A stretch of 64,000 nt of DNA from Candidatus Latescibacterota bacterium (GTDB lineage: Bacteria > Latescibacterota > UBA2968 > GCA-2709665). The notes beneath the pieces were generated by a model. It saw only the letters and a program-made list of their open reading frames with translations. It had not been told where the DNA came from and did not search any database. The translations under genes were made by a program, and so were the position numbers. Numbering within the stretch: the stretch's first letter is position 1; every line of letters starts with the position of its first letter. Positions 1-64,000 of this stretch are shown here, in pieces. The stretch is taken from assembly GCA_965219455.1 (NCBI GenBank), contig OZ244744.1, positions 4,832,001-4,896,000 on the forward strand, written 5' to 3'.

Positions 1-135
1 CGCCAACTCGTCAGCCAACTCATCGCGCCTGGGTCTGGAAACCCACCCGCCTCTGAATCGGACGGCCTTGAGTTCCAGCGAAGTATCTTCTCCAAGGCGT
101 ATCTTCTGTAGTAGTTCTTCCGGGCTATTAAACAT
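1..135 (-). CDS. Schlafen/AlbA_2 domain protein, N-terminal part (runs off window start)
   Basis: Manual translation from ATG at 135: MFNSPEELLQKIRLGEDTSLELKAVRF...DELADELA, with the GE-x3-ELK AlbA_2 pattern; start overlaps the end of the upstream PHP-ATPase. Confidence 0.75.
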   Translation of the reverse strand, partial: MFNSPEELLQKIRLGEDTSLELKAVRFRGGWVSRPRRDELADELA

Positions 136-2896
136 GCCGTCCTTCCAGCGCGATGCGACGATAGCGATCTTCAAAGGCCTTGCGCCCGCCCTCCATCACT
201 GCACAGATCGTCTCTCGTACTTCTTGCTCCTGAAAACATCCTTCGCACTCTTTCTGAGTATCCCCGTAACTCGCGGCCAGCGCTACGACCAATTCCGCAT
301 CGCCGTTGACAACGATGTTTGCGTTGTGAGTTACCAAAATTACCTGTCGACGGAGCTTGACTTCTCGCAATTGGGTTACAATCAAGTCATAGATCAGATG
401 GTTGTCCAAATCGTCCTCTGGCTGGTCCAGAATCAAAGGCTCTTCGCCGTAAGAAAGTAGAAAAGCCAGGAGCGCCGCGGTTTTCTGGCCAGGCGAACCT
501 TCCTGTATTGATCGGAAATGTTGGCCGTCGCCACTTGCACTGTATTGAACCTCTACGGAATCTTCTGGAAACCACAGGTCCAGCCGATCAATGGATTCAG
601 GCAAAAGGCTACCGACGTGGTTAGCGAAACGTCGATCTGCGACTGCTCCCGGGTCGTATTGACCAGAGGCGATTTTCCTGATCTGGGTCTTGATGCTTAA
701 GAGATTCTGTTCAATCACCTCGGCACTGGCGTCGTTAGCATACAGTTCACCAAGCAACCCCCCCCCGTCTGGCGATCCAATGTCTCTCTCAAATGTCCTG
801 TCCTCTCGATGCAGTAATTGCCGAAATTCGCCTTCCACTAAATCGGATGCACCGTATGGAAGAATTCTTATCCTGACATACTGGTTCCCTCGTAGAACGG
901 AATTCAAAAATGATCGGCGAGATGCCGTCAACTCACGACGTATCGTCAGCAAACGCTTCAAGCACGTATCTGCCTCACAGTTTAGCTCATCAATCTGGCT
1001 TTTTCGTTCGTCCAGCTCGTTCAACCGCTGCTCAATTGCTTGTCGCCGCTGCACGAACTCACCGTAAGCCGCGGGATCGTCTGCTCCTTCTCGCTCCAGG
1101 TTCTTTTTCAGCTCTTGATAGGCTTGGGAAGCAGTATCGACACTTTCTTGCCAGGCCGACTCATTCTTGTTTTTTTGCCATTTGGTGACAACGTCATCTG
1201 CTCCCGAGGCAAGTTTCTCAACGCTTGCGCGGATTTCACTGAGGCGTTCGCATACTTTTGTGGCAAATCCCCGCAGCTCTTTGTCTGGAGCTGAATGCGA
1301 ATCGAAATAGGATTCGTCCAGATGATCCGGCACGATTTCAGCCGCAACCTTACGCAACCGCTCACCAGTTCCGATCCAGCCTTCTTCCCATGCCTCCACC
1401 TCCCGACACTGTCGGGTGCGTTCTTGATAGGACTTGAGGATTTTGGTGTGTCCCGACTGCTCAAAGATATCCAACTTTCGTTTGACGTCGTCCAACTCTC
1501 CGCGTAGCCGTGGCTCTTCGGAAAGTCCGGTTTCTATCTCCCTTACCTTGGCTCGGAGAGAAAGATAGCGACTTTCTTCCATTTTCCATTTTTCAGACCA
1601 AGCATGGTAATCTACCTCTGGAGCGACATCGATAATTTTAAGCAATGCAAGCGGTGTCTTTGCGAGTTGGAACACCTGTTTCTGGCTGTAAATTCGAACG
1701 GGAAATCGATGCTGAATGTCACCTTCCGCGTTAATCCATTGTCCGTTTACTTCCCTTTGAATTGGTTCAAGGTCCCCGGCCGGATTCCATTGGACGCGAA
1801 ACTGATCTCTATCTTTCCGACATGTTACCTTGATAGAAGTATCGTTTGTCAGTAATCCGCTGTTCTCCTCGTCTGGATAAACTTGGCTATATTGTCCAAA
1901 CTCCGGTTGCAACGCCTCCGGAATTTCATCCTTCCGTCGGAAGGCAATGCGAAGGAACTCAAGGGCGGTTGACTTGCCCGTGCCACGGCCTCAAATAATT
2001 GCGTTAAACCAGGGATTCAACCCGATAGTGAAGGTTTCGTCGTGACCCATGTAGCGAGCGTCTGAAACCTCCATAGAACTTAACGCAAACGCCGCATGTT
2101 CGTTTGGGTCATCGGTACCCTGGTCGGAACGCCGTACCGAAAGGGCACCGTCTAACAGAGCCAACCTCAACCCTTCGATGGCAGGTCGTCCCATCTTGAC
2201 CCATGTGAAGTGGCTGCCTGGAAATCGCTGCTCCGCGTTCCCGGAGGGATGATGTGCGTCCGAGCCGAGGATTTCCGTCCAACGCAGCTTTTTGTCGATA
2301 TATAGTTGTGGTTTCTCAAATTCCAGGTTCACCAACTCCATGGCAAATATATCTTTACGATCCAGCGCCTGCTCTAACGTCGTACCCGACAATTTGAAGA
2401 GTCCGTTGAAATCATCTGTGTGAGCTGGAATCCCGATGCCACCGGCCTTTACAATGGCGTCGACGACTTCGACAAATGACTTAGTTGTGACTGCGTCGCT
2501 TGAACCCTTTTTCTCGGAAGGAAATCCAACTGCACCGATAAGCGAGTCGATGTCCGAAGTTGACTTTTCGCTTGCCAGAATCGCCAACAGATGCACGCCA
2601 ACGCTGACCGATATTTCCACGCCCGGGAAAACGTGAAGTGGTCTGAAACCGTCCGGGTTCTCTGATTCGAGTTCACCGAGTGCAGTCTTGACGCGATCAA
2701 TCCACGCCCCGCTGTTGTGGTCAGTGATTGCAACGCAATCAACACCGGCACGCATGTAGTCGTGCAGCCACTCACGGGGGGATCGTTCGCGAAGAGTCTT
2801 CTGATTTGGGCCCTTCCCATAATCTATGGAGGCCGGGGTATGGGTGTGAAAATCACACTTCCACCAACGGGCGCCGTTCCAGTTCCATTCGTTCAT
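128..2896 (-). pseudogene. PHP-domain + SMC/ABC-type ATPase fusion (TrlF/Ppl-like defence protein) interrupted by in-frame TGA at 1991-1993
   Basis: PHP motifs DFHTHT, TDHN, AHTD, SDAH; reading through TGA gives NAII*GRGTGKST (Walker A); same frame continues to GSPGQKT, LILDQPEDDLD, VTHNAN. Confidence 0.85.
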
Positions 2897-3488
2897 ATCC
2901 AGTTTCCCATTTGCGTAGTCGCCAAGCTGCGATGCCCTCTTGTAGTCATTGGGAACGACATCTTGAGGAAACAGCCATCGGTGTCGCTACTATTCCATCT
3001 AACCGTTGTCGAAGTTCTTCCCCTCAATCCATACTCTCCATTTTTCAATCGAGATTCAATTTAACCATTTCGCAGGTCCCGTCGTGCTTCTACTGCCAGT
3101 TATCACAAAGGAGTTGCAACCCAAACAACTGCAACCACACGATGCTGCGACAATCGTCAATATAGCTTACGATTCTCGCAGGTTATTGACAAGCGTTTTC
3201 TTGCGCAATGTAGCGATATTTTCTATCAGGTAATTCCTTAGTGTATGGGTTAAGTTTGATTGAAATGTCCAGATCTTGGCAGGGTCTCGGTGCTTGTATT
3301 TCAACCCGGGAAACACTATACTGGACGGCGCGTCTTTTGATTTGACACAACGGCGGTTCGGTCCAAGTCTCGGGTATGGGAAAGATCCCAGGGATGCTGA
3401 ACGCCGGGTCGCGACATCTGTTTTTTCTGTTTCGCAATCTCCCGGTTCACGTTGGGACTGAGAGTGGACGATACTGAGAGTGGCTAAC

Positions 3489-4058
3489 ATGGCAGAAATA
3501 GCCATCTTTGCAATAGTCGTTATGGCAACGGTGATCCTGGCTGTGTTCTTGCTGAAGAAGAAAATGCGCCGGTGCCGGTGGTGTATGCGTTCGACGGTGC
3601 CGGTCGAGCATTTGTCAATGGGCGAAGGGGAACAGGTCCGGCGCCTGATTCAGGAAGAGGGCATGCCGGGTGGGCCGGAGAAATACGAGGTCTGTCCGGA
3701 ATGCAAGCGCATCTACGACTGGCGCTGGCGCAGCGACGAACGGCCTTACCGCCCGGAATGGGAGTTGTACGAACGCCAGTGCGCGTGCGGGTGCGACCTG
3801 TCACGACCCGCATTGATCGTCGATACCGATTCCCTGAAAACCGCATTGCGAGGAATCCGTCCGGAAGTCCTGGAGTTTGTGGAACGGCAGTACGGGCGAG
3901 ATGGGCTGCACGAGCGCCTATATTCGTCGGTGTCCGATGAACATCTCCTGTTCGTGTGCAGAAACTGTTTTCGGATCTATATGTGGTTGCCCGTGAAGGG
4001 CTTTCAGGTATTCCAGGTTGTGTCAGGCGGGATGGACAAATACGATCGACCCTCCTGA
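3489..4058 (+). CDS. Hypothetical membrane-anchored Cys-rich (double zinc-ribbon-like) protein, paralog 1
   Basis: N-terminal hydrophobic helix then KKK; CRWC, CPEC, CACG, CRNC motifs; homologous to next ORF. Confidence 0.8.
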   Translation: MAEIAIFAIVVMATVILAVFLLKKKMRRCRWCMRSTVPVEHLSMGEGEQVRRLIQEEGMPGGPEKYEVCPECKRIYDWRWRSDERPYRPEWELYERQCACGCDLSRPALIVDTDSLKTALRGIRPEVLEFVERQYGRDGLHERLYSSVSDEHLLFVCRNCFRIYMWLPVKGFQVFQVVSGGMDKYDRPS

Positions 4059-4139
4059 TATCCTGCCCCGTATTTTATACAAGAGTTGTCCGGAGATTGT
4101 GTTGCCACGCGGCCGCAGGACAGGCGAGGAGAAATAAAG

Positions 4140-4733
4140 ATGGGAACCGGGCACCTGATTTTCTCAGTAATTCTTATCGCCGGGTTTATCGTGCTGATGC
4201 TCTATCTACGGAAGGGCTCACGCCGATGCCGGTGGTGCCGGACACCCACGGTAAAGCTCGACGCATTGCCGGAACAGGCGCGCAATCGGATTGAAGCCCT
4301 GGTCCGGCAGGAAGGTATGGATCCTGCGGATTCGTATGAATTCTGCGTGACTTGCAGGCGCATCTTTGACCAGTGGTGGTTCCACAAGGATTGGGATATG
4401 CGCGACCGATGGTGCGCGTGTGGATCCGGGCTGAAATCACCCTGGGACGTGGATACCAACCGTCTGCGTCAGGCCGCGGCCGATCTTCCCCGAGAGATTA
4501 TTGGGTTGCTTCTTGATCGAAGTTCCCGGGATGATATCGCACGCCTTCTGGGCGGTTACGACGATATCATGCACCGCGAAGAGAAGCGTCCGGGCGGCCA
4601 CGTCCTGAGGGTTTGCGACATCTGCCACAGGTTATATATGTGGGTTGAAATGAACGGTTATCAGGTCTTTCAATGCGTGTCGGTCGGTCGCGACAAATAC
4701 GACAGGGAACTGAAGCCTTCGTACGACTCGTGA
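4140..4733 (+). CDS. Hypothetical membrane-anchored Cys-rich (double zinc-ribbon-like) protein, paralog 2
   Basis: RBS GAGGAG; TM helix; CRWC, CVTC, CACG, CDIC; shares YMW..GxQVFQxVSxGxDKYDR with paralog 1. Confidence 0.8.
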   Translation: MGTGHLIFSVILIAGFIVLMLYLRKGSRRCRWCRTPTVKLDALPEQARNRIEALVRQEGMDPADSYEFCVTCRRIFDQWWFHKDWDMRDRWCACGSGLKSPWDVDTNRLRQAAADLPREIIGLLLDRSSRDDIARLLGGYDDIMHREEKRPGGHVLRVCDICHRLYMWVEMNGYQVFQCVSVGRDKYDRELKPSYDS

Positions 4734-4990
4734 AGTGATGGATCGACGCCCGAACTCGCAGGTGCCACGGATTCCCGGCAACTTTCTGCTTAAATCAATA
4801 GGGTGAATTATCCATAGGAATGGGTGCAACAATTGAACAGGTGGTGCTTTTCAATGCTTTTCGCGTCGAAGAAGACACCAATCTGCTATGTTGTCGGATC
4901 GTGTAAGTCGGAACGGTGTCGTACAGCCTTCGGGTAACGGGTTCACCACCATCGCCCGAAAAACTGTACGTTTTTTCGTTCATTGGGTCT

Positions 4991-5022
4991 TTATCCTGCT
5001 CATCCTGTCCATCCATGTAAGT
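4991..5022 (+). repeat. ATCCTG-periodic dispersed repeat, copy A
   Basis: TTATCCTGCTCATCCTGTCCATCCATGTAAGT; 28/32 identical to reverse complement of 43743-43774. Confidence 0.75.
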
Positions 5023-5058
5023 TCATGTTTATGAATTATTCAGGCTAGAGGGACCACA

Positions 5059-8000
5059 ATGCGATTTGTCGCTGACGTCCATCTGCATTCCCGGTTTTCC
5101 AGGGCCACGAGCCGTGAACTGACCCCGGAGAATCTCTACAAGTGGTCCGCGCTCAAGGGCGTGAACGTGGTAGGCACGGGCGACTTCACCCATCCCGAGT
5201 GGATCGATGAACTGAAGGATCGCCTGGAGCCGGCCGAGGAGGGACTCTACCGGCTCAAACCGGTGCATCAGGCCACGGTGGACGAAGACGTGCCGGAGCG
5301 ATGCCGGGGGACGGTGCGCTTTGTGCTGTCCACAGAGATCAGCGTGATTTACAAAAAGAACGACAAGACCCGCAAGGTGCACCACGTCGTGTTGATGTCC
5401 AACTTCGAAGCGGTGGAGCGGTTGAATGCCCGGTTGGGCGATATCGGCAATCTGAAGTCGGATGGGAGGCCCATTCTGGGTCTGGACAGCCGGGATCTTG
5501 TTGAGATCTGCGTTGAAGCGGCCGAAGACGTGCTGTTTATTCCGGCGCATATATGGACACCTCATTTCGCCGTGCTGGGCGCGAGTTCCGGGTTCGATAC
5601 GCTGGAGGAGTGTTTCGAGGACATGCTGCCGGCGATTTTCGCCGTGGAGACGGGGCTGTCTTCCGATCCGCCGATGAACTGGCGTCTGTCCATGCTGGAC
5701 CGGTATGCGATCGTGTCCAACTCGGATGCGCATTCCCCGCAGAAACTGGCGCGGGAGGCCACCTGTTTCGATACCGAATTGTCGTACCGCGGCATTTACG
5801 ATGCTCTTAAGACAAGGGACCCGGAACGGTTTCTGGGCACGCTCGAGTTCTTTCCTGAAGAGGGGAAGTATCACCTGGACGGGCATCGGAAATGCGGTAT
5901 CTGCTGGGAGCCGAGACAGTCGCTTGCGGCGGATTGTGTTTGTCCGGAATGCGGTAAGCGGTTGACCGTCGGCGTGCTGCACCGCGTCGAACATCTGGCG
6001 GACAGGGAGGCGGGCGACAGGCCTGCTCTGGCCCCGCCGTATGAGAATCTGATTCCTCTGAAGGAGATCATCGGTTCCGTGTTGGGGGTGGGGCCCACAA
6101 GCAAGAAGGTTCACGGGGTGTATGAACGGCTATTGGCGGAATTGGGGCCCGAACTCGCCATTTTGAGGGATGCGTCCCCAGAGGCGATTGCCGGATGCGG
6201 CGAGGCGCTCGTTGCGGAGGGCGTGCGCCGAATGCGGTCCGGGGAGGTGGAGATAGCGGCCGGCTACGACGGCGTGTACGGCCGGATCCAGGTGTTCTCG
6301 GAGGAGGATAGGGCGCGGCTGAGCCGGCAGCCGGCGCTGTTCAATCTGCCCGGGAAGGCGGATCTATCGCCTGCGGGGTCCGTGTCTGATGCGTCGTCAA
6401 CTGGCGAAGAAGCGGCTGTCGTAAACGTTGCGGCGCAAGGGATTTCGGAGGGTCAGGGGGACGGCGGACCGGACGCGGTGCAGTTGGAGGCTGTGAACTG
6501 GTGCAGCGGGCCGGCGATTGTGGTGGCCGGCCCGGGCACGGGCAAAACACGGGTGTTGACCCATCGGTTGGCGCGGCTGATACGTGAGGAGGGGGTACCG
6601 CCGGAGTCGATTCTGGCGGTGACGTTTACGAATAAAGCCGCGTCGGAGATGCGTGAACGTATGCGGATGCTGTTGCCCGGGGAAGACAGACTGGATCGGT
6701 TGATGCTGGGTACGTTTCACGCCGTGGCGCTGGAACTGATGCAATCCTGTCGGCCTTGCGCGGTGCAACAGGTGATCGACGAGGTGGAGACGACGCAGGT
6801 GCTGGCCGACGTCATGGCCAATGCCGATGTCAACCTGTCCTTACGGGAGACCCGGTCGAGGATCTCACTTGTCAAGACGGACCCGGAGTTGGCGGCGCCG
6901 GAGGCGTTGAGCGACGTCTACGGAGCCTACCAGGACAGCCTGGGTACGCTGGGTGTGTGGGATTACGACGATATCCTGCTTGAATTCCTGAAGCTGCTTC
7001 GGGAAACGGATGGGGTATCCCAACGGGTACGGCAACGGTTTGCGCACGTACTCGTGGACGAGTTTCAGGACGTGAACGCGGTGCAGTACCGGCTGGTGAC
7101 TGCGCTCGCGGGTGCAGGCAGCGGTCTGTTCGTGATCGGCGATCCGGACCAGGCCATTTACGGCTTCCGTGGCGCGAGTCCCGCGTTTTTTCAGAAGTTG
7201 CGTGAAGACTTTCCGGCTGCCCGGACGTTTGTTCCGGAGCGGACATATCGGTCGACGCGCCAGATTGTCGACGCGGCAATCTCCGTGATCGGTGGTGGGC
7301 GTCAGATGATTGCGGTCCGGGGAGAAGGCGTTGCGGTCCGCCAGGTTTCCGTGCCCGGTGAAACGGCCGAGGGGATTGCGGTGGTGCGCGAGATCAGCCG
7401 GATGATGGGCGGCGCCGATATGCTTCAGGCCGATGAGGTTGGCGGGCAGGATTCAGCAGCGGGCGGAGGCGACCGGAGCCTGTCGGATTTCGCCGTGTTG
7501 TTCAGGACCGGCCGGCAGGCGGACGAGATCGAACGGTGTTTTCTTGAAGAGGGATTGCCGTACCGCGTGGTGGGGCAGAAGGGATTTCTTTCGGCAGAGC
7601 CCGTGCGGCACTTGCTTTCCTTTTTCGATTACGTGATCCGGCCGGAGGAAGGCCTGCGTTTGTTGCGTGCACTGTCGATCCCCATCTTTCACCCTGGAAA
7701 AGCAGCGCTCGATCGCCTCCGGCGCACGGGTGACGATTTCACCGCTGGCGACCTGCCGTCGTCGGTACGGGAGAAAGTCTCCGCGTTGCGGGATGCGGCG
7801 GCGGCGTTCAGAAAAATGGCGGAAACGGAATCCGTCGAGGCGTTGGTCAGAACCTGGCTGGAAGTGGCCGAGGTGGACGAGGATGATAATCTCGCCCGCC
7901 TTGCGCGGATGGCGGTCAACTTCGATTCGATGCGGCGATTCCTGGATACGCTGGTGCTCGGCGCCGACGCGGATTACGTACGTGTCGGCGTCTCGACAGG

Positions 8001-8328
8001 TAAGAGTGCCGAATCGGTGACGTTGTCGACCCTGCACGCGTCCAAGGGACTGGAGTTTCCGGTGGTGTTTATCTGCGGTGTGGAGGAGGGGCTGATTCCG
8101 CACGAAAACGCGGATCCGGAGGAGGAGCGGCGGTTGTTGTTCGTGGGTTTGACCCGGGCCAAGGACGAGGCCGTGTTACTCTGCGCACGGAGCAGGACGC
8201 GTTTCGGCGAGCGGATCCGTCCGGAGCCGTCCCGGTTCCTGGAGGATATTCCCGCCGCGTTCTTGAACAGGGAGCGCGTGTCAACGGAGCGGCGGGACAG
8301 GCAGGCGGAGCAACTCTCCCTGTTCTGA
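5059..8328 (+). CDS. Endonuclease Q (PHP, TIGR00375-like) fused to UvrD/PcrA SF1 helicase
   Basis: DVHLHSRFSRATS, GTGDFTHP, AHIWTP, SNSDAHS, GKYHLDGHRKC, CPECG; helicase AGPGTGKT, DEFQD, GDPDQAIYGFRGA, TLHASKGLEF, EERRLLFVGLTRAK. Confidence 0.92.
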   Translation: MRFVADVHLHSRFSRATSRELTPENLYKWSALKGVNVVGTGDFTHPEWIDELKDRLEPAEEGLYRLKPVHQATVDEDVPERCRGTVRFVLSTEISVIYKKNDKTRKVHHVVLMSNFEAVERLNARLGDIGNLKSDGRPILGLDSRDLVEICVEAAEDVLFIPAHIWTPHFAVLGASSGFDTLEECFEDMLPAIFAVETGLSSDPPMNWRLSMLDRYAIVSNSDAHSPQKLAREATCFDTELSYRGIYDALKTRDPERFLGTLEFFPEEGKYHLDGHRKCGICWEPRQSLAADCVCPECGKRLTVGVLHRVEHLADREAGDRPALAPPYENLIPLKEIIGSVLGVGPTSKKVHGVYERLLAELGPELAILRDASPEAIAGCGEALVAEGVRRMRSGEVEIAAGYDGVYGRIQVFSEEDRARLSRQPALFNLPGKADLSPAGSVSDASSTGEEAAVVNVAAQGISEGQGDGGPDAVQLEAVNWCSGPAIVVAGPGTGKTRVLTHRLARLIREEGVPPESILAVTFTNKAASEMRERMRMLLPGEDRLDRLMLGTFHAVALELMQSCRPCAVQQVIDEVETTQVLADVMANADVNLSLRETRSRISLVKTDPELAAPEALSDVYGAYQDSLGTLGVWDYDDILLEFLKLLRETDGVSQRVRQRFAHVLVDEFQDVNAVQYRLVTALAGAGSGLFVIGDPDQAIYGFRGASPAFFQKLREDFPAARTFVPERTYRSTRQIVDAAISVIGGGRQMIAVRGEGVAVRQVSVPGETAEGIAVVREISRMMGGADMLQADEVGGQDSAAGGGDRSLSDFAVLFRTGRQADEIERCFLEEGLPYRVVGQKGFLSAEPVRHLLSFFDYVIRPEEGLRLLRALSIPIFHPGKAALDRLRRTGDDFTAGDLPSSVREKVSALRDAAAAFRKMAETESVEALVRTWLEVAEVDEDDNLARLARMAVNFDSMRRFLDTLVLGADADYVRVGVSTGKSAESVTLSTLHASKGLEFPVVFICGVEEGLIPHENADPEEERRLLFVGLTRAKDEAVLLCARSRTRFGERIRPEPSRFLEDIPAAFLNRERVSTERRDRQAEQLSLF

Positions 8329-8353
8329 CGGCCCGGGCGACACGAGTCCGATT

Positions 8354-9823
8354 CTACGTCAATCGCCGAAATCGGTCATACGCTTCTTCCCACGCGTCCT
8401 TCTCTTTCGGCTCGTACATAACGATTTCCGTGGAATTGCGAACGACTTCCCGGAGATCGCCGAGGGAGTCGATTTCGCGCCGCGCGTAAGCCTGCATGAG
8501 GATATTCCCCAGGGCCGTTGCTTCAGCCGGGCCGGCGATAACAGGCCGCCCCGCCGCGCTGGAGGTCAACTGGTTCAGAAGGGTATTTCGAATGCCCCCG
8601 CCCACGACGTGGACGGTGTGCAGTTTCCTGTTCAGAACCGACTCGAGGTCTTCCAGGACGCGGCGGCACTTGAGAGCGAGGCTCTCCAGGGCGCACCGGA
8701 TGACGGCGCCCTCGGTGGCCGGCTCAGTCTGGCCGGTCTGTCTACAGTACGCACGAATGCGGGCCGGCATATCCCCGGGCGCCATGAAATCCGGATGGTC
8801 AGGGTCTATGAACGCGGTCAATGCTGGAGCCGCTTCCGCCATCCGGACAAGGTCGGTGAAAGAAAAAACGTGACCCTGGTTTTCCCAGATGCGTCGGCAT
8901 TCCTGGACAATCCAGAGCCCGGTGATATTCTTGAGGAAGCGGTAGGTGCCGCAAACGCCGCCCTCGTTGGTAAAGTTGTGGTGGAGCGCTTCCGGCGTGA
9001 CGGCCGGGGCTGGCAGTTCCGCGCCGAGCAGCGCCCACGTGCCTGAACTGACGTAGGCCGCGTCGGCGTCCGAGAACGGCACGGCCGCCACCGCCGATCC
9101 GGTGTCGTGGCAGGCCGGCGCGATGACCTCGCCGGACCGGATGCCGGCATCCCTCGCTATCTCCGGACGAAGGGCACCCAGAGACGTGCCTGGCTGGACG
9201 ATTTCGGGAAGCATGCCAAACGGGATGTTGAGCCGGTGCAGCAGGTCGGTTGCCCATCCGCCCGTCCTCGGGTTGTAGAACTGGGTGGTGGTGGCGTTCG
9301 AGAACTCACAGACTTTGCGCCCGGTCAGCCAGAAGTTGAATAGGTCGGGCATCATCAGGAACGTGCGAGCCATGCGCAGTTGCGGGGAATTTCTCTCTGC
9401 CAGGGACAATAGCTGATAGAGCGTGTTGATTTCCAGGAACTGCAGGCCGGTCTGCTCGAATATATCCCCCCTGGCGACAAGGCCGAGAGCTTTTTCCATC
9501 ATTCCTTTGACGCGAGGGTCACGGTAACAGTGAGGATTCCCCAGGAGTTCGTCACCGTCGTCCAGGAGTGCGAAATCCACCCCCCAGGTGTCGATTCCGA
9601 TGCCCGCGAGTTCCGGACCTGAGATTTGCACGCATTTTCGAAGTCCCGCGAGCATTTCTTCATAGAGGCGCAGTGCGTCCCAATAAAGGCCTCCTGCCAC
9701 GGATACGGGGCCGTTGGCGAAGCGGTGGATTTCTTCGAGTTCGACGGCGTTTCCATCGAAGCGACCGACGACAGCTCTGCCGCTGGACGCGCCAAGATCG
9801 TAGGCGAGGTAGGTCTGTGGCAT
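8354..9823 (-). CDS. rhaB: Rhamnulokinase family FGGY sugar kinase
   Basis: AYDLGASSGR, GIDTWGVDF, HDTGSAV, SSGTW, FTNEGG, LKNITGLW; RBS GAAGGAG before ATG 9823. Confidence 0.88.
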   Translation of the reverse strand: MPQTYLAYDLGASSGRAVVGRFDGNAVELEEIHRFANGPVSVAGGLYWDALRLYEEMLAGLRKCVQISGPELAGIGIDTWGVDFALLDDGDELLGNPHCYRDPRVKGMMEKALGLVARGDIFEQTGLQFLEINTLYQLLSLAERNSPQLRMARTFLMMPDLFNFWLTGRKVCEFSNATTTQFYNPRTGGWATDLLHRLNIPFGMLPEIVQPGTSLGALRPEIARDAGIRSGEVIAPACHDTGSAVAAVPFSDADAAYVSSGTWALLGAELPAPAVTPEALHHNFTNEGGVCGTYRFLKNITGLWIVQECRRIWENQGHVFSFTDLVRMAEAAPALTAFIDPDHPDFMAPGDMPARIRAYCRQTGQTEPATEGAVIRCALESLALKCRRVLEDLESVLNRKLHTVHVVGGGIRNTLLNQLTSSAAGRPVIAGPAEATALGNILMQAYARREIDSLGDLREVVRNSTEIVMYEPKEKDAWEEAYDRFRRLT

Positions 9824-9972
9824 TGCGACTCCTTCAGGATTGCCACTTGCGGATAAGCACCAGACCGGAAGCACGATGCCGCTTTCCGCGATGCTGAATT
9901 CGGTCCCGTTCGCGACCGAACCGGCCTGAACCCGATCCTGGCTTCCGGTTGTGCAGGATTCTGTCGTTTGCG

Positions 9973-10001
9973 ATATTATGCGATGCGGCGCGGGGTGTCA
10001 A
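9973..10001 (-). promoter_or_regulatory. Putative sigma70 promoter for rhaB
   Basis: Minus strand TTGACA-17 bp-TAATAT. Confidence 0.5.
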
Positions 10002-10167
10002 GTGTTTCGTCACAGCGGGAACACCCGCCACCAGGGGACATGGTGGACGGCCGGCGCGACGTTCCGGGCCTGTCGATTGGAAGATCGGATCGGAAGGCCT
10101 TTTTTGTTGGTTTCGTTCGCGAATTGAAGTCATCCACGCGCCCAGGCCCGTTCGAGAGGGGTTGTGA

Positions 10168-11307
10168 ATGCCGGTAAAGCCAACCGTGGCGCACTGTGCG
10201 AATCCATTTCTGACCCTGACGATGGTCTGGTGTTACGACCAGATACGGGGTTTGAGTCGATATCGACCCGTCGTGTTGACGCAGGCACGGCAGAACGAGA
10301 ACGTGTTTCCGGTTGAGACGCTCCATTCGAGCGAAGATCTGCGCCCGTTGCGCCGGTCGGTCTACCGGGTGATTCGCAAAATCCGCGGAACCTACGCGGG
10401 GTACGGGTGTATCCTCCGGGAGGAGGGGGCCGCGATCATCCATGCCCATTTCGGGCAGGAGGGATTTTTCTGCCTCGCGGCAAGGCGCTGTGCGCACGTT
10501 CCGATGGTCACCACGTTTTACGGGATGGATGCGTCCGCGCTGCCTCGCCAGCGGCTCTGGAGACGGCGGTTTCAACGGCTATTCCACGACGGCGAACTCT
10601 TTCTGGTTGAGGGCCCGCGAATGGGCGAATCGCTCGTCTCCATCGGCTGTCCGATCGAGAAAGTGCACGTGCACCCCCTGGGTGTCGATCTCGGGAAGAT
10701 TGGCAAGGCGCCTCCGGAGTCCAGGAAGGAGGCGGTGGTTCTGATGTATGCCAATTTCCGCGAGAAAAAGGGACACGTATATGGGTTGAGGGCCTGCCGA
10801 AAAATTCTCGTGTCGCATCCCGGCCTCAAGGTGCGCATTATTGGTGACGGAGAACGACGTGCGGAAGTGGAGCGGGAGATCCAGCGCCTCGTACTCGGAG
10901 ACCACGTGACCCTGTTGGGCATGCTGCCGCACGCGAAGTGCCTGGAGGAACTCGCCCGCGCGTCCGTGCTGTTGTATCCGAGCGTGACCGCAGCTGATGG
11001 CGATACGGAAGGGGGCGCGCCGGTGGCGCTGATCGAGGCCATGGCCTCGGGGTTGCCGATCGTTTCCTCGCACCACGCGGACATCCCCACGGTGGCGCCC
11101 GACGGACGGTGTGCGCTGTTGTTCAGGGAACGGGACGTGGATGGATTGGCGGAGGGCCTGGATACGCTCCTCCGGTCCAGCCGGTTGCGGGAGGAAATGG
11201 GCAGGGCGGGGAGGGCGCATGTGGAAGACGCCCACGACATGCGAAAACAGGGACGGCGGCTGGAGGCCGTATACGACCGCGTGATATCCTCGGCGAAGTC
11301 CGGGTAA
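10168..11307 (+). CDS. Glycosyltransferase family 4 (WcaL-like)
   Basis: HAHFG, REKKG, DGDTEGGAPVALIEAMASG. Confidence 0.88.
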   Translation: MPVKPTVAHCANPFLTLTMVWCYDQIRGLSRYRPVVLTQARQNENVFPVETLHSSEDLRPLRRSVYRVIRKIRGTYAGYGCILREEGAAIIHAHFGQEGFFCLAARRCAHVPMVTTFYGMDASALPRQRLWRRRFQRLFHDGELFLVEGPRMGESLVSIGCPIEKVHVHPLGVDLGKIGKAPPESRKEAVVLMYANFREKKGHVYGLRACRKILVSHPGLKVRIIGDGERRAEVEREIQRLVLGDHVTLLGMLPHAKCLEELARASVLLYPSVTAADGDTEGGAPVALIEAMASGLPIVSSHHADIPTVAPDGRCALLFRERDVDGLAEGLDTLLRSSRLREEMGRAGRAHVEDAHDMRKQGRRLEAVYDRVISSAKSG

Positions 11308-11376
11308 AGGAGCCCGGAGTTCCCGCCCGGCTTGCCTGCGGCAAGGTCACTCGCTCCTGGACGGTGTCGACGCGCA

Positions 11377-11405
11377 TTGACATTCGAACCAGTCGGTTTT
11401 ATTTT
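11377..11405 (+). promoter_or_regulatory. Putative sigma70 promoter for PhyH-anSME
   Basis: TTGACA-17 bp-TATTTT. Confidence 0.5.
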
Positions 11406-11452
11406 TCATTACGATAAGTAGATGGCGAGAGTCGTACATGCGGGGATTTTCG

Positions 11453-12298
11453 ATGGAAATAACACCGGAGCAGGAGGACGCCTACAGGGAGCAGGGGTTT
11501 CTGGTTGTCGAGGGACTGTTGAGCGATGAGGACGTGGCGGCCATTCGGGCGGATGCCACAAAGCTCTGCCGGGGGGAGTACAAGAGTGAGAATTTGAAGC
11601 CGGTGTCGAAACAGACGACCGACACGGCGGCGCTTTCACGGTATCTGTGCATTCACCAGCCGCACAACGTCAGTGCGAAAATTCGAGACGCCCTCGCGCA
11701 TCCCGCGGTCTCCAGGGCGCTTGCCCGGCTGGTGGCGCCGGATGTGAAGTGTATGCAGTCCATGTTGTTCATCAAGCCGCCGAAGTTCCCGGGGCAGGCC
11801 TGGCATCAGGACGAGGTGTATATACCAACGCGGGACCGGAGCCTTACCGGCGCCTGGTATGCCCTGGACGACGCAACGGTGGAAAACGGCTGTATGTGGG
11901 TCCTGCCGGGATCCAACCGGAACGGCTATCTGTATCCCCAGCGCGCACACGGCCGGCCCGGGGAGTTCGACTCCGCCCCGGAGTCCTATGGCTTCGACGA
12001 CAGCGAGGAAATTCCCGTGGTGTGCCGGGCCGGGGCCGTGGTCTTCTTCAACGGCTATCTGTTGCACCGGTCCCGCAGGAACCGGTCGAACCGTTTTCGG
12101 CGGGTCCTGGTGAACCACTATATGAACGCCTACTCGCTGTTGCCCTGGCATCGCCCCGACGACGGGCGGATGGCGCTGGCCGATTACCGCGGCATCGTGA
12201 TGGTTGCGGGCGAAGATCCATATGCATGGAAGGGAACGGAAGCTGGCGGCGACGCGCACGTGCGCAAGTTCGATCCCACCGCCCTGCAGGCGGAATAG
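11453..12298 (+). CDS. Phytanoyl-CoA dioxygenase (PhyH) family Fe(II)/2OG dioxygenase
   Basis: WHQD, LDDATVENGC, LLHRS...R. Confidence 0.9.
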   Translation: MEITPEQEDAYREQGFLVVEGLLSDEDVAAIRADATKLCRGEYKSENLKPVSKQTTDTAALSRYLCIHQPHNVSAKIRDALAHPAVSRALARLVAPDVKCMQSMLFIKPPKFPGQAWHQDEVYIPTRDRSLTGAWYALDDATVENGCMWVLPGSNRNGYLYPQRAHGRPGEFDSAPESYGFDDSEEIPVVCRAGAVVFFNGYLLHRSRRNRSNRFRRVLVNHYMNAYSLLPWHRPDDGRMALADYRGIVMVAGEDPYAWKGTEAGGDAHVRKFDPTALQAE

Positions 12299-12362
12299 CG
12301 TCCGCTGTTGAACAGAAGCGGTTGCGGAAGTGGCAACGTCCCAATTAGCCTGGAAAGTTCGA

Positions 12363-13703
12363 ATGGCCATGGAACAGACAATCATTGAACGGCCCGAGGC
12401 CAGTCACGTGATGGCGAAGCCATCGGGAGCGGTCTGCAATATAGACTGCAAGTACTGCTTCTATCTTGAGAAGGAAAAGCTGTACCCCGACGCCGGCAAA
12501 AACTGGCGGATGGACGATGAGACGCTGGAGCTCTACGTCCGCCACTATATCGAAGCGCAGGACGTCCCGGAGGTGAATTTTGCCTGGCAGGGCGGGGAGC
12601 CAACGTTGATGGGCGTGGATTTCTACCGCAGGGCGACGGAACTCCAGGCTCAATATGCCAATGGCAAGACCATCACAAACGCGTTTCAGACCAACGGGAT
12701 TCTGCTCGATGACGAATGGGGCGAGTTTCTGTCGGAACACGGGTTTCTGGTGGGGCTGTCCGTGGACGGACCGCGGGAGATGCACGACCGGTACCGGGTG
12801 GACAAGGGGGGGAGCCCCACGTTCGACCGGGTGATGGCTGGACTGGATGTCCTGAAAAAACACCAGGTTGATTTCAATACCCTCACGGTGTTGCAGGCCC
12901 ACAACGCGGATTACCCCAGGGAGGTGTATCGCTTCCTGAAGTCGATCGGTAGCCGGTACATGCAGTTTATCCCAATTGTGGAACGGATCGCGGAAGCGCC
13001 CGGTGAGGATCTCCTGCAGCTTGTGGCGCCGGAGTTCGACGGGCGCGCCCAGGTTTCGCAGTGGTCGGTGGGTTCGGCGCAATACGGCCGATTCCTTTGC
13101 ACGGTCTTCGACGCATGGGTCAAACAGGACGTGGGCCGGTATTTCGTCCAGATGTTCGATATCGCGCTGGGAAGCTGGATGGGCCAGGACGCCAGCCTCT
13201 GCATTTTCGCGGAAAAGTGCGGCAGGGCGCTTATTATCGAACATAATGGAGACCTGTATTCCTGCGACCATTTCGTGTATCCCCGGTACAATCTTGGCAA
13301 CGTCCGCGATAAAAGCATCCGGGAGATGGTGGCCAGCCCCCTGCAGGAGACATTCGGATCCGACAAACGCGACACGCTGCCGGCGTATTGCAGGGCCTGC
13401 GACTACCGGTTCGCGTGCAACGGGGGCTGCCCCAAACAGAGGTTCATCCACGCGCCCGACGGGGAGGCGGGGCTGAACTATCTGTGCAGGGGGTACAAGA
13501 TGTTCTTCGGCCACGTGGATCCCTACATGCGGATGATGTCGAAGGAGCTTGCGGCCGGCCGGCCCGCCGCGAACGTGATGCAATGGGTGCGCGCCCAGGA
13601 AGCAAGACGGGAGGCGGTCCGGGCCCGAAGCACGGGTCGAAACGAGCCATGTCCGTGCGGCAGCGGCAGGAAATTCAAGCGGTGTTGCGGGGTTGCCCGA
13701 TAG
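12363..13703 (+). CDS. Anaerobic sulfatase-maturating enzyme (radical SAM/SPASM) with C-terminal SEC-C motif
   Basis: CNIDCKYC, WQGGEPTL, YSCDH, CRACDYRFACNGGCPK, GRNEPCPCGSGRKFKRCC. Confidence 0.92.
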   Translation: MAMEQTIIERPEASHVMAKPSGAVCNIDCKYCFYLEKEKLYPDAGKNWRMDDETLELYVRHYIEAQDVPEVNFAWQGGEPTLMGVDFYRRATELQAQYANGKTITNAFQTNGILLDDEWGEFLSEHGFLVGLSVDGPREMHDRYRVDKGGSPTFDRVMAGLDVLKKHQVDFNTLTVLQAHNADYPREVYRFLKSIGSRYMQFIPIVERIAEAPGEDLLQLVAPEFDGRAQVSQWSVGSAQYGRFLCTVFDAWVKQDVGRYFVQMFDIALGSWMGQDASLCIFAEKCGRALIIEHNGDLYSCDHFVYPRYNLGNVRDKSIREMVASPLQETFGSDKRDTLPAYCRACDYRFACNGGCPKQRFIHAPDGEAGLNYLCRGYKMFFGHVDPYMRMMSKELAAGRPAANVMQWVRAQEARREAVRARSTGRNEPCPCGSGRKFKRCCGVAR

Positions 13704-13794
13704 GGGACGGGCAACGGGCGACTCAGCGGCCGGAAAGTCCGGCCGGATCCGATTCGGTCGGATCGCACGCCTCCCGGCGGAGGATATGGTTGGC

Positions 13795-13960
13795 TTGTGT
13801 TCTATCCCGGAAATAGATTGCCTGAATTCGGCCGCTGAGTCGCCCGGCTCGCAAGGCGCCTGAGCGAGGCGACCTGCGCAAGGTCGGCGAGCGAGGGGAA
13901 CGCAGCGAGACGGGATGAACCGGCGGATGAATGGTGGTATATTTCCGGGACGGGACACTA
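13795..13960 (+). mobile_element. MITE copy 1 (IS630-like ends)
   Basis: Imperfect TIRs TTGTGTTCTATCCCGGAAATA ... TATTTCCGGGACGGGACACTA; both arms match 23819-24138 in reverse orientation. Confidence 0.8.
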
Positions 13961-13968
13961 ATTTTGCC

Positions 13969-13997
13969 TTGACTTTTGTTCTGTGCGGTGCGATCAT
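13969..13997 (+). promoter_or_regulatory. Possible promoter of amine-oxidation operon
   Basis: TTGACT-17 bp-GATCAT with TG extension. Confidence 0.35.
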
Positions 13998-14055
13998 CCG
14001 TACCTGCTTCACCGAAGTCGGTATGGATTTTTTTGTGTCTTTCGGGAGAAGAACC

Positions 14056-14961
14056 ATGTGCGGTATTGTGGGGTTCTGGAACCGGCGGGAGGAAAACAGC
14101 GGGCTCGGCCGGACCCTATTGAAAATGCTGGACGCCCTCGACTGCCGCGGGCCGGATTCAGCCGGTGTGGCGCTATATGGCGAAGGACAAAACGGACGCC
14201 TGGTGCTGCGCGTGAGTCTGGGCGAACATGGAGATTACGATGCGATGGCGCGGCAGGTCGTTGCACGGGCGGAAGCAGTCGGCGCCGTGTCCGAGTGGGC
14301 TCGAACAGCGGAGTACCTGAGGCTTGTTATCGCCTATGGAGATGAGGCGAAGCAACTCGAACAGGCGATCGAGGCCGCGGGCGAGGGTGTGGAGGTGGTG
14401 AGTATGGGGCGCCGGCTGGAAATTGTAAAGCAGGTAGGGTCCCCCGACAACCTGGATCAAACGTACCGGGTTTCCGGCTTCGAAGGGACGCACGGAATCG
14501 GCCATACCCGCCTTTCCACGGAGTCCCGAATCGATCTGAGCCATTCCCAGCCGTTCTGGGCCCACGGTCATCCGGATCTGGCAATTGTTCACAACGGGCA
14601 CATTACCAACTATCACAAGTTGCGGCGCATATACGAGCAGGAGGGTGCGCGGTTCTACACCGAGAACGACTCCGAAATCATCGGGATGTATCTGCGCCGG
14701 CAGCTTTCGGACGGCAAGGACCTGGAGGCTGCCATGGCCGCCTCTCTGGTGGATCTGGACGGCTCGTTCAGCTATCTGGTGGCCACACCCGACGCCGTCG
14801 GGTTCGTTCGGGATCCGTATGCTTTCAAACCGCTGCTTTTTGCGGAAACGGACGAATTTGCGGCGGTGGCAACGGAAGAAATCGCATTCCGTTCGGCCAT
14901 CGATGGAGACTACGACGTGGTTGAAGCCCGTGCGAAGGACATGCGGCTATGGCGCAATTGA
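14056..14961 (+). CDS. mgsA: Class II glutamine amidotransferase, N-methylglutamate synthase subunit A-like (MgsA/GlxB), copy 1
   Basis: MCGIVG, RGPDSAG, GHTRLSTES, VHNG, ENDSE; operon context. Confidence 0.8.
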   Translation: MCGIVGFWNRREENSGLGRTLLKMLDALDCRGPDSAGVALYGEGQNGRLVLRVSLGEHGDYDAMARQVVARAEAVGAVSEWARTAEYLRLVIAYGDEAKQLEQAIEAAGEGVEVVSMGRRLEIVKQVGSPDNLDQTYRVSGFEGTHGIGHTRLSTESRIDLSHSQPFWAHGHPDLAIVHNGHITNYHKLRRIYEQEGARFYTENDSEIIGMYLRRQLSDGKDLEAAMAASLVDLDGSFSYLVATPDAVGFVRDPYAFKPLLFAETDEFAAVATEEIAFRSAIDGDYDVVEARAKDMRLWRN

Positions 14962-15644
14962 CCTGCAACGGAAAAACGACCCGGGAGATCAACCGGGAGA
15001 TCAAGACGTTCGTCGCCGCGGGTGAGGCCGACGTACGTGTTCTGGATCCGGGCGCGCGCCATAATCTCGGGGTGGCCCTCCTGGATCCCGTGCATCTCAC
15101 ACTGGAAGGCAGCGTAGGATACTATTGTGCCGGAATGATGGACGGGGCCACCGTGGAGGTAAAGGGCAGCGCGGGTTGGGGCCTGGCGGAGTCGATGATG
15201 AGCGGGAGGGTGATGGTTCACGGTAACGCGGGCAACGGTACGGCGGCGTCCATCCGCGGCGGGACGGTGGTCGTGCGTGGGCATGCCTCGTCGCGGCTGG
15301 GCGTAGCCATGAAGGGCGGGTTGATCGTCGTCGGTGGAGATTGCGGCTATATGGCCGGGTTCATGGGGCAGAGGGGCCGCATTGTTGTTTGCGGCGATAC
15401 AGGAGAAGCTTTTGCCGATTCGATGTACGAGACCGAATGTTTCGTGGGCGGTGATATCGCGGAACTCGGCAACGACGCGGTGGTCGAAACGCCCAGTGAA
15501 AAAGAGTTCGATTTTCTGAAAGCCTCCATAGGGGAACACCTGGGCAGACGCGCGGACGTTACGGCGTTCAAGAAGGTGGTGGCCGGACGCAAACTCTGGA
15601 ATTTCGACAAAGACGAGCGCGCGGTGTGGCGGGAGGCGTTGTAG
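14949..15644 (+). CDS. mgsB: GXGXG domain protein, N-methylglutamate synthase subunit B-like (MgsB/GlxC), copy 1
   Basis: GSVGYYCAGM, MKGG, MAGFMGQRG, DSMYE. Confidence 0.8.
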   Translation: MAQLTCNGKTTREINREIKTFVAAGEADVRVLDPGARHNLGVALLDPVHLTLEGSVGYYCAGMMDGATVEVKGSAGWGLAESMMSGRVMVHGNAGNGTAASIRGGTVVVRGHASSRLGVAMKGGLIVVGGDCGYMAGFMGQRGRIVVCGDTGEAFADSMYETECFVGGDIAELGNDAVVETPSEKEFDFLKASIGEHLGRRADVTAFKKVVAGRKLWNFDKDERAVWREAL

Positions 15645-15724
15645 CGCGCGGCGACGGGATCCGCCGGTCCTTCCGGGGTGGTCTTGTCCGGTCGCCATCT
15701 GATTTCAACCCGAACAGGGTAATT

Positions 15725-17071
15725 ATGGCCGAAGAACATAACGGGAGTTATCTTCCGGCGCAGGCCAGCGGCACGTTCCCGCCCGCCGTCATCGAGGACA
15801 TCCAGGTCAAGGCCGAACTGGGGCGGTACCGGATCCGGGGGTTCGGCACGTTGCGGGAGCGGCGGTGGCCGACATTCGACGACCTGACCTTTATTCCCTG
15901 CACGCTTACGCGTATTCCGCTGGAGGGATACCGTGAGCGCTGCTCGGCCAAAACGGTTCTTGGCGGGCGTTTTGCCGAAAAGCCCATCGTGCTGGATACG
16001 CCCATTATGATCACCGGCATGAGTTGGGGCGCGCTGTCCTTCAACGCCAAGGTGGCGCTCGCACGGGGCGCAAATATGGTCGGCTCCTCGAATACAACGG
16101 GCGACGGGGGGATGCTGAAGGCGGAGCGGGAGGAAAGCAACGTGCTGGTCTACGAGGTTCTGCCTTCCCGGTACGGAATTAACGTGCACGATCTCCGGGT
16201 TGCCGACGGGATCGAACTGACCATCGGACAGGGGGCGAAGCCCGGCACAGGGGGATTGCTGCTGGGCGCCAAGGTGCTCGGCGACGTGGCGTCGCAGCGG
16301 GATCTGCCCATCGGCGTGGACCAGCGGAGCCCTGCGCGGCACCCGGATTTCCTGGGTCCGGACGATATGATTATCAAGATCGAGGAGTTGCGCGAGGCAA
16401 CGGACTGGCAGGTTCCCATATTCGTCAAGATGGGCGCCACGCGTGTTTTCGACGACGTTCGCCTGGCGGCCAAGGCGGGAGCCGACGTGGTTGTGGTGGA
16501 CGGCATGGAGGGCGGCACGGGCGCCTCCGCGGAAATCTGCCAGGAGCATACGGGCATTCCCACGCTGGCGGCGGTGTGTGAAGCGCGGGCGGCCCTGGAA
16601 GATATCGGCATGTACGGGCAGGTGCAGTTGATCATCGCGGGCGGCATCCGGAACGGCGTGGACGCGGCCAAGGCCATGGCGCTGGGCGCCGATGCGGTAT
16701 ACATCGGAACGGCCGCATTGATGGCGTTGAACTGCAACAAACCCATTTTTGTGGACGACTACAAGGCGCTGGGCGCAGAGCCGTATCGCTGCCATCACTG
16801 CCATACCGGCCGATGTCCGGTGGGCATTACCACACAGGATCCCGATCTGATGGCGCGCCTCCACGTGGACGAAGCGGCTGAGCGGGTAGCCAACCTGCTC
16901 CAGGCCATGACGTCCGAAATTCAGATTCTGGCGCGGGCGTGCGGCAAGGCGGACGTTCACGATCTGGAGCCGGAAGATATGCGCGCGCTGACCTCCGAGG
17001 CGTCCATGATCTGCAATCTTCCACTCGTCGGAACGAACCGTGTCGTGGGGGGCGGGCCCGGCTGGAGATAG
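15725..17071 (+). CDS. mgsC: FMN-binding glutamate synthase family, N-methylglutamate synthase subunit C-like (MgsC/GlxD)
   Basis: GMSWGALS, TTGDGGM, GQGAKPGTGG, RHPD, CHHCHTGRCPVGITTQ. Confidence 0.85.
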   Translation: MAEEHNGSYLPAQASGTFPPAVIEDIQVKAELGRYRIRGFGTLRERRWPTFDDLTFIPCTLTRIPLEGYRERCSAKTVLGGRFAEKPIVLDTPIMITGMSWGALSFNAKVALARGANMVGSSNTTGDGGMLKAEREESNVLVYEVLPSRYGINVHDLRVADGIELTIGQGAKPGTGGLLLGAKVLGDVASQRDLPIGVDQRSPARHPDFLGPDDMIIKIEELREATDWQVPIFVKMGATRVFDDVRLAAKAGADVVVVDGMEGGTGASAEICQEHTGIPTLAAVCEARAALEDIGMYGQVQLIIAGGIRNGVDAAKAMALGADAVYIGTAALMALNCNKPIFVDDYKALGAEPYRCHHCHTGRCPVGITTQDPDLMARLHVDEAAERVANLLQAMTSEIQILARACGKADVHDLEPEDMRALTSEASMICNLPLVGTNRVVGGGPGWR

Positions 17072-17120
17072 AAAATCCCGTTGTCCGGCGCCGGGCGGCG
17101 GCGGTCTAAAGGACAATATC

Positions 17121-18359
17121 GTGTCGTTCAAGCTGATTCGACAGGCGATGAATGGAAACGGGCTGTTGCCCAGGATGTGGCGGTCCCATCCCGTCAAGGA
17201 TCGCTACGACGTCGTCATTGTCGGTGGAGGAGCACATGGGCTCGCCTGCGCCTACTATCTGGCGGCCCAGCACGGTATCACGGATGTCGCAGTTGTTGAA
17301 AGAGGCTATATCGGTTCCGGCGGAAGCGGACGGAATACGGCAATTATCCGCAGCAACTATCTGACACCTGAAGGGGTGCGATTTTACGACGAAAGCGTGC
17401 GCCTGTACAAGCAGATGGCGACGGAACTGGATTTCAACGTCATGTTCAGCCAGCGCGGGCACCTGACGCTGGCCCATACCGACGGGGCGGTGCGCACGAT
17501 GCGCCGGCGGGCGGAGGTGAACAAGCTTCAGGGCGTGGATTCGGAGTTGATCCGGCCCGACGAAATTGAGAGGCTCTGCCCGGGCATCGACGTCAGCGAC
17601 CATCCCCGCTATCCGATCCTGGCGGCGCTTTACCATCCGCCGGGAGGAATCGTCCGTCACGACGCCGTCGTGTGGGGCTATGCCCATCAGGCCGACCTGA
17701 GAGGCGTGCATATCCACCAGCAGACCGCGGTGACCGGGATAGACGTGCAGGGTGACACCGTTGTGGGCGTGGAGACAACGGGGGGTTACATCAGGACCGG
17801 TACGGTGTTGAACGCAACGGCCGGGTGGGGGTCGACTATCGCCGACATGGCGGGCGTACGCCTGCCCCTCACCACGTTTCCGCTGCAGGCCTGCGTCACC
17901 GAGCCCTTAAAGCCCTTTCTGGACGTCGTCATCGTATCGGGAAGTCTGCACGTGTACGTGAGCCAGTCGGACCGCGGCGAGTTGGTGATGGGCGCAAGCG
18001 TGGATCCATATACCTCCTATTCGATGGATTCTTCGCTGTCGTTTCTGGAGGGCATTGCCGGGCACATGCTGGAGCTGTTCCCGTTCCTGAGCAAAGTGCG
18101 GGTGTTGCGGCAGTGGGCGGGGCTTTGCGATATGACACCGGATTACAGCCCCATAATGGGCTTTACTCCCGTGAGGGGTTTTCTTGTGGACGTGGGTTGG
18201 GGCACGTACGGCTTCAAGGCGTCCCCCATTTGCGGCCGGACGTTGGCGGAACTGATCGCCAGCGAACAGACGCCGGATCTGATTCAACCCTTCCGGCTGT
18301 CCAGGTTCGAGGAATTTGACCTGGTCGGCGAAAAGGGCGCGGCGTCGGTGGGTCACTAA
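17121..18359 (+). CDS. soxB: Sarcosine oxidase beta / N-methylglutamate dehydrogenase subunit A-like flavoprotein
   Basis: VGGGAHG, GRNTAIIRSNY, RHDAV, GWGTYGFKA, EKGAASVGH; GTG start after AAGGA. Confidence 0.88.
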   Translation: MSFKLIRQAMNGNGLLPRMWRSHPVKDRYDVVIVGGGAHGLACAYYLAAQHGITDVAVVERGYIGSGGSGRNTAIIRSNYLTPEGVRFYDESVRLYKQMATELDFNVMFSQRGHLTLAHTDGAVRTMRRRAEVNKLQGVDSELIRPDEIERLCPGIDVSDHPRYPILAALYHPPGGIVRHDAVVWGYAHQADLRGVHIHQQTAVTGIDVQGDTVVGVETTGGYIRTGTVLNATAGWGSTIADMAGVRLPLTTFPLQACVTEPLKPFLDVVIVSGSLHVYVSQSDRGELVMGASVDPYTSYSMDSSLSFLEGIAGHMLELFPFLSKVRVLRQWAGLCDMTPDYSPIMGFTPVRGFLVDVGWGTYGFKASPICGRTLAELIASEQTPDLIQPFRLSRFEEFDLVGEKGAASVGH

Positions 18360-18415
18360 AGGTCGGCTGTTCCATATACGCAGGCCTTTGCGCGAGTCCG
18401 GACTCTGAGCGCCTT

Positions 18416-18703
18416 ATGTTGATACTACCCTGTCCGAATTGTGGCGATCGAAACGTGAGCGAGTTTCGTTTCGGGGGTGAATACAATCCCAGACCTCCGG
18501 ATCCGGACGCGTGCGACGACGACGCGTTGGCCGCGTATCTCTATCTGCGCGACAACAAGCTGGGCGTGGAGAAGGCGTGGTGGTATCACCAGGCGGGATG
18601 CGGTCTGTGGTTCCTGGTGGAGCGGCACACCAAAACGCAGCAGGTGGTGAAATCGTACGTCTGGCAGGCGGACACGGTCGGGGAGGGTACGGATGGCGAC
18701 TGA
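18416..18703 (+). CDS. soxD: Sarcosine oxidase delta / MgdB-like subunit
   Basis: CPNCGDR..EF..GGE, YLYLRDN, H..GC. Confidence 0.88.
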   Translation: MLILPCPNCGDRNVSEFRFGGEYNPRPPDPDACDDDALAAYLYLRDNKLGVEKAWWYHQAGCGLWFLVERHTKTQQVVKSYVWQADTVGEGTDGD

Positions 18704-21617
18704 ATCGATTACCCGGGCTGTCCCCGGTACGGGTCCGGACAGGCTCCCGCCACAGAGTGGCGAGGTGATCGATCGCGGCGCCCGGGTTGCGTTTACCTTC
18801 GACGGGCGGGCTTTTATGGGATACGCGGGCGATACGATCGCATCGGCCCTGGCCGCCGACGGCGTCCGGGTCTTGAGCCGGTCGTTCAAGTATCACCGGC
18901 CCAGAGGTCTGTTGTGTTGCGCGGGTCAATGTCCGAACTGCCTGGTTCAGATAGGTGACGAGCCGAACGTCCGTGCCTGCACGCGCCGTGTGGAGGCAGG
19001 TATGGCCGTCCGGTCGCAGAACGCGCAGCCCTCGCTGGATCGGGACTTTCTTTCACTTACCCAACTGGCCGCGCCATTGATGCCGGTCGGTTTTTATTAC
19101 AAGACGTTCATCCGGCCCACCGCGCTGTGGCCATCCTTCGAACACGTGCTACGCCGCGCGGCCGGGCTGGGTAAAGTGGATCTCGCTTCGCGTCCGGACG
19201 CCTGCGACAAAGCGTATCTGCATGCCGACGTGGTGGTGGTGGGCGGTGGACCGTCGGGGATCGGTGCGGCCGTTGCCGCAGCCGAAGAGGGCGCACGCGT
19301 TGCGCTTTTCGACGTCGAACCGTCTCTGGGTGGACGCCTGCGCTTCTCTCCTTCCCAGTCCGGCTGCGTGGAGGAGTTGCTGGCTTCGGTGGCGAACCGG
19401 TCGGATATTGCGGTCTATACGGATACGGCCGTTGTGGGTTGGTACCAGGATAACTGGCTGGCCGCGGCAACGGGTTCGCGATTGTTCAAAATACGGGCGA
19501 AATCCGTGGTTGTTGCAACCGGCGCGATCGAAACGCCGCTTTTGTTCGACCACAACGACCTGCCGGGGGTGATGCTGGGCAGCGCCTCGCAGCGCCTGAT
19601 CCATCTTTACGGCGTGAAGCCGGGCGAAAAGGCGCTGGTGGTAACGGCGAATGACGACGGATGGGACGTGGCTGCAGACCTGGCCGAGGCGGACATCGAC
19701 GTCGCCGCAGTTGTGGATGAGCGGCATTCGTGTACGAGTCCGGCCGCTGATGAGTTGATTTCCCGTGGCGTGCCCGCGTGGTTCCGACACACGATTCTCG
19801 AAGCCGTCGGGTCAAAGCGAGTTCGGGCCGCCAGGGTCGCCCGGATCGATCCGTTGGGAGAGGCGGATCGATCCGCGGCGCGAAACCTGGCGTGCGATCT
19901 GATTGTCGTGAGCGTGGGTTGGACGCCGGATCTGGCGCTGTTCCACATGGCGGGCGGCGAATCGGTATACGACGCACAACGGTCGGAACCGCAGGCGACA
20001 GCCGCGCCGAAGGGGATGTTCGTGGCGGGTCGTGCCGCGGGCGCCCACACGGCCCCATGCGCCCTGGACGAGGGGCGGATCGCGGGAAAGAGGGCCGCGG
20101 CCTCCTCGGGCTTCGGGAATGGACCCGGCGGGTCTGAGGTTTCCGATCTGCTCGCGCGGAAAGCCGGGGAGCCGGTGCGAACGTCGGCCCGTACGATGGT
20201 TCCGGGCAAGAAAAAGCGGTTTCTGTGTTATTGCGAAGACGTCACCGACGTGGATCTGCAGACGGCAATCGCGGAGGGGTACGACAGTCTCGAACTGCTG
20301 AAGCGGTACAGCACGATTTCCATGGGCCCGTGCCAGGGCAAAATGTGCTCCATGAATACGGTGCATTTATGTGCACGGGCGAATGGAAAGCAGGTGCAGG
20401 AAACGGGCAAAACGACGTCACGTCCGCCCTTCGTGCCGGTACCGCTGGGCGCGTTGGCCGGGCAGAACATGGAGCCCGTGCAGATGTCTCCCGCGCATCA
20501 ATGGCACCTGGACCGGGGCGCCAACATGATGGTGGCGGGACTCTGGTTGCGCCCGGAAGACTATGGAGACGCCACGGCCGAGGTGAAGGCCGTGCGCGAG
20601 CGGGTTGGGCTGATGGACGTCAGTACGCTGGGCAAGATCCAGTTGACGGGGCCCGGAGCGCCTGAATTGCTTGAAAGGCTGTACGTCAACCAGTGGCGGA
20701 AGCTGGGCGTCGGCCGCGTCCGGTACGGCCTGATGTGCAACGACGAAGGGGTGGTGATGGACGACGGGGTGTGCGCCCGCATACAGGAGAACGAGTGGTA
20801 TATGAGTACCACCTCCACGGGGGCGACGACGGTGTTCGAATGGATTCAATGGTGGGTGCAGTCAGGCTGGGGAGAAGGGGTGCACGTCGTCAACCTCACC
20901 GATTCCTACGCGGCGTTCAACCTGGCGGGACCCAGGTCGAGGGACGTGCTGCAGCGTCTCACGGACCGGGACCTGAGCAACCGGAAGTTCCCCTACATGC
21001 GGGTGCGGTCGACCCGCGTCGCGGGGGTGTTGTGCCGGGTATTGCGCATCGGGTTTACGGGCGAGCTTTCCTACGAAATTCACTGTCCGGCGTCATACGG
21101 CATGCATGTCTGGGAGGCACTGATGGCGGCGGGGGAGGAATTCGGCATCGCGCCGTTCGGAATGGAGGCCCAGCGTGTGCTCCGCCTGGAGAAGGCGCAT
21201 ATCATCGTGGGTCAGGACACCGATGCGTTGTCCGATCCCTTTTCCGCGAATATGGAATGGGCCGTGAAGATGAACAAGCGGGATTTTCTGGGCAAGCCCA
21301 TGCTGACCAGGATTTCGGAACGCGGAATCGGCCAGCGGCTCGTGGGGTTCAGGATGGCGCGACGGGACGTGGTGCCGGAGGAGGGTCTGCAGGCGGTGCG
21401 TCCTGATGGGAACGGAAAGCAGGAGATCATCGGCTGGTTGACTTCCTGCCGGCTCAGCCCGGCGCTGAACGAGACCATCGGCCTGTGCTGGCTGCCCGCA
21501 CACGTGGCCGCGGAAGCGGGAACGCCGTTTCAAATTCGCAGAGATGGCGAACTTGAAGGTGCTTATGTTCACCACGGGCCTTTTTACGACCCCGAAGGAG
21601 AAAGGTTGCAGATGTGA
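18693..21617 (+). CDS. soxA: Sarcosine oxidase alpha / MgdC-like subunit with GcvT (THF-binding) domain
   Basis: GDTIASAL, SRSFKYHRPRG, GGGPSG, DVSTLGK, GFTGELSYE, LRLEK, FYDPEGER. Confidence 0.88.
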   Translation: MATESITRAVPGTGPDRLPPQSGEVIDRGARVAFTFDGRAFMGYAGDTIASALAADGVRVLSRSFKYHRPRGLLCCAGQCPNCLVQIGDEPNVRACTRRVEAGMAVRSQNAQPSLDRDFLSLTQLAAPLMPVGFYYKTFIRPTALWPSFEHVLRRAAGLGKVDLASRPDACDKAYLHADVVVVGGGPSGIGAAVAAAEEGARVALFDVEPSLGGRLRFSPSQSGCVEELLASVANRSDIAVYTDTAVVGWYQDNWLAAATGSRLFKIRAKSVVVATGAIETPLLFDHNDLPGVMLGSASQRLIHLYGVKPGEKALVVTANDDGWDVAADLAEADIDVAAVVDERHSCTSPAADELISRGVPAWFRHTILEAVGSKRVRAARVARIDPLGEADRSAARNLACDLIVVSVGWTPDLALFHMAGGESVYDAQRSEPQATAAPKGMFVAGRAAGAHTAPCALDEGRIAGKRAAASSGFGNGPGGSEVSDLLARKAGEPVRTSARTMVPGKKKRFLCYCEDVTDVDLQTAIAEGYDSLELLKRYSTISMGPCQGKMCSMNTVHLCARANGKQVQETGKTTSRPPFVPVPLGALAGQNMEPVQMSPAHQWHLDRGANMMVAGLWLRPEDYGDATAEVKAVRERVGLMDVSTLGKIQLTGPGAPELLERLYVNQWRKLGVGRVRYGLMCNDEGVVMDDGVCARIQENEWYMSTTSTGATTVFEWIQWWVQSGWGEGVHVVNLTDSYAAFNLAGPRSRDVLQRLTDRDLSNRKFPYMRVRSTRVAGVLCRVLRIGFTGELSYEIHCPASYGMHVWEALMAAGEEFGIAPFGMEAQRVLRLEKAHIIVGQDTDALSDPFSANMEWAVKMNKRDFLGKPMLTRISERGIGQRLVGFRMARRDVVPEEGLQAVRPDGNGKQEIIGWLTSCRLSPALNETIGLCWLPAHVAAEAGTPFQIRRDGELEGAYVHHGPFYDPEGERLQM

Positions 21618-22294
21618 GTACGTGGGCGGCGCCGGTGAAATTGTCGCCTCTTCACGCAACGGCGCAGGATCTCGGGGCAGGCTTTGCGAAAACTTCCGGA
21701 TGGCAGATTCCAGAGGTCTATTCGACGCTGGAAGCAGAGATATCCGCCGCGGAACGGGGCGTGGCTCTGGCCGATGAGACGGCAAACGGCAAGATCCGGG
21801 TCGAGGGAGAAGAAGCGGAAGCGGCGTGGGGACCGCGGCAGGTGGAAATCGGCGGACGGGTGGTGGTCGACTCGTTACACGCGTATCGGCTTCGCAGCGA
21901 TTGTTTTTTCGTAAGCACCCCGCCGGGGCGGGATATCCCGGCCCGCAGGACACTGATGGACCGGGCGTCCGATCAATTCGTTACGGTGACGAATTTAACC
22001 CATGCCTGGTCCGAGATCCGGGTTGTCGGGTCGGCTGCTTCGACGCTGATGAGCAGGGTATGCGGGCTGGATTTCGAAGGCGGCGCGTTTCCGGACGGCG
22101 CCGCGAAGCAGACCAGCGTCGCCAGGACGACGCAACTCGTCATTCGACGGGATGCTGTCGATCTGCCGGCCTATTCGATTCTCGGAGCGCGGTCCCTGGC
22201 ATCGTATCTGTGGGATATTCTCATGGAGGCCGGAACCGATTTACAGATCGCGCCGATCGGCCTGGGCGCCATCCGCGCGCTCGAGTCCCGGTAG
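21614..22294 (+). CDS. soxG: Sarcosine oxidase gamma / MgdD-like (GcvT-like N-terminal fragment)
   Basis: SPLH start, CGLD..AKQT, RSLASYLWD; overlaps soxA stop. Confidence 0.75.
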   Translation: MSTWAAPVKLSPLHATAQDLGAGFAKTSGWQIPEVYSTLEAEISAAERGVALADETANGKIRVEGEEAEAAWGPRQVEIGGRVVVDSLHAYRLRSDCFFVSTPPGRDIPARRTLMDRASDQFVTVTNLTHAWSEIRVVGSAASTLMSRVCGLDFEGGAFPDGAAKQTSVARTTQLVIRRDAVDLPAYSILGARSLASYLWDILMEAGTDLQIAPIGLGAIRALESR

Positions 22295-22339
22295 GTATCG
22301 GCGAAGAGATAACGTTTTTTTAGATAGGAAGGGTCGTCT

Positions 22340-23821
22340 ATGTCGAACCAGGCCGCAACGGATCTGGAGGCATATGTCTCGGCCGCCGGTCGGGACGAGC
22401 GGGTGCGTGAAGTGCGTGAAAAGATCGACGCGCTTGGAATCACCTACATCTACTACCAGTTTATATCGGTGACCGGCCGGGTGGTGGGTAAAGGCATTCC
22501 GGCGGACCACTGGGAACGGATCGCGGATCGCGGATTTCAGCTGGTGTACGGGGCAACGGCCAACCTGTTCATGGACCGGTACGACAACTACATCGGATAC
22601 GGTCCGGAGGCGTCGGAACTCGTGGGAATTCCAGACCCGGAGACCTTCGTGCAATTGCCGTGGGACAAACGCCTGGCGCGGGTCTTCTGCACACTGTTCC
22701 GCAACCGGGACGAACTGGAAAATCCCGGCGGCTTCCTCACGTCGGACTGCAGGGGCAATCTCCGGCGCATCCACGCGCAATTCGCACGGGATCACGACGG
22801 ACTGCACATGCGCCATGGCGCCGAACCGGAGATGATGTGGCTGCAGAAAGGGCCCGACGGCAAACCCGCGGAGGGCTTCAGCAAACCCTACTGCTACCAC
22901 ATCGATCAGTTCGAGTCCCTCAGGCCGGTGGTGATGAAGGTGATCGAATACGGCAGGGCAATGGGGCTGGACATGATCCAGGGAGACCACGAAGACGCGC
23001 CGGGACAGTTGGAGTTGAACTTTACCTTTGACGATGCGCTCGCTACCTGCGACCGTCTGACCACGTACCGGCAGATTTGCGCCCAGGTGGGAAGGGAGCA
23101 AAATCTGATCGCCTGTTTCATGTGCAAGCCGTTTATGGGCGTATCGGCATCGGGTTGCCACCACAATCTCTCGCTGTGGCGGGGGGGCGAAACCGTGTTG
23201 AATCCCCTCGGCAACGACACGCTGCCCGGGATGGATGAGGTATTCAGCTACCGGGAAGGCGGGGAGAATGCGTTCGAGCCGCTGCCCGGCAAACGGGAGC
23301 CCGCGCCCACCGGTCTGCAGTGCATCGGCGGGGTGATCGAACATCTCCAGGCGCTGACGGCCATCGGGTGTTCCACCGTAAATTCCTACCGGCGATTGTG
23401 GGAGACGGGTTTCTGGGCGCCCGTTTATTCCGACTGGGGGTATCAGAACCGCACATGCGGGTTGCGGGTATCCGGGCCGGGCCGTTTCGAATACCGTGCC
23501 GTCGACGCGATGGTGAACCCCTATCTGATGGCGGGTGCGTTGCTGAAGGCGTTTGACGACGGCATCCGGCGCGAACTGGATCCGGGCGAGCCGGAGCACC
23601 GCAACATTTACGAGGCGATCGAAGAGGGGAAGGAAGTGACGAAGTTGCCGGTCACGCTCGGCGATGCGCTGGACAGGCTGGAGCAGGACGAGGTGATCCG
23701 GTCCTCGCTTCCGCACGAGATGTACGACGTTTACATGCATTACAAGCGGGACGAGTGGGAGCGGTTTCTGGCAACGGTGACCGACTGGGATCTGGAGACC
23801 TACTGGGATTGTCTGCCATAG
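22340..23821 (+). CDS. Glutamine synthetase family gamma-glutamyl-amine ligase (putative GMA synthetase)
   Basis: GAEPE, DHEDAPGQLE, KPFMG..GCHH, QNRT, FEYR.D; context. Confidence 0.85.
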   Translation: MSNQAATDLEAYVSAAGRDERVREVREKIDALGITYIYYQFISVTGRVVGKGIPADHWERIADRGFQLVYGATANLFMDRYDNYIGYGPEASELVGIPDPETFVQLPWDKRLARVFCTLFRNRDELENPGGFLTSDCRGNLRRIHAQFARDHDGLHMRHGAEPEMMWLQKGPDGKPAEGFSKPYCYHIDQFESLRPVVMKVIEYGRAMGLDMIQGDHEDAPGQLELNFTFDDALATCDRLTTYRQICAQVGREQNLIACFMCKPFMGVSASGCHHNLSLWRGGETVLNPLGNDTLPGMDEVFSYREGGENAFEPLPGKREPAPTGLQCIGGVIEHLQALTAIGCSTVNSYRRLWETGFWAPVYSDWGYQNRTCGLRVSGPGRFEYRAVDAMVNPYLMAGALLKAFDDGIRRELDPGEPEHRNIYEAIEEGKEVTKLPVTLGDALDRLEQDEVIRSSLPHEMYDVYMHYKRDEWERFLATVTDWDLETYWDCLP

Positions 23822-24138
23822 TGTTCCCTTCCGGAAATATGTCACGATTCAACCGCCGGTTCATCCCCTCTCTCTGAGTTGCTTGCGCTGCCTGTTCTGC
23901 CTGCACTGAGCTTGTCGAAGTGGCCTGTCGAAACAAGCTTGTCGAAGTGTATTCGCTCGCCGAAACGTGGTCATTGAGCTTGTCGAAATGCCCGCGTTTC
24001 GCTATCCGGTCGATGCCGATCGACAATCCTTCGCCGACCCTTCGACAAGCTCAGGGAGCGGCTCACGGCTCAGGCGCCTGGAGAGCCCGGCGATTCGACG
24101 GCCGAATCCAGGCAATCTGTTTCCAGGACAGAACACCA
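23819..24138 (-). mobile_element. MITE copy 2 (inverted relative to copy 1), expanded by nested REP-like units
   Basis: Starts TAGTGTTCCCTTCCGGAAATAT..CCGCCGGTTCATCCC, ends CAGGCAATCTGTTTCCAGGACAGAACACCA; matches reverse complement of copy 1 arms. Confidence 0.8.
23906..24056. repeat. Cluster of REP-like (CTG)AGCTTGTCGAA units
   Basis: Direct copies at ~23906, ~23936, ~23974 and inverted CCCTTCGACAAGCTCAGGG at ~24038. Confidence 0.75.
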
Positions 24139-24152
24139 TAAACGAGGCGCGT

Positions 24153-25088
24153 ATGTGCGGTATCGCGGGGATTATCCACCGGAACAAGACGGGTCGAATC
24201 GGGAACGAGATGACGATGATGCTTCAGGCGATGAAGCACAGGGGTCCGGATTCCACGGGTTTCGCGGTCTACGGTGCGCCGGCCGCCGGCGTCCTTGCGA
24301 TGCGTTTCAAGGCGGCCGAGAAGGAAGACCTGGGGTCCGGGTTTGAAATCCAGGATCAGATCGCGCGGCGCAGGGTGGAGGTGGATGAGCGGATCGGGTC
24401 GATGGGGGGCGAGATCCTCACGGCGGAACAGCCGACGGAGTACGCGTTCCTGTACCGCGTCAGATACGACGGGGATCTGCGTCGTTTCGCGGATTTCATC
24501 GAAGACGTGGAAGGCGTCGAAATCCTGTCCATCGGCAGCGCGCTGGAACTCGTCAAGGATCTGGGCGATGCCATCGAGGTGAGTGAGCAGTACGGTATGG
24601 GTTCGTTTTTGGGCACCCACGCGATCGGGCACGTTCGCATGGCCACCGAGTCCGACGTGGACATTCGTTCCGCGCATCCTTACTGGGCGTATCCATTTGG
24701 CGATATCTCCGTGGTACACAACGGGCAGTTGACCAATTACTGGTCCAAGCGCCGCGACCTCGAGCGCCGGGGGCATCGCTTTGTGTCGGATTGCGATTCG
24801 GAACTGATCGCGGTCTATGTTGCGGACAGCCTGGATCGATCCTTTTCTCTGGAAGAATCGATGGTGCGATCCGTAAGCGAACTGGATGGCGTATTCACGT
24901 ATCTGGTCGCGACAAGGGACAGCCTGGGTCTGGCCAAAGACACCATGGCGGCCAAACCCATGGTGCTCTACGAAGGCGAAGAGCAGACCCTGCTTGCCTC
25001 GGAGGAAGTGGCGATCCGGACGGTTTTGCCCCAGGAAATCGAGACCGTGGACCCCTACGCGGGAGAAGTGCGGGTATGGCGGAATTAG
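24153..25088 (+). CDS. Class II glutamine amidotransferase, MgsA/GlxB-like, copy 2
   Basis: MCGIAG, RGPDSTG, GHVRMATES, VHNG, DCDSE. Confidence 0.82.
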   Translation: MCGIAGIIHRNKTGRIGNEMTMMLQAMKHRGPDSTGFAVYGAPAAGVLAMRFKAAEKEDLGSGFEIQDQIARRRVEVDERIGSMGGEILTAEQPTEYAFLYRVRYDGDLRRFADFIEDVEGVEILSIGSALELVKDLGDAIEVSEQYGMGSFLGTHAIGHVRMATESDVDIRSAHPYWAYPFGDISVVHNGQLTNYWSKRRDLERRGHRFVSDCDSELIAVYVADSLDRSFSLEESMVRSVSELDGVFTYLVATRDSLGLAKDTMAAKPMVLYEGEEQTLLASEEVAIRTVLPQEIETVDPYAGEVRVWRN

Positions 25089-25933
25089 ATACTGACCGAG
25101 ATAAGGATCACCGGTCCTACAGGATGGGGCTGCACGACGAGCCGCTCGCGCAGCGCACGAATCGGGTCTTCTTCCGGGCCGAAGCAGGAGAGGACCTGGT
25201 GTACCCGGGGAGTCTTCGTGTGGACGTCGGCAGGCGCATCGAGTTCGATGCCGCGCCGATGTCGATTCAGGAGGTGAACCGCAGAATCCGGGCGTTGATG
25301 GAAGAAGGTTACGGCCACATTGTGGTGCGAAATCCGAACGCCAAACACTCGCTCGGCGCCGGTATTCTGAATCGGCTGACGTTGGACTTCGAGGGGTCGC
25401 TCGGTTATTTCGCGGTGGGCCTCATCGATGGACCGAACGTAAGGATCAGGGGGCGGGTGGGCTGGTCGTGCGCGGAAAACATGATGGCGGGCACCGTGGT
25501 TGTGGAGAAGAACGCCGGGTCGTCGTTCGGCGCGGCGCTGAGGGGCGGCGACCTCGTGTGCAAAGGAGACGTCGGGGGGCGGACCGGAATCAACATGAAG
25601 GGCGGGACGATCCTGGTCGCGGGGCGAACCGGAATTCTGTCCGGGTTCATGATGCAGCGCGGGCGGATGGTCGTTCTGGGAGACGCCGATGAGAGTCTCG
25701 GAGATTCGATGTACGACGGTACGATTTACGTGGGCGGGCGGATCAGGTCGCTGGGCGTGGACGCCGTACGTGCGGATTTGACGGACCTCGAGGTCGCCTG
25801 GCTGGGCCGTAAGTTGGAGCTGTACGGCCTCGAGGCCCCGGAAGGCGTCGGCAACCTGAAGAAGGTTGTTGCGGGCAGGCAACTCTGGAATTACGACAAC
25901 CTGGAACCGGCGGAGAAGAAGATGGTCCTTTAA
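25076..25933 (+). CDS. GXGXG domain protein, MgsB/GlxC-like with N-terminal extension, copy 2
   Basis: GSLGYF, AENMMAG, MKGG, GFMMQRG, GDSMYDG, LWNYD. Confidence 0.82.
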   Translation: MAELDTDRDKDHRSYRMGLHDEPLAQRTNRVFFRAEAGEDLVYPGSLRVDVGRRIEFDAAPMSIQEVNRRIRALMEEGYGHIVVRNPNAKHSLGAGILNRLTLDFEGSLGYFAVGLIDGPNVRIRGRVGWSCAENMMAGTVVVEKNAGSSFGAALRGGDLVCKGDVGGRTGINMKGGTILVAGRTGILSGFMMQRGRMVVLGDADESLGDSMYDGTIYVGGRIRSLGVDAVRADLTDLEVAWLGRKLELYGLEAPEGVGNLKKVVAGRQLWNYDNLEPAEKKMVL

Positions 25934-26082
25934 GGGTCGCTGCCGGGTACGCCATCGGCCGCGTCGTACGGCGCTGCGGGGCGAGGTTTCCGGAACCGTA
26001 CCCGGACGCCGTCGTGCACCGCCGCAGTCACTGTCACGGCTGGAGATTTCAGGATCGCAATCCACCTTTTCAGGAGGGGAAT

Positions 26083-27075
26083 ATGGGCGACGTACTATCG
26101 GTCGGCGTGGTCGGCGCCGGTGGCATCGCACGTTCGCATATGCGTGCAATCGCAGAGACCGAAAATATCAGAACGGCCGCGGTGATGGACATCTACCGGG
26201 AACCCGCGGAAGCGGCCGCGGCGGATTTCGGCGCCAGGGCGTATACGGATTTCAACGCCATGCTGAACGATCCGCAGGTCGAAGCGGTCCACGTGTGCAC
26301 GCCCCACAACCGGCACGGGGAGCAGGTGGTGGCCGCCGCGGAAGCAGGCAAACATGTCCTGGTGGAAAAGCCGATGGCGCTGACGCTCGACGAGTGCGAC
26401 CGGATGATCGCGGCCTCCGAAAAGGCAAACCGCGTCCTGATGGTTGGCCAGGTGATGCGCTACTACCCCATGAGCCGCAAGGTAAAACAGCTCATTGCCG
26501 ATGGCGAGATCGGCAATGTGGGTCATCTGCTCAGACGCCGGTTGGGGAACTTCAATCCCACGCCCCCGCCGGGACAGGATAACCACTGGTACCTGGATCT
26601 GGATGCGGGAGGCATTTGCGTATTGTATTGTTTCGGGCCGCACGAGTACGATATTCTGCACTGGTATCTGGATTCCCCTGTTGTCAGGGTCTTCGCTCAG
26701 GGAACGGAGAGTACGGAACGCTATCGTGGACAGAAGGATTCCTATACGACTGTCATGAACCATGCCAACGGCGCGGTAAGCGTGTTGTCTCAGTCCGTGG
26801 TCTGCCATTCCGGGATGCACGACCAGTTCATTATGGGTAGTCGCGGTTCGATGATGTTTACCCATCAGCGCCTGCTGCTCAACGGCGAGGAAGTGGAGGT
26901 CGACGGCGCGGGCAGCGGGATGACAAATCAGATACGAGAGTTCGCCGATTGCTGTCTCGAGGGAAAGACGCCGGATGCCAACGGTCGGTCCGTGCGGCAC
27001 ACGATGGCCGTAATTGAGGCGGCCAAGCAGAGTGCGGAGCGGAACGAGCCGGTGCCGGTCTCGGAATTTGATTGA
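26083..27075 (+). CDS. Gfo/Idh/MocA family oxidoreductase
   Basis: VVGAGGIA, CTPH..H, GKHVLVEKPMA; RBS GGAGG. Confidence 0.9.
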   Translation: MGDVLSVGVVGAGGIARSHMRAIAETENIRTAAVMDIYREPAEAAAADFGARAYTDFNAMLNDPQVEAVHVCTPHNRHGEQVVAAAEAGKHVLVEKPMALTLDECDRMIAASEKANRVLMVGQVMRYYPMSRKVKQLIADGEIGNVGHLLRRRLGNFNPTPPPGQDNHWYLDLDAGGICVLYCFGPHEYDILHWYLDSPVVRVFAQGTESTERYRGQKDSYTTVMNHANGAVSVLSQSVVCHSGMHDQFIMGSRGSMMFTHQRLLLNGEEVEVDGAGSGMTNQIREFADCCLEGKTPDANGRSVRHTMAVIEAAKQSAERNEPVPVSEFD

Positions 27076-27105
27076 AAACGATACCGGCGAACGCCCCGGG
27101 TTACT

Positions 27106-28371
27106 ATGGAATTGAACACGGAGGTCCTGGACGCGGATGTCGCGTTCATTCCACGCAAGCTGAAAACGCCGCTGCACTTGAGTTCCGGGTTGATTTCGGA
27201 GGTTACGGAAGCCCGTGCGGCCGTTACGGTTCGCGCGGCCGGGCGCGAAGCGAAGGGAAGGGGTTCAATTTATCTCAGCGACGTCTGGGCCTGGCCGGAC
27301 CCCGCGCTGACGCACGAGTATCGAGACGCGGCCCTGCGGGGTTTCTGTGAGGACCTCGCCGAAGGACTGTACGCGCACTGCGGCGGCGAGCCGGCGCATC
27401 CGCTCACTCTGGGGATGCGGCTGCACGAGTCGGTTCCCCGGGAAACGTCGCCTCCGATCCTCGCGCGGGCGATGTGCGCCAGTCCCTTCGACGCGGCCAT
27501 CCACGATGCGGTCGGCATCGCGACCGGACGTTCCGCATTCCATTTTTACTCCGGGTCCACGCCGCTTCCCCACGTCGACGGTCTCTTTTCGGGCGGTAGC
27601 GCGTGCGCGGCGATTCAGCGTCTGTTTCGGTCACCCCGAACCCGGCTGCCCGCCTGGTGGGTCCTGGGAAGTTCAGACGACCTGGGGACAGATCTCGCGC
27701 GAATCATAAGGGAACGCGGGTACCGCTGTTTCAAGCTGAAGATTCTGGGTCGGGACAATTCCGCCGACGCGGCCAGGACCGTTGAGGTGTACCGGGCCAT
27801 CCGGGGGCTTGGCGTTGACGAGCCGGCGTTGACGGCTGACAGCAATGAAGCCAATCCGGACGCGAAGAGCGTGCTGGACTACCTGGAACGCCTCAGGGCC
27901 GCGGATAGCGGGGCTTTCCGGGCGTTGAAGTACCTGGAACAGCCGACCGGCAGGGATATCCTGGTGCATCCACAGGACTGGCGTGCGGTGACCGGGCTCA
28001 AGCCGGTGTTTCTGGACGAGGGCCTGACCAGCCTGGAGTTGCTCGCGGAAGCGAAGAGACAGGGATGGAGCGGTCTGGCCCTGAAGACCTGCAAGGGCCA
28101 TAGTTTCGCGCTGCTGGCCGCCGCGTGGGCGCGCGAAAACGGGATGTCGCTCGCGTTTCAGGATCTGACCAATCCCGGGCTCTCGGCAATTCACGCGGCG
28201 CTTTTCGCGGCGCACGTGCCCACGGTCAACGGCGTGGAGATCAATTCGCCGCAGTATACCCCCGCCGCCAACAAGGAGTGGCTGCCTCGCCTGGCCGGGA
28301 TCTTCGAGCCCGTGGATGGGATGCATCGAATAGACAACCCCGACACCGTGGGACTGGGTTCGCCGCTATAG
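27106..28371 (+). CDS. Enolase superfamily (mandelate racemase/MLE-like) enzyme
   Basis: FKLK, ADSNE, YLEQP, FLDEG, ALKTCKG. Confidence 0.78.
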   Translation: MELNTEVLDADVAFIPRKLKTPLHLSSGLISEVTEARAAVTVRAAGREAKGRGSIYLSDVWAWPDPALTHEYRDAALRGFCEDLAEGLYAHCGGEPAHPLTLGMRLHESVPRETSPPILARAMCASPFDAAIHDAVGIATGRSAFHFYSGSTPLPHVDGLFSGGSACAAIQRLFRSPRTRLPAWWVLGSSDDLGTDLARIIRERGYRCFKLKILGRDNSADAARTVEVYRAIRGLGVDEPALTADSNEANPDAKSVLDYLERLRAADSGAFRALKYLEQPTGRDILVHPQDWRAVTGLKPVFLDEGLTSLELLAEAKRQGWSGLALKTCKGHSFALLAAAWARENGMSLAFQDLTNPGLSAIHAALFAAHVPTVNGVEINSPQYTPAANKEWLPRLAGIFEPVDGMHRIDNPDTVGLGSPL

Positions 28372-28443
28372 TGGTTCCGGAAGCCCCGAGTTCGTATGGT
28401 TGGCGGGTAACGGAGTGTTTCGATTCCTGCAGGAGGGAAACCG

Positions 28444-29292
28444 ATGGATGCCGAATGTCTGGATTATCGTGTCACCCGTGAAGAACGATCGAAGTTCGAA
28501 CGCGACGGGTATTTTATCGTCGAAGATGCAATTCCTCCCGAGCGGGTCACCGCGTTGAGCCGCGTGGTCGACAGGTTGTACGAAGCCTATCTTGCCGAAA
28601 ATGATCTGGGGCGTCACGACCGTATGAATCTGACGGACTTCGTGGGAGCCGACGATGAGTTTCTGGCATTGCTGGATTGGCCGGTCACGTTCCCCAAGGT
28701 ATGGGGTATTCTCGGGTGGAATATCCAGCTTTACCACTCCCATCTGATTGTCACCCCCCCGGACCCGCCGGATAAACGGGCTGAATCGGGGCGCCTTGGC
28801 TGGCACCAGGACAGCGGGCGCCTCAATATTGAACTGGACGCCACGCCCCGTCCGCGGGTTTCTCTAAAGGTCGGTTATTTCCTGACCGATACGACGGCGC
28901 CGGACCGCGGGAATTTTCACGTCGTCTCCGGCAGTCACCTCCGGAACAGGTTGGATTTTCCGGAAGATGGCGTGTCAGACCCTCCCGGCACAACGCCGGT
29001 GCAGGCGCCGGCCGGCGCAGCCGTATTTTTCGATCGCCGCACCTGGCATGCCGCGGGGAGAAACCATTCAGACGTGACGCGAAAGGTATTGTTCTATGGG
29101 TACAGTTACCGCTGGCTCAGGCCCAGGGACAATATGACCGTGGACCACTACCTGGACCGATGCGATCCGATTCAGCGGCAGTTGCTGGGCGAAAGCACGG
29201 GAGGTATGGGTTACACGTCGCCCACCGATGCAGACGTACCGCTCAAAGGGTGGATTCGGGAACACGCGGGAGACACGGCCGTCGTGCCCTGA
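28444..29292 (+). CDS. PhyH family dioxygenase
   Basis: WHQDSG, VVSGSH, FDRRTWH..RK. Confidence 0.9.
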   Translation: MDAECLDYRVTREERSKFERDGYFIVEDAIPPERVTALSRVVDRLYEAYLAENDLGRHDRMNLTDFVGADDEFLALLDWPVTFPKVWGILGWNIQLYHSHLIVTPPDPPDKRAESGRLGWHQDSGRLNIELDATPRPRVSLKVGYFLTDTTAPDRGNFHVVSGSHLRNRLDFPEDGVSDPPGTTPVQAPAGAAVFFDRRTWHAAGRNHSDVTRKVLFYGYSYRWLRPRDNMTVDHYLDRCDPIQRQLLGESTGGMGYTSPTDADVPLKGWIREHAGDTAVVP

Positions 29293-29399
29293 GGCACCGG
29301 CGTGCGTGAGGATGCCATCCGTGCGTGCCTGCAAGGTTGAGACCCCGCCCGAAGCGGTTTCGGCGCGGGGTTTGCAGTCTGAGGAAGAGGAGACCGTTG

Positions 29400-30698
29400 A
29401 TGACAACAGAACTTGCGATTCTCGGTGGAGAAAAGGCGATTACGGCCGATAGCGGGGAGCAGTGGCGGCGCCCTGTAGAAGCGGAGAAAGCGGCGGTTTG
29501 CGCCTTGATAGACGAGGGCTATCTCTCCGGGTCGGGATCAGGGGTTCCGAAAGAATTCGAAGAGCGATTCGCGGAATACCTTGGCTGTAAATACGTACTG
29601 ACAACCAGCCACGGGCATACGGCCCTGGCCAGCGGATTCTTCGCCGCGGGACTGGGCGCGGGCGATGAATTTATCACACCCTCAATCGGTTATATCGGTA
29701 GCTACGCGGGCGCGCTGCATATGGGCGCCACGCCCGTATTCTGCGAGATCGATCCGGAGACGCTGCTGATGGACCCGGCCGACGTGGCCAGGCGGATCAC
29801 GAGCAGGACGCGAGTGATATCACCGATTCACTCCTGCGGTCGGGTCTGCGATATGGACCGGCTGCTGGACCTGGCGAATGCCCACGACCTGGTCGTCGTT
29901 GAGGATGCGGCTCACGCGCACGGCAGCGAATGGGACGGCGTGAAGATCGGCAACCTGGGGCATATCGCGTGCTTCAGCATGCAGGGTTCGACGCCGGGGG
30001 GCAAGCCGGTGGCGGGCGGCGAAGCCGGCATCGTGGCGACGAACGACCGCGAGCTGTACGAGCGCGCGTTGATCTATTGCCATCTGCACCGCCCGGGCGC
30101 CGTGGATGAACTCACGAATCCGGTTTACCGTGAATTGGAGCCGCAGCTTCTCGGATGGAAATGGCGGCCGCATCCACTGGCCATGGCAATCGGGCTGGTC
30201 TCTCTGGGGCACCTTCCCGACCGCCTGGATCGGTTTGAAGCCAACCGGGAGGCCCTGTTTCGAAAAATCGAGGGACTGCCGGGCATTCGGCCGGTTTGCA
30301 ACTACAGGAAGGCCCGGGGGGTGGAACTCTACGGCGGTATCAAGTTCATCTACGACCCGGAAGCCCTGGGCGGGTTGCCCGCGGGCCAATTCGTGGTGGC
30401 GATGCGGGCCGAGGGCGCACCCCTGAACGGCCCCGGCATGGGCCACGTGGAACATCTGCGGTCCATCTATACAAAGGATCTGCCCGGACTCTGGGGAGAG
30501 GGTCACGTTGGACCGGCAAATGTACCCCTGCCCCGTTATCGCAAGGGGGACTTCCCGGTTTCGGAAGCGATGAATGCGCGGGTGCTGTCCTATCCGGGCC
30601 ATATCCAGGCCGTGGACGGTTTCATCGATCAGTTCGCGGCGGCGTTCAGAAAGGTTGTGCTTCAGCATCACAGGCTTCTTCGGAGGGGAGTACGTTGA
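29400..30698 (+). CDS. DegT/DnrJ/EryC1/StrS family PLP aminotransferase
   Basis: GDEFI, GATPVFCEID, VEDAAHAHG, FSMQGSTPGGKPVAGGEAG. Confidence 0.88.
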   Translation: MTTELAILGGEKAITADSGEQWRRPVEAEKAAVCALIDEGYLSGSGSGVPKEFEERFAEYLGCKYVLTTSHGHTALASGFFAAGLGAGDEFITPSIGYIGSYAGALHMGATPVFCEIDPETLLMDPADVARRITSRTRVISPIHSCGRVCDMDRLLDLANAHDLVVVEDAAHAHGSEWDGVKIGNLGHIACFSMQGSTPGGKPVAGGEAGIVATNDRELYERALIYCHLHRPGAVDELTNPVYRELEPQLLGWKWRPHPLAMAIGLVSLGHLPDRLDRFEANREALFRKIEGLPGIRPVCNYRKARGVELYGGIKFIYDPEALGGLPAGQFVVAMRAEGAPLNGPGMGHVEHLRSIYTKDLPGLWGEGHVGPANVPLPRYRKGDFPVSEAMNARVLSYPGHIQAVDGFIDQFAAAFRKVVLQHHRLLRRGVR

Positions 30699-31477
30699 TG
30701 ACGGAACCCGTGGTGTTTCGATCCCCGCTGGAGGTGCGCCTCGCGTGCCGCCGGAATACCCTGAAGACGGTGGCCTCGCGCGCGCTTTCGGGGTATCTGT
30801 GTGTGAATGTGGTGATGATGGACGAGGACGACGCCGCGGAATTTGAGGGTTTCTGCAGGGCGAACCCGAAACCGTGTCCGCTGCTGGCCGTGATGCCCGC
30901 CGGTCAGACCGATTGTCCGGAATTTGCACGCGTGCTCGATATTCGTACCGACCTCGGCTCGTACGACGTGATCCGGGAAGGCGTGGTGGTCGAGCAGCGG
31001 CAGGACGTGGTCTCCCTTTATTCCGGGCGTATGGTGACTTTTCTGATCGGTTCCAGCGTGTCTTTCGACGGACTCCTGGTCGAGAAGGGGTACGAACCCG
31101 CGTTCGGACCGTGTATTCAGCTTACGGATCTGGATTGCGAGCCGGTGGGCAGGTTCACGAGCAAGACGGCGGTGACAATGCGTAGCTTTCTACCGGATCG
31201 TTGCGACGCCGTATGGGAGTTCACAAGCCACTTCCCGGAATGTCACGGGGCGCCGCTGGGCAGGAATAACGGAAAAGCACTGGGCATTCAGGATCTCGAT
31301 ACGACGATATCAGGGAATTCGATACAGGTTCCGGAGGGCACCGACCGCCTCTACTGGGCCTGTGGCGTGACTCCCAGTCTTGCGGCCCGGAAGGCCCGTC
31401 TTCCGTTGGCGCTCTCCTACACGCCCGGCCACGCTTTGATGACGGATATTCCCACCGAGAGTCTCTATAAAGCTTGA
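30698..31477 (+). CDS. DUF1445 / D-glutamate cyclase-like putative hydro-lyase
   Basis: FC.ANPKPCPLL, DIRTD, GSSVSF, HGAP, WACGVTP, PGHALMTD. Confidence 0.8.
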   Translation: MTEPVVFRSPLEVRLACRRNTLKTVASRALSGYLCVNVVMMDEDDAAEFEGFCRANPKPCPLLAVMPAGQTDCPEFARVLDIRTDLGSYDVIREGVVVEQRQDVVSLYSGRMVTFLIGSSVSFDGLLVEKGYEPAFGPCIQLTDLDCEPVGRFTSKTAVTMRSFLPDRCDAVWEFTSHFPECHGAPLGRNNGKALGIQDLDTTISGNSIQVPEGTDRLYWACGVTPSLAARKARLPLALSYTPGHALMTDIPTESLYKA

Positions 31478-31551
31478 GGCGATAGCGGCACGGTTACGCT
31501 CCGGCGGTCTGAACCGGATCGTGCCTGCGGCGACGGAAAACGGAGCCGGGT

Positions 31552-33293
31552 ATGAGACGGGACGGGTTGTTCGCGGCAACGGCCTGGTTTACGTTCGTGT
31601 GGATGCCGTTTTCCACGCCGGGCGATCAACACCCTCAGTTCGTGGAAGTGTCACGTGAGATTGGCATCGATTTTGAGCATGTCAACGGCGCTTTCGGATC
31701 CTTCTACCCGCCGGAGGTCAACGGGGGCGGGCTGGCCGCCTTCGATTACGACAACGACGGATGGGTGGATCTGTATGTCGTGAATGGGGCGTTCTGGCCG
31801 GAAAACGACGCGCCTGCGGTCAACCGGCTCTATCGAAATCTGGGCAACGGTCGCTTCGCGGACGTGACGCGCGAGGCGGGGGTGGGCGATACCGGATATG
31901 GGATGGGATGTGCGGCCGCCGACTACGACAACGATGGCGACCGGGATCTGTACGTGAGCAACTACGGCCCGAACGTGTTGTATCGCAACGAGGGCGATGG
32001 ACGATTTGTCGACGCGACGGAGGAGGCGGGGGTGGGCGATGAAGGATGGGGGGGCGGCGTTGCCTTCGCGGACTACGACGGCGACGGCGACCTGGACCTT
32101 TACGTCGCGAACTACGTGCGTTACCGGTTCGGCGAAGAGGGCGGTGGGAGCCGGATACCCTATCTCTCCGAAACCCTGCGGGAAAGGGCGCGTGGAGATC
32201 TTCCGCTCTATGCCAGTCCGCTGAATTTTCCCGCGGCATCGAATCGATTCTACCGGAACGACGGCATCGGGCGATTCGTGGATGTCGCGGCGGGGTTGGG
32301 TGTGGACGACGCCGACGGGCGGGCCATGGGGGTGGTGTTTTCCGACTGCGATGGGACGGCGATCCGGATTTGTTCGTTTCCGACGACCAGGGTGGGAACA
32401 GCCTGTTTCGCAACGACGGACCCTGGCCGGGGGGACGTTTTTCGGACGTGGGTTTGTTCTCGGGCACGGCCTTCGACGGAGACGGCAACGCGCAGGCGAC
32501 CATGGGGGTTGCGGCCGGGGATTACAATAACGACGGCAGGTTCGATCTGGCAACCACGGCGTTTCAGGATGAAGTGTTTGCTTTCTACCGGAACGAGGGC
32601 GCCGGGCTGTTTCTGGACGTGGCATACCCGTCGGGCCTCGGGCAGTCCACCCGCGGGGTGTTGGGTTGGGGCGTCTTTTTCTTCGATTACGACAACGATG
32701 GCTGGCTGGATCTCTTCCTGGCAAATGGGCACGTGCAGGACGGAATCGAGCAGGTGGACCCGGGCGCGTCCACGGCACAATCCAACGCATTGTTTCGAAA
32801 TATGGGAAATGGAAGTTTCGAAGACGTGTCATCCGCGTCCGGGCCGGGGTTGATGCTGAGACGTCAGAGCCGGGGCGCGGTGTGTTTCGATTACGATAAC
32901 GACGGCGACCTGGATATCGCCGTATTGAATCGGTATTGCCGGATGCCCGGCGGGGTCGTGTCCGGCGTGGACGTGTTGCGCAACGACGGCGGAAATCGCG
33001 GTCACTGGTTGAAGTTGACCCTCAGGGGACGGGGTGGGGGGCCGGGCTCGACAAACGCGTCCGGGGTTGGGGCGAGGGTGACGGTCTGGACGGGGCGGCG
33101 GCGTCAGGTGCGGGAGGTGCGGGCCGGGTCCGGGTACCAGTCGCAGAACGATATACGTGTACACGTGGGCCTGGGCAAAGTGGCGGGTGTGGACAGCATG
33201 GAGGTGCGGTGGCCGGGAGGCGCGCGGCAGATGCTCTACGGCCTGGAGGCGAATCGGGAGATGGTCGTTGCCGAGGCGGGACCCTGGCAGTGA
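31552..33293 (+). pseudogene. CRTAC1 / ASPIC-UnbV FG-GAP repeat secreted protein with a frameshift near 32352-32357
   Basis: DYDNDGxxDL repeats in two frames; GATGGGACGGCGAT lacks one G needed for D-G-D-G-D; C-terminal GSGYQSQN..VHVGLG..VRWP. Confidence 0.8.
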
Positions 33294-33345
33294 CGCTCGG
33301 GCCCGATTTCAGGCCTTACGTTGTGTTTGTACCGGGGGAACCGAC

Positions 33346-34101
33346 GTGAGCGAGTCCAACTGGTTGGAAGCGGCAACGGCAACCTGGCCGGAGTGCAGGG
33401 AATTTCTGATAAACACGCCGGTTGCGATCCTGCCTCTCGGCGCAACCGAGCAGCACGGCCCCCACCTGCCCCAGAACACCGATACGGTGCTTGCGGAGGC
33501 TCTGGCCCTCGACGTCGCGAAGAAGACTTCAGGCCTCGTGCTGCCATCGGTCCAGGTGGGGTACTCCTGGAGTTGGCGCGACTATCCGGGCACGCTCACG
33601 TACTCGTTCGACACGTTCAGGGAGGTGGTGAAGGACCTGGCGCGCAGCGTGCACCGGAGTGGCTGCCGGGCGCTGATGACGCTATCAGGACACGGCGCGA
33701 ATCCCGTGCCGTTGAAGATGACCGCCAGAGAGCTTGTCGACGAACTGGATTTGAAGGTGTTGAATGTCTTCTACCCGGGCCTGGATGAAGTGATGGCGGA
33801 TGCCGAGTCGCCGCAATGGGCGCCGATGAATTTTCACGCGGAGGAGTTTGAAACCTCGTTGATGCTCTACCTGAAGCCTGAATGGGTCAGGATGGACCTG
33901 GCCGTGCGGGAGTATCCGCCGCGGTCCGCGGAGTACGAGATGTCCACGCTGCCCCTGGGCAGTCTGTCCGGATCGGGGGTGTTCGGCGATGCCACGGTCG
34001 CCTCCAGGGAGAAGGGCGAGCGGTGGTTTCACGCGTGTGTGACGCGCATGGCCCGGGTGTGGACGGAGTTCCTGTCCGGGCTGGATCCGGGGGGGGCGTG
34101 A
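33346..34101 (+). CDS. Creatininase family amidohydrolase
   Basis: GATEQHGPHLP..TD, GHGAN, HA..ETS, SGVFGD. Confidence 0.88.
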   Translation: MSESNWLEAATATWPECREFLINTPVAILPLGATEQHGPHLPQNTDTVLAEALALDVAKKTSGLVLPSVQVGYSWSWRDYPGTLTYSFDTFREVVKDLARSVHRSGCRALMTLSGHGANPVPLKMTARELVDELDLKVLNVFYPGLDEVMADAESPQWAPMNFHAEEFETSLMLYLKPEWVRMDLAVREYPPRSAEYEMSTLPLGSLSGSGVFGDATVASREKGERWFHACVTRMARVWTEFLSGLDPGGA

Positions 34102-35024
34102 TGGGAACGGTGATGACGGTGCGGGGGGAGGTCGATGGCGGCGATCTGGGCATTGTGGATTACCACGAACACCTCTATTTCGACGCGCCAGACTGGCTCC
34201 TGAGGGAAGATCGGGATTTCCGGCTGGACAGCGTGGAGCGGTCGGCCGCTGAACTTCGTTCCTGGGTGCGCGCGGGCGGCAGGACCGTGGTCGAAATGTC
34301 GGCGATTGACTTCGGACGCAATGTGCGGCAGGTGATCCGGATTGCGGACATGGTGCCCGACGTGCACGTGGTTGCAATAACGGGATACAACAAGCCCTAT
34401 TTCTGTGACCGCGCGATCCTGAATCAGGACGAAGATACGATGATCAGAAGTTGCATCCGGGATATAAAGGTGGGTATCGACGACACCGGAGTAAAGGCCG
34501 GCATCGTGAAGGGCGGCAGCGGATACAATACGTTTCACGAGGCCGATAGGAAGCTGATGCGTATCGCGGCAAAAGTACATGTGGAGACGCGGGTGCCCGT
34601 CATAACGCATACGGAAGCCGGAACGATGGGGTACGATCAGGTCACGTTTCTGGACGCGCGCGGTGTGCCTCCGCACCGTGTATGTTTGAGCCATATGGAC
34701 AGGAATCCGGATTTCTGGGAGCACCGCCGTATTGCGGAAACCGGCGCCTATCTTGGCTACGACTGCCCGGGGAAAGTGAAATACGGCCCGGATGAATTGC
34801 GCATTTCCGTTCTGAAGCGGATGATCGAAGCCGGACTGGGCGACCGGATTCTGCTGGGCAACGATCTGGGGCGGCCCAGTTACTGGCGAAGCTACGGCGG
34901 CGGACCGGGGTTGGACCACGTGCTGACCCGGTTCGTTCCCCGGCTTCGGGAAGAAGGGGTTTCCGACGGCGCGATCCAGGACTTGCTGGTGAACAATCCG
35001 CGGAGGTTTCTGGCGGGGGCGTAA
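34101..35024 (+). CDS. Phosphotriesterase-related (PTE/Php) amidohydrolase
   Basis: DYHEH, GIVK, THTEAG, SHMD, GND, NPRR. Confidence 0.88.
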   Translation: MGTVMTVRGEVDGGDLGIVDYHEHLYFDAPDWLLREDRDFRLDSVERSAAELRSWVRAGGRTVVEMSAIDFGRNVRQVIRIADMVPDVHVVAITGYNKPYFCDRAILNQDEDTMIRSCIRDIKVGIDDTGVKAGIVKGGSGYNTFHEADRKLMRIAAKVHVETRVPVITHTEAGTMGYDQVTFLDARGVPPHRVCLSHMDRNPDFWEHRRIAETGAYLGYDCPGKVKYGPDELRISVLKRMIEAGLGDRILLGNDLGRPSYWRSYGGGPGLDHVLTRFVPRLREEGVSDGAIQDLLVNNPRRFLAGA

Positions 35025-35053
35025 CGCGGCCGCGGGCATCGCGAGACCTGGCT

Positions 35054-35117
35054 TATCAGCCCGTTGAAAAAGTCCATCCGGTCTCGTCTGCAGAGCAACT
35101 TTTCCAACGGACTGTTA
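35054..35117. mobile_element. Miniature inverted-repeat element (~64 bp, IS5/IS1182-like ends)
   Basis: TATCAGCCCGTTGAAAAAGT ... ACTTTTCCAACGGACTGTTA imperfect inverted repeats. Confidence 0.6.
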
Positions 35118-36616
35118 TGGCACTGGTTGTCGGAATCGATCTGGGCACATCCAGCACCAAGACCGTTGTTCTGGACGAAGGCGGCTCGGTAGTGGTTTCG
35201 GCCAGTGCACGTTATACCATGCAAACGCCGCAGGCGGGCTGGGTGGAACAGGACGCGGACGACTGGTGGCGGGCGGTCTGTGAGACAACCCGACGGGTCG
35301 CTGTCGAGCTCCGGGAGCAGGGACGATCCGTCGATGAAGTCCGGGGCGTGTCGCTGTCCGGGCATATGAACGGGGCCGTGTTCGTGGACGGCGCAGGCAA
35401 TCCGCTGAGGGCACCCATTCTCTGGCTCGACCGCCGCTCGCAGGCCGAGTGCGACGCCGCAAACGCGCGCGCTGGCGATCTGCTGAGAACCAGGGCCATG
35501 CACGTGCTGAATCCCATCAACACGCTTGCCAAGGTGCTGTGGGTCCGTGCCCACGAACCGGAGGTATACCAGGACGCGCGGTATGTGCTGATTCCGAAGG
35601 ACTGGGTGCGGTTTCGGATGACCGGTACGTTCGGTACGGACGTGTCGGACGCGTCTGTATCCGCGGCCGCGGATCTTCGGTCGAGGGATTGGAGCAACGA
35701 GATTCTGGATGCCCTGGAGGTGCGCCGCAACCTGTTTCCCGATATTTCGGAGTCTCCCGATGTGATCGGAGCGCTGACCGGCCGGGCTTCCCGGGAGATG
35801 GGGCTGGCCGCGAAGACGCCCGTATGCGCGGGCGGCGGCGATGTCTCCTGCCTCGCGGTGGGCAGCGGTGTTATCGGACCCGGCGTCGTGAACGTGGGCA
35901 TCGGCACGGCGGGGCACGCGCTTGCCTTCGCGGAGAGATTGGATGCCGCGGCTTTCAACAGGCTCTGGCCGATGTGCCATGCGGTCCCGGGCGCCTTTTT
36001 CTGGCTCGGATGTTCGTATACGTGCGGTGCGAGTATGGCCTGGTTGAGTACACAATTCGACGAGGACGTAGCCACCCTCACACGGCACGCGGCGAAGGCG
36101 CCCGCCGGCAGCGAAGGACTTTTCTTTTTTCCGTGGCTGGAAGGGGCGGCAACGCCCCACCCCGACGCGCGCGCCCGGGGCGGCTGGGCGGGTCTGACGC
36201 TGCGTCATACGAAAGCGCACCTGGTACGCTCGCTGATGGAGGGCGTGGCGTTCGATCTGAGACGCTCTCTGGAGTGTTTCGAGGACATCGGGCTGTCAAT
36301 AAAGGACCTGCGAATTGGCGAAGGCGGCGCGAGGTCGGCGCTCTGGCGTCAGATCCAGGCGGACGTGTTCGGACGGGACGTGCGGGTGCTGGAGGTGCAG
36401 GATGCGTCGGCGCTGGGCGCGGCGGTGATTGCCGGCGTGGGTGTGGGCGTGTTTCCCGATTTTGAAACGGCCTGCGAACGCTCGGTGGGCCTGGGCGCAA
36501 CCGTCCGGTGTTGTGCGGCGCGGGCGGTTGAATATGAGAAACAGTTTCACCGGTACTGCGGACTCTATCCAAGCCTGAAAGGCTGGTTTAATGAAAGCGC
36601 GGGCACGAAGAACTGA
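35117..36616 (+). CDS. xylB: Xylulokinase-like FGGY carbohydrate kinase
   Basis: GIDLGTSS, LSGHM.G, ILWLDRR, PKDWV, GGGD, GGARS..W.QI.ADV. Confidence 0.8.
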   Translation: MALVVGIDLGTSSTKTVVLDEGGSVVVSASARYTMQTPQAGWVEQDADDWWRAVCETTRRVAVELREQGRSVDEVRGVSLSGHMNGAVFVDGAGNPLRAPILWLDRRSQAECDAANARAGDLLRTRAMHVLNPINTLAKVLWVRAHEPEVYQDARYVLIPKDWVRFRMTGTFGTDVSDASVSAAADLRSRDWSNEILDALEVRRNLFPDISESPDVIGALTGRASREMGLAAKTPVCAGGGDVSCLAVGSGVIGPGVVNVGIGTAGHALAFAERLDAAAFNRLWPMCHAVPGAFFWLGCSYTCGASMAWLSTQFDEDVATLTRHAAKAPAGSEGLFFFPWLEGAATPHPDARARGGWAGLTLRHTKAHLVRSLMEGVAFDLRRSLECFEDIGLSIKDLRIGEGGARSALWRQIQADVFGRDVRVLEVQDASALGAAVIAGVGVGVFPDFETACERSVGLGATVRCCAARAVEYEKQFHRYCGLYPSLKGWFNESAGTKN

Positions 36617-36660
36617 CGACTGCGGTTTTCGTCCGGTTCCTCCCGAATGGAGGTTTGACA

Positions 36661-37050
36661 ATGGATAAGGCATTTGAGCGACCCTACCGACCTTCGCATC
36701 TGGACACCTCGTGGATCGGTTCGTTTCCGCTGCTTGCGATGGCGGAACAGCTGACGGCGGAAGAAGCATTCGCCAAATCGGGTCGGAACGCGCTGACGCT
36801 GGTCAGAGGGGAAGATTTGACCGTGGTGCTCACCGTCATCAGGGAGGGGGCGCTTATCCACGAACATCGAGCGCCAGGCCCCGCGACCGTAATCACGCTC
36901 AGCGGGAGCATTCGGATATTGACCGGCAATGAGAAAATGACCCTGGAACACGGTTCGGCGGTATCGTTCACGGCAGACGTCCCCCACGCAGTGGAAGCCG
37001 GGCAGGACAGTGCGTTCCTTATCGTGATAGGCGGCAGAGGTCCGGGGTGA
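36661..37050 (+). CDS. Cupin domain protein
   Basis: EHRAPG..LSG..PHAVEA. Confidence 0.75.
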   Translation: MDKAFERPYRPSHLDTSWIGSFPLLAMAEQLTAEEAFAKSGRNALTLVRGEDLTVVLTVIREGALIHEHRAPGPATVITLSGSIRILTGNEKMTLEHGSAVSFTADVPHAVEAGQDSAFLIVIGGRGPG

Positions 37051-37279
37051 AACGCGGAAATAATCCGCAGGTCAAACGGGGAGGCACCTGGCATTCAAGA
37101 CCCATTCCAAATTTGGTGATTGTCCGCAAATTCCTGTCGTTCACGGCGCAGGAAAGAAGCCGCCATTGTTCAGGCCGGTCATTTGACGTGCGAATCAACA
37201 CCGCCGGTCCACCCGCGGTCCGGGCTGGCGACAGTTGAAAGATCGGGCCAGTTCCCGAATGCAAGGAGGATTCTTCAAT

Positions 37280-38083
37280 ATGGAAATGCTGAGCGAATCG
37301 CAGGTTGCTTTTTTCCGTGAAAACGGGTACATCCGCCTGGAAGGGATGTTCTCTCCGGAAGAAGTGCATGAGATGGGCGAAGAATTGAACTATATCATGG
37401 AAGTGTTCGCGAACTGGGATTCGGCCTGGAAAGGGCCATGGCGGAAGAAGTATATGGATGAAGAAGAGGATGCGGTCGCGACCCTTGTGGCTATCCATGA
37501 GTTGCAGCACTATTCTGCGGCCTGGTCCCGTGCCATCACCAAGCGGGAATTGGGCGCTGCGGTCGGAGACCTGCTGGGATCGGATGCCGTCGAATTGCAT
37601 CACGTAACGCTACACGCGAAACCTCCGGACAAAGGGGCGCCGTTTCCCATGCATCAGGACCTTCCGTTCTTCCCTCACCACGACGGCCGGTACGCCGATT
37701 GCCTTGTGCACCTGGACGATGCCGGCGAAACCAGCGGATGCATCAAATTTCTAAGAGGATCCCACAGGCTCGGCAAGCTGGAACATATTACGGGCGCCGG
37801 TACCGCGCCCCACCTGCCCACAGACCAGTACCGGCTTCAGGATGCCGTGTCGGTTCCGGCCAGGGCCGGCGACGTGGTCCTGTTCTACCTGTGGACCGTT
37901 CACGGGTCGGCCGTCAATCACAGCGGCAACTGGCGCCGCCTGGTGCGGCTCGGTTTCAGAGACCCGCGTAACAGGCAGGAAGGCGGGCAGGGAATGGGGC
38001 GGCCCGGCTTCATGGTAAAGGGCGTCAGACCGAAGGTGGAGGGCGTGGAGGTGGACGTGTACGGCAACTGGGCCGAAAAATAA
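37280..38083 (+). CDS. PhyH family dioxygenase
   Basis: MHQD, HLDDA..GC..GSH, TVHGS..N..RR; RBS AGGAGG. Confidence 0.9.
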   Translation: MEMLSESQVAFFRENGYIRLEGMFSPEEVHEMGEELNYIMEVFANWDSAWKGPWRKKYMDEEEDAVATLVAIHELQHYSAAWSRAITKRELGAAVGDLLGSDAVELHHVTLHAKPPDKGAPFPMHQDLPFFPHHDGRYADCLVHLDDAGETSGCIKFLRGSHRLGKLEHITGAGTAPHLPTDQYRLQDAVSVPARAGDVVLFYLWTVHGSAVNHSGNWRRLVRLGFRDPRNRQEGGQGMGRPGFMVKGVRPKVEGVEVDVYGNWAEK

Positions 38084-38202
38084 GTCAGGGGTGAGGATCG
38101 AGCGCCGATAAAACGCGGCGTCACGTACGGTTTTCGCGCCGAAATCGAGTACGAAGCGTGCAGGACCAGGGCGCGGATTTTAACGTTTTCCAATGGATTT
38201 CA

Positions 38203-38859
38203 ATGATGAGCGCACACAGATTTTCCATCGCTGAGGCGCTGCGGTTCGGCTGGCGGACAACGACCGGGAATTGCGGTTTTTTTATTGTGGTGGGTATTCT
38301 GGTGCTGGCGATAACCCTGGGTCTGAACGGCGCCGTCGTGGAGATGAATTCGTACTCCGAGGGCTGGGCGTTTATTCTGGGGATTATCACGCTTTTCGCC
38401 GGGATCGTGTTGGACGTGGGACTGATTGTCATTACGCTGCGATTCTGCGACGGTGACCGAGGAACGGTCACGGATCTGTACATCCACTACCCGCTCGGGC
38501 CACGGTATTTCATCTCAAAGATTATTTTTACTCTGATGGTACTCGTCGGGATGGTCTTCCTTATTGTGCCGGGTGTCATACTTGCATTGGTGTTTCAGTT
38601 TTGCGGCTACCACGTTGTGGACGAAGGTACGGGAGCGGTGGAGGCATTGCGGCGCAGCGCAGCCACGACCAGGGACGCCAGATGGCGCCTTTTTCTCTTC
38701 GCTCTTCTGGTGCTGCTGATCAACATCGCCGGATTTCTGTGTCTGCTGGTGGGGTTGTTGTTGACCGTGCCCGCAACGCTATTGGCATATGCGCATGTTT
38801 TCAGGCAACTGCAGGCGCATGGATCGCACGGGTCTTTAACGAACGCATCCGGCGGGTAA
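38203..38859 (+). CDS. Integral membrane protein (DUF975-like)
   Basis: Multiple TM helices, FLIVPGVI, EALRRS motif. Confidence 0.7.
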   Translation: MMSAHRFSIAEALRFGWRTTTGNCGFFIVVGILVLAITLGLNGAVVEMNSYSEGWAFILGIITLFAGIVLDVGLIVITLRFCDGDRGTVTDLYIHYPLGPRYFISKIIFTLMVLVGMVFLIVPGVILALVFQFCGYHVVDEGTGAVEALRRSAATTRDARWRLFLFALLVLLINIAGFLCLLVGLLLTVPATLLAYAHVFRQLQAHGSHGSLTNASGG

Positions 38860-38878
38860 TCCGAACAGGGAGACTGTC

Positions 38879-40057
38879 ATGTATCGCATCGGCGATCCGG
38901 AACTCAGGCGTGTCGAGCGGTTGTTCAGGGACGGAGGCATTTTTCGGTACGGACGAACTGGAGAATGCGACCGGTTCGAGGCCAGTTGGGCAAAGCACCT
39001 GGGCGTTAAGTACGCCAGGATGACCACGAGCGGTACGTCGGCGTTATATTGCGCGCTGGTGGGATTGAAGGTGGGTCCCGGTGACGAAGTCATTGTCCCT
39101 GCCTGTACATATATGGCCACCGCGCTGGCGGTGCTGGCGGCAGGCGCGATTCCCGTTGTGGCCGACGTGGACGATTCGATCACGCTCTCCGCGGGAGACG
39201 TGGAGCGCCGGCTGTCGCCCCACACAAGGGCGATCGTTCCCGTGCATATGTGGGGCCTGCCGTGCAACATGAAGGCGCTGATGCGCATTGCGCGCAGGCA
39301 CAAACTGCTTGTGCTCGAGGATGCGTGCCAGGCCGTGGGCGGCGCTTACGAAGGCAGGATGCTGGGTTCGATCGGACACGCGGGCGCCTTCAGTTTCAAC
39401 TTCTACAAGAATATTTCGAGCGGCGAAGGCGGCGCATTCGTGACAGGCAACAAGACGGTTTTCGGACGCGCATCCGTCGCCTCGGATTGCTGTTCGTACT
39501 ATTGGAATCCTGGCCAGAAGAAGGAGGACGAGCAGTTTGCGGGACTTAACTTCAGGGCCCCGGAAGTTTCAGGTGCGATTCTGAATGCCCAGTTGCGGCG
39601 CCTCGATGGGATGCTGGAGAAGATGGGCGCCCACAAACGGCAGTTGTTGGAGGTCGGGGAGACCGCGGGGTTGACCTCCATCGTTAACAACAGTCTGTCG
39701 TATGAGTGTGGCAGCCATCTGGGGTTTATTTTTCCAAACGAGGAAGCGGCGAGGGCTTTCGCAGACGGTCTGCGCAGAAACCGCACCGGCGGATTCCTGC
39801 CCATCGATACGGGACGCCATGTCTATACCCGGTGGGATCCGATTATGAGAAAGCAGGGGGCGCATCACCCCGATATGAATCCTTACAACTTTCCGGCGAA
39901 TCGGAAGTTGAACGTGACGTATTCGATGGATATGTGCAGGGATTCCCTCGATATACTCAGCAGGGTGGTAATGGTATCGATGCATCCCGACAATACGCAG
40001 GTCCGCGTTCGAGAGATGGCGGAAGCGATCAGGAAGGCGGCCGAGGCGTCCCGTTGA
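38879..40057 (+). CDS. DegT/DnrJ/EryC1/StrS family PLP aminotransferase
   Basis: SGTSAL, GPGDEVIVP, VHMWG, EDACQA, FSFNFYKNISSGEGG. Confidence 0.9.
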   Translation: MYRIGDPELRRVERLFRDGGIFRYGRTGECDRFEASWAKHLGVKYARMTTSGTSALYCALVGLKVGPGDEVIVPACTYMATALAVLAAGAIPVVADVDDSITLSAGDVERRLSPHTRAIVPVHMWGLPCNMKALMRIARRHKLLVLEDACQAVGGAYEGRMLGSIGHAGAFSFNFYKNISSGEGGAFVTGNKTVFGRASVASDCCSYYWNPGQKKEDEQFAGLNFRAPEVSGAILNAQLRRLDGMLEKMGAHKRQLLEVGETAGLTSIVNNSLSYECGSHLGFIFPNEEAARAFADGLRRNRTGGFLPIDTGRHVYTRWDPIMRKQGAHHPDMNPYNFPANRKLNVTYSMDMCRDSLDILSRVVMVSMHPDNTQVRVREMAEAIRKAAEASR

Positions 40058-40158
40058 ACCGCATACTGCAGCGGCGTCCGGCAAGTGGGTGCAGCCGTTG
40101 AAAGGCGGCGTATCCTCCTGATGGCGCCGCGTCAAATGAGCAGTCGAGGAGGGGAATC

Positions 40159-41115
40159 ATGAAGGCGGCATGGGACTGGCATCTGCCGGTAAGAACGGCG
40201 GCACAGCAGCGGGAAATTGTGGAATTCACGCGCGATCTGGGTTTCGATACCCTGATCGTGCGCGAACCAACGGAGGTGATGGCGCGCCGGGGCGTGGAGT
40301 TGGGGGTCAGGGTTGTCGCCGTCGTGTACGCCCGGCCCTCTGACGTGTTTGCCAAAGCGCATCCGGAATGTCTTCAGCGGCTGCTGCCCGCCGAGGAGGA
40401 GATTGCCCGGCTCGAAGGACAGGATACACCCGCCAATTTCCAGCTGTTGTCGCACCGGTGGTTTTCCATCGTGCAGGACGACGCGACGCTGTGCTTCGAG
40501 CACGAGGCTTCAAGGTCGTTTCTGAAGGAGCGGGTGACCACGGCGCTGGAAATCGCGGACGGCGTGTCGTTCGACGGGTTCGGTTTCCGGAACCACTATG
40601 CGTGCTTCTGCGATCGATGCGTCGCTACCCGTAAGGCGATGGCCGTTGAGCAGAACGGGGCGCATGAACCCGAATGGGTCGCACGGATGTCAGAGACGAG
40701 TCTGGTGACGGTTTCCGACGTCCTGTATGAACACGCAAAGGCAATCAAACCGAATGCGATTGTGACCAACCACGTCTGGCCGCCGTTTTACCCCAACGAA
40801 TATTACGGAAACAGGTTGCGGCTGGATTATTGTACACAGACGATTTCCTGGTTCTATACGCCGCACTGGAGCCTGCGCCGCGTGGAATTCGAGACGGCGG
40901 AGATGAAGCGGCTCGAGGATCCGGGACGGAACACGTTTGTGCCGTTTATCGGACTCTATTCGGATCCGTATCTGGTTCGTTCGCCCGAGCGGGTGCGGGC
41001 GGAATTCGAGATCGCTGGCAGGTACGTCGACGGCCACGTCGTGTTGTGCAATCTGGAAACGCCGAGGCTGCATCCCGAAATCGCGGTGGTCGTCAAAGAC
41101 GCACTGGGACAGTGA
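40159..41115 (+). CDS. Hypothetical protein, possible glycoside-hydrolase-like TIM barrel with CxCxxC
   Basis: Good RBS GAGGAGG; ADGVSFDG..ACFCDRC pattern. Confidence 0.6.
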   Translation: MKAAWDWHLPVRTAAQQREIVEFTRDLGFDTLIVREPTEVMARRGVELGVRVVAVVYARPSDVFAKAHPECLQRLLPAEEEIARLEGQDTPANFQLLSHRWFSIVQDDATLCFEHEASRSFLKERVTTALEIADGVSFDGFGFRNHYACFCDRCVATRKAMAVEQNGAHEPEWVARMSETSLVTVSDVLYEHAKAIKPNAIVTNHVWPPFYPNEYYGNRLRLDYCTQTISWFYTPHWSLRRVEFETAEMKRLEDPGRNTFVPFIGLYSDPYLVRSPERVRAEFEIAGRYVDGHVVLCNLETPRLHPEIAVVVKDALGQ

Positions 41116-41210
41116 GACCGCGTGGCATGAACGTCAAGACGCGGCAATCTGCGCGTTTCCCGCGAGTTCCGTAACCACTGGCACAGGCGCCGCCCCCAAA
41201 CCCCTCCAGG

Positions 41211-43016
41211 TTATTTCAATTGAATTTTCGGAAGATACGTTTTGAGATAGGTGCGTTTCCACCATTCGCCTGTCCGGCTTTCTTCATCCGGGGTTGTGAA
41301 GCGATAGTCGTACAGTTGCGCCCGCAAGTACCGTGGGGGGCTGTTGGGAAACGGATTCCGGGCAAGAAGGTCGGTCACCGCCGGCGACCCTTCGAGCAGC
41401 CGGAGACAGAGGTGGGCGAACCAGGGACTCTGCCGGTAGTGGCCGAGCGCGGCGAACCACATCTGCCAGTCCAACCGGGGCTGGTGCGGCGCCACAACCG
41501 GGGGCCGTCCGGCCGGCGCGCCGGGTTTGTAGCGAAATTCGTAGGGTAGCCAGGTTTTGCCGTCCCTGCTGCCTTCGAGGATGATTTCCGGTCTCCGCGT
41601 GGTCATCACCTGGAAAAGACCGTAGTTGTTCACGATATGGTAAGGGGCCACCGCCCGGTTGAGAGCGACCAGGGCGTGGGGCCAGGGCGGTTTCAGGCGC
41701 AGGCTGAAACTGCACAGGTACACGAGGCTCAGGATCACGACGAAAACGGCAAGCGGTACCGCCGCCAGCCGTTGGATGCGTTGTAGGGTCCGATTTCCCG
41801 GTTCGGAGCCGGAAAAAAGGGCTCTGAGGCGTTTCGGCCACGATACGTCGTCGATCAGCCAGAGACAGAGGGCCGCCGCGAGCAGGTTGAAATAGGTATA
41901 GTTGCCGGTGAGCGCAATACCGAACTGCAGGCCGGCCAGCATCACACAGGCTGCGGTCCGGAGCCGTCGAGGCGCGAAGATGAAGAAGGGCGCCACCAGT
42001 TCAACGAAGAACATCGCGGCCGCGGAAACGACGTGGACGCCTTCCGGCAGATGATGGGCGTACCAGGCCAGGGGATTGGGAAGGGGTTGTGTCTGGTAGT
42101 GATAGGTGAGTGCGCTGAGGTCGCGCCAGGTCGCGTCGCCACTCGTGAGTTTGACAACGCCGGAGGCGAACATGAAGCGAAAGAGCAGCCAGCGATAAAG
42201 CCAGGCAACGAGTCGTGCGGGCACAATGGCGCCGCGTCTCGCCGGAAGTTTCCAGGGTGCGAGAAACACGGCCAGCAGACCGGCTTCGAGGAGCAGGACG
42301 TCCCATTGAAAGGATAGAAAGGGGCCGCCGGCCGTGACGATGGAAAGATAGGCCGTCCAGAGCAACAGAAAGGCGAGGCCGGAGGCGGGAACGAGCACGG
42401 CGCCGAGCGCGAGCAGCGTGCCGGCGCCGCAGAGGAAGTGGAGAAACATGTCGCTCTGGTCGAACCAGAACAGGGTGGGGTACCGGAGCGGGTGGCCATC
42501 TTCCGCGGCAAGACGAATGGATTCGCCGATCGGCAGGATACCCCGGGTGCCGATAAGGCCATGCGCCTGCACCCAGAACGATAGAAAAGCGATCAGGTAA
42601 ATAACGGCCAGGGCGCGTAGGAACAGGTCGGCGGACGTCCGATACGCGGGTCGGCGGAGGTCCTGTCCCCACAGCCACCGCGTAACCGTTGACACCGTTT
42701 TCCGGTTGCGGGCGACCAGCCGGTAGCCGGCTTCCACGCCCCCGGCGAACCCGGGCAGCCGGCGGTAACACCACCACAACAGCTTCCCCGCCGGCCCCGT
42801 GAACGCGAGCAGACAGAGAGCGGCCCTGGCGCCGCTGTAGACTTCGCCGTCCGGCCGGATCCACTGGACGGCGTTTTCAAATTGCTCCGGGGATATGTGC
42901 GGAAATCGGTGGGCAACCTCTTGGGAAGCCGCGAAATCAACCCGATCACCGGTGGCGGCGCGAATGCGGTCCACCCACCGCGTGCAGAAGCCGCAGTTGC
43001 CATCGTACACAAACAT
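41211..43016 (-). CDS. DCC1-like thiol-disulfide oxidoreductase fused to lipase maturation factor (LMF) domain
   Basis: YDGNCGFC; FQWDVLLLEAG, SGVVKL, HYQTQPLP, TGNY..FN, PHQPRLDWQMWFAAL. Confidence 0.88.
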   Translation of the reverse strand: MFVYDGNCGFCTRWVDRIRAATGDRVDFAASQEVAHRFPHISPEQFENAVQWIRPDGEVYSGARAALCLLAFTGPAGKLLWWCYRRLPGFAGGVEAGYRLVARNRKTVSTVTRWLWGQDLRRPAYRTSADLFLRALAVIYLIAFLSFWVQAHGLIGTRGILPIGESIRLAAEDGHPLRYPTLFWFDQSDMFLHFLCGAGTLLALGAVLVPASGLAFLLLWTAYLSIVTAGGPFLSFQWDVLLLEAGLLAVFLAPWKLPARRGAIVPARLVAWLYRWLLFRFMFASGVVKLTSGDATWRDLSALTYHYQTQPLPNPLAWYAHHLPEGVHVVSAAAMFFVELVAPFFIFAPRRLRTAACVMLAGLQFGIALTGNYTYFNLLAAALCLWLIDDVSWPKRLRALFSGSEPGNRTLQRIQRLAAVPLAVFVVILSLVYLCSFSLRLKPPWPHALVALNRAVAPYHIVNNYGLFQVMTTRRPEIILEGSRDGKTWLPYEFRYKPGAPAGRPPVVAPHQPRLDWQMWFAALGHYRQSPWFAHLCLRLLEGSPAVTDLLARNPFPNSPPRYLRAQLYDYRFTTPDEESRTGEWWKRTYLKTYLPKIQLK

Positions 43017-43020
43017 TCGA

Positions 43021-43734
43021 TTACCGGACGAAACTGGCGATGAGTCCGAGGAAACCGCCGAATACGCCGCCCCAGACCACGAGCCAGCCAAGGTGTTCGC
43101 GGATCATCTCCTGCACGATCTGCTTGACCATTTCGGGTGTGAGTTCGTCCAGCCGGCGGGTCACGATGGTGTCCGCCCTGGCCACCAGGGCTTCCCCGGC
43201 GTAAGCGCTTTTCAGGCCGGACATGATTGCGTCTTTGAAGGAGTGAGAAAGCAGCATATCTCGGAGTTCGTCCTTCATCTTGATCTTGAAGGGGTCCCGG
43301 AGCGGTTCCAGCGCTCTGGCGCCGCCCACGATTCCTAGCATGCCGCCAAACGGAGACGCGAGCACGACGTCCACGAAACCGGCGTAGATGCGATCATAGT
43401 CAACGGCGTCGACGACGGGGTCAGGGTTGAACGGTTCTCCTTTGTGAGGCGCCTCCATGGCGAGAAATTCCTCCACCTTCTCCCGGGTGAAGAATTGTTC
43501 CATAATGAGCTTTCGAATGCCGGTTTTGAATTCTTCGAAACGTTCGGGAACCACGCCGGAGCCGTAAAGGCCGGGTACTTTTTCGAAGAGCATATGTACG
43601 GCCAGCCAGTTCGTAAAAGCGCCCGACGTCGCGAACAGCCCAACGGCCAGGATTTGATCCCGATATACCGGACTGAGTGCGCCGGCGCCAATGAGCCCCA
43701 GTGATATGAGGTTTGTCAGCAGGCTTTTGTTCAT
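43021..43734 (-). CDS. DUF445 family membrane protein
   Basis: MNKSLLTN, TNWLAVHMLFEKVPGLYGSG, EHLGWLVVWGGVFGG. Confidence 0.85.
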   Translation of the reverse strand: MNKSLLTNLISLGLIGAGALSPVYRDQILAVGLFATSGAFTNWLAVHMLFEKVPGLYGSGVVPERFEEFKTGIRKLIMEQFFTREKVEEFLAMEAPHKGEPFNPDPVVDAVDYDRIYAGFVDVVLASPFGGMLGIVGGARALEPLRDPFKIKMKDELRDMLLSHSFKDAIMSGLKSAYAGEALVARADTIVTRRLDELTPEMVKQIVQEMIREHLGWLVVWGGVFGGFLGLIASFVR

Positions 43735-43742
43735 AGAGTCAG

Positions 43743-43774
43743 ACTTACATGGATAGACAGGATAGTCAGGATAA
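43743..43774 (-). repeat. ATCCTG-periodic dispersed repeat, copy B
   Basis: Reverse complement TTATCCTGACTATCCTGTCTATCCATGTAAGT matches copy A. Confidence 0.75.
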
Positions 43775-44050
43775 GAGCCAAGAGCAGGGCAAATGCTCAC
43801 TCTTCCGTGCCAAAGTGATGAATCCTTACCTTTGTTGTGCAACGGTCGAGTCCCGGATCATTGCACTGGAGGCCGGGACGATGTGGCGTTGAATTACGTT
43901 TTTCGAGATTAAATCTACATATATAGAAATCTTACTTTAATTTTATTTAAGATATATTGAATAATACAAAATACGCTGCCCGCCGCCTGCCGGACAGGCA
44001 GACAGGTGATACCCGTGGTTTGTCAAGACGGTTACGAATCTGGTGTGAAG

Positions 44051-44076
44051 GTGGGGCAGACATTCCTGTCTGCCGC
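44051..44076. repeat. REP-like palindrome / possible terminator
   Basis: GGCAGACA-TTCC-TGTCTGCC perfect 8-bp stem downstream of the minus-strand GT4 gene. Confidence 0.45.
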
Positions 44077-44168
44077 TTTCATTAATCGATCCTGCGATGA
44101 CACTCTCTTACCACCACCGTAATATCTCTCAATCGACAGCGCCCGTTGCCGCGCATCCCGCGGGTTTT

Positions 44169-45257
44169 TCAGGATGGTCCCGTAAAGGCCGCCAGATATT
44201 GCACGGTGGCCTTCTCCCAGGAGTATTCACGCCGCACAAAGGCCCGGACCCGCGTCCTCACACAGTCTTTATCTTCTGCGGGGAGGTCCACGTACCGGTG
44301 GATCTGTTCGACAAAAGCGGCATAGTCCCCGGGCGAGACACGGAAGCCGCCGTCGCGCAGGCTCTCGCCCAGGGCATCCACGTTGAAATAGACCACGGGA
44401 AGGCCTGCGTACAGACACTCCAGAGGGGCGATGCCGAAGCCTTCCGCGTCGTGGCGAAGATGGATATTGGGCATCAGGAAGAGTTGCGCCTCCCGCCGAA
44501 GCATGGCCACCGTGGAATCGTCCAACCTGCCGAGCGTAAAGACGCGGTCCCCCAGATTCCGGGATTCGACGGCGGCAGTAATGCGATCCTGCGTGGGTCC
44601 GCTTCCGCTGATGAACAGGCAAATATCTTTCCTCATCAGGGGCATGCCGTTTTCGATGAACTCGACCATTCCCTTCCGTCGAACCTGCCGCCCGTAGTTC
44701 AGCAAAAAAGGGCGTTCTTCCAGGCGAAGGCCGTGCGCCTGTTCAAAGCGGTCTCTCAGGCGCCGGTGCTCCGCTTCGGAAGGGATGACGGCGTTAATGC
44801 CCTGATAAATGACGCGCGTTTTTTCCGCTGGCAGGCCGCTTCGGGAGGCAAGCGCCGCCGTTGCTCGGCTGACCATAACGGCCCGGTCGCAGGTCCGGGC
44901 GCCCGCCCGCATGAGACGGCCGAAGAAAGCGCGCCGGAATGTCAACTCGGCGCCGTGGATGGTCACCGTGAACCACGCCGGCGTGAAGGGGCGCAGAAAC
45001 GGCGCGAGGGCGGCGGTAACCCCGTCCATAAAGAAAATGACGTTGGGACGGCGGCGGAGAATGTGGAACACGGCGGCGCAGAACGCATAGGGCATGAACC
45101 AGGCCAGGTGATAGATCGGTTCTTTGCCAAGGGCGATAAGCGTTACGGGACACCGTTGGCGAAGCCTCGTATGGAGTTCCTTCGCATAGGTCTGAATGCC
45201 GCCCACCGAAGGTGGATAACGCCTGGCGAGAAAGAGGATGCGTGGGCTGGGAATCAT
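44169..45257 (-). CDS. Glycosyltransferase family 4
   Basis: YPP.VGG, GRQVRRKG, DAEGFGIAPLE. Confidence 0.87.
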   Translation of the reverse strand: MIPSPRILFLARRYPPSVGGIQTYAKELHTRLRQRCPVTLIALGKEPIYHLAWFMPYAFCAAVFHILRRRPNVIFFMDGVTAALAPFLRPFTPAWFTVTIHGAELTFRRAFFGRLMRAGARTCDRAVMVSRATAALASRSGLPAEKTRVIYQGINAVIPSEAEHRRLRDRFEQAHGLRLEERPFLLNYGRQVRRKGMVEFIENGMPLMRKDICLFISGSGPTQDRITAAVESRNLGDRVFTLGRLDDSTVAMLRREAQLFLMPNIHLRHDAEGFGIAPLECLYAGLPVVYFNVDALGESLRDGGFRVSPGDYAAFVEQIHRYVDLPAEDKDCVRTRVRAFVRREYSWEKATVQYLAAFTGPS

Positions 45258-45484
45258 TGGCGGTCCGCGGTCGACAGTTTACGTCCAGCCGAATCAGGCC
45301 TAAAGCATACATTATAACTGTCCTATTATATGCGCCTTATGCGGTGCGTTGCAAGAAGTATTAGAGGAGGGCGCGGCCGTCGGGTGTCGAATTTCCGATG
45401 CGCCGCATCTGCACTTCGAACCGGCATTTCGCGATCGCCCGCCCGCCCGCGGCCTGGTCCGCACCCGATGGGGTTTTTTGTGCT

Positions 45485-45513
45485 TTGACAGCTCCGGCGC
45501 ACACGGGTATCTT
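45485..45513 (+). promoter_or_regulatory. Putative sigma70 promoter
   Basis: TTGACA-17 bp-TATCTT upstream of the 45659 gene. Confidence 0.6.
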
Positions 45514-45658
45514 GTGATCGAGCCGGAAGCATGAAGCCTGTAAACGCGTTGATGTTTCTGTAGATTCCAGGTCGTTATCCCCGGCGTCGGGTTGGACGCG
45601 GCATCGGGCACGCCGGTTTCAACGATTGCCGAACTCGATCACAACGGAGAGTGGCAGG

Positions 45659-46681
45659 ATGAATTCAGACACACAGGGACTGGACAGAGGCGAGCGAGCC
45701 ACGGACTTCGTGCTTCCCCTGGCGCCGGATGGCACGCCGACCCGGTTCTATTCGAGGGCGGGCGGCGCCCCCGCGGTGCTTGTGTTTTCGGGCGCCTGCG
45801 ACGAACGCCTGGCGGGCTTTTCGGCCGCCCTGGACAAACGGAATGTGGACATCCTGGCCGTGGTGGCTTCCGGGGCGGCGCAGACGCCGCGGTGGCCCCA
45901 TCCGGTTTTTGTGGATGCGAAAGGCGTGGTTCGTTCCGCGTATCGGATCGGGGATTCGGGAGCATCCGTCGTGTTGGTGCTGGATGCGAATCTGCGTGTG
46001 CTCGCGTCGGTTGTTCTGGATGACGCCCCGAACGCCGCACGGAAGGTGCGGAACGTATTGGATTCAAACCAGGCCGAACCCGAACCCAGGGTGGTTGACA
46101 CGCAGGCCCCCGTGCTATTGATTCCCAATGTACTGGATCCCGAGATCTGCCATTTTCTGATGCAGGTGTGGGAAAACAGAGGCAACGTGGAAACCGGCGT
46201 GGAGCAGTCTCAAAGTACGGGTCGGGGAGAGCGGATCGACGTGGAACAAAAAAGCCGCAGGGACCATACCGTAAACGACGACAAACTGGTGAGGTTGCTG
46301 TCCTCCACCGTCGGGCGACGGGTGATGCCTGAGGTGCAGCGGTCGTTTGCGTACCGCGCCACACGATTTGAAGGGTTCAAAATAGCCCGTTACGACGCCG
46401 CGTCCGGCGGTTTTTTTCACGCGCATCGGGACAATCTGAGCCCGTCGACCGCTCACAGGCGGTTTGCGCTCACGTTGAACCTGAACGAACAGTACAGGGG
46501 TGGATACCTTCGTTTTCCGGAGTTCGGCCCCCATCTCTACGGACCCCGGGCCGGCGGCGCGGTGGTATTTTCCTGTTCGCATCTGCACGAGGTCACCCAG
46601 GTGACGTCGGGGATGCGGTTCACCCTGCTTTCCTTCCTTTTCGGAGAGGAGGAAACGCGATCTCCGCGACAAACTCGCTGA
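45659..46681 (+). CDS. Redoxin-like N-terminal domain fused to 2OG-Fe(II) oxygenase
   Basis: GERATDFVLP (AhpC/TSA-like start); HRDN, GGYLRFPE, HLHEV..V..G.R. Confidence 0.8.
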   Translation: MNSDTQGLDRGERATDFVLPLAPDGTPTRFYSRAGGAPAVLVFSGACDERLAGFSAALDKRNVDILAVVASGAAQTPRWPHPVFVDAKGVVRSAYRIGDSGASVVLVLDANLRVLASVVLDDAPNAARKVRNVLDSNQAEPEPRVVDTQAPVLLIPNVLDPEICHFLMQVWENRGNVETGVEQSQSTGRGERIDVEQKSRRDHTVNDDKLVRLLSSTVGRRVMPEVQRSFAYRATRFEGFKIARYDAASGGFFHAHRDNLSPSTAHRRFALTLNLNEQYRGGYLRFPEFGPHLYGPRAGGAVVFSCSHLHEVTQVTSGMRFTLLSFLFGEEETRSPRQTR

Positions 46682-46705
46682 AAAGACGCAACCCGGCAGT
46701 GCGCA

Positions 46706-48625
46706 TCACCACGTATGTACCATTTTTCCATCGCCCGGGAACCAGATCGCATCGGTGAGCGTCGAGATGCCCACGCCGAGGGTATAGCCGATGAGCAGGC
46801 CCACAAAAAAGGGTTGGAAATTGCGGTAGAGCGCGATACCGCCGATCCGAAGCACAAGGGACTTGAAAGCCCACACGAGAAAAACCGTGAAGGCGGTAAC
46901 CCTTACCGGGAACGCGTAACCGACCGTGAAGCCGATGGGGTGCAGCGGCCACCACGGAAAACGCAGCCTGAGCATTCCCAGTAGAAGCGTGCCCGCGGCG
47001 CCGGCGGCCAGAAAGGCGAGTTCCGTTCCGGTGAACGTGGGCGCGGCGCCGGCCCATGTGACCACGCGGTCGAACATTCGGAGGCCATACCCTCCGAAGA
47101 CGTAGACGTGTCGGATGTTGGCCGCGCCGGTCGCGCTGTAACAGAGGTTCAGGGTGTAAGCGATAGACGCGACGAAGCCGACCACGAAGGCCGCACAGAG
47201 CGCCGCGGTCATACGGAAGCGATTCCAGCGAAAGCTGTGGTGGATGCGAGCGACGTGTACCAGCGAGGGCAGGATATATTGCCGGTGACTCTCAACGGCG
47301 TTGGCTGCAAGGGCCAGACCCACGTGATCGGCGGTCTGTACCTTCGTGCTCAGTATTGCGGCGGTCAGCGCCTGGGTACGCTGCGGCGTTTCGATGTAGA
47401 CCAGGCCGGTTTCGGCGACGATCTTGGACAGGCCCAGAAAGAAGATGAGCAACAGGCCGAGCTGGACCGTGACCGCGAGGATGGAGATGCCCAGCGCGTG
47501 CAGCCACCCTGCGGCATAGACCAGGGACACGATCAGACCGATTACGGCGGCGCGGTAGGACAGCAGTTCGTCCGCATCGTCGAGTTCCGGACGCGGCCGC
47601 CAGGCGCTGCGGAAGACGTTGGCAATATGGGATCGGGCCATATAAAGGCCCAGGAGAACGAGCGCCACGAAGCCGCCCGCCTGCTGCAGAAGAACGCCGC
47701 CGTGGTATTCGCTGCTGACGATAATGCCAAGACGGTTGGTCAGGCCGATCTCAAAGAGCGATAGCAGATGAAAGACCCATACGGATAACAGCACCTCCAG
47801 GTTCGTGAGATAACCGAACGCGGCGACCACGAAATTGAATTTTATCTGCAGCGGCGGGAAGTCGTGGCCGAAGGTGAGGGCGCTCGAATACGTGGGGCCG
47901 AGTGGAATGTAGGGCACGCGGTGAGAGAACCGGGGCAGCACGTTCCACGCGAGAACGAAAATGCCGATCCCGAATCCGGTCCAGAAACGCCGGTTGTTGA
48001 AGAGCGGGATGGCGCCCGACCGGGGATCGGATATCATCATCAGCGGCAGCCGGGCCAGAGGAAAGACGATCCGTTCGTGTTCCACCCACTGCTTGCGGAG
48101 GATCACGGCGATGCTGAGGCAGGCGAAAAAGAGCGCGAAGAGCAGGGTGAACCACCAGAAGAGAGGCGCCAGCCAGACCTCCCATGGGACGGTCTGGCCT
48201 CTTGGCAGCCCTTCCCACAGGTGGGTGATGGCGCCGTTCAGGTTGCCGGGGACGGACCAGGGCCGCAGGTGTTCGATGACGAACTCACCCCATCGGTTTT
48301 CGGGTGTCGCCTTATAGTACGGCGTGGCGAGGACGGCGATCAGGCGGCCTGCGACGTTTTTTGTGGGAAATGCGCTCCCGATGAAGCCCATACAGAGGAC
48401 GAGACCGAGTTCCTGGCCGTTCAGGGTCCAACGCGGCCGGACGTTCTGAAGGACCCGGTTGGTCAGGAAGAGGAGCAGGAACGGCAGCCAGAGGGACATG
48501 GGCAGGTGGCCCAGGGAGACGCGGGAGGCGCGCAGGCGGTAGGTGGTGTCTGTCGCGAAGAGGCAGATGACAACGGTAAGCGCAAGGCCGATGAGGATGG
48601 ACCGGCGGCTGACAGTCTGTGCCAT
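46706..48625 (-). CDS. Large polytopic membrane protein (DUF6785/DUF6784-like, putative transporter)
   Basis: Many TM helices; ATPENRW, RKQWVEHER..FPL, WWPLHPIG, PFFVGL. Confidence 0.75.
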   Translation of the reverse strand: MAQTVSRRSILIGLALTVVICLFATDTTYRLRASRVSLGHLPMSLWLPFLLLFLTNRVLQNVRPRWTLNGQELGLVLCMGFIGSAFPTKNVAGRLIAVLATPYYKATPENRWGEFVIEHLRPWSVPGNLNGAITHLWEGLPRGQTVPWEVWLAPLFWWFTLLFALFFACLSIAVILRKQWVEHERIVFPLARLPLMMISDPRSGAIPLFNNRRFWTGFGIGIFVLAWNVLPRFSHRVPYIPLGPTYSSALTFGHDFPPLQIKFNFVVAAFGYLTNLEVLLSVWVFHLLSLFEIGLTNRLGIIVSSEYHGGVLLQQAGGFVALVLLGLYMARSHIANVFRSAWRPRPELDDADELLSYRAAVIGLIVSLVYAAGWLHALGISILAVTVQLGLLLIFFLGLSKIVAETGLVYIETPQRTQALTAAILSTKVQTADHVGLALAANAVESHRQYILPSLVHVARIHHSFRWNRFRMTAALCAAFVVGFVASIAYTLNLCYSATGAANIRHVYVFGGYGLRMFDRVVTWAGAAPTFTGTELAFLAAGAAGTLLLGMLRLRFPWWPLHPIGFTVGYAFPVRVTAFTVFLVWAFKSLVLRIGGIALYRNFQPFFVGLLIGYTLGVGISTLTDAIWFPGDGKMVHTW

Positions 48626-48731
48626 GGAATGGGATCCGGGCTTCTGCGCGAGGTTGGAAGGACGGGCGGATGGGGCGATTGACATCGGGAATCGACGCCG
48701 GGCTGTTGCGCGCGGGGCCCAGAGTGGCGAT

Positions 48732-48760
48732 AATATGAAGCGTATGGGCTGCCGTGTCAA
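48732..48760 (-). promoter_or_regulatory. Putative sigma70 promoter for DUF6785-like gene
   Basis: Minus strand TTGACA-17 bp-CATATT. Confidence 0.4.
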
Positions 48761-48842
48761 CGGATGAATAGCCCGTCTTTCTCACGTTCCTTTCCGCCTG
48801 CAGCCAGTGGCCTGCGGGCGGGTGCGGTCCGCCGGAGGGCGT

Positions 48843-49706
48843 GTGTCCGATATCGAGCAAAGTATACATATCCGGCCGATGACGCCGGCGGATGTCGCGA
48901 CCGGCATGCGGTTCAAGACACTGGCCGGCTGGAATCAGGTCGAACAGGACTGGCGGCGTTTTCTGGCGCTCTCGCCCGACGGATGTTTTGTCGCCGACGT
49001 CGGGGGCGAGCCGGCCGGTACGGTGGTGACGGTAACGTTCGGCGGGGTCTGTGGCTGGGTCGCGATGGTGCTGGTACCGCCGGCGCGACGGCGTCAGGGA
49101 ATCGGCACGGCGATGTTGCGGCACGGGATCGCCCACCTTCAGGCCAATGGCGTGAATACGATCAAGCTGGACGCGACGCCCATGGGCCGGCGGGTGTACG
49201 TGCCGCTCGGATTTCGAGATGAGTACGGGTTGCAACGGCGGGAAGGGGTCGGACAGGCGTGCCGGTGGGCGTCGGTGCGCCCGATGCGCAACACGGACCT
49301 GGCCGACGTGGTTGCCTTCGATACGCCATACTATGGCGTTTGTCGTGAGGATCTGTTAAGGTTTCTGTACCGGGATTCAGGGGGCTTGTGCGGTGTCTTC
49401 CCACAGGACGGGCGCGCGATCGCAGGTTACGTGATGGTCAGGCCAGGCAGCGGCGCTTTTCAGATCGGACCTCTGGTGGCGGAACACGAGCGGGCCGGCA
49501 GGGCGCTGTTCTGCTGGGCGCTGGACCGGCTGGCCGGCGAACCGGTTTTCTTCGACCTGCCGCTGGTTAATCCGGACGGGACGGCGCTGGCCGGGGAATT
49601 CGGGTTTTCGGTGCAGCGCGGATTCACACGGATGTACCACGGCGAAGACCCTTACGGGGGTTATCCGCGGCAGGTGTATGCAACCTCGGGCCCTGAAAAA
49701 GGTTAA
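48843..49706 (+). CDS. GNAT family N-acetyltransferase (tandem, YitH-like)
   Basis: GWNQ, RRQGIG, LDATPMG..Y..LGF, QIGPLVA, GPEKG. Confidence 0.85.
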   Translation: MSDIEQSIHIRPMTPADVATGMRFKTLAGWNQVEQDWRRFLALSPDGCFVADVGGEPAGTVVTVTFGGVCGWVAMVLVPPARRRQGIGTAMLRHGIAHLQANGVNTIKLDATPMGRRVYVPLGFRDEYGLQRREGVGQACRWASVRPMRNTDLADVVAFDTPYYGVCREDLLRFLYRDSGGLCGVFPQDGRAIAGYVMVRPGSGAFQIGPLVAEHERAGRALFCWALDRLAGEPVFFDLPLVNPDGTALAGEFGFSVQRGFTRMYHGEDPYGGYPRQVYATSGPEKG

Positions 49707-49737
49707 GAGCGGCGGCGGTTTGAATAAGGGTGATACG

Positions 49738-50757
49738 ATGACACGGCGTCCGTTGCTGGGGATCACGATGGGAGATGTCTGCGGCATCGGTCCGGAGGTG
49801 ATCGCAAAGGCGTTGAGTCATCCGGAGGTATACGCGTTCTGCCGGCCGCTCGTGGTCGGCGACGTGGATGCCCTTGTCGCCAACCTGGCGCATTCGAAGC
49901 GTCGGATCGAGGTTCGAAGGGTCGACGCGCCAGAACAGGGTCGATACCGCTTCGGACAGATTGATCTGTGGGCACCAGTCGACGTGGATCATGCGCAGGT
50001 CGAGACAGGCCGGGTCTGTCCCGAAGCGGGCCGGGCGGCCGTGGAATGGGTGGTTCGGGCGGTGGATCTGGCGGTGGCGGGGCGGATCGATGCAATCGCG
50101 ACGGCGCCGCTGAATAAGGAGGCGATGAACCGGGCCGGATTCCGGTATGCGGGTCATACGGAACTGCTCGCGGAGCGCCTGGGCGTTTCGGATGTCCGTT
50201 TGATGCTGGCGTCCGAACGCTTGAACGTGGCCCATGTCACGGGACACGTGGCGCTGGCTAAGGTGCCGGAATGGTTGACGGAAGCGCGCGTTCTCGGCAC
50301 GATCAGACTGCTCCACGGCGCTCTGACAAACATGGGCCGGCCGCGTCCCCGCATTGCCGTGTGCGGGTTGAATCCGCACGCGGGAGAGGCGGGTATCCTG
50401 GGCGGAGAAGACATGGAATTGATTCACCCGGCAGTTCATACGGCGAATGCCGAGGGAATGCGGGTTGCCGGGCCGTTGCCCGCGGATACGGTTTTTCTGA
50501 AGGCGTACAACGGGGAGTTTGATGGCGTGGTGGCGATGTACCACGACCAGGGCCACGCGCCCGTCAAGCTGGTGGCGTTCCACGATGCGGTAAACGTGAC
50601 GTTGGGCCTGCCCATCGTCCGGGTGTCCGTGGACCACGGTACGGCGTTCGATATCGCGGGCAAGGGCGTGGCGGACGAGAACAACATGCTCGAAACGCTA
50701 CGCCTGGGGACGCGCCTGGCCGAAAGAAAGGAATTGAGACCGGTTGACGATGAGTAA
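49738..50757 (+). CDS. pdxA: 4-hydroxythreonine-4-phosphate dehydrogenase family (PdxA/PdxA2)
   Basis: TMGD..GIGPE, GHTE, LNPHAGE, PADTVF, MYHDQG, SVDHGTAFDIAG. Confidence 0.9.
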   Translation: MTRRPLLGITMGDVCGIGPEVIAKALSHPEVYAFCRPLVVGDVDALVANLAHSKRRIEVRRVDAPEQGRYRFGQIDLWAPVDVDHAQVETGRVCPEAGRAAVEWVVRAVDLAVAGRIDAIATAPLNKEAMNRAGFRYAGHTELLAERLGVSDVRLMLASERLNVAHVTGHVALAKVPEWLTEARVLGTIRLLHGALTNMGRPRPRIAVCGLNPHAGEAGILGGEDMELIHPAVHTANAEGMRVAGPLPADTVFLKAYNGEFDGVVAMYHDQGHAPVKLVAFHDAVNVTLGLPIVRVSVDHGTAFDIAGKGVADENNMLETLRLGTRLAERKELRPVDDE

Positions 50758-50783
50758 GACTCTGGCCCCGCGCCTTTGCGATT

Positions 50784-51161
50784 TCAGTCCATACCCGCGA
50801 TGAAATCCATGGTCACGAGATGGTCGCCGATGTCAGTAAACACCGGTGAACGCGCCGGTGGGTTTTCCGGGAAGAATGCGGCATAGGCGTCGTTGAAGTC
50901 CGCGAATAGCGATCGGTTGTTGAGGAAGACGGTGACCTTGAGGACGTTTTCCAGCGAGGTTCCCGCGTCTTCAAGAATGCCGGATACATTGGTGAGGATG
51001 CGGCGGGTCTGCGCCCTGACGTCGCCGGATTCCGGGTTCCCCGTTTCCGGATCCACCGGCGGCTGGGCGGAGATGAACATAAGGTCGCCGTATACAATGG
51101 CCTGTGAGTAGGGAAATTTGGGGATGTTTCCTCTCGGGCTGGTGAATGGTCTTTTTTTCAT
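50784..51161 (-). CDS. RidA/YjgF/UK114 family protein
   Basis: PYSQA, VLKVTVFL, FN..Y..FF...PARS. Confidence 0.85.
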   Translation of the reverse strand: MKKRPFTSPRGNIPKFPYSQAIVYGDLMFISAQPPVDPETGNPESGDVRAQTRRILTNVSGILEDAGTSLENVLKVTVFLNNRSLFADFNDAYAAFFPENPPARSPVFTDIGDHLVTMDFIAGMD

Positions 51162-51256
51162 GGCGTGTCCTTTCCGGTAAACATGCACTTTGTGGTCTCT
51201 GAGTGCCGTAATATACACCCCGCGTCTGCTTGCAAAACACATATCCCGTCAGGTAG

Positions 51257-52451
51257 ATGACCGATATGAAAACATCTGAATTTTCCGCGTACGAGCATAT
51301 CCTGGACAATCGGCACCACAGCGTGGCCGATTTTCTGCGAGTTCACCTGTCCGACGCCGACGTGTATCGTCTGGTTTCGGCGTATTTTACGATCTACGGT
51401 TACGAGGCTTTGGAATCCGAACTGCGGGGCGTAAAGGATGTCCGCTTTCTTTTCGGCGATCCTGCGTCCGTGGGCGAATTGGACCCGGGAGAGAAAGAGC
51501 CGAAATCCTTCGACCTGACAGAAGACGGACTCTCGCCGCATCACGTTCTGCAGCAAAAACACCTGGCGCGGAGGTGCGAGGAATGGGTGCGGAGAAGACG
51601 TGTGAGTATTCGGTCCATTGGCAAGTCCAACTTTCTTCACGGCAAAATGCATCTCTCTGAATCTTCCAATGGAGGAGCAGCGGTGGTAGGAAGTTCCAAC
51701 TTTACCAAGAGGGGACTTGGTTGCGATCAGGGGGCAAACGTCGAAATCAACCTCTCAACCGCTGATCCGGCAATTCGTAATGAATTGCGTACCTGGTTCG
51801 ACGATCTCTGGACAGACAAGGAACTCACCCGAAATGTAAAAAGGGAGGTCCTCGCCGCTCCCTCTGTGCCTATATTAATGAGGCAGGGTTCCCCGTAAAT
51901 TAGTGAGCAATTGAGAGGGCAAAGGAGCGTGAGGCCGCTTGAAGAACCCCTTTCCAACGGCAGACGAAGTCTGCTTGATATATTGGTCGATGAGAAAACG
52001 GCTCCCCCTGACACCGACCTCTTGCGCGAATCTGCGCTGAAACAGATATACGAAGCGCTTGAGCTCCTCACACCTCGTGAGTCGCATGTCATCAGACTCT
52101 ATTTTGGCCTCAATGGCAATGACGGCCTGACGCTTGAAGAAATCAGCCACATGATGAAGCTCACGCGCGAGCGGATTCGCCAAATCAAAGAGAAGGCACT
52201 CAAAAAGCTACGCCGTCGGGCGCGTTACGAGGAGCAAGAGTTAGTAACCAAATGGCCTATTACGTCAAGGTATCGAACGCCGTGACAGCCCACGTGGGCG
52301 GTGTGAAAAAGAAACGCATATTCGGGAACTACGGATTCACGGCGGGCGAAATACGAGGCTGCCCGTGAAATCCGTACAACCGGACCGAACTGATTTTGAG
52401 TTGGTAACGTCGCTTGTTATCTTTGAACGTGTAAGCTTAAAACATGCTTAA
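51257..52451 (+). pseudogene. Remnant of PLD-SNF2 helicase: N-terminal PLD domain (51257-~51860) and extreme C-terminus (~52360-52451), middle missing
   Basis: VSAYFTIY, LHGKMHL..GSSNFT..GL (HKD-like); after the sigma fragment, DFELVTSLVIF, which I recall as typical of this family's C-terminus. Confidence 0.7.
51911..52285 (+). pseudogene. Fragment of RpoD/RpoS-type sigma factor (regions 3.2-4)
   Basis: LEEP..SLLDILVDE, LTPRE..VIRLYFGL, TLEEI..LTRERIRQIKEKALKKLR; no regions 1-2. Confidence 0.8.
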
Positions 52452-52469
52452 TTGGACGGAACAGTCAAA

Positions 52470-53690
52470 ATGGCAAGTCTGACACAAGCGGATCTAACAC
52501 GTATCGTCGAAGCCCGCGAGTCTGATCGCGTCGAGTTCAAGGAAACACTGTCTGGTGATGCGACTACCAGGATCAGGGAAGCTATCTGCGCTTTTGCAAA
52601 TGACTTGCCGGATTACGATACTCCGGGCCTTGTTCTTGTGGGCGTGAAAGACGATGGGACGATTTGCGATTTCAGTGTAGCGGATCGGGTGCTCCAGACG
52701 TTGGCTGATATGAAAACCGACGGGAATATCGTCCCTCCGCCCTCGATGACGGTGGAAAAGCGTACGCTGCAGGGAAGAGAATTGGCGTTGATTACCGTGC
52801 AGCCATCCAATTCGCCGCCGGTTCGATACAAAGGAGCCATCCACATCCGAACGGGTGCCCGCCGTGGGACAGCCACGGCACAAGATGAAAGGATCCTCAA
52901 CGAAAGACGTCAGTACGGAGATCGCCCATTCGACATTCATCCGGTTTCTTTCGCTGCCCTGAGCGATCTCAACCTTTCCCAGTTCGAGCATGAATACTTG
53001 CCACAGGCCTTTGATCGCGATGTTCTGGTAGCCAACGAACGCACGCTCGAAGAACGGTTGGCCGCGACAAAGATGATTGCCTCCGCTGCTGATCCCGTTC
53101 CTACTGTGCTAGGCCTACTCGTACTCGGCAAACGGACGCTGGATCACCTGCCGGGAGCGTACATTCAGTTCTTGAGATTTGCCGGCAATGAAGTAACGGA
53201 CGACATAACCGATGAAGAGGCAATCAGCGGAACCGTTATGGACGTGCTGCGGCGCCTCGACGAGAAGCTGAACGGACACAACCGGACATCGGTTGACGTT
53301 ACATCGGGATCAAGAGAGAGGCGAGTCAGTACGTATCCTATCGCAGCGATCCAGCAGATCGCTCGCAATGCAGTCATGCACCGATCGTACGAGGGGAACT
53401 ACACTCCAACGCGAGTTTACTGGTACGACGACCGCATAGAAATACTAAGTCCCGGGGGAGTCTTCGGCTCAGTAACAATAGAAAACTTCGGTCGATCTGG
53501 CATAACGTCGTACCGGAATCCCAATCTCGCGGAGGCGATGAGAAACTTGGGATTCGTGCAACGATACGGCATAGGCATTCCATTGGCCAATCGGCTGCTT
53601 CGACAGGCCGGGCATCCGGAAATGGAATTCAACGTTGATATGAACAACGTTCAAGTCATAATACCTTCTCGCAAGGACGACCTGACATGA
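52470..53690 (+). CDS. Schlafen/AlbA_2 domain + RecG-C-like (HATPase_c_4) protein
   Basis: ESDRVEFKE, ICAFAN, GVKDDG, NAVMHRSY, DRIEILSPG, YRNP.LA. Confidence 0.88.
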   Translation: MASLTQADLTRIVEARESDRVEFKETLSGDATTRIREAICAFANDLPDYDTPGLVLVGVKDDGTICDFSVADRVLQTLADMKTDGNIVPPPSMTVEKRTLQGRELALITVQPSNSPPVRYKGAIHIRTGARRGTATAQDERILNERRQYGDRPFDIHPVSFAALSDLNLSQFEHEYLPQAFDRDVLVANERTLEERLAATKMIASAADPVPTVLGLLVLGKRTLDHLPGAYIQFLRFAGNEVTDDITDEEAISGTVMDVLRRLDEKLNGHNRTSVDVTSGSRERRVSTYPIAAIQQIARNAVMHRSYEGNYTPTRVYWYDDRIEILSPGGVFGSVTIENFGRSGITSYRNPNLAEAMRNLGFVQRYGIGIPLANRLLRQAGHPEMEFNVDMNNVQVIIPSRKDDLT

Positions 53691-54703
53691 CCGTTCCCGT
53701 TTTGACCTTTTTCAACAATAAGAGCGGTGTTGGCAAGACATCCCTGGTCTATCATCTGGCGTGGATGTTGTCCGACGTCGGTTATCGGGTGTTGGCCTGC
53801 GACCTCGACCCCCAGGCGAATCTAACCGCCGCATTTCTAAATGAAGAACAGTTGGAAGACCTGTGGCACGAAAACAACGACGCCTCCAACCGGACCATCC
53901 TGCAGTGCGTCTGGCCGCTGACAAAAGTCGGAGACATCAATGACCCGGGGCTTGCGGAAATTACACCTGCGTTAAGCCTGATACCGGGAGACTTGGCACT
54001 GGCGGGATTCGAAGACACGCTGTCGACGGAATGGCCTAACGCATTGGGTTCCGGCGAACTCTACCGTTCATTTCGTATTCTGACTTCTTTCTCAACCGTG
54101 ATGCAGCGTGGTGCAATGCAGATGAACGCCTCGGTCATTCTTGCAGACGTTGGCCCCAATCTTGGCGCGATTAATCGCTCGGCGTTGATTGCAACCGATC
54201 ACATCATCGTTCCCCTGGGCACCGACCTGTTTTCCCTCCAGGGCCTGCGCAACCTCGGTCCTACGTTGAATCGGTGGCGGGAAGACTGGAAGCGGCGACG
54301 GGACAACTGGAAGCAGCCGGAATTTCAACTGCCGGACGGGGAGATGCGCCCCGTCGGGTACGTGGTGCAGCAGCACGGCGTACGCCTGAGCCGCCCCGTC
54401 AAAGCATATGACAAGTGGGTCAATAGAATGCCGGCAGAGTACGCCCGGAACCTGTGTGACGATAACGAAGGACCGTACCCGCCCACACCTGCACAAGATA
54501 CGGAACACGCCCTTGCCACCGTCAAACACTACCGGAGTCTGGTGCCAATGGCTCAGGAAGTTCGCAAACCCATTTTTCATCTAACGACGGCTGACGGAGC
54601 GATTGGCGGCCACGCCGCCGCTGCAAATGACGCGCGCCGGGACTTCAGGGAACTGGCGATGAAGATCGTACAGCGAATCAATCTCGGGGATCGGTTCCAA
54701 TAG
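53687..54703 (+). CDS. ParA/MinD-like ATPase
   Basis: FNNKSGVGKT, DLDPQANLT, DVGPNLGAINR; ATGA overlap with the upstream gene. Confidence 0.88.
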   Translation: MTVPVLTFFNNKSGVGKTSLVYHLAWMLSDVGYRVLACDLDPQANLTAAFLNEEQLEDLWHENNDASNRTILQCVWPLTKVGDINDPGLAEITPALSLIPGDLALAGFEDTLSTEWPNALGSGELYRSFRILTSFSTVMQRGAMQMNASVILADVGPNLGAINRSALIATDHIIVPLGTDLFSLQGLRNLGPTLNRWREDWKRRRDNWKQPEFQLPDGEMRPVGYVVQQHGVRLSRPVKAYDKWVNRMPAEYARNLCDDNEGPYPPTPAQDTEHALATVKHYRSLVPMAQEVRKPIFHLTTADGAIGGHAAAANDARRDFRELAMKIVQRINLGDRFQ

Positions 54704-54808
54704 GTAGTCAAATTGTGTCCATAGGGGCATCTTGTAGCGTCCAACCGGAATCTCCGTTCGGGGCGACCCTACAGAGGGGACGGATGCCATTGGCAAGGAG
54801 AAAAATAT

Positions 54809-56497
54809 ATGAATATCAATGCGAGTATTATCGATCAGAGGATAGCGGGTATCGTTGAAGATCACCTCGAATGGCTGCCGGAAGGGAACGACATCAACAA
54901 AATGAAGTCGGCGGCATTTGTACTCCTGTGCATGTCAACGTGCCTTGAAATAACGCTTGCAGACAGTGCCGAATTGCTTACCGAGGGCGGGAACGATGCC
55001 GGCGTTGATGGGCTTCACGTTGGCGAGGTTGAAGACGGTGATTTTCTCGTCACGATTTTCCAAGGCAAGTACAAAGTCAAGGATCTAGGCGGCAAAGCAA
55101 ACTTCCCGGAAAACGATGTGCAAAAAGCTATAGGTACCGTTAGGGTGCTGTTTGATCCCAATAGGAGCGTCGCGCTAAACAAAAAAATAGCCCCTAAAAT
55201 TGAGGAGATTCGCTCGTTGATCCGCGATGCGTATATCCCCAATGTTCGGGTAATCCTTTGCAATAATGGAGAGCGGTGGACATCGCAAGCAGATCATTGG
55301 GTAACTGGCGCAGAAGAGGATTACGGCGACAAAGTAAAGTTCCTCCACTTCAATCACGATTCCATAGTCAGCATCTTGCAGCGCAGCAAACAGGTGGATA
55401 CCACCCTGACTCTGAGTGGGCAAGCTATTGTAGAAGATATGAACTATATGCGCGTTTTGGTTGGGCGCGTTTCCGTTCAGGAGATCCAACGACTGTTTAA
55501 CGAGCACGGAGACAGCCTGCTCGAGCGCAATATCCGCCGCTACCTTGGGCTGCACACCAATCGCGTCAACACTGCAATTCACGAGACGCTTTGCGCTTCA
55601 GACAAATCTGACAAATTCTATTTCTACAACAATGGCATTACCGCAGTCTGCGACCGATTTGATTACAACGCCTTTCAGCAATCAGACTATCAGGTGCAAC
55701 TCAAGAATATGCAGGTGATCAACGGGGGTCAGACCTGCAAGACGATTCAAGAAACGCTAAATGGCAGTTTGCCCAACCTATTCGGCGAATCAGCTTATCT
55801 GTTAATCCGCGTTTACCAGTTGGGCGATACAAATAAAGAGTTTGTCCAAGATATCACCTACGCCACTAACAGTCAGAATCCAGTGGACCTCAGGGATTTG
55901 CGATCCAACGATGAGATGCAGAAGCAATTGGAGTTGGGCCTGTCTGGTCTGGGCTATACGTATAAACGCCAGCGAGAGGAGGGCGGGGGTGAGTCAGCGG
56001 TCATTACCAGTTCGACTGTGGCAGAAGCCGTGCTGGCAATCTGGCAAGAAAGGCCGCACCAAGCCAGATTCCGTCGCAAAGAGCATTTTGGCAAACTGTA
56101 CGAGGATATTTTTAAGCCGCTCAACGCAGCGCAGGCACTGCTTGCGGTCTTGATTTTCAGAGCTGTGGAGAACGAAAGAAAACGCCCGACAACGGCAACG
56201 CCACCGGACTTTCTGCCCTATTCGTCCCACTACATCGCCATGTTGATCGGCCGCAAGCTGCTAAAAGATGAGGGGCTTACCCTCGACCGAGTTTCCCATC
56301 GAAACGTTCAGAGACTCCGACAGGTGCTTGAAGGCGAGCGAGATCAATACTATGCGGATGCCGTCCAAGCACTGAAAAATGCGTTAAAGGCTTGCTATGG
56401 CGACCGGGTTGTTTCACTCCAGCAGTTGTCGGCGACCTTCAGGCGCGGCGACCTATTGGAGATGCTCGACGACAGCGAGAAAATGGAGCAGGCATGA
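54809..56497 (+). CDS. AIPR (abortive infection phage resistance) family protein
   Basis: GGNDAGVDG..FQGKY N-terminus; ERNIRRYLG, FYFYNNGIT, QVINGGQT, ATNSQN. Confidence 0.9.
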   Translation: MNINASIIDQRIAGIVEDHLEWLPEGNDINKMKSAAFVLLCMSTCLEITLADSAELLTEGGNDAGVDGLHVGEVEDGDFLVTIFQGKYKVKDLGGKANFPENDVQKAIGTVRVLFDPNRSVALNKKIAPKIEEIRSLIRDAYIPNVRVILCNNGERWTSQADHWVTGAEEDYGDKVKFLHFNHDSIVSILQRSKQVDTTLTLSGQAIVEDMNYMRVLVGRVSVQEIQRLFNEHGDSLLERNIRRYLGLHTNRVNTAIHETLCASDKSDKFYFYNNGITAVCDRFDYNAFQQSDYQVQLKNMQVINGGQTCKTIQETLNGSLPNLFGESAYLLIRVYQLGDTNKEFVQDITYATNSQNPVDLRDLRSNDEMQKQLELGLSGLGYTYKRQREEGGGESAVITSSTVAEAVLAIWQERPHQARFRRKEHFGKLYEDIFKPLNAAQALLAVLIFRAVENERKRPTTATPPDFLPYSSHYIAMLIGRKLLKDEGLTLDRVSHRNVQRLRQVLEGERDQYYADAVQALKNALKACYGDRVVSLQQLSATFRRGDLLEMLDDSEKMEQA

Positions 56498-58583
56498 GAG
56501 AGGAAATCCAAGCCGCCTTGGTTGGGATTCCAAGCAATGACTTTAAGGCGGCAGTGCAGGACCTGCTGGCGGTCCTTGGCTACCGCGGCGAGCGGACGTT
56601 ACCCGGTCAGACGGGCGCCGTGGCCGATTTTATCGCGCAGTTTCCCGCTGCGAAAGAACGTACGAGGACGGAGCAGGCATTCTGCGAGTTGGTTCGGTCC
56701 ATGCGGCTCGTTTTTCAGGTGACAAGCGACGAGATTGCCGCCAGCACTCAACCCATGATAGCATTTGATCCCGCTTCCTTTGACAAAGCACATCAGCAAA
56801 GCTTTATTTTCTTCGCAGTCGAACTCAAGGAAGCGACCTGCACTCGAGGACAGTACGCACGATTCACCCGCGAGATCAACAAGCGCTTGAATCAACCCTC
56901 CGTTGTTCTCTTCCGCACCACATCCAATCTGCTGACTCTTGCCTTTGTTCACCGACGTGAGCACAAGCTGGATCGGAAACGTGATGTACTGGGCAAAGTG
57001 TCGCTGATACGCGAGGTTGACCCGGAGAATCCCCACCGCGCCCATTTGGACATATTGGCTGAACTGTCGCTGGCCGAGTGCGCTAGATGGATGGATCTCC
57101 ACAGCAAGCCGCATAATTTTGACGGCCTGCTGGCCGCCTGGTTAGACAAACTGGACACCGAGGAACTCAACCGACGGTTCTACGGCGAACTCTTCGACTG
57201 GTTCGAGTGGGCGGTGGAGGATGCGAAATTCCCGTCGACCGTGCCTGCGGAGCAACAGGTAATCCGTTTGATAACTCGAATCCTTTTTGTCTGGTTCATC
57301 AAGGAAAAGGGATTGGTCAGGGAGGAATGGTTCGTACAAGCCGAAATGGAACAGTTGCTGAGCAGTTTCGGTGGCTCCGACTACTACCGCGCAGTCTTGC
57401 AGATGCCCGTACCGGGGATATTTACCTGCTTTTCTACGAAAAAGGTTGTCAACTGCTGAAACCTACCCAGGGTTTGTTGGCCTATATCACCTCCAACAGT
57501 TGGTTGAAGGCCAAATACGGCAAGGCCCTTCGCCGGTACTTCTCGGAGCGACACACGCCCCTTCGCCTGCTGGAGATGGGTAAGGATGTATTCAAGAATG
57601 CAATTGTCGATACAAACATCCTGATATTACGCACCGGAAAATGCAATGAAACCGGCAAGGCGGTGGATATGGACCGTCTGGCGGATGAAGACTTCCCACC
57701 ACCCGAGGATCTTTGGGGGACGTTTCGACCGCGGGTTGAAAAGCCTTGGAGCTCGCTTTCGGCCAGTGAACAGCCCATTTTGGACAAGATGGAAGCAACC
57801 GGGATACAGTTAATAGAATGGGATGTCGAAATAAATCGCGGGACCGTAACGGGTTACAATAAAGCCTTCATCATTGACGATGCGACCCGACAGGCGTTGA
57901 TTGGCGCACATCCAAATTCAGCAGAAATCATCAGGCCGGTGCTGCGCGGGCGTGACATCCAGCGGTATCAGGCACGGTGGGCGAACTTATGGTTAGTATA
58001 CATCCGAAAAGGTACAGAAATTAAACGCTATCCGGCGATTTATGGCCACCTGCAAAGATATATGGTCGGGCTCTCAGAGAAAGCGGGAGCGAACAAATGG
58101 TATGAATTACAGGCGAGGTGTCTCATTCCTATTGACATGTTCCGGAGTCCGAGCGAAATGCTTGACGCGCGTTTTAGACAGGAGAAATTAGTCTGGATGG
58201 ACCTGACGGATCAAGGATGATTCGCATTTGACGGAGACGGAATGTTCTGCACCAACACAGTGTATATGTTGACCGGCCACTCGGTCAAATACCTATGTGC
58301 AGTACTCAACTCGAATCTGATAACTTGGTTTATGCGGAATACCGCGCTTACTTCAGGAATGGGCGTAACCAGATGGTTTAGTATTTTTGTCGAAACCATC
58401 CCTATACCTAAAATCACCCCTGTAATGCAGCGTCCGTTCGTCCTCATGGTGGAATGCATCCTTGCCGCCAAAGCGGCTGATCCAGCGGGGGACACCAGCG
58501 AGCAGGAAGCGGAGCTTGATCGGCTGGTCTATACGCTGTACGGACTGACGGCGGAGGAGGTTGCGGCAGTGGAAACTGTCTGA
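56494..58583 (+). pseudogene. Type IIG (Eco57I-like) restriction-modification fusion, internally deleted at ~57402 and with nonsense TGA at 58218-58220
   Basis: RLITRILFVWFIKEKG..YYRAVLQ joined out of frame to ARTGDIYLLFYEKG..YITSNSW; no DPxxGSG or NPPY; TaqI_C-like LRGRDIQRY; tail EAELDRLVYTLYGLT.EE. Confidence 0.85.
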
Positions 58584-59102
58584 ACCGCAGATGAGGCGGA
58601 TTATAAGGACTATACAGATTAAATCCTCATCATCCGAAGATCCGTTACACGCGCAGCGCAACGCCAGTAATCCTGGTCCTGATAATTGCGTGGAGGGAGT
58701 ACCCGATCGGAAACGGTATGTAATTAGACGGCAAATCGTCCAAGATATTGGCCGATTTTGGGAGGATCGCCTCTCGGGAGAAAGCCAGAAGCCCTTCAGG
58801 CGATGGCTCGAAGCAAAGTAGCCGGCGGTCCTGGACGAGCCTGCGTAGGTACATGGATGTGGCTAATGGATGCGTAACAATTTTGCTCTGGATCTGGCAT
58901 ATACAGGCGATTTGCATACGCACAGCAATGATAATAAAAAAATGAAAGACCGTTCTATCGCAATTAACCGATATTCTCCTACGTTGCGCCGACTGGAATT
59001 TACCTATTGCCAGCACTGCGGGTCGACGATTCAGTAAGAATAAAAAAGCCCGGCTTGATTGAGGGGTTAATAGATCAACCGAGCTTGAAAGGACTTCTCA
59101 CC

Positions 59103-60125
59103 ATGTCCAAGTCAGAATTACCTGCTGAAGATTCGGGAATTGACACTGCTGAATCGGGGCTTAACACAGCCATTGCGGCAATCACGGGAGTACCTATTCC
59201 TGGACCAGTTAGGCAGAACGCCTGGAAAGCATTTGGGCGTCTCTGTTCAGCAGCTATAGAGGTGCCATCAGCTTATTTTGATGGTGTCGCTGCTGAAAAA
59301 AGAGCCATAGCGGAAGCACGGGTAAAACTTATTGAATCGAATGCAACACAGATAGCCCGCCAGATAAAAGTAGATGAAGAATATGCGCGGGTTGCAGTTC
59401 GAAGGTATGGACAGAAGATCATCCGTGAACAGGTGAATCTCGATCTAATCAGTGAGGAAGCTGCACGCCAGCTAAACGACACTAACGACGCTCAGACAAG
59501 CGGAGAGGTTGGACAAATAGACGACGATTGGCTTAATCATTTTGAAAAGGAAGCGAGTCAGCGAAGCACCGAAGAAATGCAGCAGCTATTTGGAAGAATT
59601 CTCGCAGGAGAGATTCGTCACCCCTCGTCCTTTTCCATTAGAGCTGTGAAGATTATGGGTGAAATAGATACAGTAGCCGCCAACCTGTTCAAGAAACTTT
59701 GTTCGATCTGCATTGTGTCGAGGATCCCGGGGAGGAACCAGGTACTCGAGGCTCGCGTGCTATCTCTTTCTGGGAATGCGGGAAACAATGCACTTCAGAA
59801 ATACGGATTAGACTTCGATCAACTCAATATCTTGCATGAGTATGGGTTGATCATTTCGGACTACAATTCATGGAGGGACTACGGGTCATCCGTTGCAAGT
59901 AAGGATAATGTAGTCTTACTTGGATTTTCATATCAGAATACTTATTGGGGCTTGTTATCAGAGGGAGATCGAAAGGAAGGGCAAGAACTAAAACTACATG
60001 GTGTCGGTTTATCCAAAGCGGGACGAGAGTTACTCAACATAGTAGAGACAGAACCGATTGAGAATTACACCAATGATCTCGCAAATTTCTTTGCCAAAAA
60101 AAAGCTGAAGATGATACCAATATAA
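59103..60125 (+). CDS. DUF2806-like protein
   Basis: REQVNL, IDDDWLNHF..A..STEEMQ.LFGRILAGEI..PSSFS. Confidence 0.78.
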   Translation: MSKSELPAEDSGIDTAESGLNTAIAAITGVPIPGPVRQNAWKAFGRLCSAAIEVPSAYFDGVAAEKRAIAEARVKLIESNATQIARQIKVDEEYARVAVRRYGQKIIREQVNLDLISEEAARQLNDTNDAQTSGEVGQIDDDWLNHFEKEASQRSTEEMQQLFGRILAGEIRHPSSFSIRAVKIMGEIDTVAANLFKKLCSICIVSRIPGRNQVLEARVLSLSGNAGNNALQKYGLDFDQLNILHEYGLIISDYNSWRDYGSSVASKDNVVLLGFSYQNTYWGLLSEGDRKEGQELKLHGVGLSKAGRELLNIVETEPIENYTNDLANFFAKKKLKMIPI

Positions 60126-60135
60126 AGAAAAAGTC

Positions 60136-60249
60136 ATGAAAAGCGGTGAGCAAGAAGCGGAGATAGATCAACGTGTCTATGCGCGGTACGGCCTGATGGA
60201 GGAAGAGATTGTCATCTTGGAGAAATCTATCTGTCTGAAGGGAGATTAA
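60136..60249 (+). repeat. Second, diverged copy of the type IIG R-M C-terminal tail
   Basis: EQEAEIDQRVYARYGLMEEEI vs EQEAELDRLVYTLYGLTAEEV at 58500-58583. Confidence 0.8.
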
Positions 60250-60489
60250 CCTTCGGCCGAACTCAGGTCAAAGCCTCATTGATTACGTAGCCAAATTTCA
60301 AAATATATTGAAGGGATGTTTAAAAAATGCGGAGCCTCCCATTCTTGAAGTAAATGGAATCTGTCCACTCCGATAGTGTTCCGCGGGATAAGGTATTCGC
60401 AATGCTTCCAGCACCTGTTCATCCGCTTGGGTCACTGCGTCGTCCAAGAACGTAAGCGGGAAATCAATGGGCGACCCGAACAGGCCCCG

Positions 60490-60687
60490 CATTTTTACAA
60501 TCTTGTCGCCAATCAAGTTGTGGTTGAGCTAAAAGCGGTCATTGAGCTGGCGGATGTTCACATTGCACAGGCGAGAAACTATGTGGTGGCGTACGATTTT
60601 GATTACGGTCTATTGATCAACTTCGCGGCAGAATTCCTGGAAAACAAACGGCTGTACAACAAGAAGCCAAATCCTGTCAATCCATAA
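60490..60687 (+). pseudogene. GxxExxY (PD-(D/E)XK-like) protein, C-terminal fragment
   Basis: VVVELKAV..L.DVH.AQ..NY...GLLINF...KR; N-terminal GxxExxY motif absent. Confidence 0.75.
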
Positions 60688-60712
60688 ATCCAGTAAATCC
60701 TGATCCTGACAA
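60670..60712 (+). repeat. ATCC-periodic repeat after GxxExxY fragment
   Basis: AATCCTGTCAATCCATAAATCCAGTAAATCCTGATCCTGACAA. Confidence 0.65.
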
Positions 60713-60764
60713 TTTCCACCCAACGCCAGGTTGGAACCACGCCCACACACGGAGGAGTCGTAAC

Positions 60765-61997
60765 TTGAAAATCAGACCTGACCTCGTACCCTCGGCCGAG
60801 GAGGACAACCTGGAGGTCATCCAGCTTACGGATGAGTCGATTCCCTCGTCACACATCTACATGGAAGCGCAGATTTTCACGCCCGACTCACAGCGGCTGG
60901 TGCTCCATCGTTCCGCGCACCCCCATGGCTCCGATCCCAGGGACCCGGAACACAGGTATCTGATCTGCGACCTGGAAGATCGCTGCCGTCTGACGCCAAT
61001 TACGACCGAACCGGGAACGACCGCGCCCTCCATCTCACCCGACGGCGACTGGCTCTACTACTTCGTCGATGAGACCGACCCCGCGCGGCCCGGGCCGCTC
61101 ACGCTCAAACGGGTGAGTCCGGACGGGTCGGATTGCGAGGTGATCTATGTCCTGGATCACGCCATCCCGGGCACGGATTTCCGGATCAGCCGTCCGTATC
61201 CGCTCTCGACCATTTCATCCGACGGCAGGCGGATTGCCATTTCAGGATTCCTGGGCGACGGCCAAACCGAAGGCGCGCCGTGGGGCCTGCTCGTCTTCGA
61301 GATCGACGAGCCATCCGTACGGTTGGTCTTTCACGGCCCGACCTGGTGCAATATCCACCCGCAGTACACGCGGCAGACCGGGCCGGACGCCTCCCACGAC
61401 ATCATGATTCAGGAGAACCACGGAAACGTCGCGTCCCCCGACGGCAGGCTGGAGAAACTCGTGAGCGGACGCGGCGCCGATATCCACCTCATCCGGGACG
61501 ATGGAACCTGTCTCCGTGACTTTCCGTGGGGCCGGGACGGGAACGAATTCTGTCAGGGACACCAATGCTGGCAGGGACGGTCCGATATTGCGATCACGAG
61601 TACGTCGACACGCGAACCGAACGAGAGACAACTCATTTCCGGCCGCGCCGCGGCGCACGCCGGTCACCACGGCAGCCGGACTCCCGACGGATGGCGAAAC
61701 GACCTGTCCCGTTCGTTCAACGGACCGGATTTCTGTCATTTCGCCACGGACGTCGCCGGACGCCGTCTGATTACGGATGCCGGCCCCAGGGACGGGGGCG
61801 GCGCGGTATGGCTGTTCGATCTGCCCGGCGAGGCGCACGGCGCGTTATCGAGTGCAAGGAAGGTCGCGAGCCCCGGGTCGTCCTGGCGAAAGCATACCCA
61901 CATCCACCCGTTTCTGGCGCCGGACGGACTTTCCGGCTTCTTCAATTCCGACGAAAGCGGCGTACTCCAGGCGTACATGGTGCGCGGCTGGTCCTGA
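60765..61997 (+). CDS. Beta-propeller protein, oligogalacturonate lyase/TolB-like
   Basis: HIYME..FTPD, SPDG, HPQY, GHQCW, HTHIHPFLAPDG..FNSD; RBS GGAGGAG with TTG start. Confidence 0.7.
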   Translation: MKIRPDLVPSAEEDNLEVIQLTDESIPSSHIYMEAQIFTPDSQRLVLHRSAHPHGSDPRDPEHRYLICDLEDRCRLTPITTEPGTTAPSISPDGDWLYYFVDETDPARPGPLTLKRVSPDGSDCEVIYVLDHAIPGTDFRISRPYPLSTISSDGRRIAISGFLGDGQTEGAPWGLLVFEIDEPSVRLVFHGPTWCNIHPQYTRQTGPDASHDIMIQENHGNVASPDGRLEKLVSGRGADIHLIRDDGTCLRDFPWGRDGNEFCQGHQCWQGRSDIAITSTSTREPNERQLISGRAAAHAGHHGSRTPDGWRNDLSRSFNGPDFCHFATDVAGRRLITDAGPRDGGGAVWLFDLPGEAHGALSSARKVASPGSSWRKHTHIHPFLAPDGLSGFFNSDESGVLQAYMVRGWS

Positions 61998-62034
61998 GCA
62001 CGTCTGAAATACCGCCGGTCCTTGAGTGTTTCCA

Positions 62035-63066
62035 ATGAAAGCCGTATTGCTGAAAGAGCCAGAGCGACTCGAGGTCATCGAACTACCCGACGAATCGCCG
62101 GGGCCCGGTGAGGTGTCTCTTCGAATCGAAGCCTGTTCAATCTGCGGGTCCGATCTGGAAGGCTTTCACGGACGGCACCCCAAAATGTCGTTTCCACGGG
62201 TCATGGGCCACGAGGTCGCCAGCGTCGTTCACGAGGTGGGCGAGGACGTTCTCTCTGTCAAGGTTGGGGACCGCGTCGCGGGGACCGGGCAGAAGGCCTG
62301 CCGAAACTGCGATCGGTGCCGATCGAGCCAGCCTTTCAGATGCATCCGTCCGGGTGGACCCGGATTCACGGCGCACGGTGCGTACGCGGAACGCATGGTC
62401 GTTGTTCCAGGTCGGCTGACGCCAATTCCTGACGGCATCACCTTCGAAGAAGCGGCGGTAGCGCAGCCGGTCGCCGTCGCCAATCACGCGGTGGCGGGTC
62501 GGGCCGGAGTGAAAGCAGGGGAGACGGTCCTCGTCCAGGGCTGTGGCCCAATTGGGCTGGCCTCGATGCTGCTGTCGAAGCTGAAGGGTGCGCGCGTGAT
62601 CTCCACGGATATCGTCGACTACCGGGTCCGGCGGGCGCGGGAACTCGGCGCGGACCTGGCGCTGAACGTCCACAGGGAGGCATTGCTGCCTCCAACCCTC
62701 GACCTGACCGGCGGCCGCGGCGTAGACAAGGTCATCGAGTGTGTCGGGGGCGACCAGGACGAAACGTTGCCCCAGGCGGTGGAAGCCGTCAAGCCAGGTG
62801 GGCTGGTGACCGTGGTGGGGTCATTCGTGAACAACAGGGCGACGCTTCCCGTGATCGATTTCAAGTTCAGCGAGAAGTCGGTGATCGGGTCGCAGGGCAT
62901 GCCGGAGGGATACGGTCCGGTCTTTGAACAGATGGCCGAGGGTCGACTGGACGTAAAGGCCCTGATCACCCACCGGATGTCACTTGAAGGTGCGCCCCGT
63001 GCGCTTGATCTGATGGACCGGAAAGCGGAAGAGGTGATGAAAGTAGTACTCTTCCCAAACGGATGA
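62035..63066 (+). CDS. Zinc-dependent alcohol dehydrogenase (sorbitol/threonine DH-like)
   Basis: ICGSD, GHE, CRNCDRC..C, GCGPIG. Confidence 0.9.
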   Translation: MKAVLLKEPERLEVIELPDESPGPGEVSLRIEACSICGSDLEGFHGRHPKMSFPRVMGHEVASVVHEVGEDVLSVKVGDRVAGTGQKACRNCDRCRSSQPFRCIRPGGPGFTAHGAYAERMVVVPGRLTPIPDGITFEEAAVAQPVAVANHAVAGRAGVKAGETVLVQGCGPIGLASMLLSKLKGARVISTDIVDYRVRRARELGADLALNVHREALLPPTLDLTGGRGVDKVIECVGGDQDETLPQAVEAVKPGGLVTVVGSFVNNRATLPVIDFKFSEKSVIGSQGMPEGYGPVFEQMAEGRLDVKALITHRMSLEGAPRALDLMDRKAEEVMKVVLFPNG

Positions 63067-63199
63067 TCCGATTGCGCAGGTACTGAATCCGGGGCAGCGT
63101 TGGCTTCTCGCTGGTGCCAAAGCGTCGTGAAGAAGGCTGCCGGAGCGGCGAACCTCGACCGCTGAGGCGCTCGCTCTCAATTCACAAAGGAGATTCACC

Positions 63200-63556
63200 A
63201 TGGCCTTGGAGGTTTATCAGTATACAAAATGCGGCACCTGTCGCAAGGCGATCAGATTCCTGGACGATCTGGGCATCGAATACAACGCTCGAGAAATTAC
63301 GGAAACCCCGCCCTCGGAGCCGGAATTGCGGGCCATGCTCAACCACTACAATGGCGATATCAGGAAGCTCTTCAACACTTCGGGTCAGTTGTATCGCAAA
63401 TTGAAAATGAAGGATCGCCTGGACACACTGACAACCGAGGAAGCCGTAGGCCTCCTGTCGCAAAACGGGATGTTGGTCAAGCGGCCCTTTCTGCTGACGC
63501 AGGATGCCGGCCTCGTTGGATTCAGGGAAGACGCCTGGCGCCGCGTTTTGGCGTAA
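63200..63556 (+). CDS. ArsC/Spx family protein
   Basis: CGTCRKA, FNTSG..YR, LVKRP. Confidence 0.88.
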   Translation: MALEVYQYTKCGTCRKAIRFLDDLGIEYNAREITETPPSEPELRAMLNHYNGDIRKLFNTSGQLYRKLKMKDRLDTLTTEEAVGLLSQNGMLVKRPFLLTQDAGLVGFREDAWRRVLA

Positions 63557-63629
63557 AGCGTAACCGCGGCGGAGCGTCGTCGGTTGGCAACGGGTATGGC
63601 TTCTTCAAAGGTGATAACGGGAGGGCAAG

Positions 63630-64000
63630 ATGAAGAAAGCGTTGATGGTATATGGCGGCTGGCAGGGTCACGAACCCGGACAGTGCGTGGAAATTTTCGC
63701 GCCGATCCTGGCCGATGAGGGCTTCGACGTGACGCTGTCGGACACGATGGACGTGTATCTCGATGCCGATCGGATGGCCGAATTGAGTCTTGTCGTACCG
63801 GTCTGGACGATGGGCACAATTGAACGGGAACAGGCGATGGGGCTGCTGTCAGCCGTCAGGAGTGGCGTGGGGATAGCCGGGTGGCATGGCGGAATGGCGG
63901 ATGCATTCCGGGAACATACGGAATATCAATTTATGGTTGGCGGCCAGTGGGTGGCGCATCCCGGCGGCGTTATCGACTACGAGGTGAACGTCGCGGATCA
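63630..64000 (+). CDS. ThuA-like (trehalose utilisation) domain protein, partial
   Basis: Manual translation [43 protein letters not shown]; runs off window end. Confidence 0.82.

Follow-up and report, generated by a model that had tools for sequence, protein, structure and literature searches.

Repeated type IIG restriction gene ends around a DUF2806 gene in a decayed defence island of Latescibacterota

Why should a type IIG restriction-modification (R-M) gene's 3′ end occur twice, in the same orientation, on either side of an unrelated gene? The question is raised by a 64,000-nt stretch of a Candidatus Latescibacterota genome (contig OZ244744.1, positions 4,832,001 to 4,896,000; genome G000), which we call the window. 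An earlier note, made from these letters alone, had proposed that the conserved tail of the R-M gene is a recombination handle, at which an incoming cassette displaces the old tail downstream and defence genes become stacked in an integron-like manner. The wider question is how genes enter and leave defence islands when no mobile-element machinery is apparent. If the tail were a preferred recombination target, this would explain why unrelated defence genes (DUF2806, RhuM, PDC-M11, PD-T4-4-like, TIR and Dsr1) gather downstream of type IIG genes, and new defence cargo could be sought by means of the tail sequence.

The repeat and its setting

A repeat search identified a 64-nt direct repeat at 58500-58563 (tail 1) and 60148-60211, with a spacing of 1648 nt and 50 of 64 bases (78%) identical. 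The binomial tail probability of such a match is 1e-18, or approximately 2e-11 when all position pairs in 6 kb are allowed for, and the second-longest direct repeat family in 56000-62000 measures only 23 nt. Tail 1 (+ strand) represents the conserved module at the C-terminal end of the IIG gene and closes its reading frame, with the stop at 58581-58583. The other copy forms the core of tail 2 (60136-60249, + strand), an orphan remnant of the same module in a 37-codon ORF that begins 11 nt past the DUF2806 stop. At the protein level, the tails retrieved each other from the 5.84-Mb genome (E ~2e-4, 52% over 27 aa), where neither query gave further convincing copies; the only two weak matches, which lie within a repeated element at 5.329 and 5.331 Mb (E 0.017-0.06) and of which one contains a stop, were taken as chance. 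The TaqI_C domain occurs at a single other place in this genome.

An assembly chimera is argued against by contigs of other public runs that cross both tails, X5 record 22 bridging 57560-60307 with 0 differences and X6 record 30 bridging 57648-60370 with 1 difference, one of these runs possibly being the source sample. The X1 run contains parts of the region only; with a likeness of 90-95%, it appears to represent a relative.

The IIG gene of the window is a dead pseudogene. Its N-terminal piece (56494-57403, + strand) corresponds to residues 15-314 of the 1258-aa protein of the relative G011 and ends at a deletion junction (57403/57404), which is bridged by contigs from three runs. The C-terminal piece (57404-58583, + strand; Pfam, PADLOC) comprises the end of the Eco57I domain, the TaqI_C specificity domain and the tail. 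Approximately 546 codons of the methylase core have been deleted, as nothing in the window corresponds to residues 315-860 of the G011 protein and G011 carries 1637 bp extra between the parts matching the two pieces. The N6-adenine methyltransferase core, to which the SAM-binding and catalytic motifs belong, is thus incomplete, with Eco57I profile positions 107-171 of 171 only, and positions ~260 to 747 of the PADLOC IIG model are absent (REase_MTase_IIG matches, E 6.5e-53 and 3.4e-20). In addition, an in-frame CGA-to-TGA nonsense mutation at 58218-58220 lies opposite an Arg conserved in 8/8 aligned relatives. The frame change at the junction and the TGA leave three pieces instead of the single long ORF (~1000-1300 aa) of an Eco57I/MmeI-like, Cj0031-like type IIG enzyme, the ORFs of relatives measuring 1184-1260 aa. 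Thus, of the R-M gene described in the earlier note, the C-terminal domain (TaqI_C, PF12950, 57.1 bits in a whole-genome scan, with one TGA inside) and the conserved tail are present, but an intact gene is not.

Decay extends to both island edges. When the intact proteins of relatives were used in tblastn (names from PADLOC and NCBIfam), the left edge (51281-52430, + strand) proved to consist of remnants: the N-terminal 193 aa (51281-51859) and the last 44 aa (52299-52430) of an HKD(PLD)+SNF2 helicase, together with ~97 aa from the C-terminal end of an MzaA-like sigma-70 protein (51935-52225). Three intact + strand genes identified by Pfam and PADLOC follow, encoding an AlbA_2/HATPase_c_4 protein (52452-53690), a ParA-like ATPase (53687-54703), both with 96-98% aa identity to G011, and an AIPR/AbiU-like protein (54809-56497). 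To the right of the tails lies an N-terminally truncated PD-(D/E)XK remnant (PDDEXK_3, 60376-60687, + strand; Pfam profile positions 27-110 of 117), found by blastn at the same island edge in G011, G015 and G009. Next to it is a PD40-repeat gene (60765-61997, + strand; 92% aa identity to G011), where GC climbs to 0.62-0.66; the same 410-aa gene stands at the island edge in G011, G002, G009, G001 and G006 and is the conserved right border of the island in the genus. An Rfam search of 50000-64000 gave nothing above threshold and one chance-level match (E 0.023), and no tRNA was found within the window. The window holds a decayed defence island, and the repeat is probably a fossil.

The DUF2806 unit and the origin of tail 2

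The gene between the tails (ORF 59085-60125, probable ATG at 59103) matched PF10987 with E 1.3e-26 and 94.2 bits (cut-off 24.5) over profile positions 5-220 of 221. It scored 78 bits against TIGR03899, under the equivalog cut-off of 155.65, and no PADLOC model matched. Its GC content of 0.453 is lower than that of the IIG pieces (0.531) and of the 61000-63000 flank (0.641), in agreement with the AT-richer DUF2806 gene that the earlier note had described. In the part of a preprint available to us (10.1101/2024.07.02.601686), DUF2806 is reported as the ‘Belisama’ defence system, a cassette in Vibrio chromosomal integrons. On this homology, the gene of the window is a candidate phage-defence gene. 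It belongs to a unit (59065-60135, + strand; gene 59103-60125) that is common to G033 (83% nt identity) and G006 (78%), a single-gene candidate defence cassette.

The rest of the DNA between the tails does not belong to this cassette. The small degenerate ORF of the earlier note falls within 58584-58846 (+ strand), a stretch that is not cargo but the IIG gene's native 3′ flank, with 70% identity to the DNA past the IIG stop in G013 and its first 35 nt matching G010 too. It is followed by a spacer (58847-59064) with no homologue in the relatives' loci examined or elsewhere in the genome. When 58847-59084 was compared with any tail, no significant left-hand copy was found upstream of DUF2806 (z ≤1.6). 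Ten nucleotides at 59070-59079 do match the tail core, but the local alignments were not significant. Tail 1 is thus separated from the DUF2806 unit by 260 nt of its own flank and 220 nt of unrelated DNA, and the idea that the two tails bracket one insertion had to be given up.

We also rejected the possibility that tail 2 is a recent local duplicate of tail 1, since tails of other genomes are as near to it or nearer. Tail 2 is 84%, 78% and 77% identical to tails of other genomes and 78% to tail 1, the highest value being that of two G015 tails (0.84 over the 64-nt core). Among 25 tails (300 pairs), the mean core identity was 0.62 (sd 0.12), and the 0.78 of the tail 1/tail 2 pair was reached by 11.7% of the pairs. 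The likeness exists because all members of the IIG family end in the same module, and it does not come from local copying. Tail 1 and tail 2 are not two products of a single event.

A DUF2806 unit of ~1.1 kb nevertheless lies inside such a tail. Positions 5378-5005 of locus L049 of G089 align to 8974-8603 of locus L029 of G033, and positions 4995-4928 align to 7477-7410, so that stretches separated by 10 nt in G089 stand 1126 nt from each other in G033, where DUF2806 lies between them. G033 has DUF2806 between two overlapping tail pieces, a tail stretch thus standing on both sides, and G089 has the same tail without interruption; both junctions fall within the tail. The left piece in G033 covers DNA tail profile positions 73-116 (E 0.49, not significant alone) and the right piece, which is badly decayed, positions 98-165 (E 1e-4). 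Profile coordinates put their overlap at 19 nt or more, which is the certain part; by eye it is ~45 nt. G000 and G033, and probably G006, have the same junction of DUF2806 with the right tail. As the window has no detectable left tail copy, the tail duplication is seen only in G033. The insert in this pair is the cargo gene alone, contrary to the proposal that a new specificity end had arrived together with the cargo, and the pair gives no direction of change. G089 has a 7-nt gap at the junction and could be an excision product. Among more distantly related DUF2806 loci (≤63% aa identity), 0 of 18 had a tail beside the gene at the DNA or protein level, which indicates a single origin for the link between DUF2806 and the tail.

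Tail 2 is the orphaned C-terminal module of another IIG allele. It does belong to a separate truncated IIG copy, an outcome that the earlier note had itself set against its reading. The blastn results showed that 60218-60329 matches positions 6192-6082 of locus L040 of G101 (77%), comprising the second orphan tail of that locus and its spacer up to the TIR start codon, and that 60326-60371 matches positions 4929-4884 (89%), the 3′ end of the TIR gene. The stretch 60250-60376 (+ strand) accordingly consists of the spacer, to ~60329, and the last ~15 TIR codons (60326-60376), the latter also recovered by tblastn with TIR proteins (E 2e-6); ~1.15 kb of the TIR gene has been deleted. Alignment showed the same unusual C-terminal ending in tail 2 and G101 orphan 2. 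The original downstream neighbour of tail 2 was thus a TIR defence gene. G134 has this TIR gene directly 3′ of its IIG gene, with no orphan tail.

Tail 2 looks chimeric. Its near part resembles the G033 copies, and its far part matches G101 orphan 2; past the DUF2806/tail junction, the sequence is of the G101 type in tail 2 and of the G089 type in the G033 copy. Both have a Met codon in place of Thr in the GLT motif that is conserved in the tail. This suggests a crossover within the tail sequence, although the diagnostic positions are few and the sequence is short and conserved. The right tail copies of G033 and G006 are decayed, with indels. Taken together, the view of the tail as a recombination handle is supported as far as the G033/G089 junctions and the apparent chimerism of tail 2 are concerned, but it does not extend to tail 1 and tail 2 as one event.

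Orphan tails and recombinases in the phylum

We surveyed 168 genomes of the phylum, counting as orphan any tail match in an open frame of <150 aa. Such frames accounted for 31 of 78 matches to the C-terminal module, whereas control blocks of equal length gave 1/66 (N-terminal) and 0 among the 150 matches listed (methylase). Mean column identity was 96% for the internal block, 87% for the N-terminal block and 58% for the tail, so the control blocks should be at least equally detectable. Orphan tails are thus strongly and directionally enriched, as the earlier note had predicted.

Cargo between tails occurs in other genomes too. In 7 genomes, two or more same-strand tails are found within 3 kb and are separated by defence genes, and the cargo in the slot 3′ of the IIG gene differs among related islands. 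RhuM lies between direct tail repeats in G055 (94.6% over 74 nt) and G057 (85% over 82 nt), and in G059 a 505-aa gene and a RhuM remnant lie between repeats of 92.5% identity over 106 nt. Because this remnant is a RhuM 5′ end, the three RhuM cases represent one lineage; no empty site for them was found among the 168 genomes. G101 has PDC-M11A/B, followed by two stacked orphan tails. The orphans of G101, G015 and G000 form one group by ancestry and the RhuM cases another, and independent orphan-tail events are few. Orphan 5′ ends lie at varied module positions (profile nt 17, 26, 50, 72-73 and 81-86), with no fixed site evident from them. In G015 and G006, a PD-T4-4-like ATPase gene begins 8-9 nt past the orphan; other orphan tails are followed by TIR or Dsr1. 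The phylum thus has a measurable, directional excess of orphaned R-M ends and at least one filled/empty pair with both junctions in the tail. The conserved tail is a recurrent junction in it.

That such exchange is integrase-free, as the earlier note had put it, is unproven, because relatives carry an Xer-like tyrosine recombinase in the slot together with an inverted silent specificity cassette. A silent, promoterless TaqI_C-plus-tail cassette adjoins the IIG gene in 11 genomes. Pfam identified the recombinase in G011, G009 and G006, its gene standing between IIG gene and cargo; the recombinases of relatives scored 55-64 bits on an XerA/integron-integrase model with a cut-off of 220. Genes of 330-357 aa occupy this position in G029, G040, G025 and G028, of which the G029 gene alone was scanned. 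The combination of inverted cassette and adjacent recombinase was established by Pfam in G011 and G009, and by cassette match and gene position in the latter four. In G011, compared with G009, the active and silent cassettes have changed places (87.5% identity over 802 nt, 87.9% over 767 nt). The longest exact active/silent match (17-27 nt) lay at the start of the TaqI_C domain at 6/6 loci; long perfect inverted repeats were absent from the inversion loci, the arms being 71-80% complementary and, outside this core, 68-80% identical. The window has no inverted partial specificity copy with a recombinase, and none of the 12 window ORFs scanned (52452 to 61994) matched Phage_integrase. An orphan tail lies directly 3′ of the recombinase gene in G009, and no decayed tails were found between recombinase and TIR in G011 and G006.

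The tail core is an 18-nt near-palindrome, able to form a 7-bp hairpin, in which 81.7% of cells are paired, compared with 29-42% when the partners are slid. It shows no covariation, and shuffles reached 80.5% paired, 45 of 500 being as high; it is therefore doubtful as a structured site. The rare Ile codon ATA is used in 24/35 tails, against 12.7% genome-wide.

Explanations and known systems

We consider it somewhat probable that tail 2 is a non-functional scar, left by a DUF2806 gene inside a tail, a crossover, the arrival of another IIG 3′ end upstream and island decay. The DUF2806-linked and TIR-linked halves of the chimeric tail 2 would have been brought together by a later crossover inside the tail, and DNA carrying a further IIG 3′ end, namely tail 1 and the flank belonging to it, would have come in upstream. 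Deletion of the IIG methylase core, the nonsense mutation, deletion of the TIR gene and fragmentation of the helicase and sigma genes may have followed. Exchange at the tail is possible by RecA-type exchange on short homology, double-strand-break repair or a recombinase. A plainer history, in which random illegitimate recombination and deletion turn the island over and tail 2 is one fragment among many, appears rather unlikely. It would account for the wealth of fragments in the window (helicase, sigma, IIG, TIR and PDDEXK_3), for the varied orphan 5′ ends, for the common ancestry of many orphans and for their position tightly upstream of the next gene, and IIG 3′ ends would survive because they are the most conserved and detectable and carry or abut the start signals of that gene. 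However, the more conserved control blocks hardly ever yield short frames, single genes are flanked by 92-95% direct repeats in G055 and G059, and both G033/G089 junctions fall within the tail. The proposal of the earlier note is partly supported. In a wider reading, the ~55-aa C-terminal module would act as a portable landing pad where defence cassettes with a short tail-like segment recombine, duplicate part of the tail and stack one-way. The target would be any IIG tail, active or orphaned, and, the module being common to all alleles, cassettes could hop between islands and genera by host homologous recombination alone or with the Xer-like recombinase that flips the specificity cassette. 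We regard this as unlikely; if true, it would be integron-like capture with a restriction-enzyme coding sequence as its attachment site.

More doubtful still is an att-like site in the tail, at which the Xer-like recombinase would stack cargo with tail and flip the silent specificity cassette, the window version of this integron-like system having lost its recombinase. The position of the recombinase gene in three relatives, the G009 orphan beside it, the near-palindrome, the ATA codon and the joint travel of cargo and tail (DUF2806 in three genomes) fit this. On the other hand, the sole recombination tied to the recombinase is inversion at a different site, the TaqI_C start, the palindrome lacks covariation, most orphan loci have no recombinase, four f2 loci with one have no direct orphan, and the repeat pairs have no identical core sequence in common. 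It is very improbable that the orphan module functions at present, either as a small protein or as an RNA or DNA hairpin terminating or regulating transcription into the next gene. The G101 and G015 orphans are open and 87-90% identical to the active tail, with differences mostly synonymous by eye, and the core can form a hairpin, but the G033 and G006 copies have decayed, the downstream TIR gene is gone from the window, and neither covariation nor an Rfam match was found. Hardly credible, finally, is tail 2 as the rest of a silent specificity cassette of the relatives' inversion system. Although 11 relatives keep such a cassette and the window has lost cassette and recombinase, silent cassettes are convergent with the IIG gene and tail 2 is in direct orientation, the DUF2806 stop 22 nt away leaves no room upstream for specificity-domain DNA, and the G101 orthologue of tail 2 lies at a locus without any silent cassette.

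Integrons consist of an IntI integrase, an attI site and cassettes ending in attC hairpins. The orphan-tail loci resemble them in that single promoter-proximal defence genes, each with a short conserved sequence, are stacked one-way downstream of a fixed gene. They differ in that what is repeated belongs to the anchor gene's coding sequence and is no attC hairpin, that each locus has one to three units only and no sign of excision circles, and that neither IntI nor attI was found here. SCC elements at rlmH and islands at tRNA genes accrete in tandem at a gene 3′ end; there, likewise, the insert carries or recreates this end, and displaced copies in direct orientation separate the stacked elements. 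Such systems have dedicated recombinases and short identical cores, a point of difference from the orphan-tail loci as seen here. PrrC and the restriction-linked ORFs of type I loci are defence genes embedded in R-M loci, and unrelated defence genes similarly lie beside or inside R-M operons here; we know of no such case described as flanked by duplicated R-M gene ends.

The comparison with insertion with long target duplication suggests that the DUF2806/tail case may be a variant of it in a defence island. In the part of their report available to us, Furuta, Abe and Kobayashi (2010; PMC2853133) describe such insertion at R-M loci, along with allelic diversity of the type IIG specificity domain. 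Its hallmark is direct repeats of >30 bp that flank the insert and align to one empty-site copy. The likeness would lie in a gene unit without transposase or integrase inside, placed between direct repeats tens of bases long that align to a single copy at the empty site (G033 versus G089). In that account, the insert is the R-M system itself, whereas here the R-M gene end is the target and another defence gene the insert, and a clear duplication exists in one relative only, the window having no left copy. Milman, Yelin and Kishony (2023; PMC9881135), again in the part available to us, report programmed inversions that switch the specificity domains of Type II R-M enzymes. The relatives have the corresponding parts, namely an IIG gene, a convergent partial TaqI_C cassette, a tyrosine recombinase and a PLD+SNF2 helicase; no inversion parts are left in the window, and the relatives invert at the start of the specificity domain and not in the tail. 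Homologues of Cj0031 adjoining a PLD+SNF2 helicase are among the inversion loci of that study, and RhuM is among the neighbours enriched there.

The repeated tail and the gene between its copies

A repeat search of window positions 56000–62000 showed one outstanding direct repeat, in which a 64-nt stretch at the end of the type IIG restriction-modification (R-M) gene (tail 1, 58500–58563) recurs 1648 nt away as the core (60148–60211) of an orphan remnant (tail 2, 60136–60249). The copies are 78% identical. For a single comparison, 50/64 matches would arise by chance with a probability of about 1e-18, which becomes about 2e-11 when every pair of positions in 6 kb is allowed for; the runner-up direct repeat family measured 23 nt. 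In a protein-level search of the whole 5.84-Mb genome, tails 1 and 2 matched each other mutually (E ~2e-4), and there was no other convincing tail match. The DUF2806 gene lying between the copies (59103–60125; PF10987, E 1.3e-26) has a GC content of 0.453, versus 0.531 in the IIG pieces and 0.641 in the right flank. The duplicated tail bracketing an AT-richer cargo gene, which an earlier note had read from the sequence, is real.

The same note had named an assembly chimera as a possible refutation. Two contigs from other public runs, X5 record 22 (57560–60307, 0 differences) and X6 record 30 (57648–60370, 1 difference), run unbroken through both tails and the DUF2806 gene. An assembly chimera is therefore unlikely to be the cause of the repeat; one of these runs may come from the source sample.

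Orphan tails across the phylum

When 168 phylum genomes were searched with a C-terminal-module profile 58 positions long, 78 matches were obtained, spread over 48 genomes. Intact genes (open frames of at least 700 aa) accounted for 31 of these, and 16 were in frames of 150–600 aa, the majority being silent cassettes that face an IIG gene in convergent orientation (such pairs were found in 11 genomes); the other 31 were in frames shorter than 150 aa. We inspected 25 of the short-frame matches, leaving out four at contig ends and those in G063 and G067. Seven belonged to genes that are long apart from a broken end or that have suffered internal deletions, and 18 were true orphans: three in G015, two each in G101, G055, and G057, and one each in G000 (the window's own genome), G001, G009, G040, G059, G089, G102, G124, and G125.

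Two control blocks of the same length as the tail profile, and of higher conservation, were searched for comparison. The methylase-core control gave 189 matches, and 0/150 among the matches listed were in a frame shorter than 150 aa (the shortest listed frame was 452 aa); the N-terminal control had 1/66 in a short frame. Since both controls are near zero, the orphan excess, which the earlier note had suggested counting, is specific to the 3' end. The counts are not independent, as the genomes are related and several orphans represent one ancient orphan: the G101 and G015 pairs have even the orphan-orphan junction in common, and the three RhuM cases described below are one lineage.

At least two same-strand tails within 3 kb were found in seven genomes. 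A RhuM gene lies between the tails in G055 (repeat 94.6% over 74 nt), a 142-aa ORF and a RhuM gene in G057 (85% over 82 nt), and a 505-aa gene with a RhuM 5' remnant between a methylase-gene tail and an orphan in G059 (92.5% over 106 nt); in G101, PDC-M11A/B is followed by two stacked orphans, 88–90% identical to the active tail. PADLOC assigns most such cargo to defence genes, established or candidate (PDC-S05, PDC-M11A/B, PD-T4-4/PDC-M47, PDC-S66, and Dsr1). The process guessed at in the earlier note, the gathering of cargo at conserved R-M gene ends, is of the right kind.

At two loci (L022:7856–9082 in G015 and L050:5450–5545 in G124) the IIG gene is wholly lost and only the tail is left, 16–52 nt past a ParA-like gene; PDDEXK_3 with a PD-T4-4-like pair (G015) or Dsr1 (G124) lies downstream. 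Outside the window, the own genome has a repeated element in two copies 2.2 kb apart (C1:5326000–5334500), each of which bears a weak match to the tail on its minus strand (E 0.017–0.06); by eye, we take its plus-strand ORF to be a putative Rpn/YhgA-type nuclease-transposase.

Junctions within the tail

The tail is a recurrent junction, and in one case an insert has both of its junctions within a tail. The DUF2806 unit of the window (59065–60135) is found with 83% nucleotide identity in G033, a genome from another family of the same order, and the homology begins at 59065 and extends past the gene into the decayed tail. Immediately upstream of the unit in G033, the end of a TPR-domain gene runs directly into the beginning of a tail; in G089, from the genus of G033, the same TPR gene end is followed by a single uninterrupted orphan tail. 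Positions 5378–5005 of the G089 locus (L049) align to 8974–8603 of the G033 locus (L029), and 4995–4928 align to 7477–7410, so that an interval of 10 nt in G089 corresponds to one of 1126 nt in G033. The DNA tail profile matched G033 at profile positions 73–116 on the left (only E 0.49) and 98–165 on the right (E 1e-4), with overlapping coordinates.

This pattern resembles a published mode of rearrangement, the insertion with long target duplication (PMC2853133); a Campbell-type crossover would be expected to give the same picture. No significant left tail copy was found beside DUF2806 in the window, and decay is severe in the right-hand copy of G033. The filled and empty sites give no direction, and G089, with a 7-nt gap at its junction, could be an excision product. 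Since none of 18 more distant DUF2806 loci has a tail nearby, the DUF2806-tail association arose once. The cassette brought no new specificity end, contrary to the earlier note. A DUF2806 system is named as anti-phage in a preprint (10.1101/2024.07.02.601686).

The earlier note had also regarded tails 1 and 2 as partners of one event, which they are not. That tail 2 is a fresh copy of tail 1 was ruled out, as it is 0.84 identical to two G015 tails versus 0.78 to tail 1; over the 64-nt core, 25 tails from these loci have a mean pairwise identity of 0.62 (sd 0.12), and 11.7% of pairs reach 0.78. On its right side, 60218–60329 aligns (77%) to the second of the two stacked G101 orphan tails and the spacer up to the start codon of a TIR gene (402 aa in G101), and 60326–60371 aligns (89%) to the 3'-terminal codons of the TIR gene. 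Thus, the window formerly held an orphan tail, spacer, and TIR gene, of which about 1.15 kb has been deleted. The TIR gene directly follows the IIG gene in G134, presumably the older state, and PDC-M11A/B does so in G141; the order in G101 (IIG, M11A, M11B, orphan, orphan, TIR) combines the two arrangements. On its left side, tail 2 has the DUF2806 junction in common with the right G033 copy, and in both the Thr codon of the tail's conserved GLT motif is changed to Met; past this motif the G033 copy is G089-like and tail 2 is G101-like. Tail 2 joins tails of different contexts and, judged by its sequence, looks chimeric; one crossover within the tail, in one lineage, would be the simplest account.

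Such junctions might arise by exchange on short shared homology or by break repair with duplication. The varied 5' ends of the orphans, at several module positions, argue against one fixed site. The tail core is an 18-nt near-palindrome, with a rare Ile codon in 24/35 tails; column composition alone can account for its pairing (45/500 shuffles were as high). The 'integrase-free, integron-like' stacking of the earlier note is hypothetical. Rearrangement modes at R-M loci are already known, and we regard the present case as a variant of them.

The IIG gene, its island, and its relatives

The IIG gene of the window is a dead pseudogene in pieces. Its N-terminal (56494–57403) and C-terminal (57405–58577) pieces correspond to residues 15–314 and 861–1256 of the intact 1258-aa G011 protein, and G011 has 1637 bp of extra DNA between the matching parts. 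Of the Eco57I Pfam profile, no more than the final third remains, and positions ~260 to 747 of the PADLOC IIG model are absent. TGA at 58218 replaces an Arg kept in 8/8 aligned relatives. Contigs from three runs bridge the deletion junction.

The gene lies in a low-GC stretch (~51000 to 60800) together with the scrambled remains of two genes, for an HKD+SNF2 helicase and an MzaA-like sigma protein (the last ~97 aa of the latter at 51935–52225), intact AlbA_2, ParA-like, and AIPR/AbiU-like genes, a PDDEXK_3 remnant (Pfam), and the last ~15 codons of a TIR gene. We regard this setting as an ordinary decaying defence island. In the dead specificity region, a 30–45-nt part of 58103–58146 matches many scattered sites in relatives at 84–94% (five in G001, four in G005, two in G013, and G009, G006, and G020), but occurs just once in the own genome; the pseudogene may have acquired a small repeated element here. 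The AATCCTG-rich stretch 60671–60711, after the PDDEXK_3 remnant, has 83–90% matches at many sites in the relatives' genomes, as if it were a short dispersed repeat associated with nuclease genes of this type. An MzaA-like sigma-70 family protein of 540–550 aa (207 bits, NCBIfam; PADLOC MzaA E 4.7e-37) is encoded upstream of IIG in G010 (L024:302–1939), G002, G009, G025, and G040. Over its first ~260 aa it has ~50% identity with the IIG enzyme's own N-terminal domain, an unusual case of a domain common to a sigma factor and the adjoining restriction enzyme.

Of 41 related genomes searched at the DNA level, 25 had matches; 19 stretches were fetched, and 117 ORFs from nine loci were run against Pfam. 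Within the genus, a PD40-repeat gene forms the right border of the region, and the DNA to its left is a hypervariable defence island. The module in the slot after IIG differs between genomes: a convergent partial TaqI_C cassette with a tyrosine recombinase (G011, G009), a recombinase with TIR (G006), a GNAT protein and its small partner (G002, G001; PDC-M11A/B by the name of the G101 copy), a PD-T4-4-like ATPase pair, Fic, or a 1271-aa protein of no family. The cassette and recombinase arrangement recurs at the order level (G029, G040, G025, G028).

The active cassette of G011 corresponds to the silent cassette of G009 (87.5% over 802 nt) and the active cassette of G009 to the silent one of G011 (87.9% over 767 nt). 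Between the active genes of G011 and G009, only the 303 nt that precede the specificity domain are shared. Such a reciprocal exchange is expected of an inversion switch. In 6/6 loci the longest exact active/silent match (17–27 nt, partly palindromic) is at the start of the TaqI_C domain. The relatives' recombinases are Xer-like, yet fall under every curated cut-off. Inversion switches of this kind have been described in Eco57I-domain and Cj0031-like genes adjoining a PLD+SNF2 helicase (PMC9881135). No inversion machinery (silent cassette or recombinase) is left in the window.

In G009 (L027:11320–11730), neither the active nor the silent tail is in frame with its specificity domain (the tails lie in frames of 72 and 91 aa), reflecting either assembly indels or a switched-off state. 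Three IIG paralogues (L032, L037, and L038, from G026 and G034) have another, mutually near-identical C-terminus of 58 aa replacing the usual tail. TaqI_C is fused to TPR repeats in G125 (L051:4708–7401, plus a TIR domain) and G015 (L022:12408–13922), each followed by an SMC_N/AAA_15 ATPase; the R-M DNA-recognition domain has here been recruited into a non-methylase protein.
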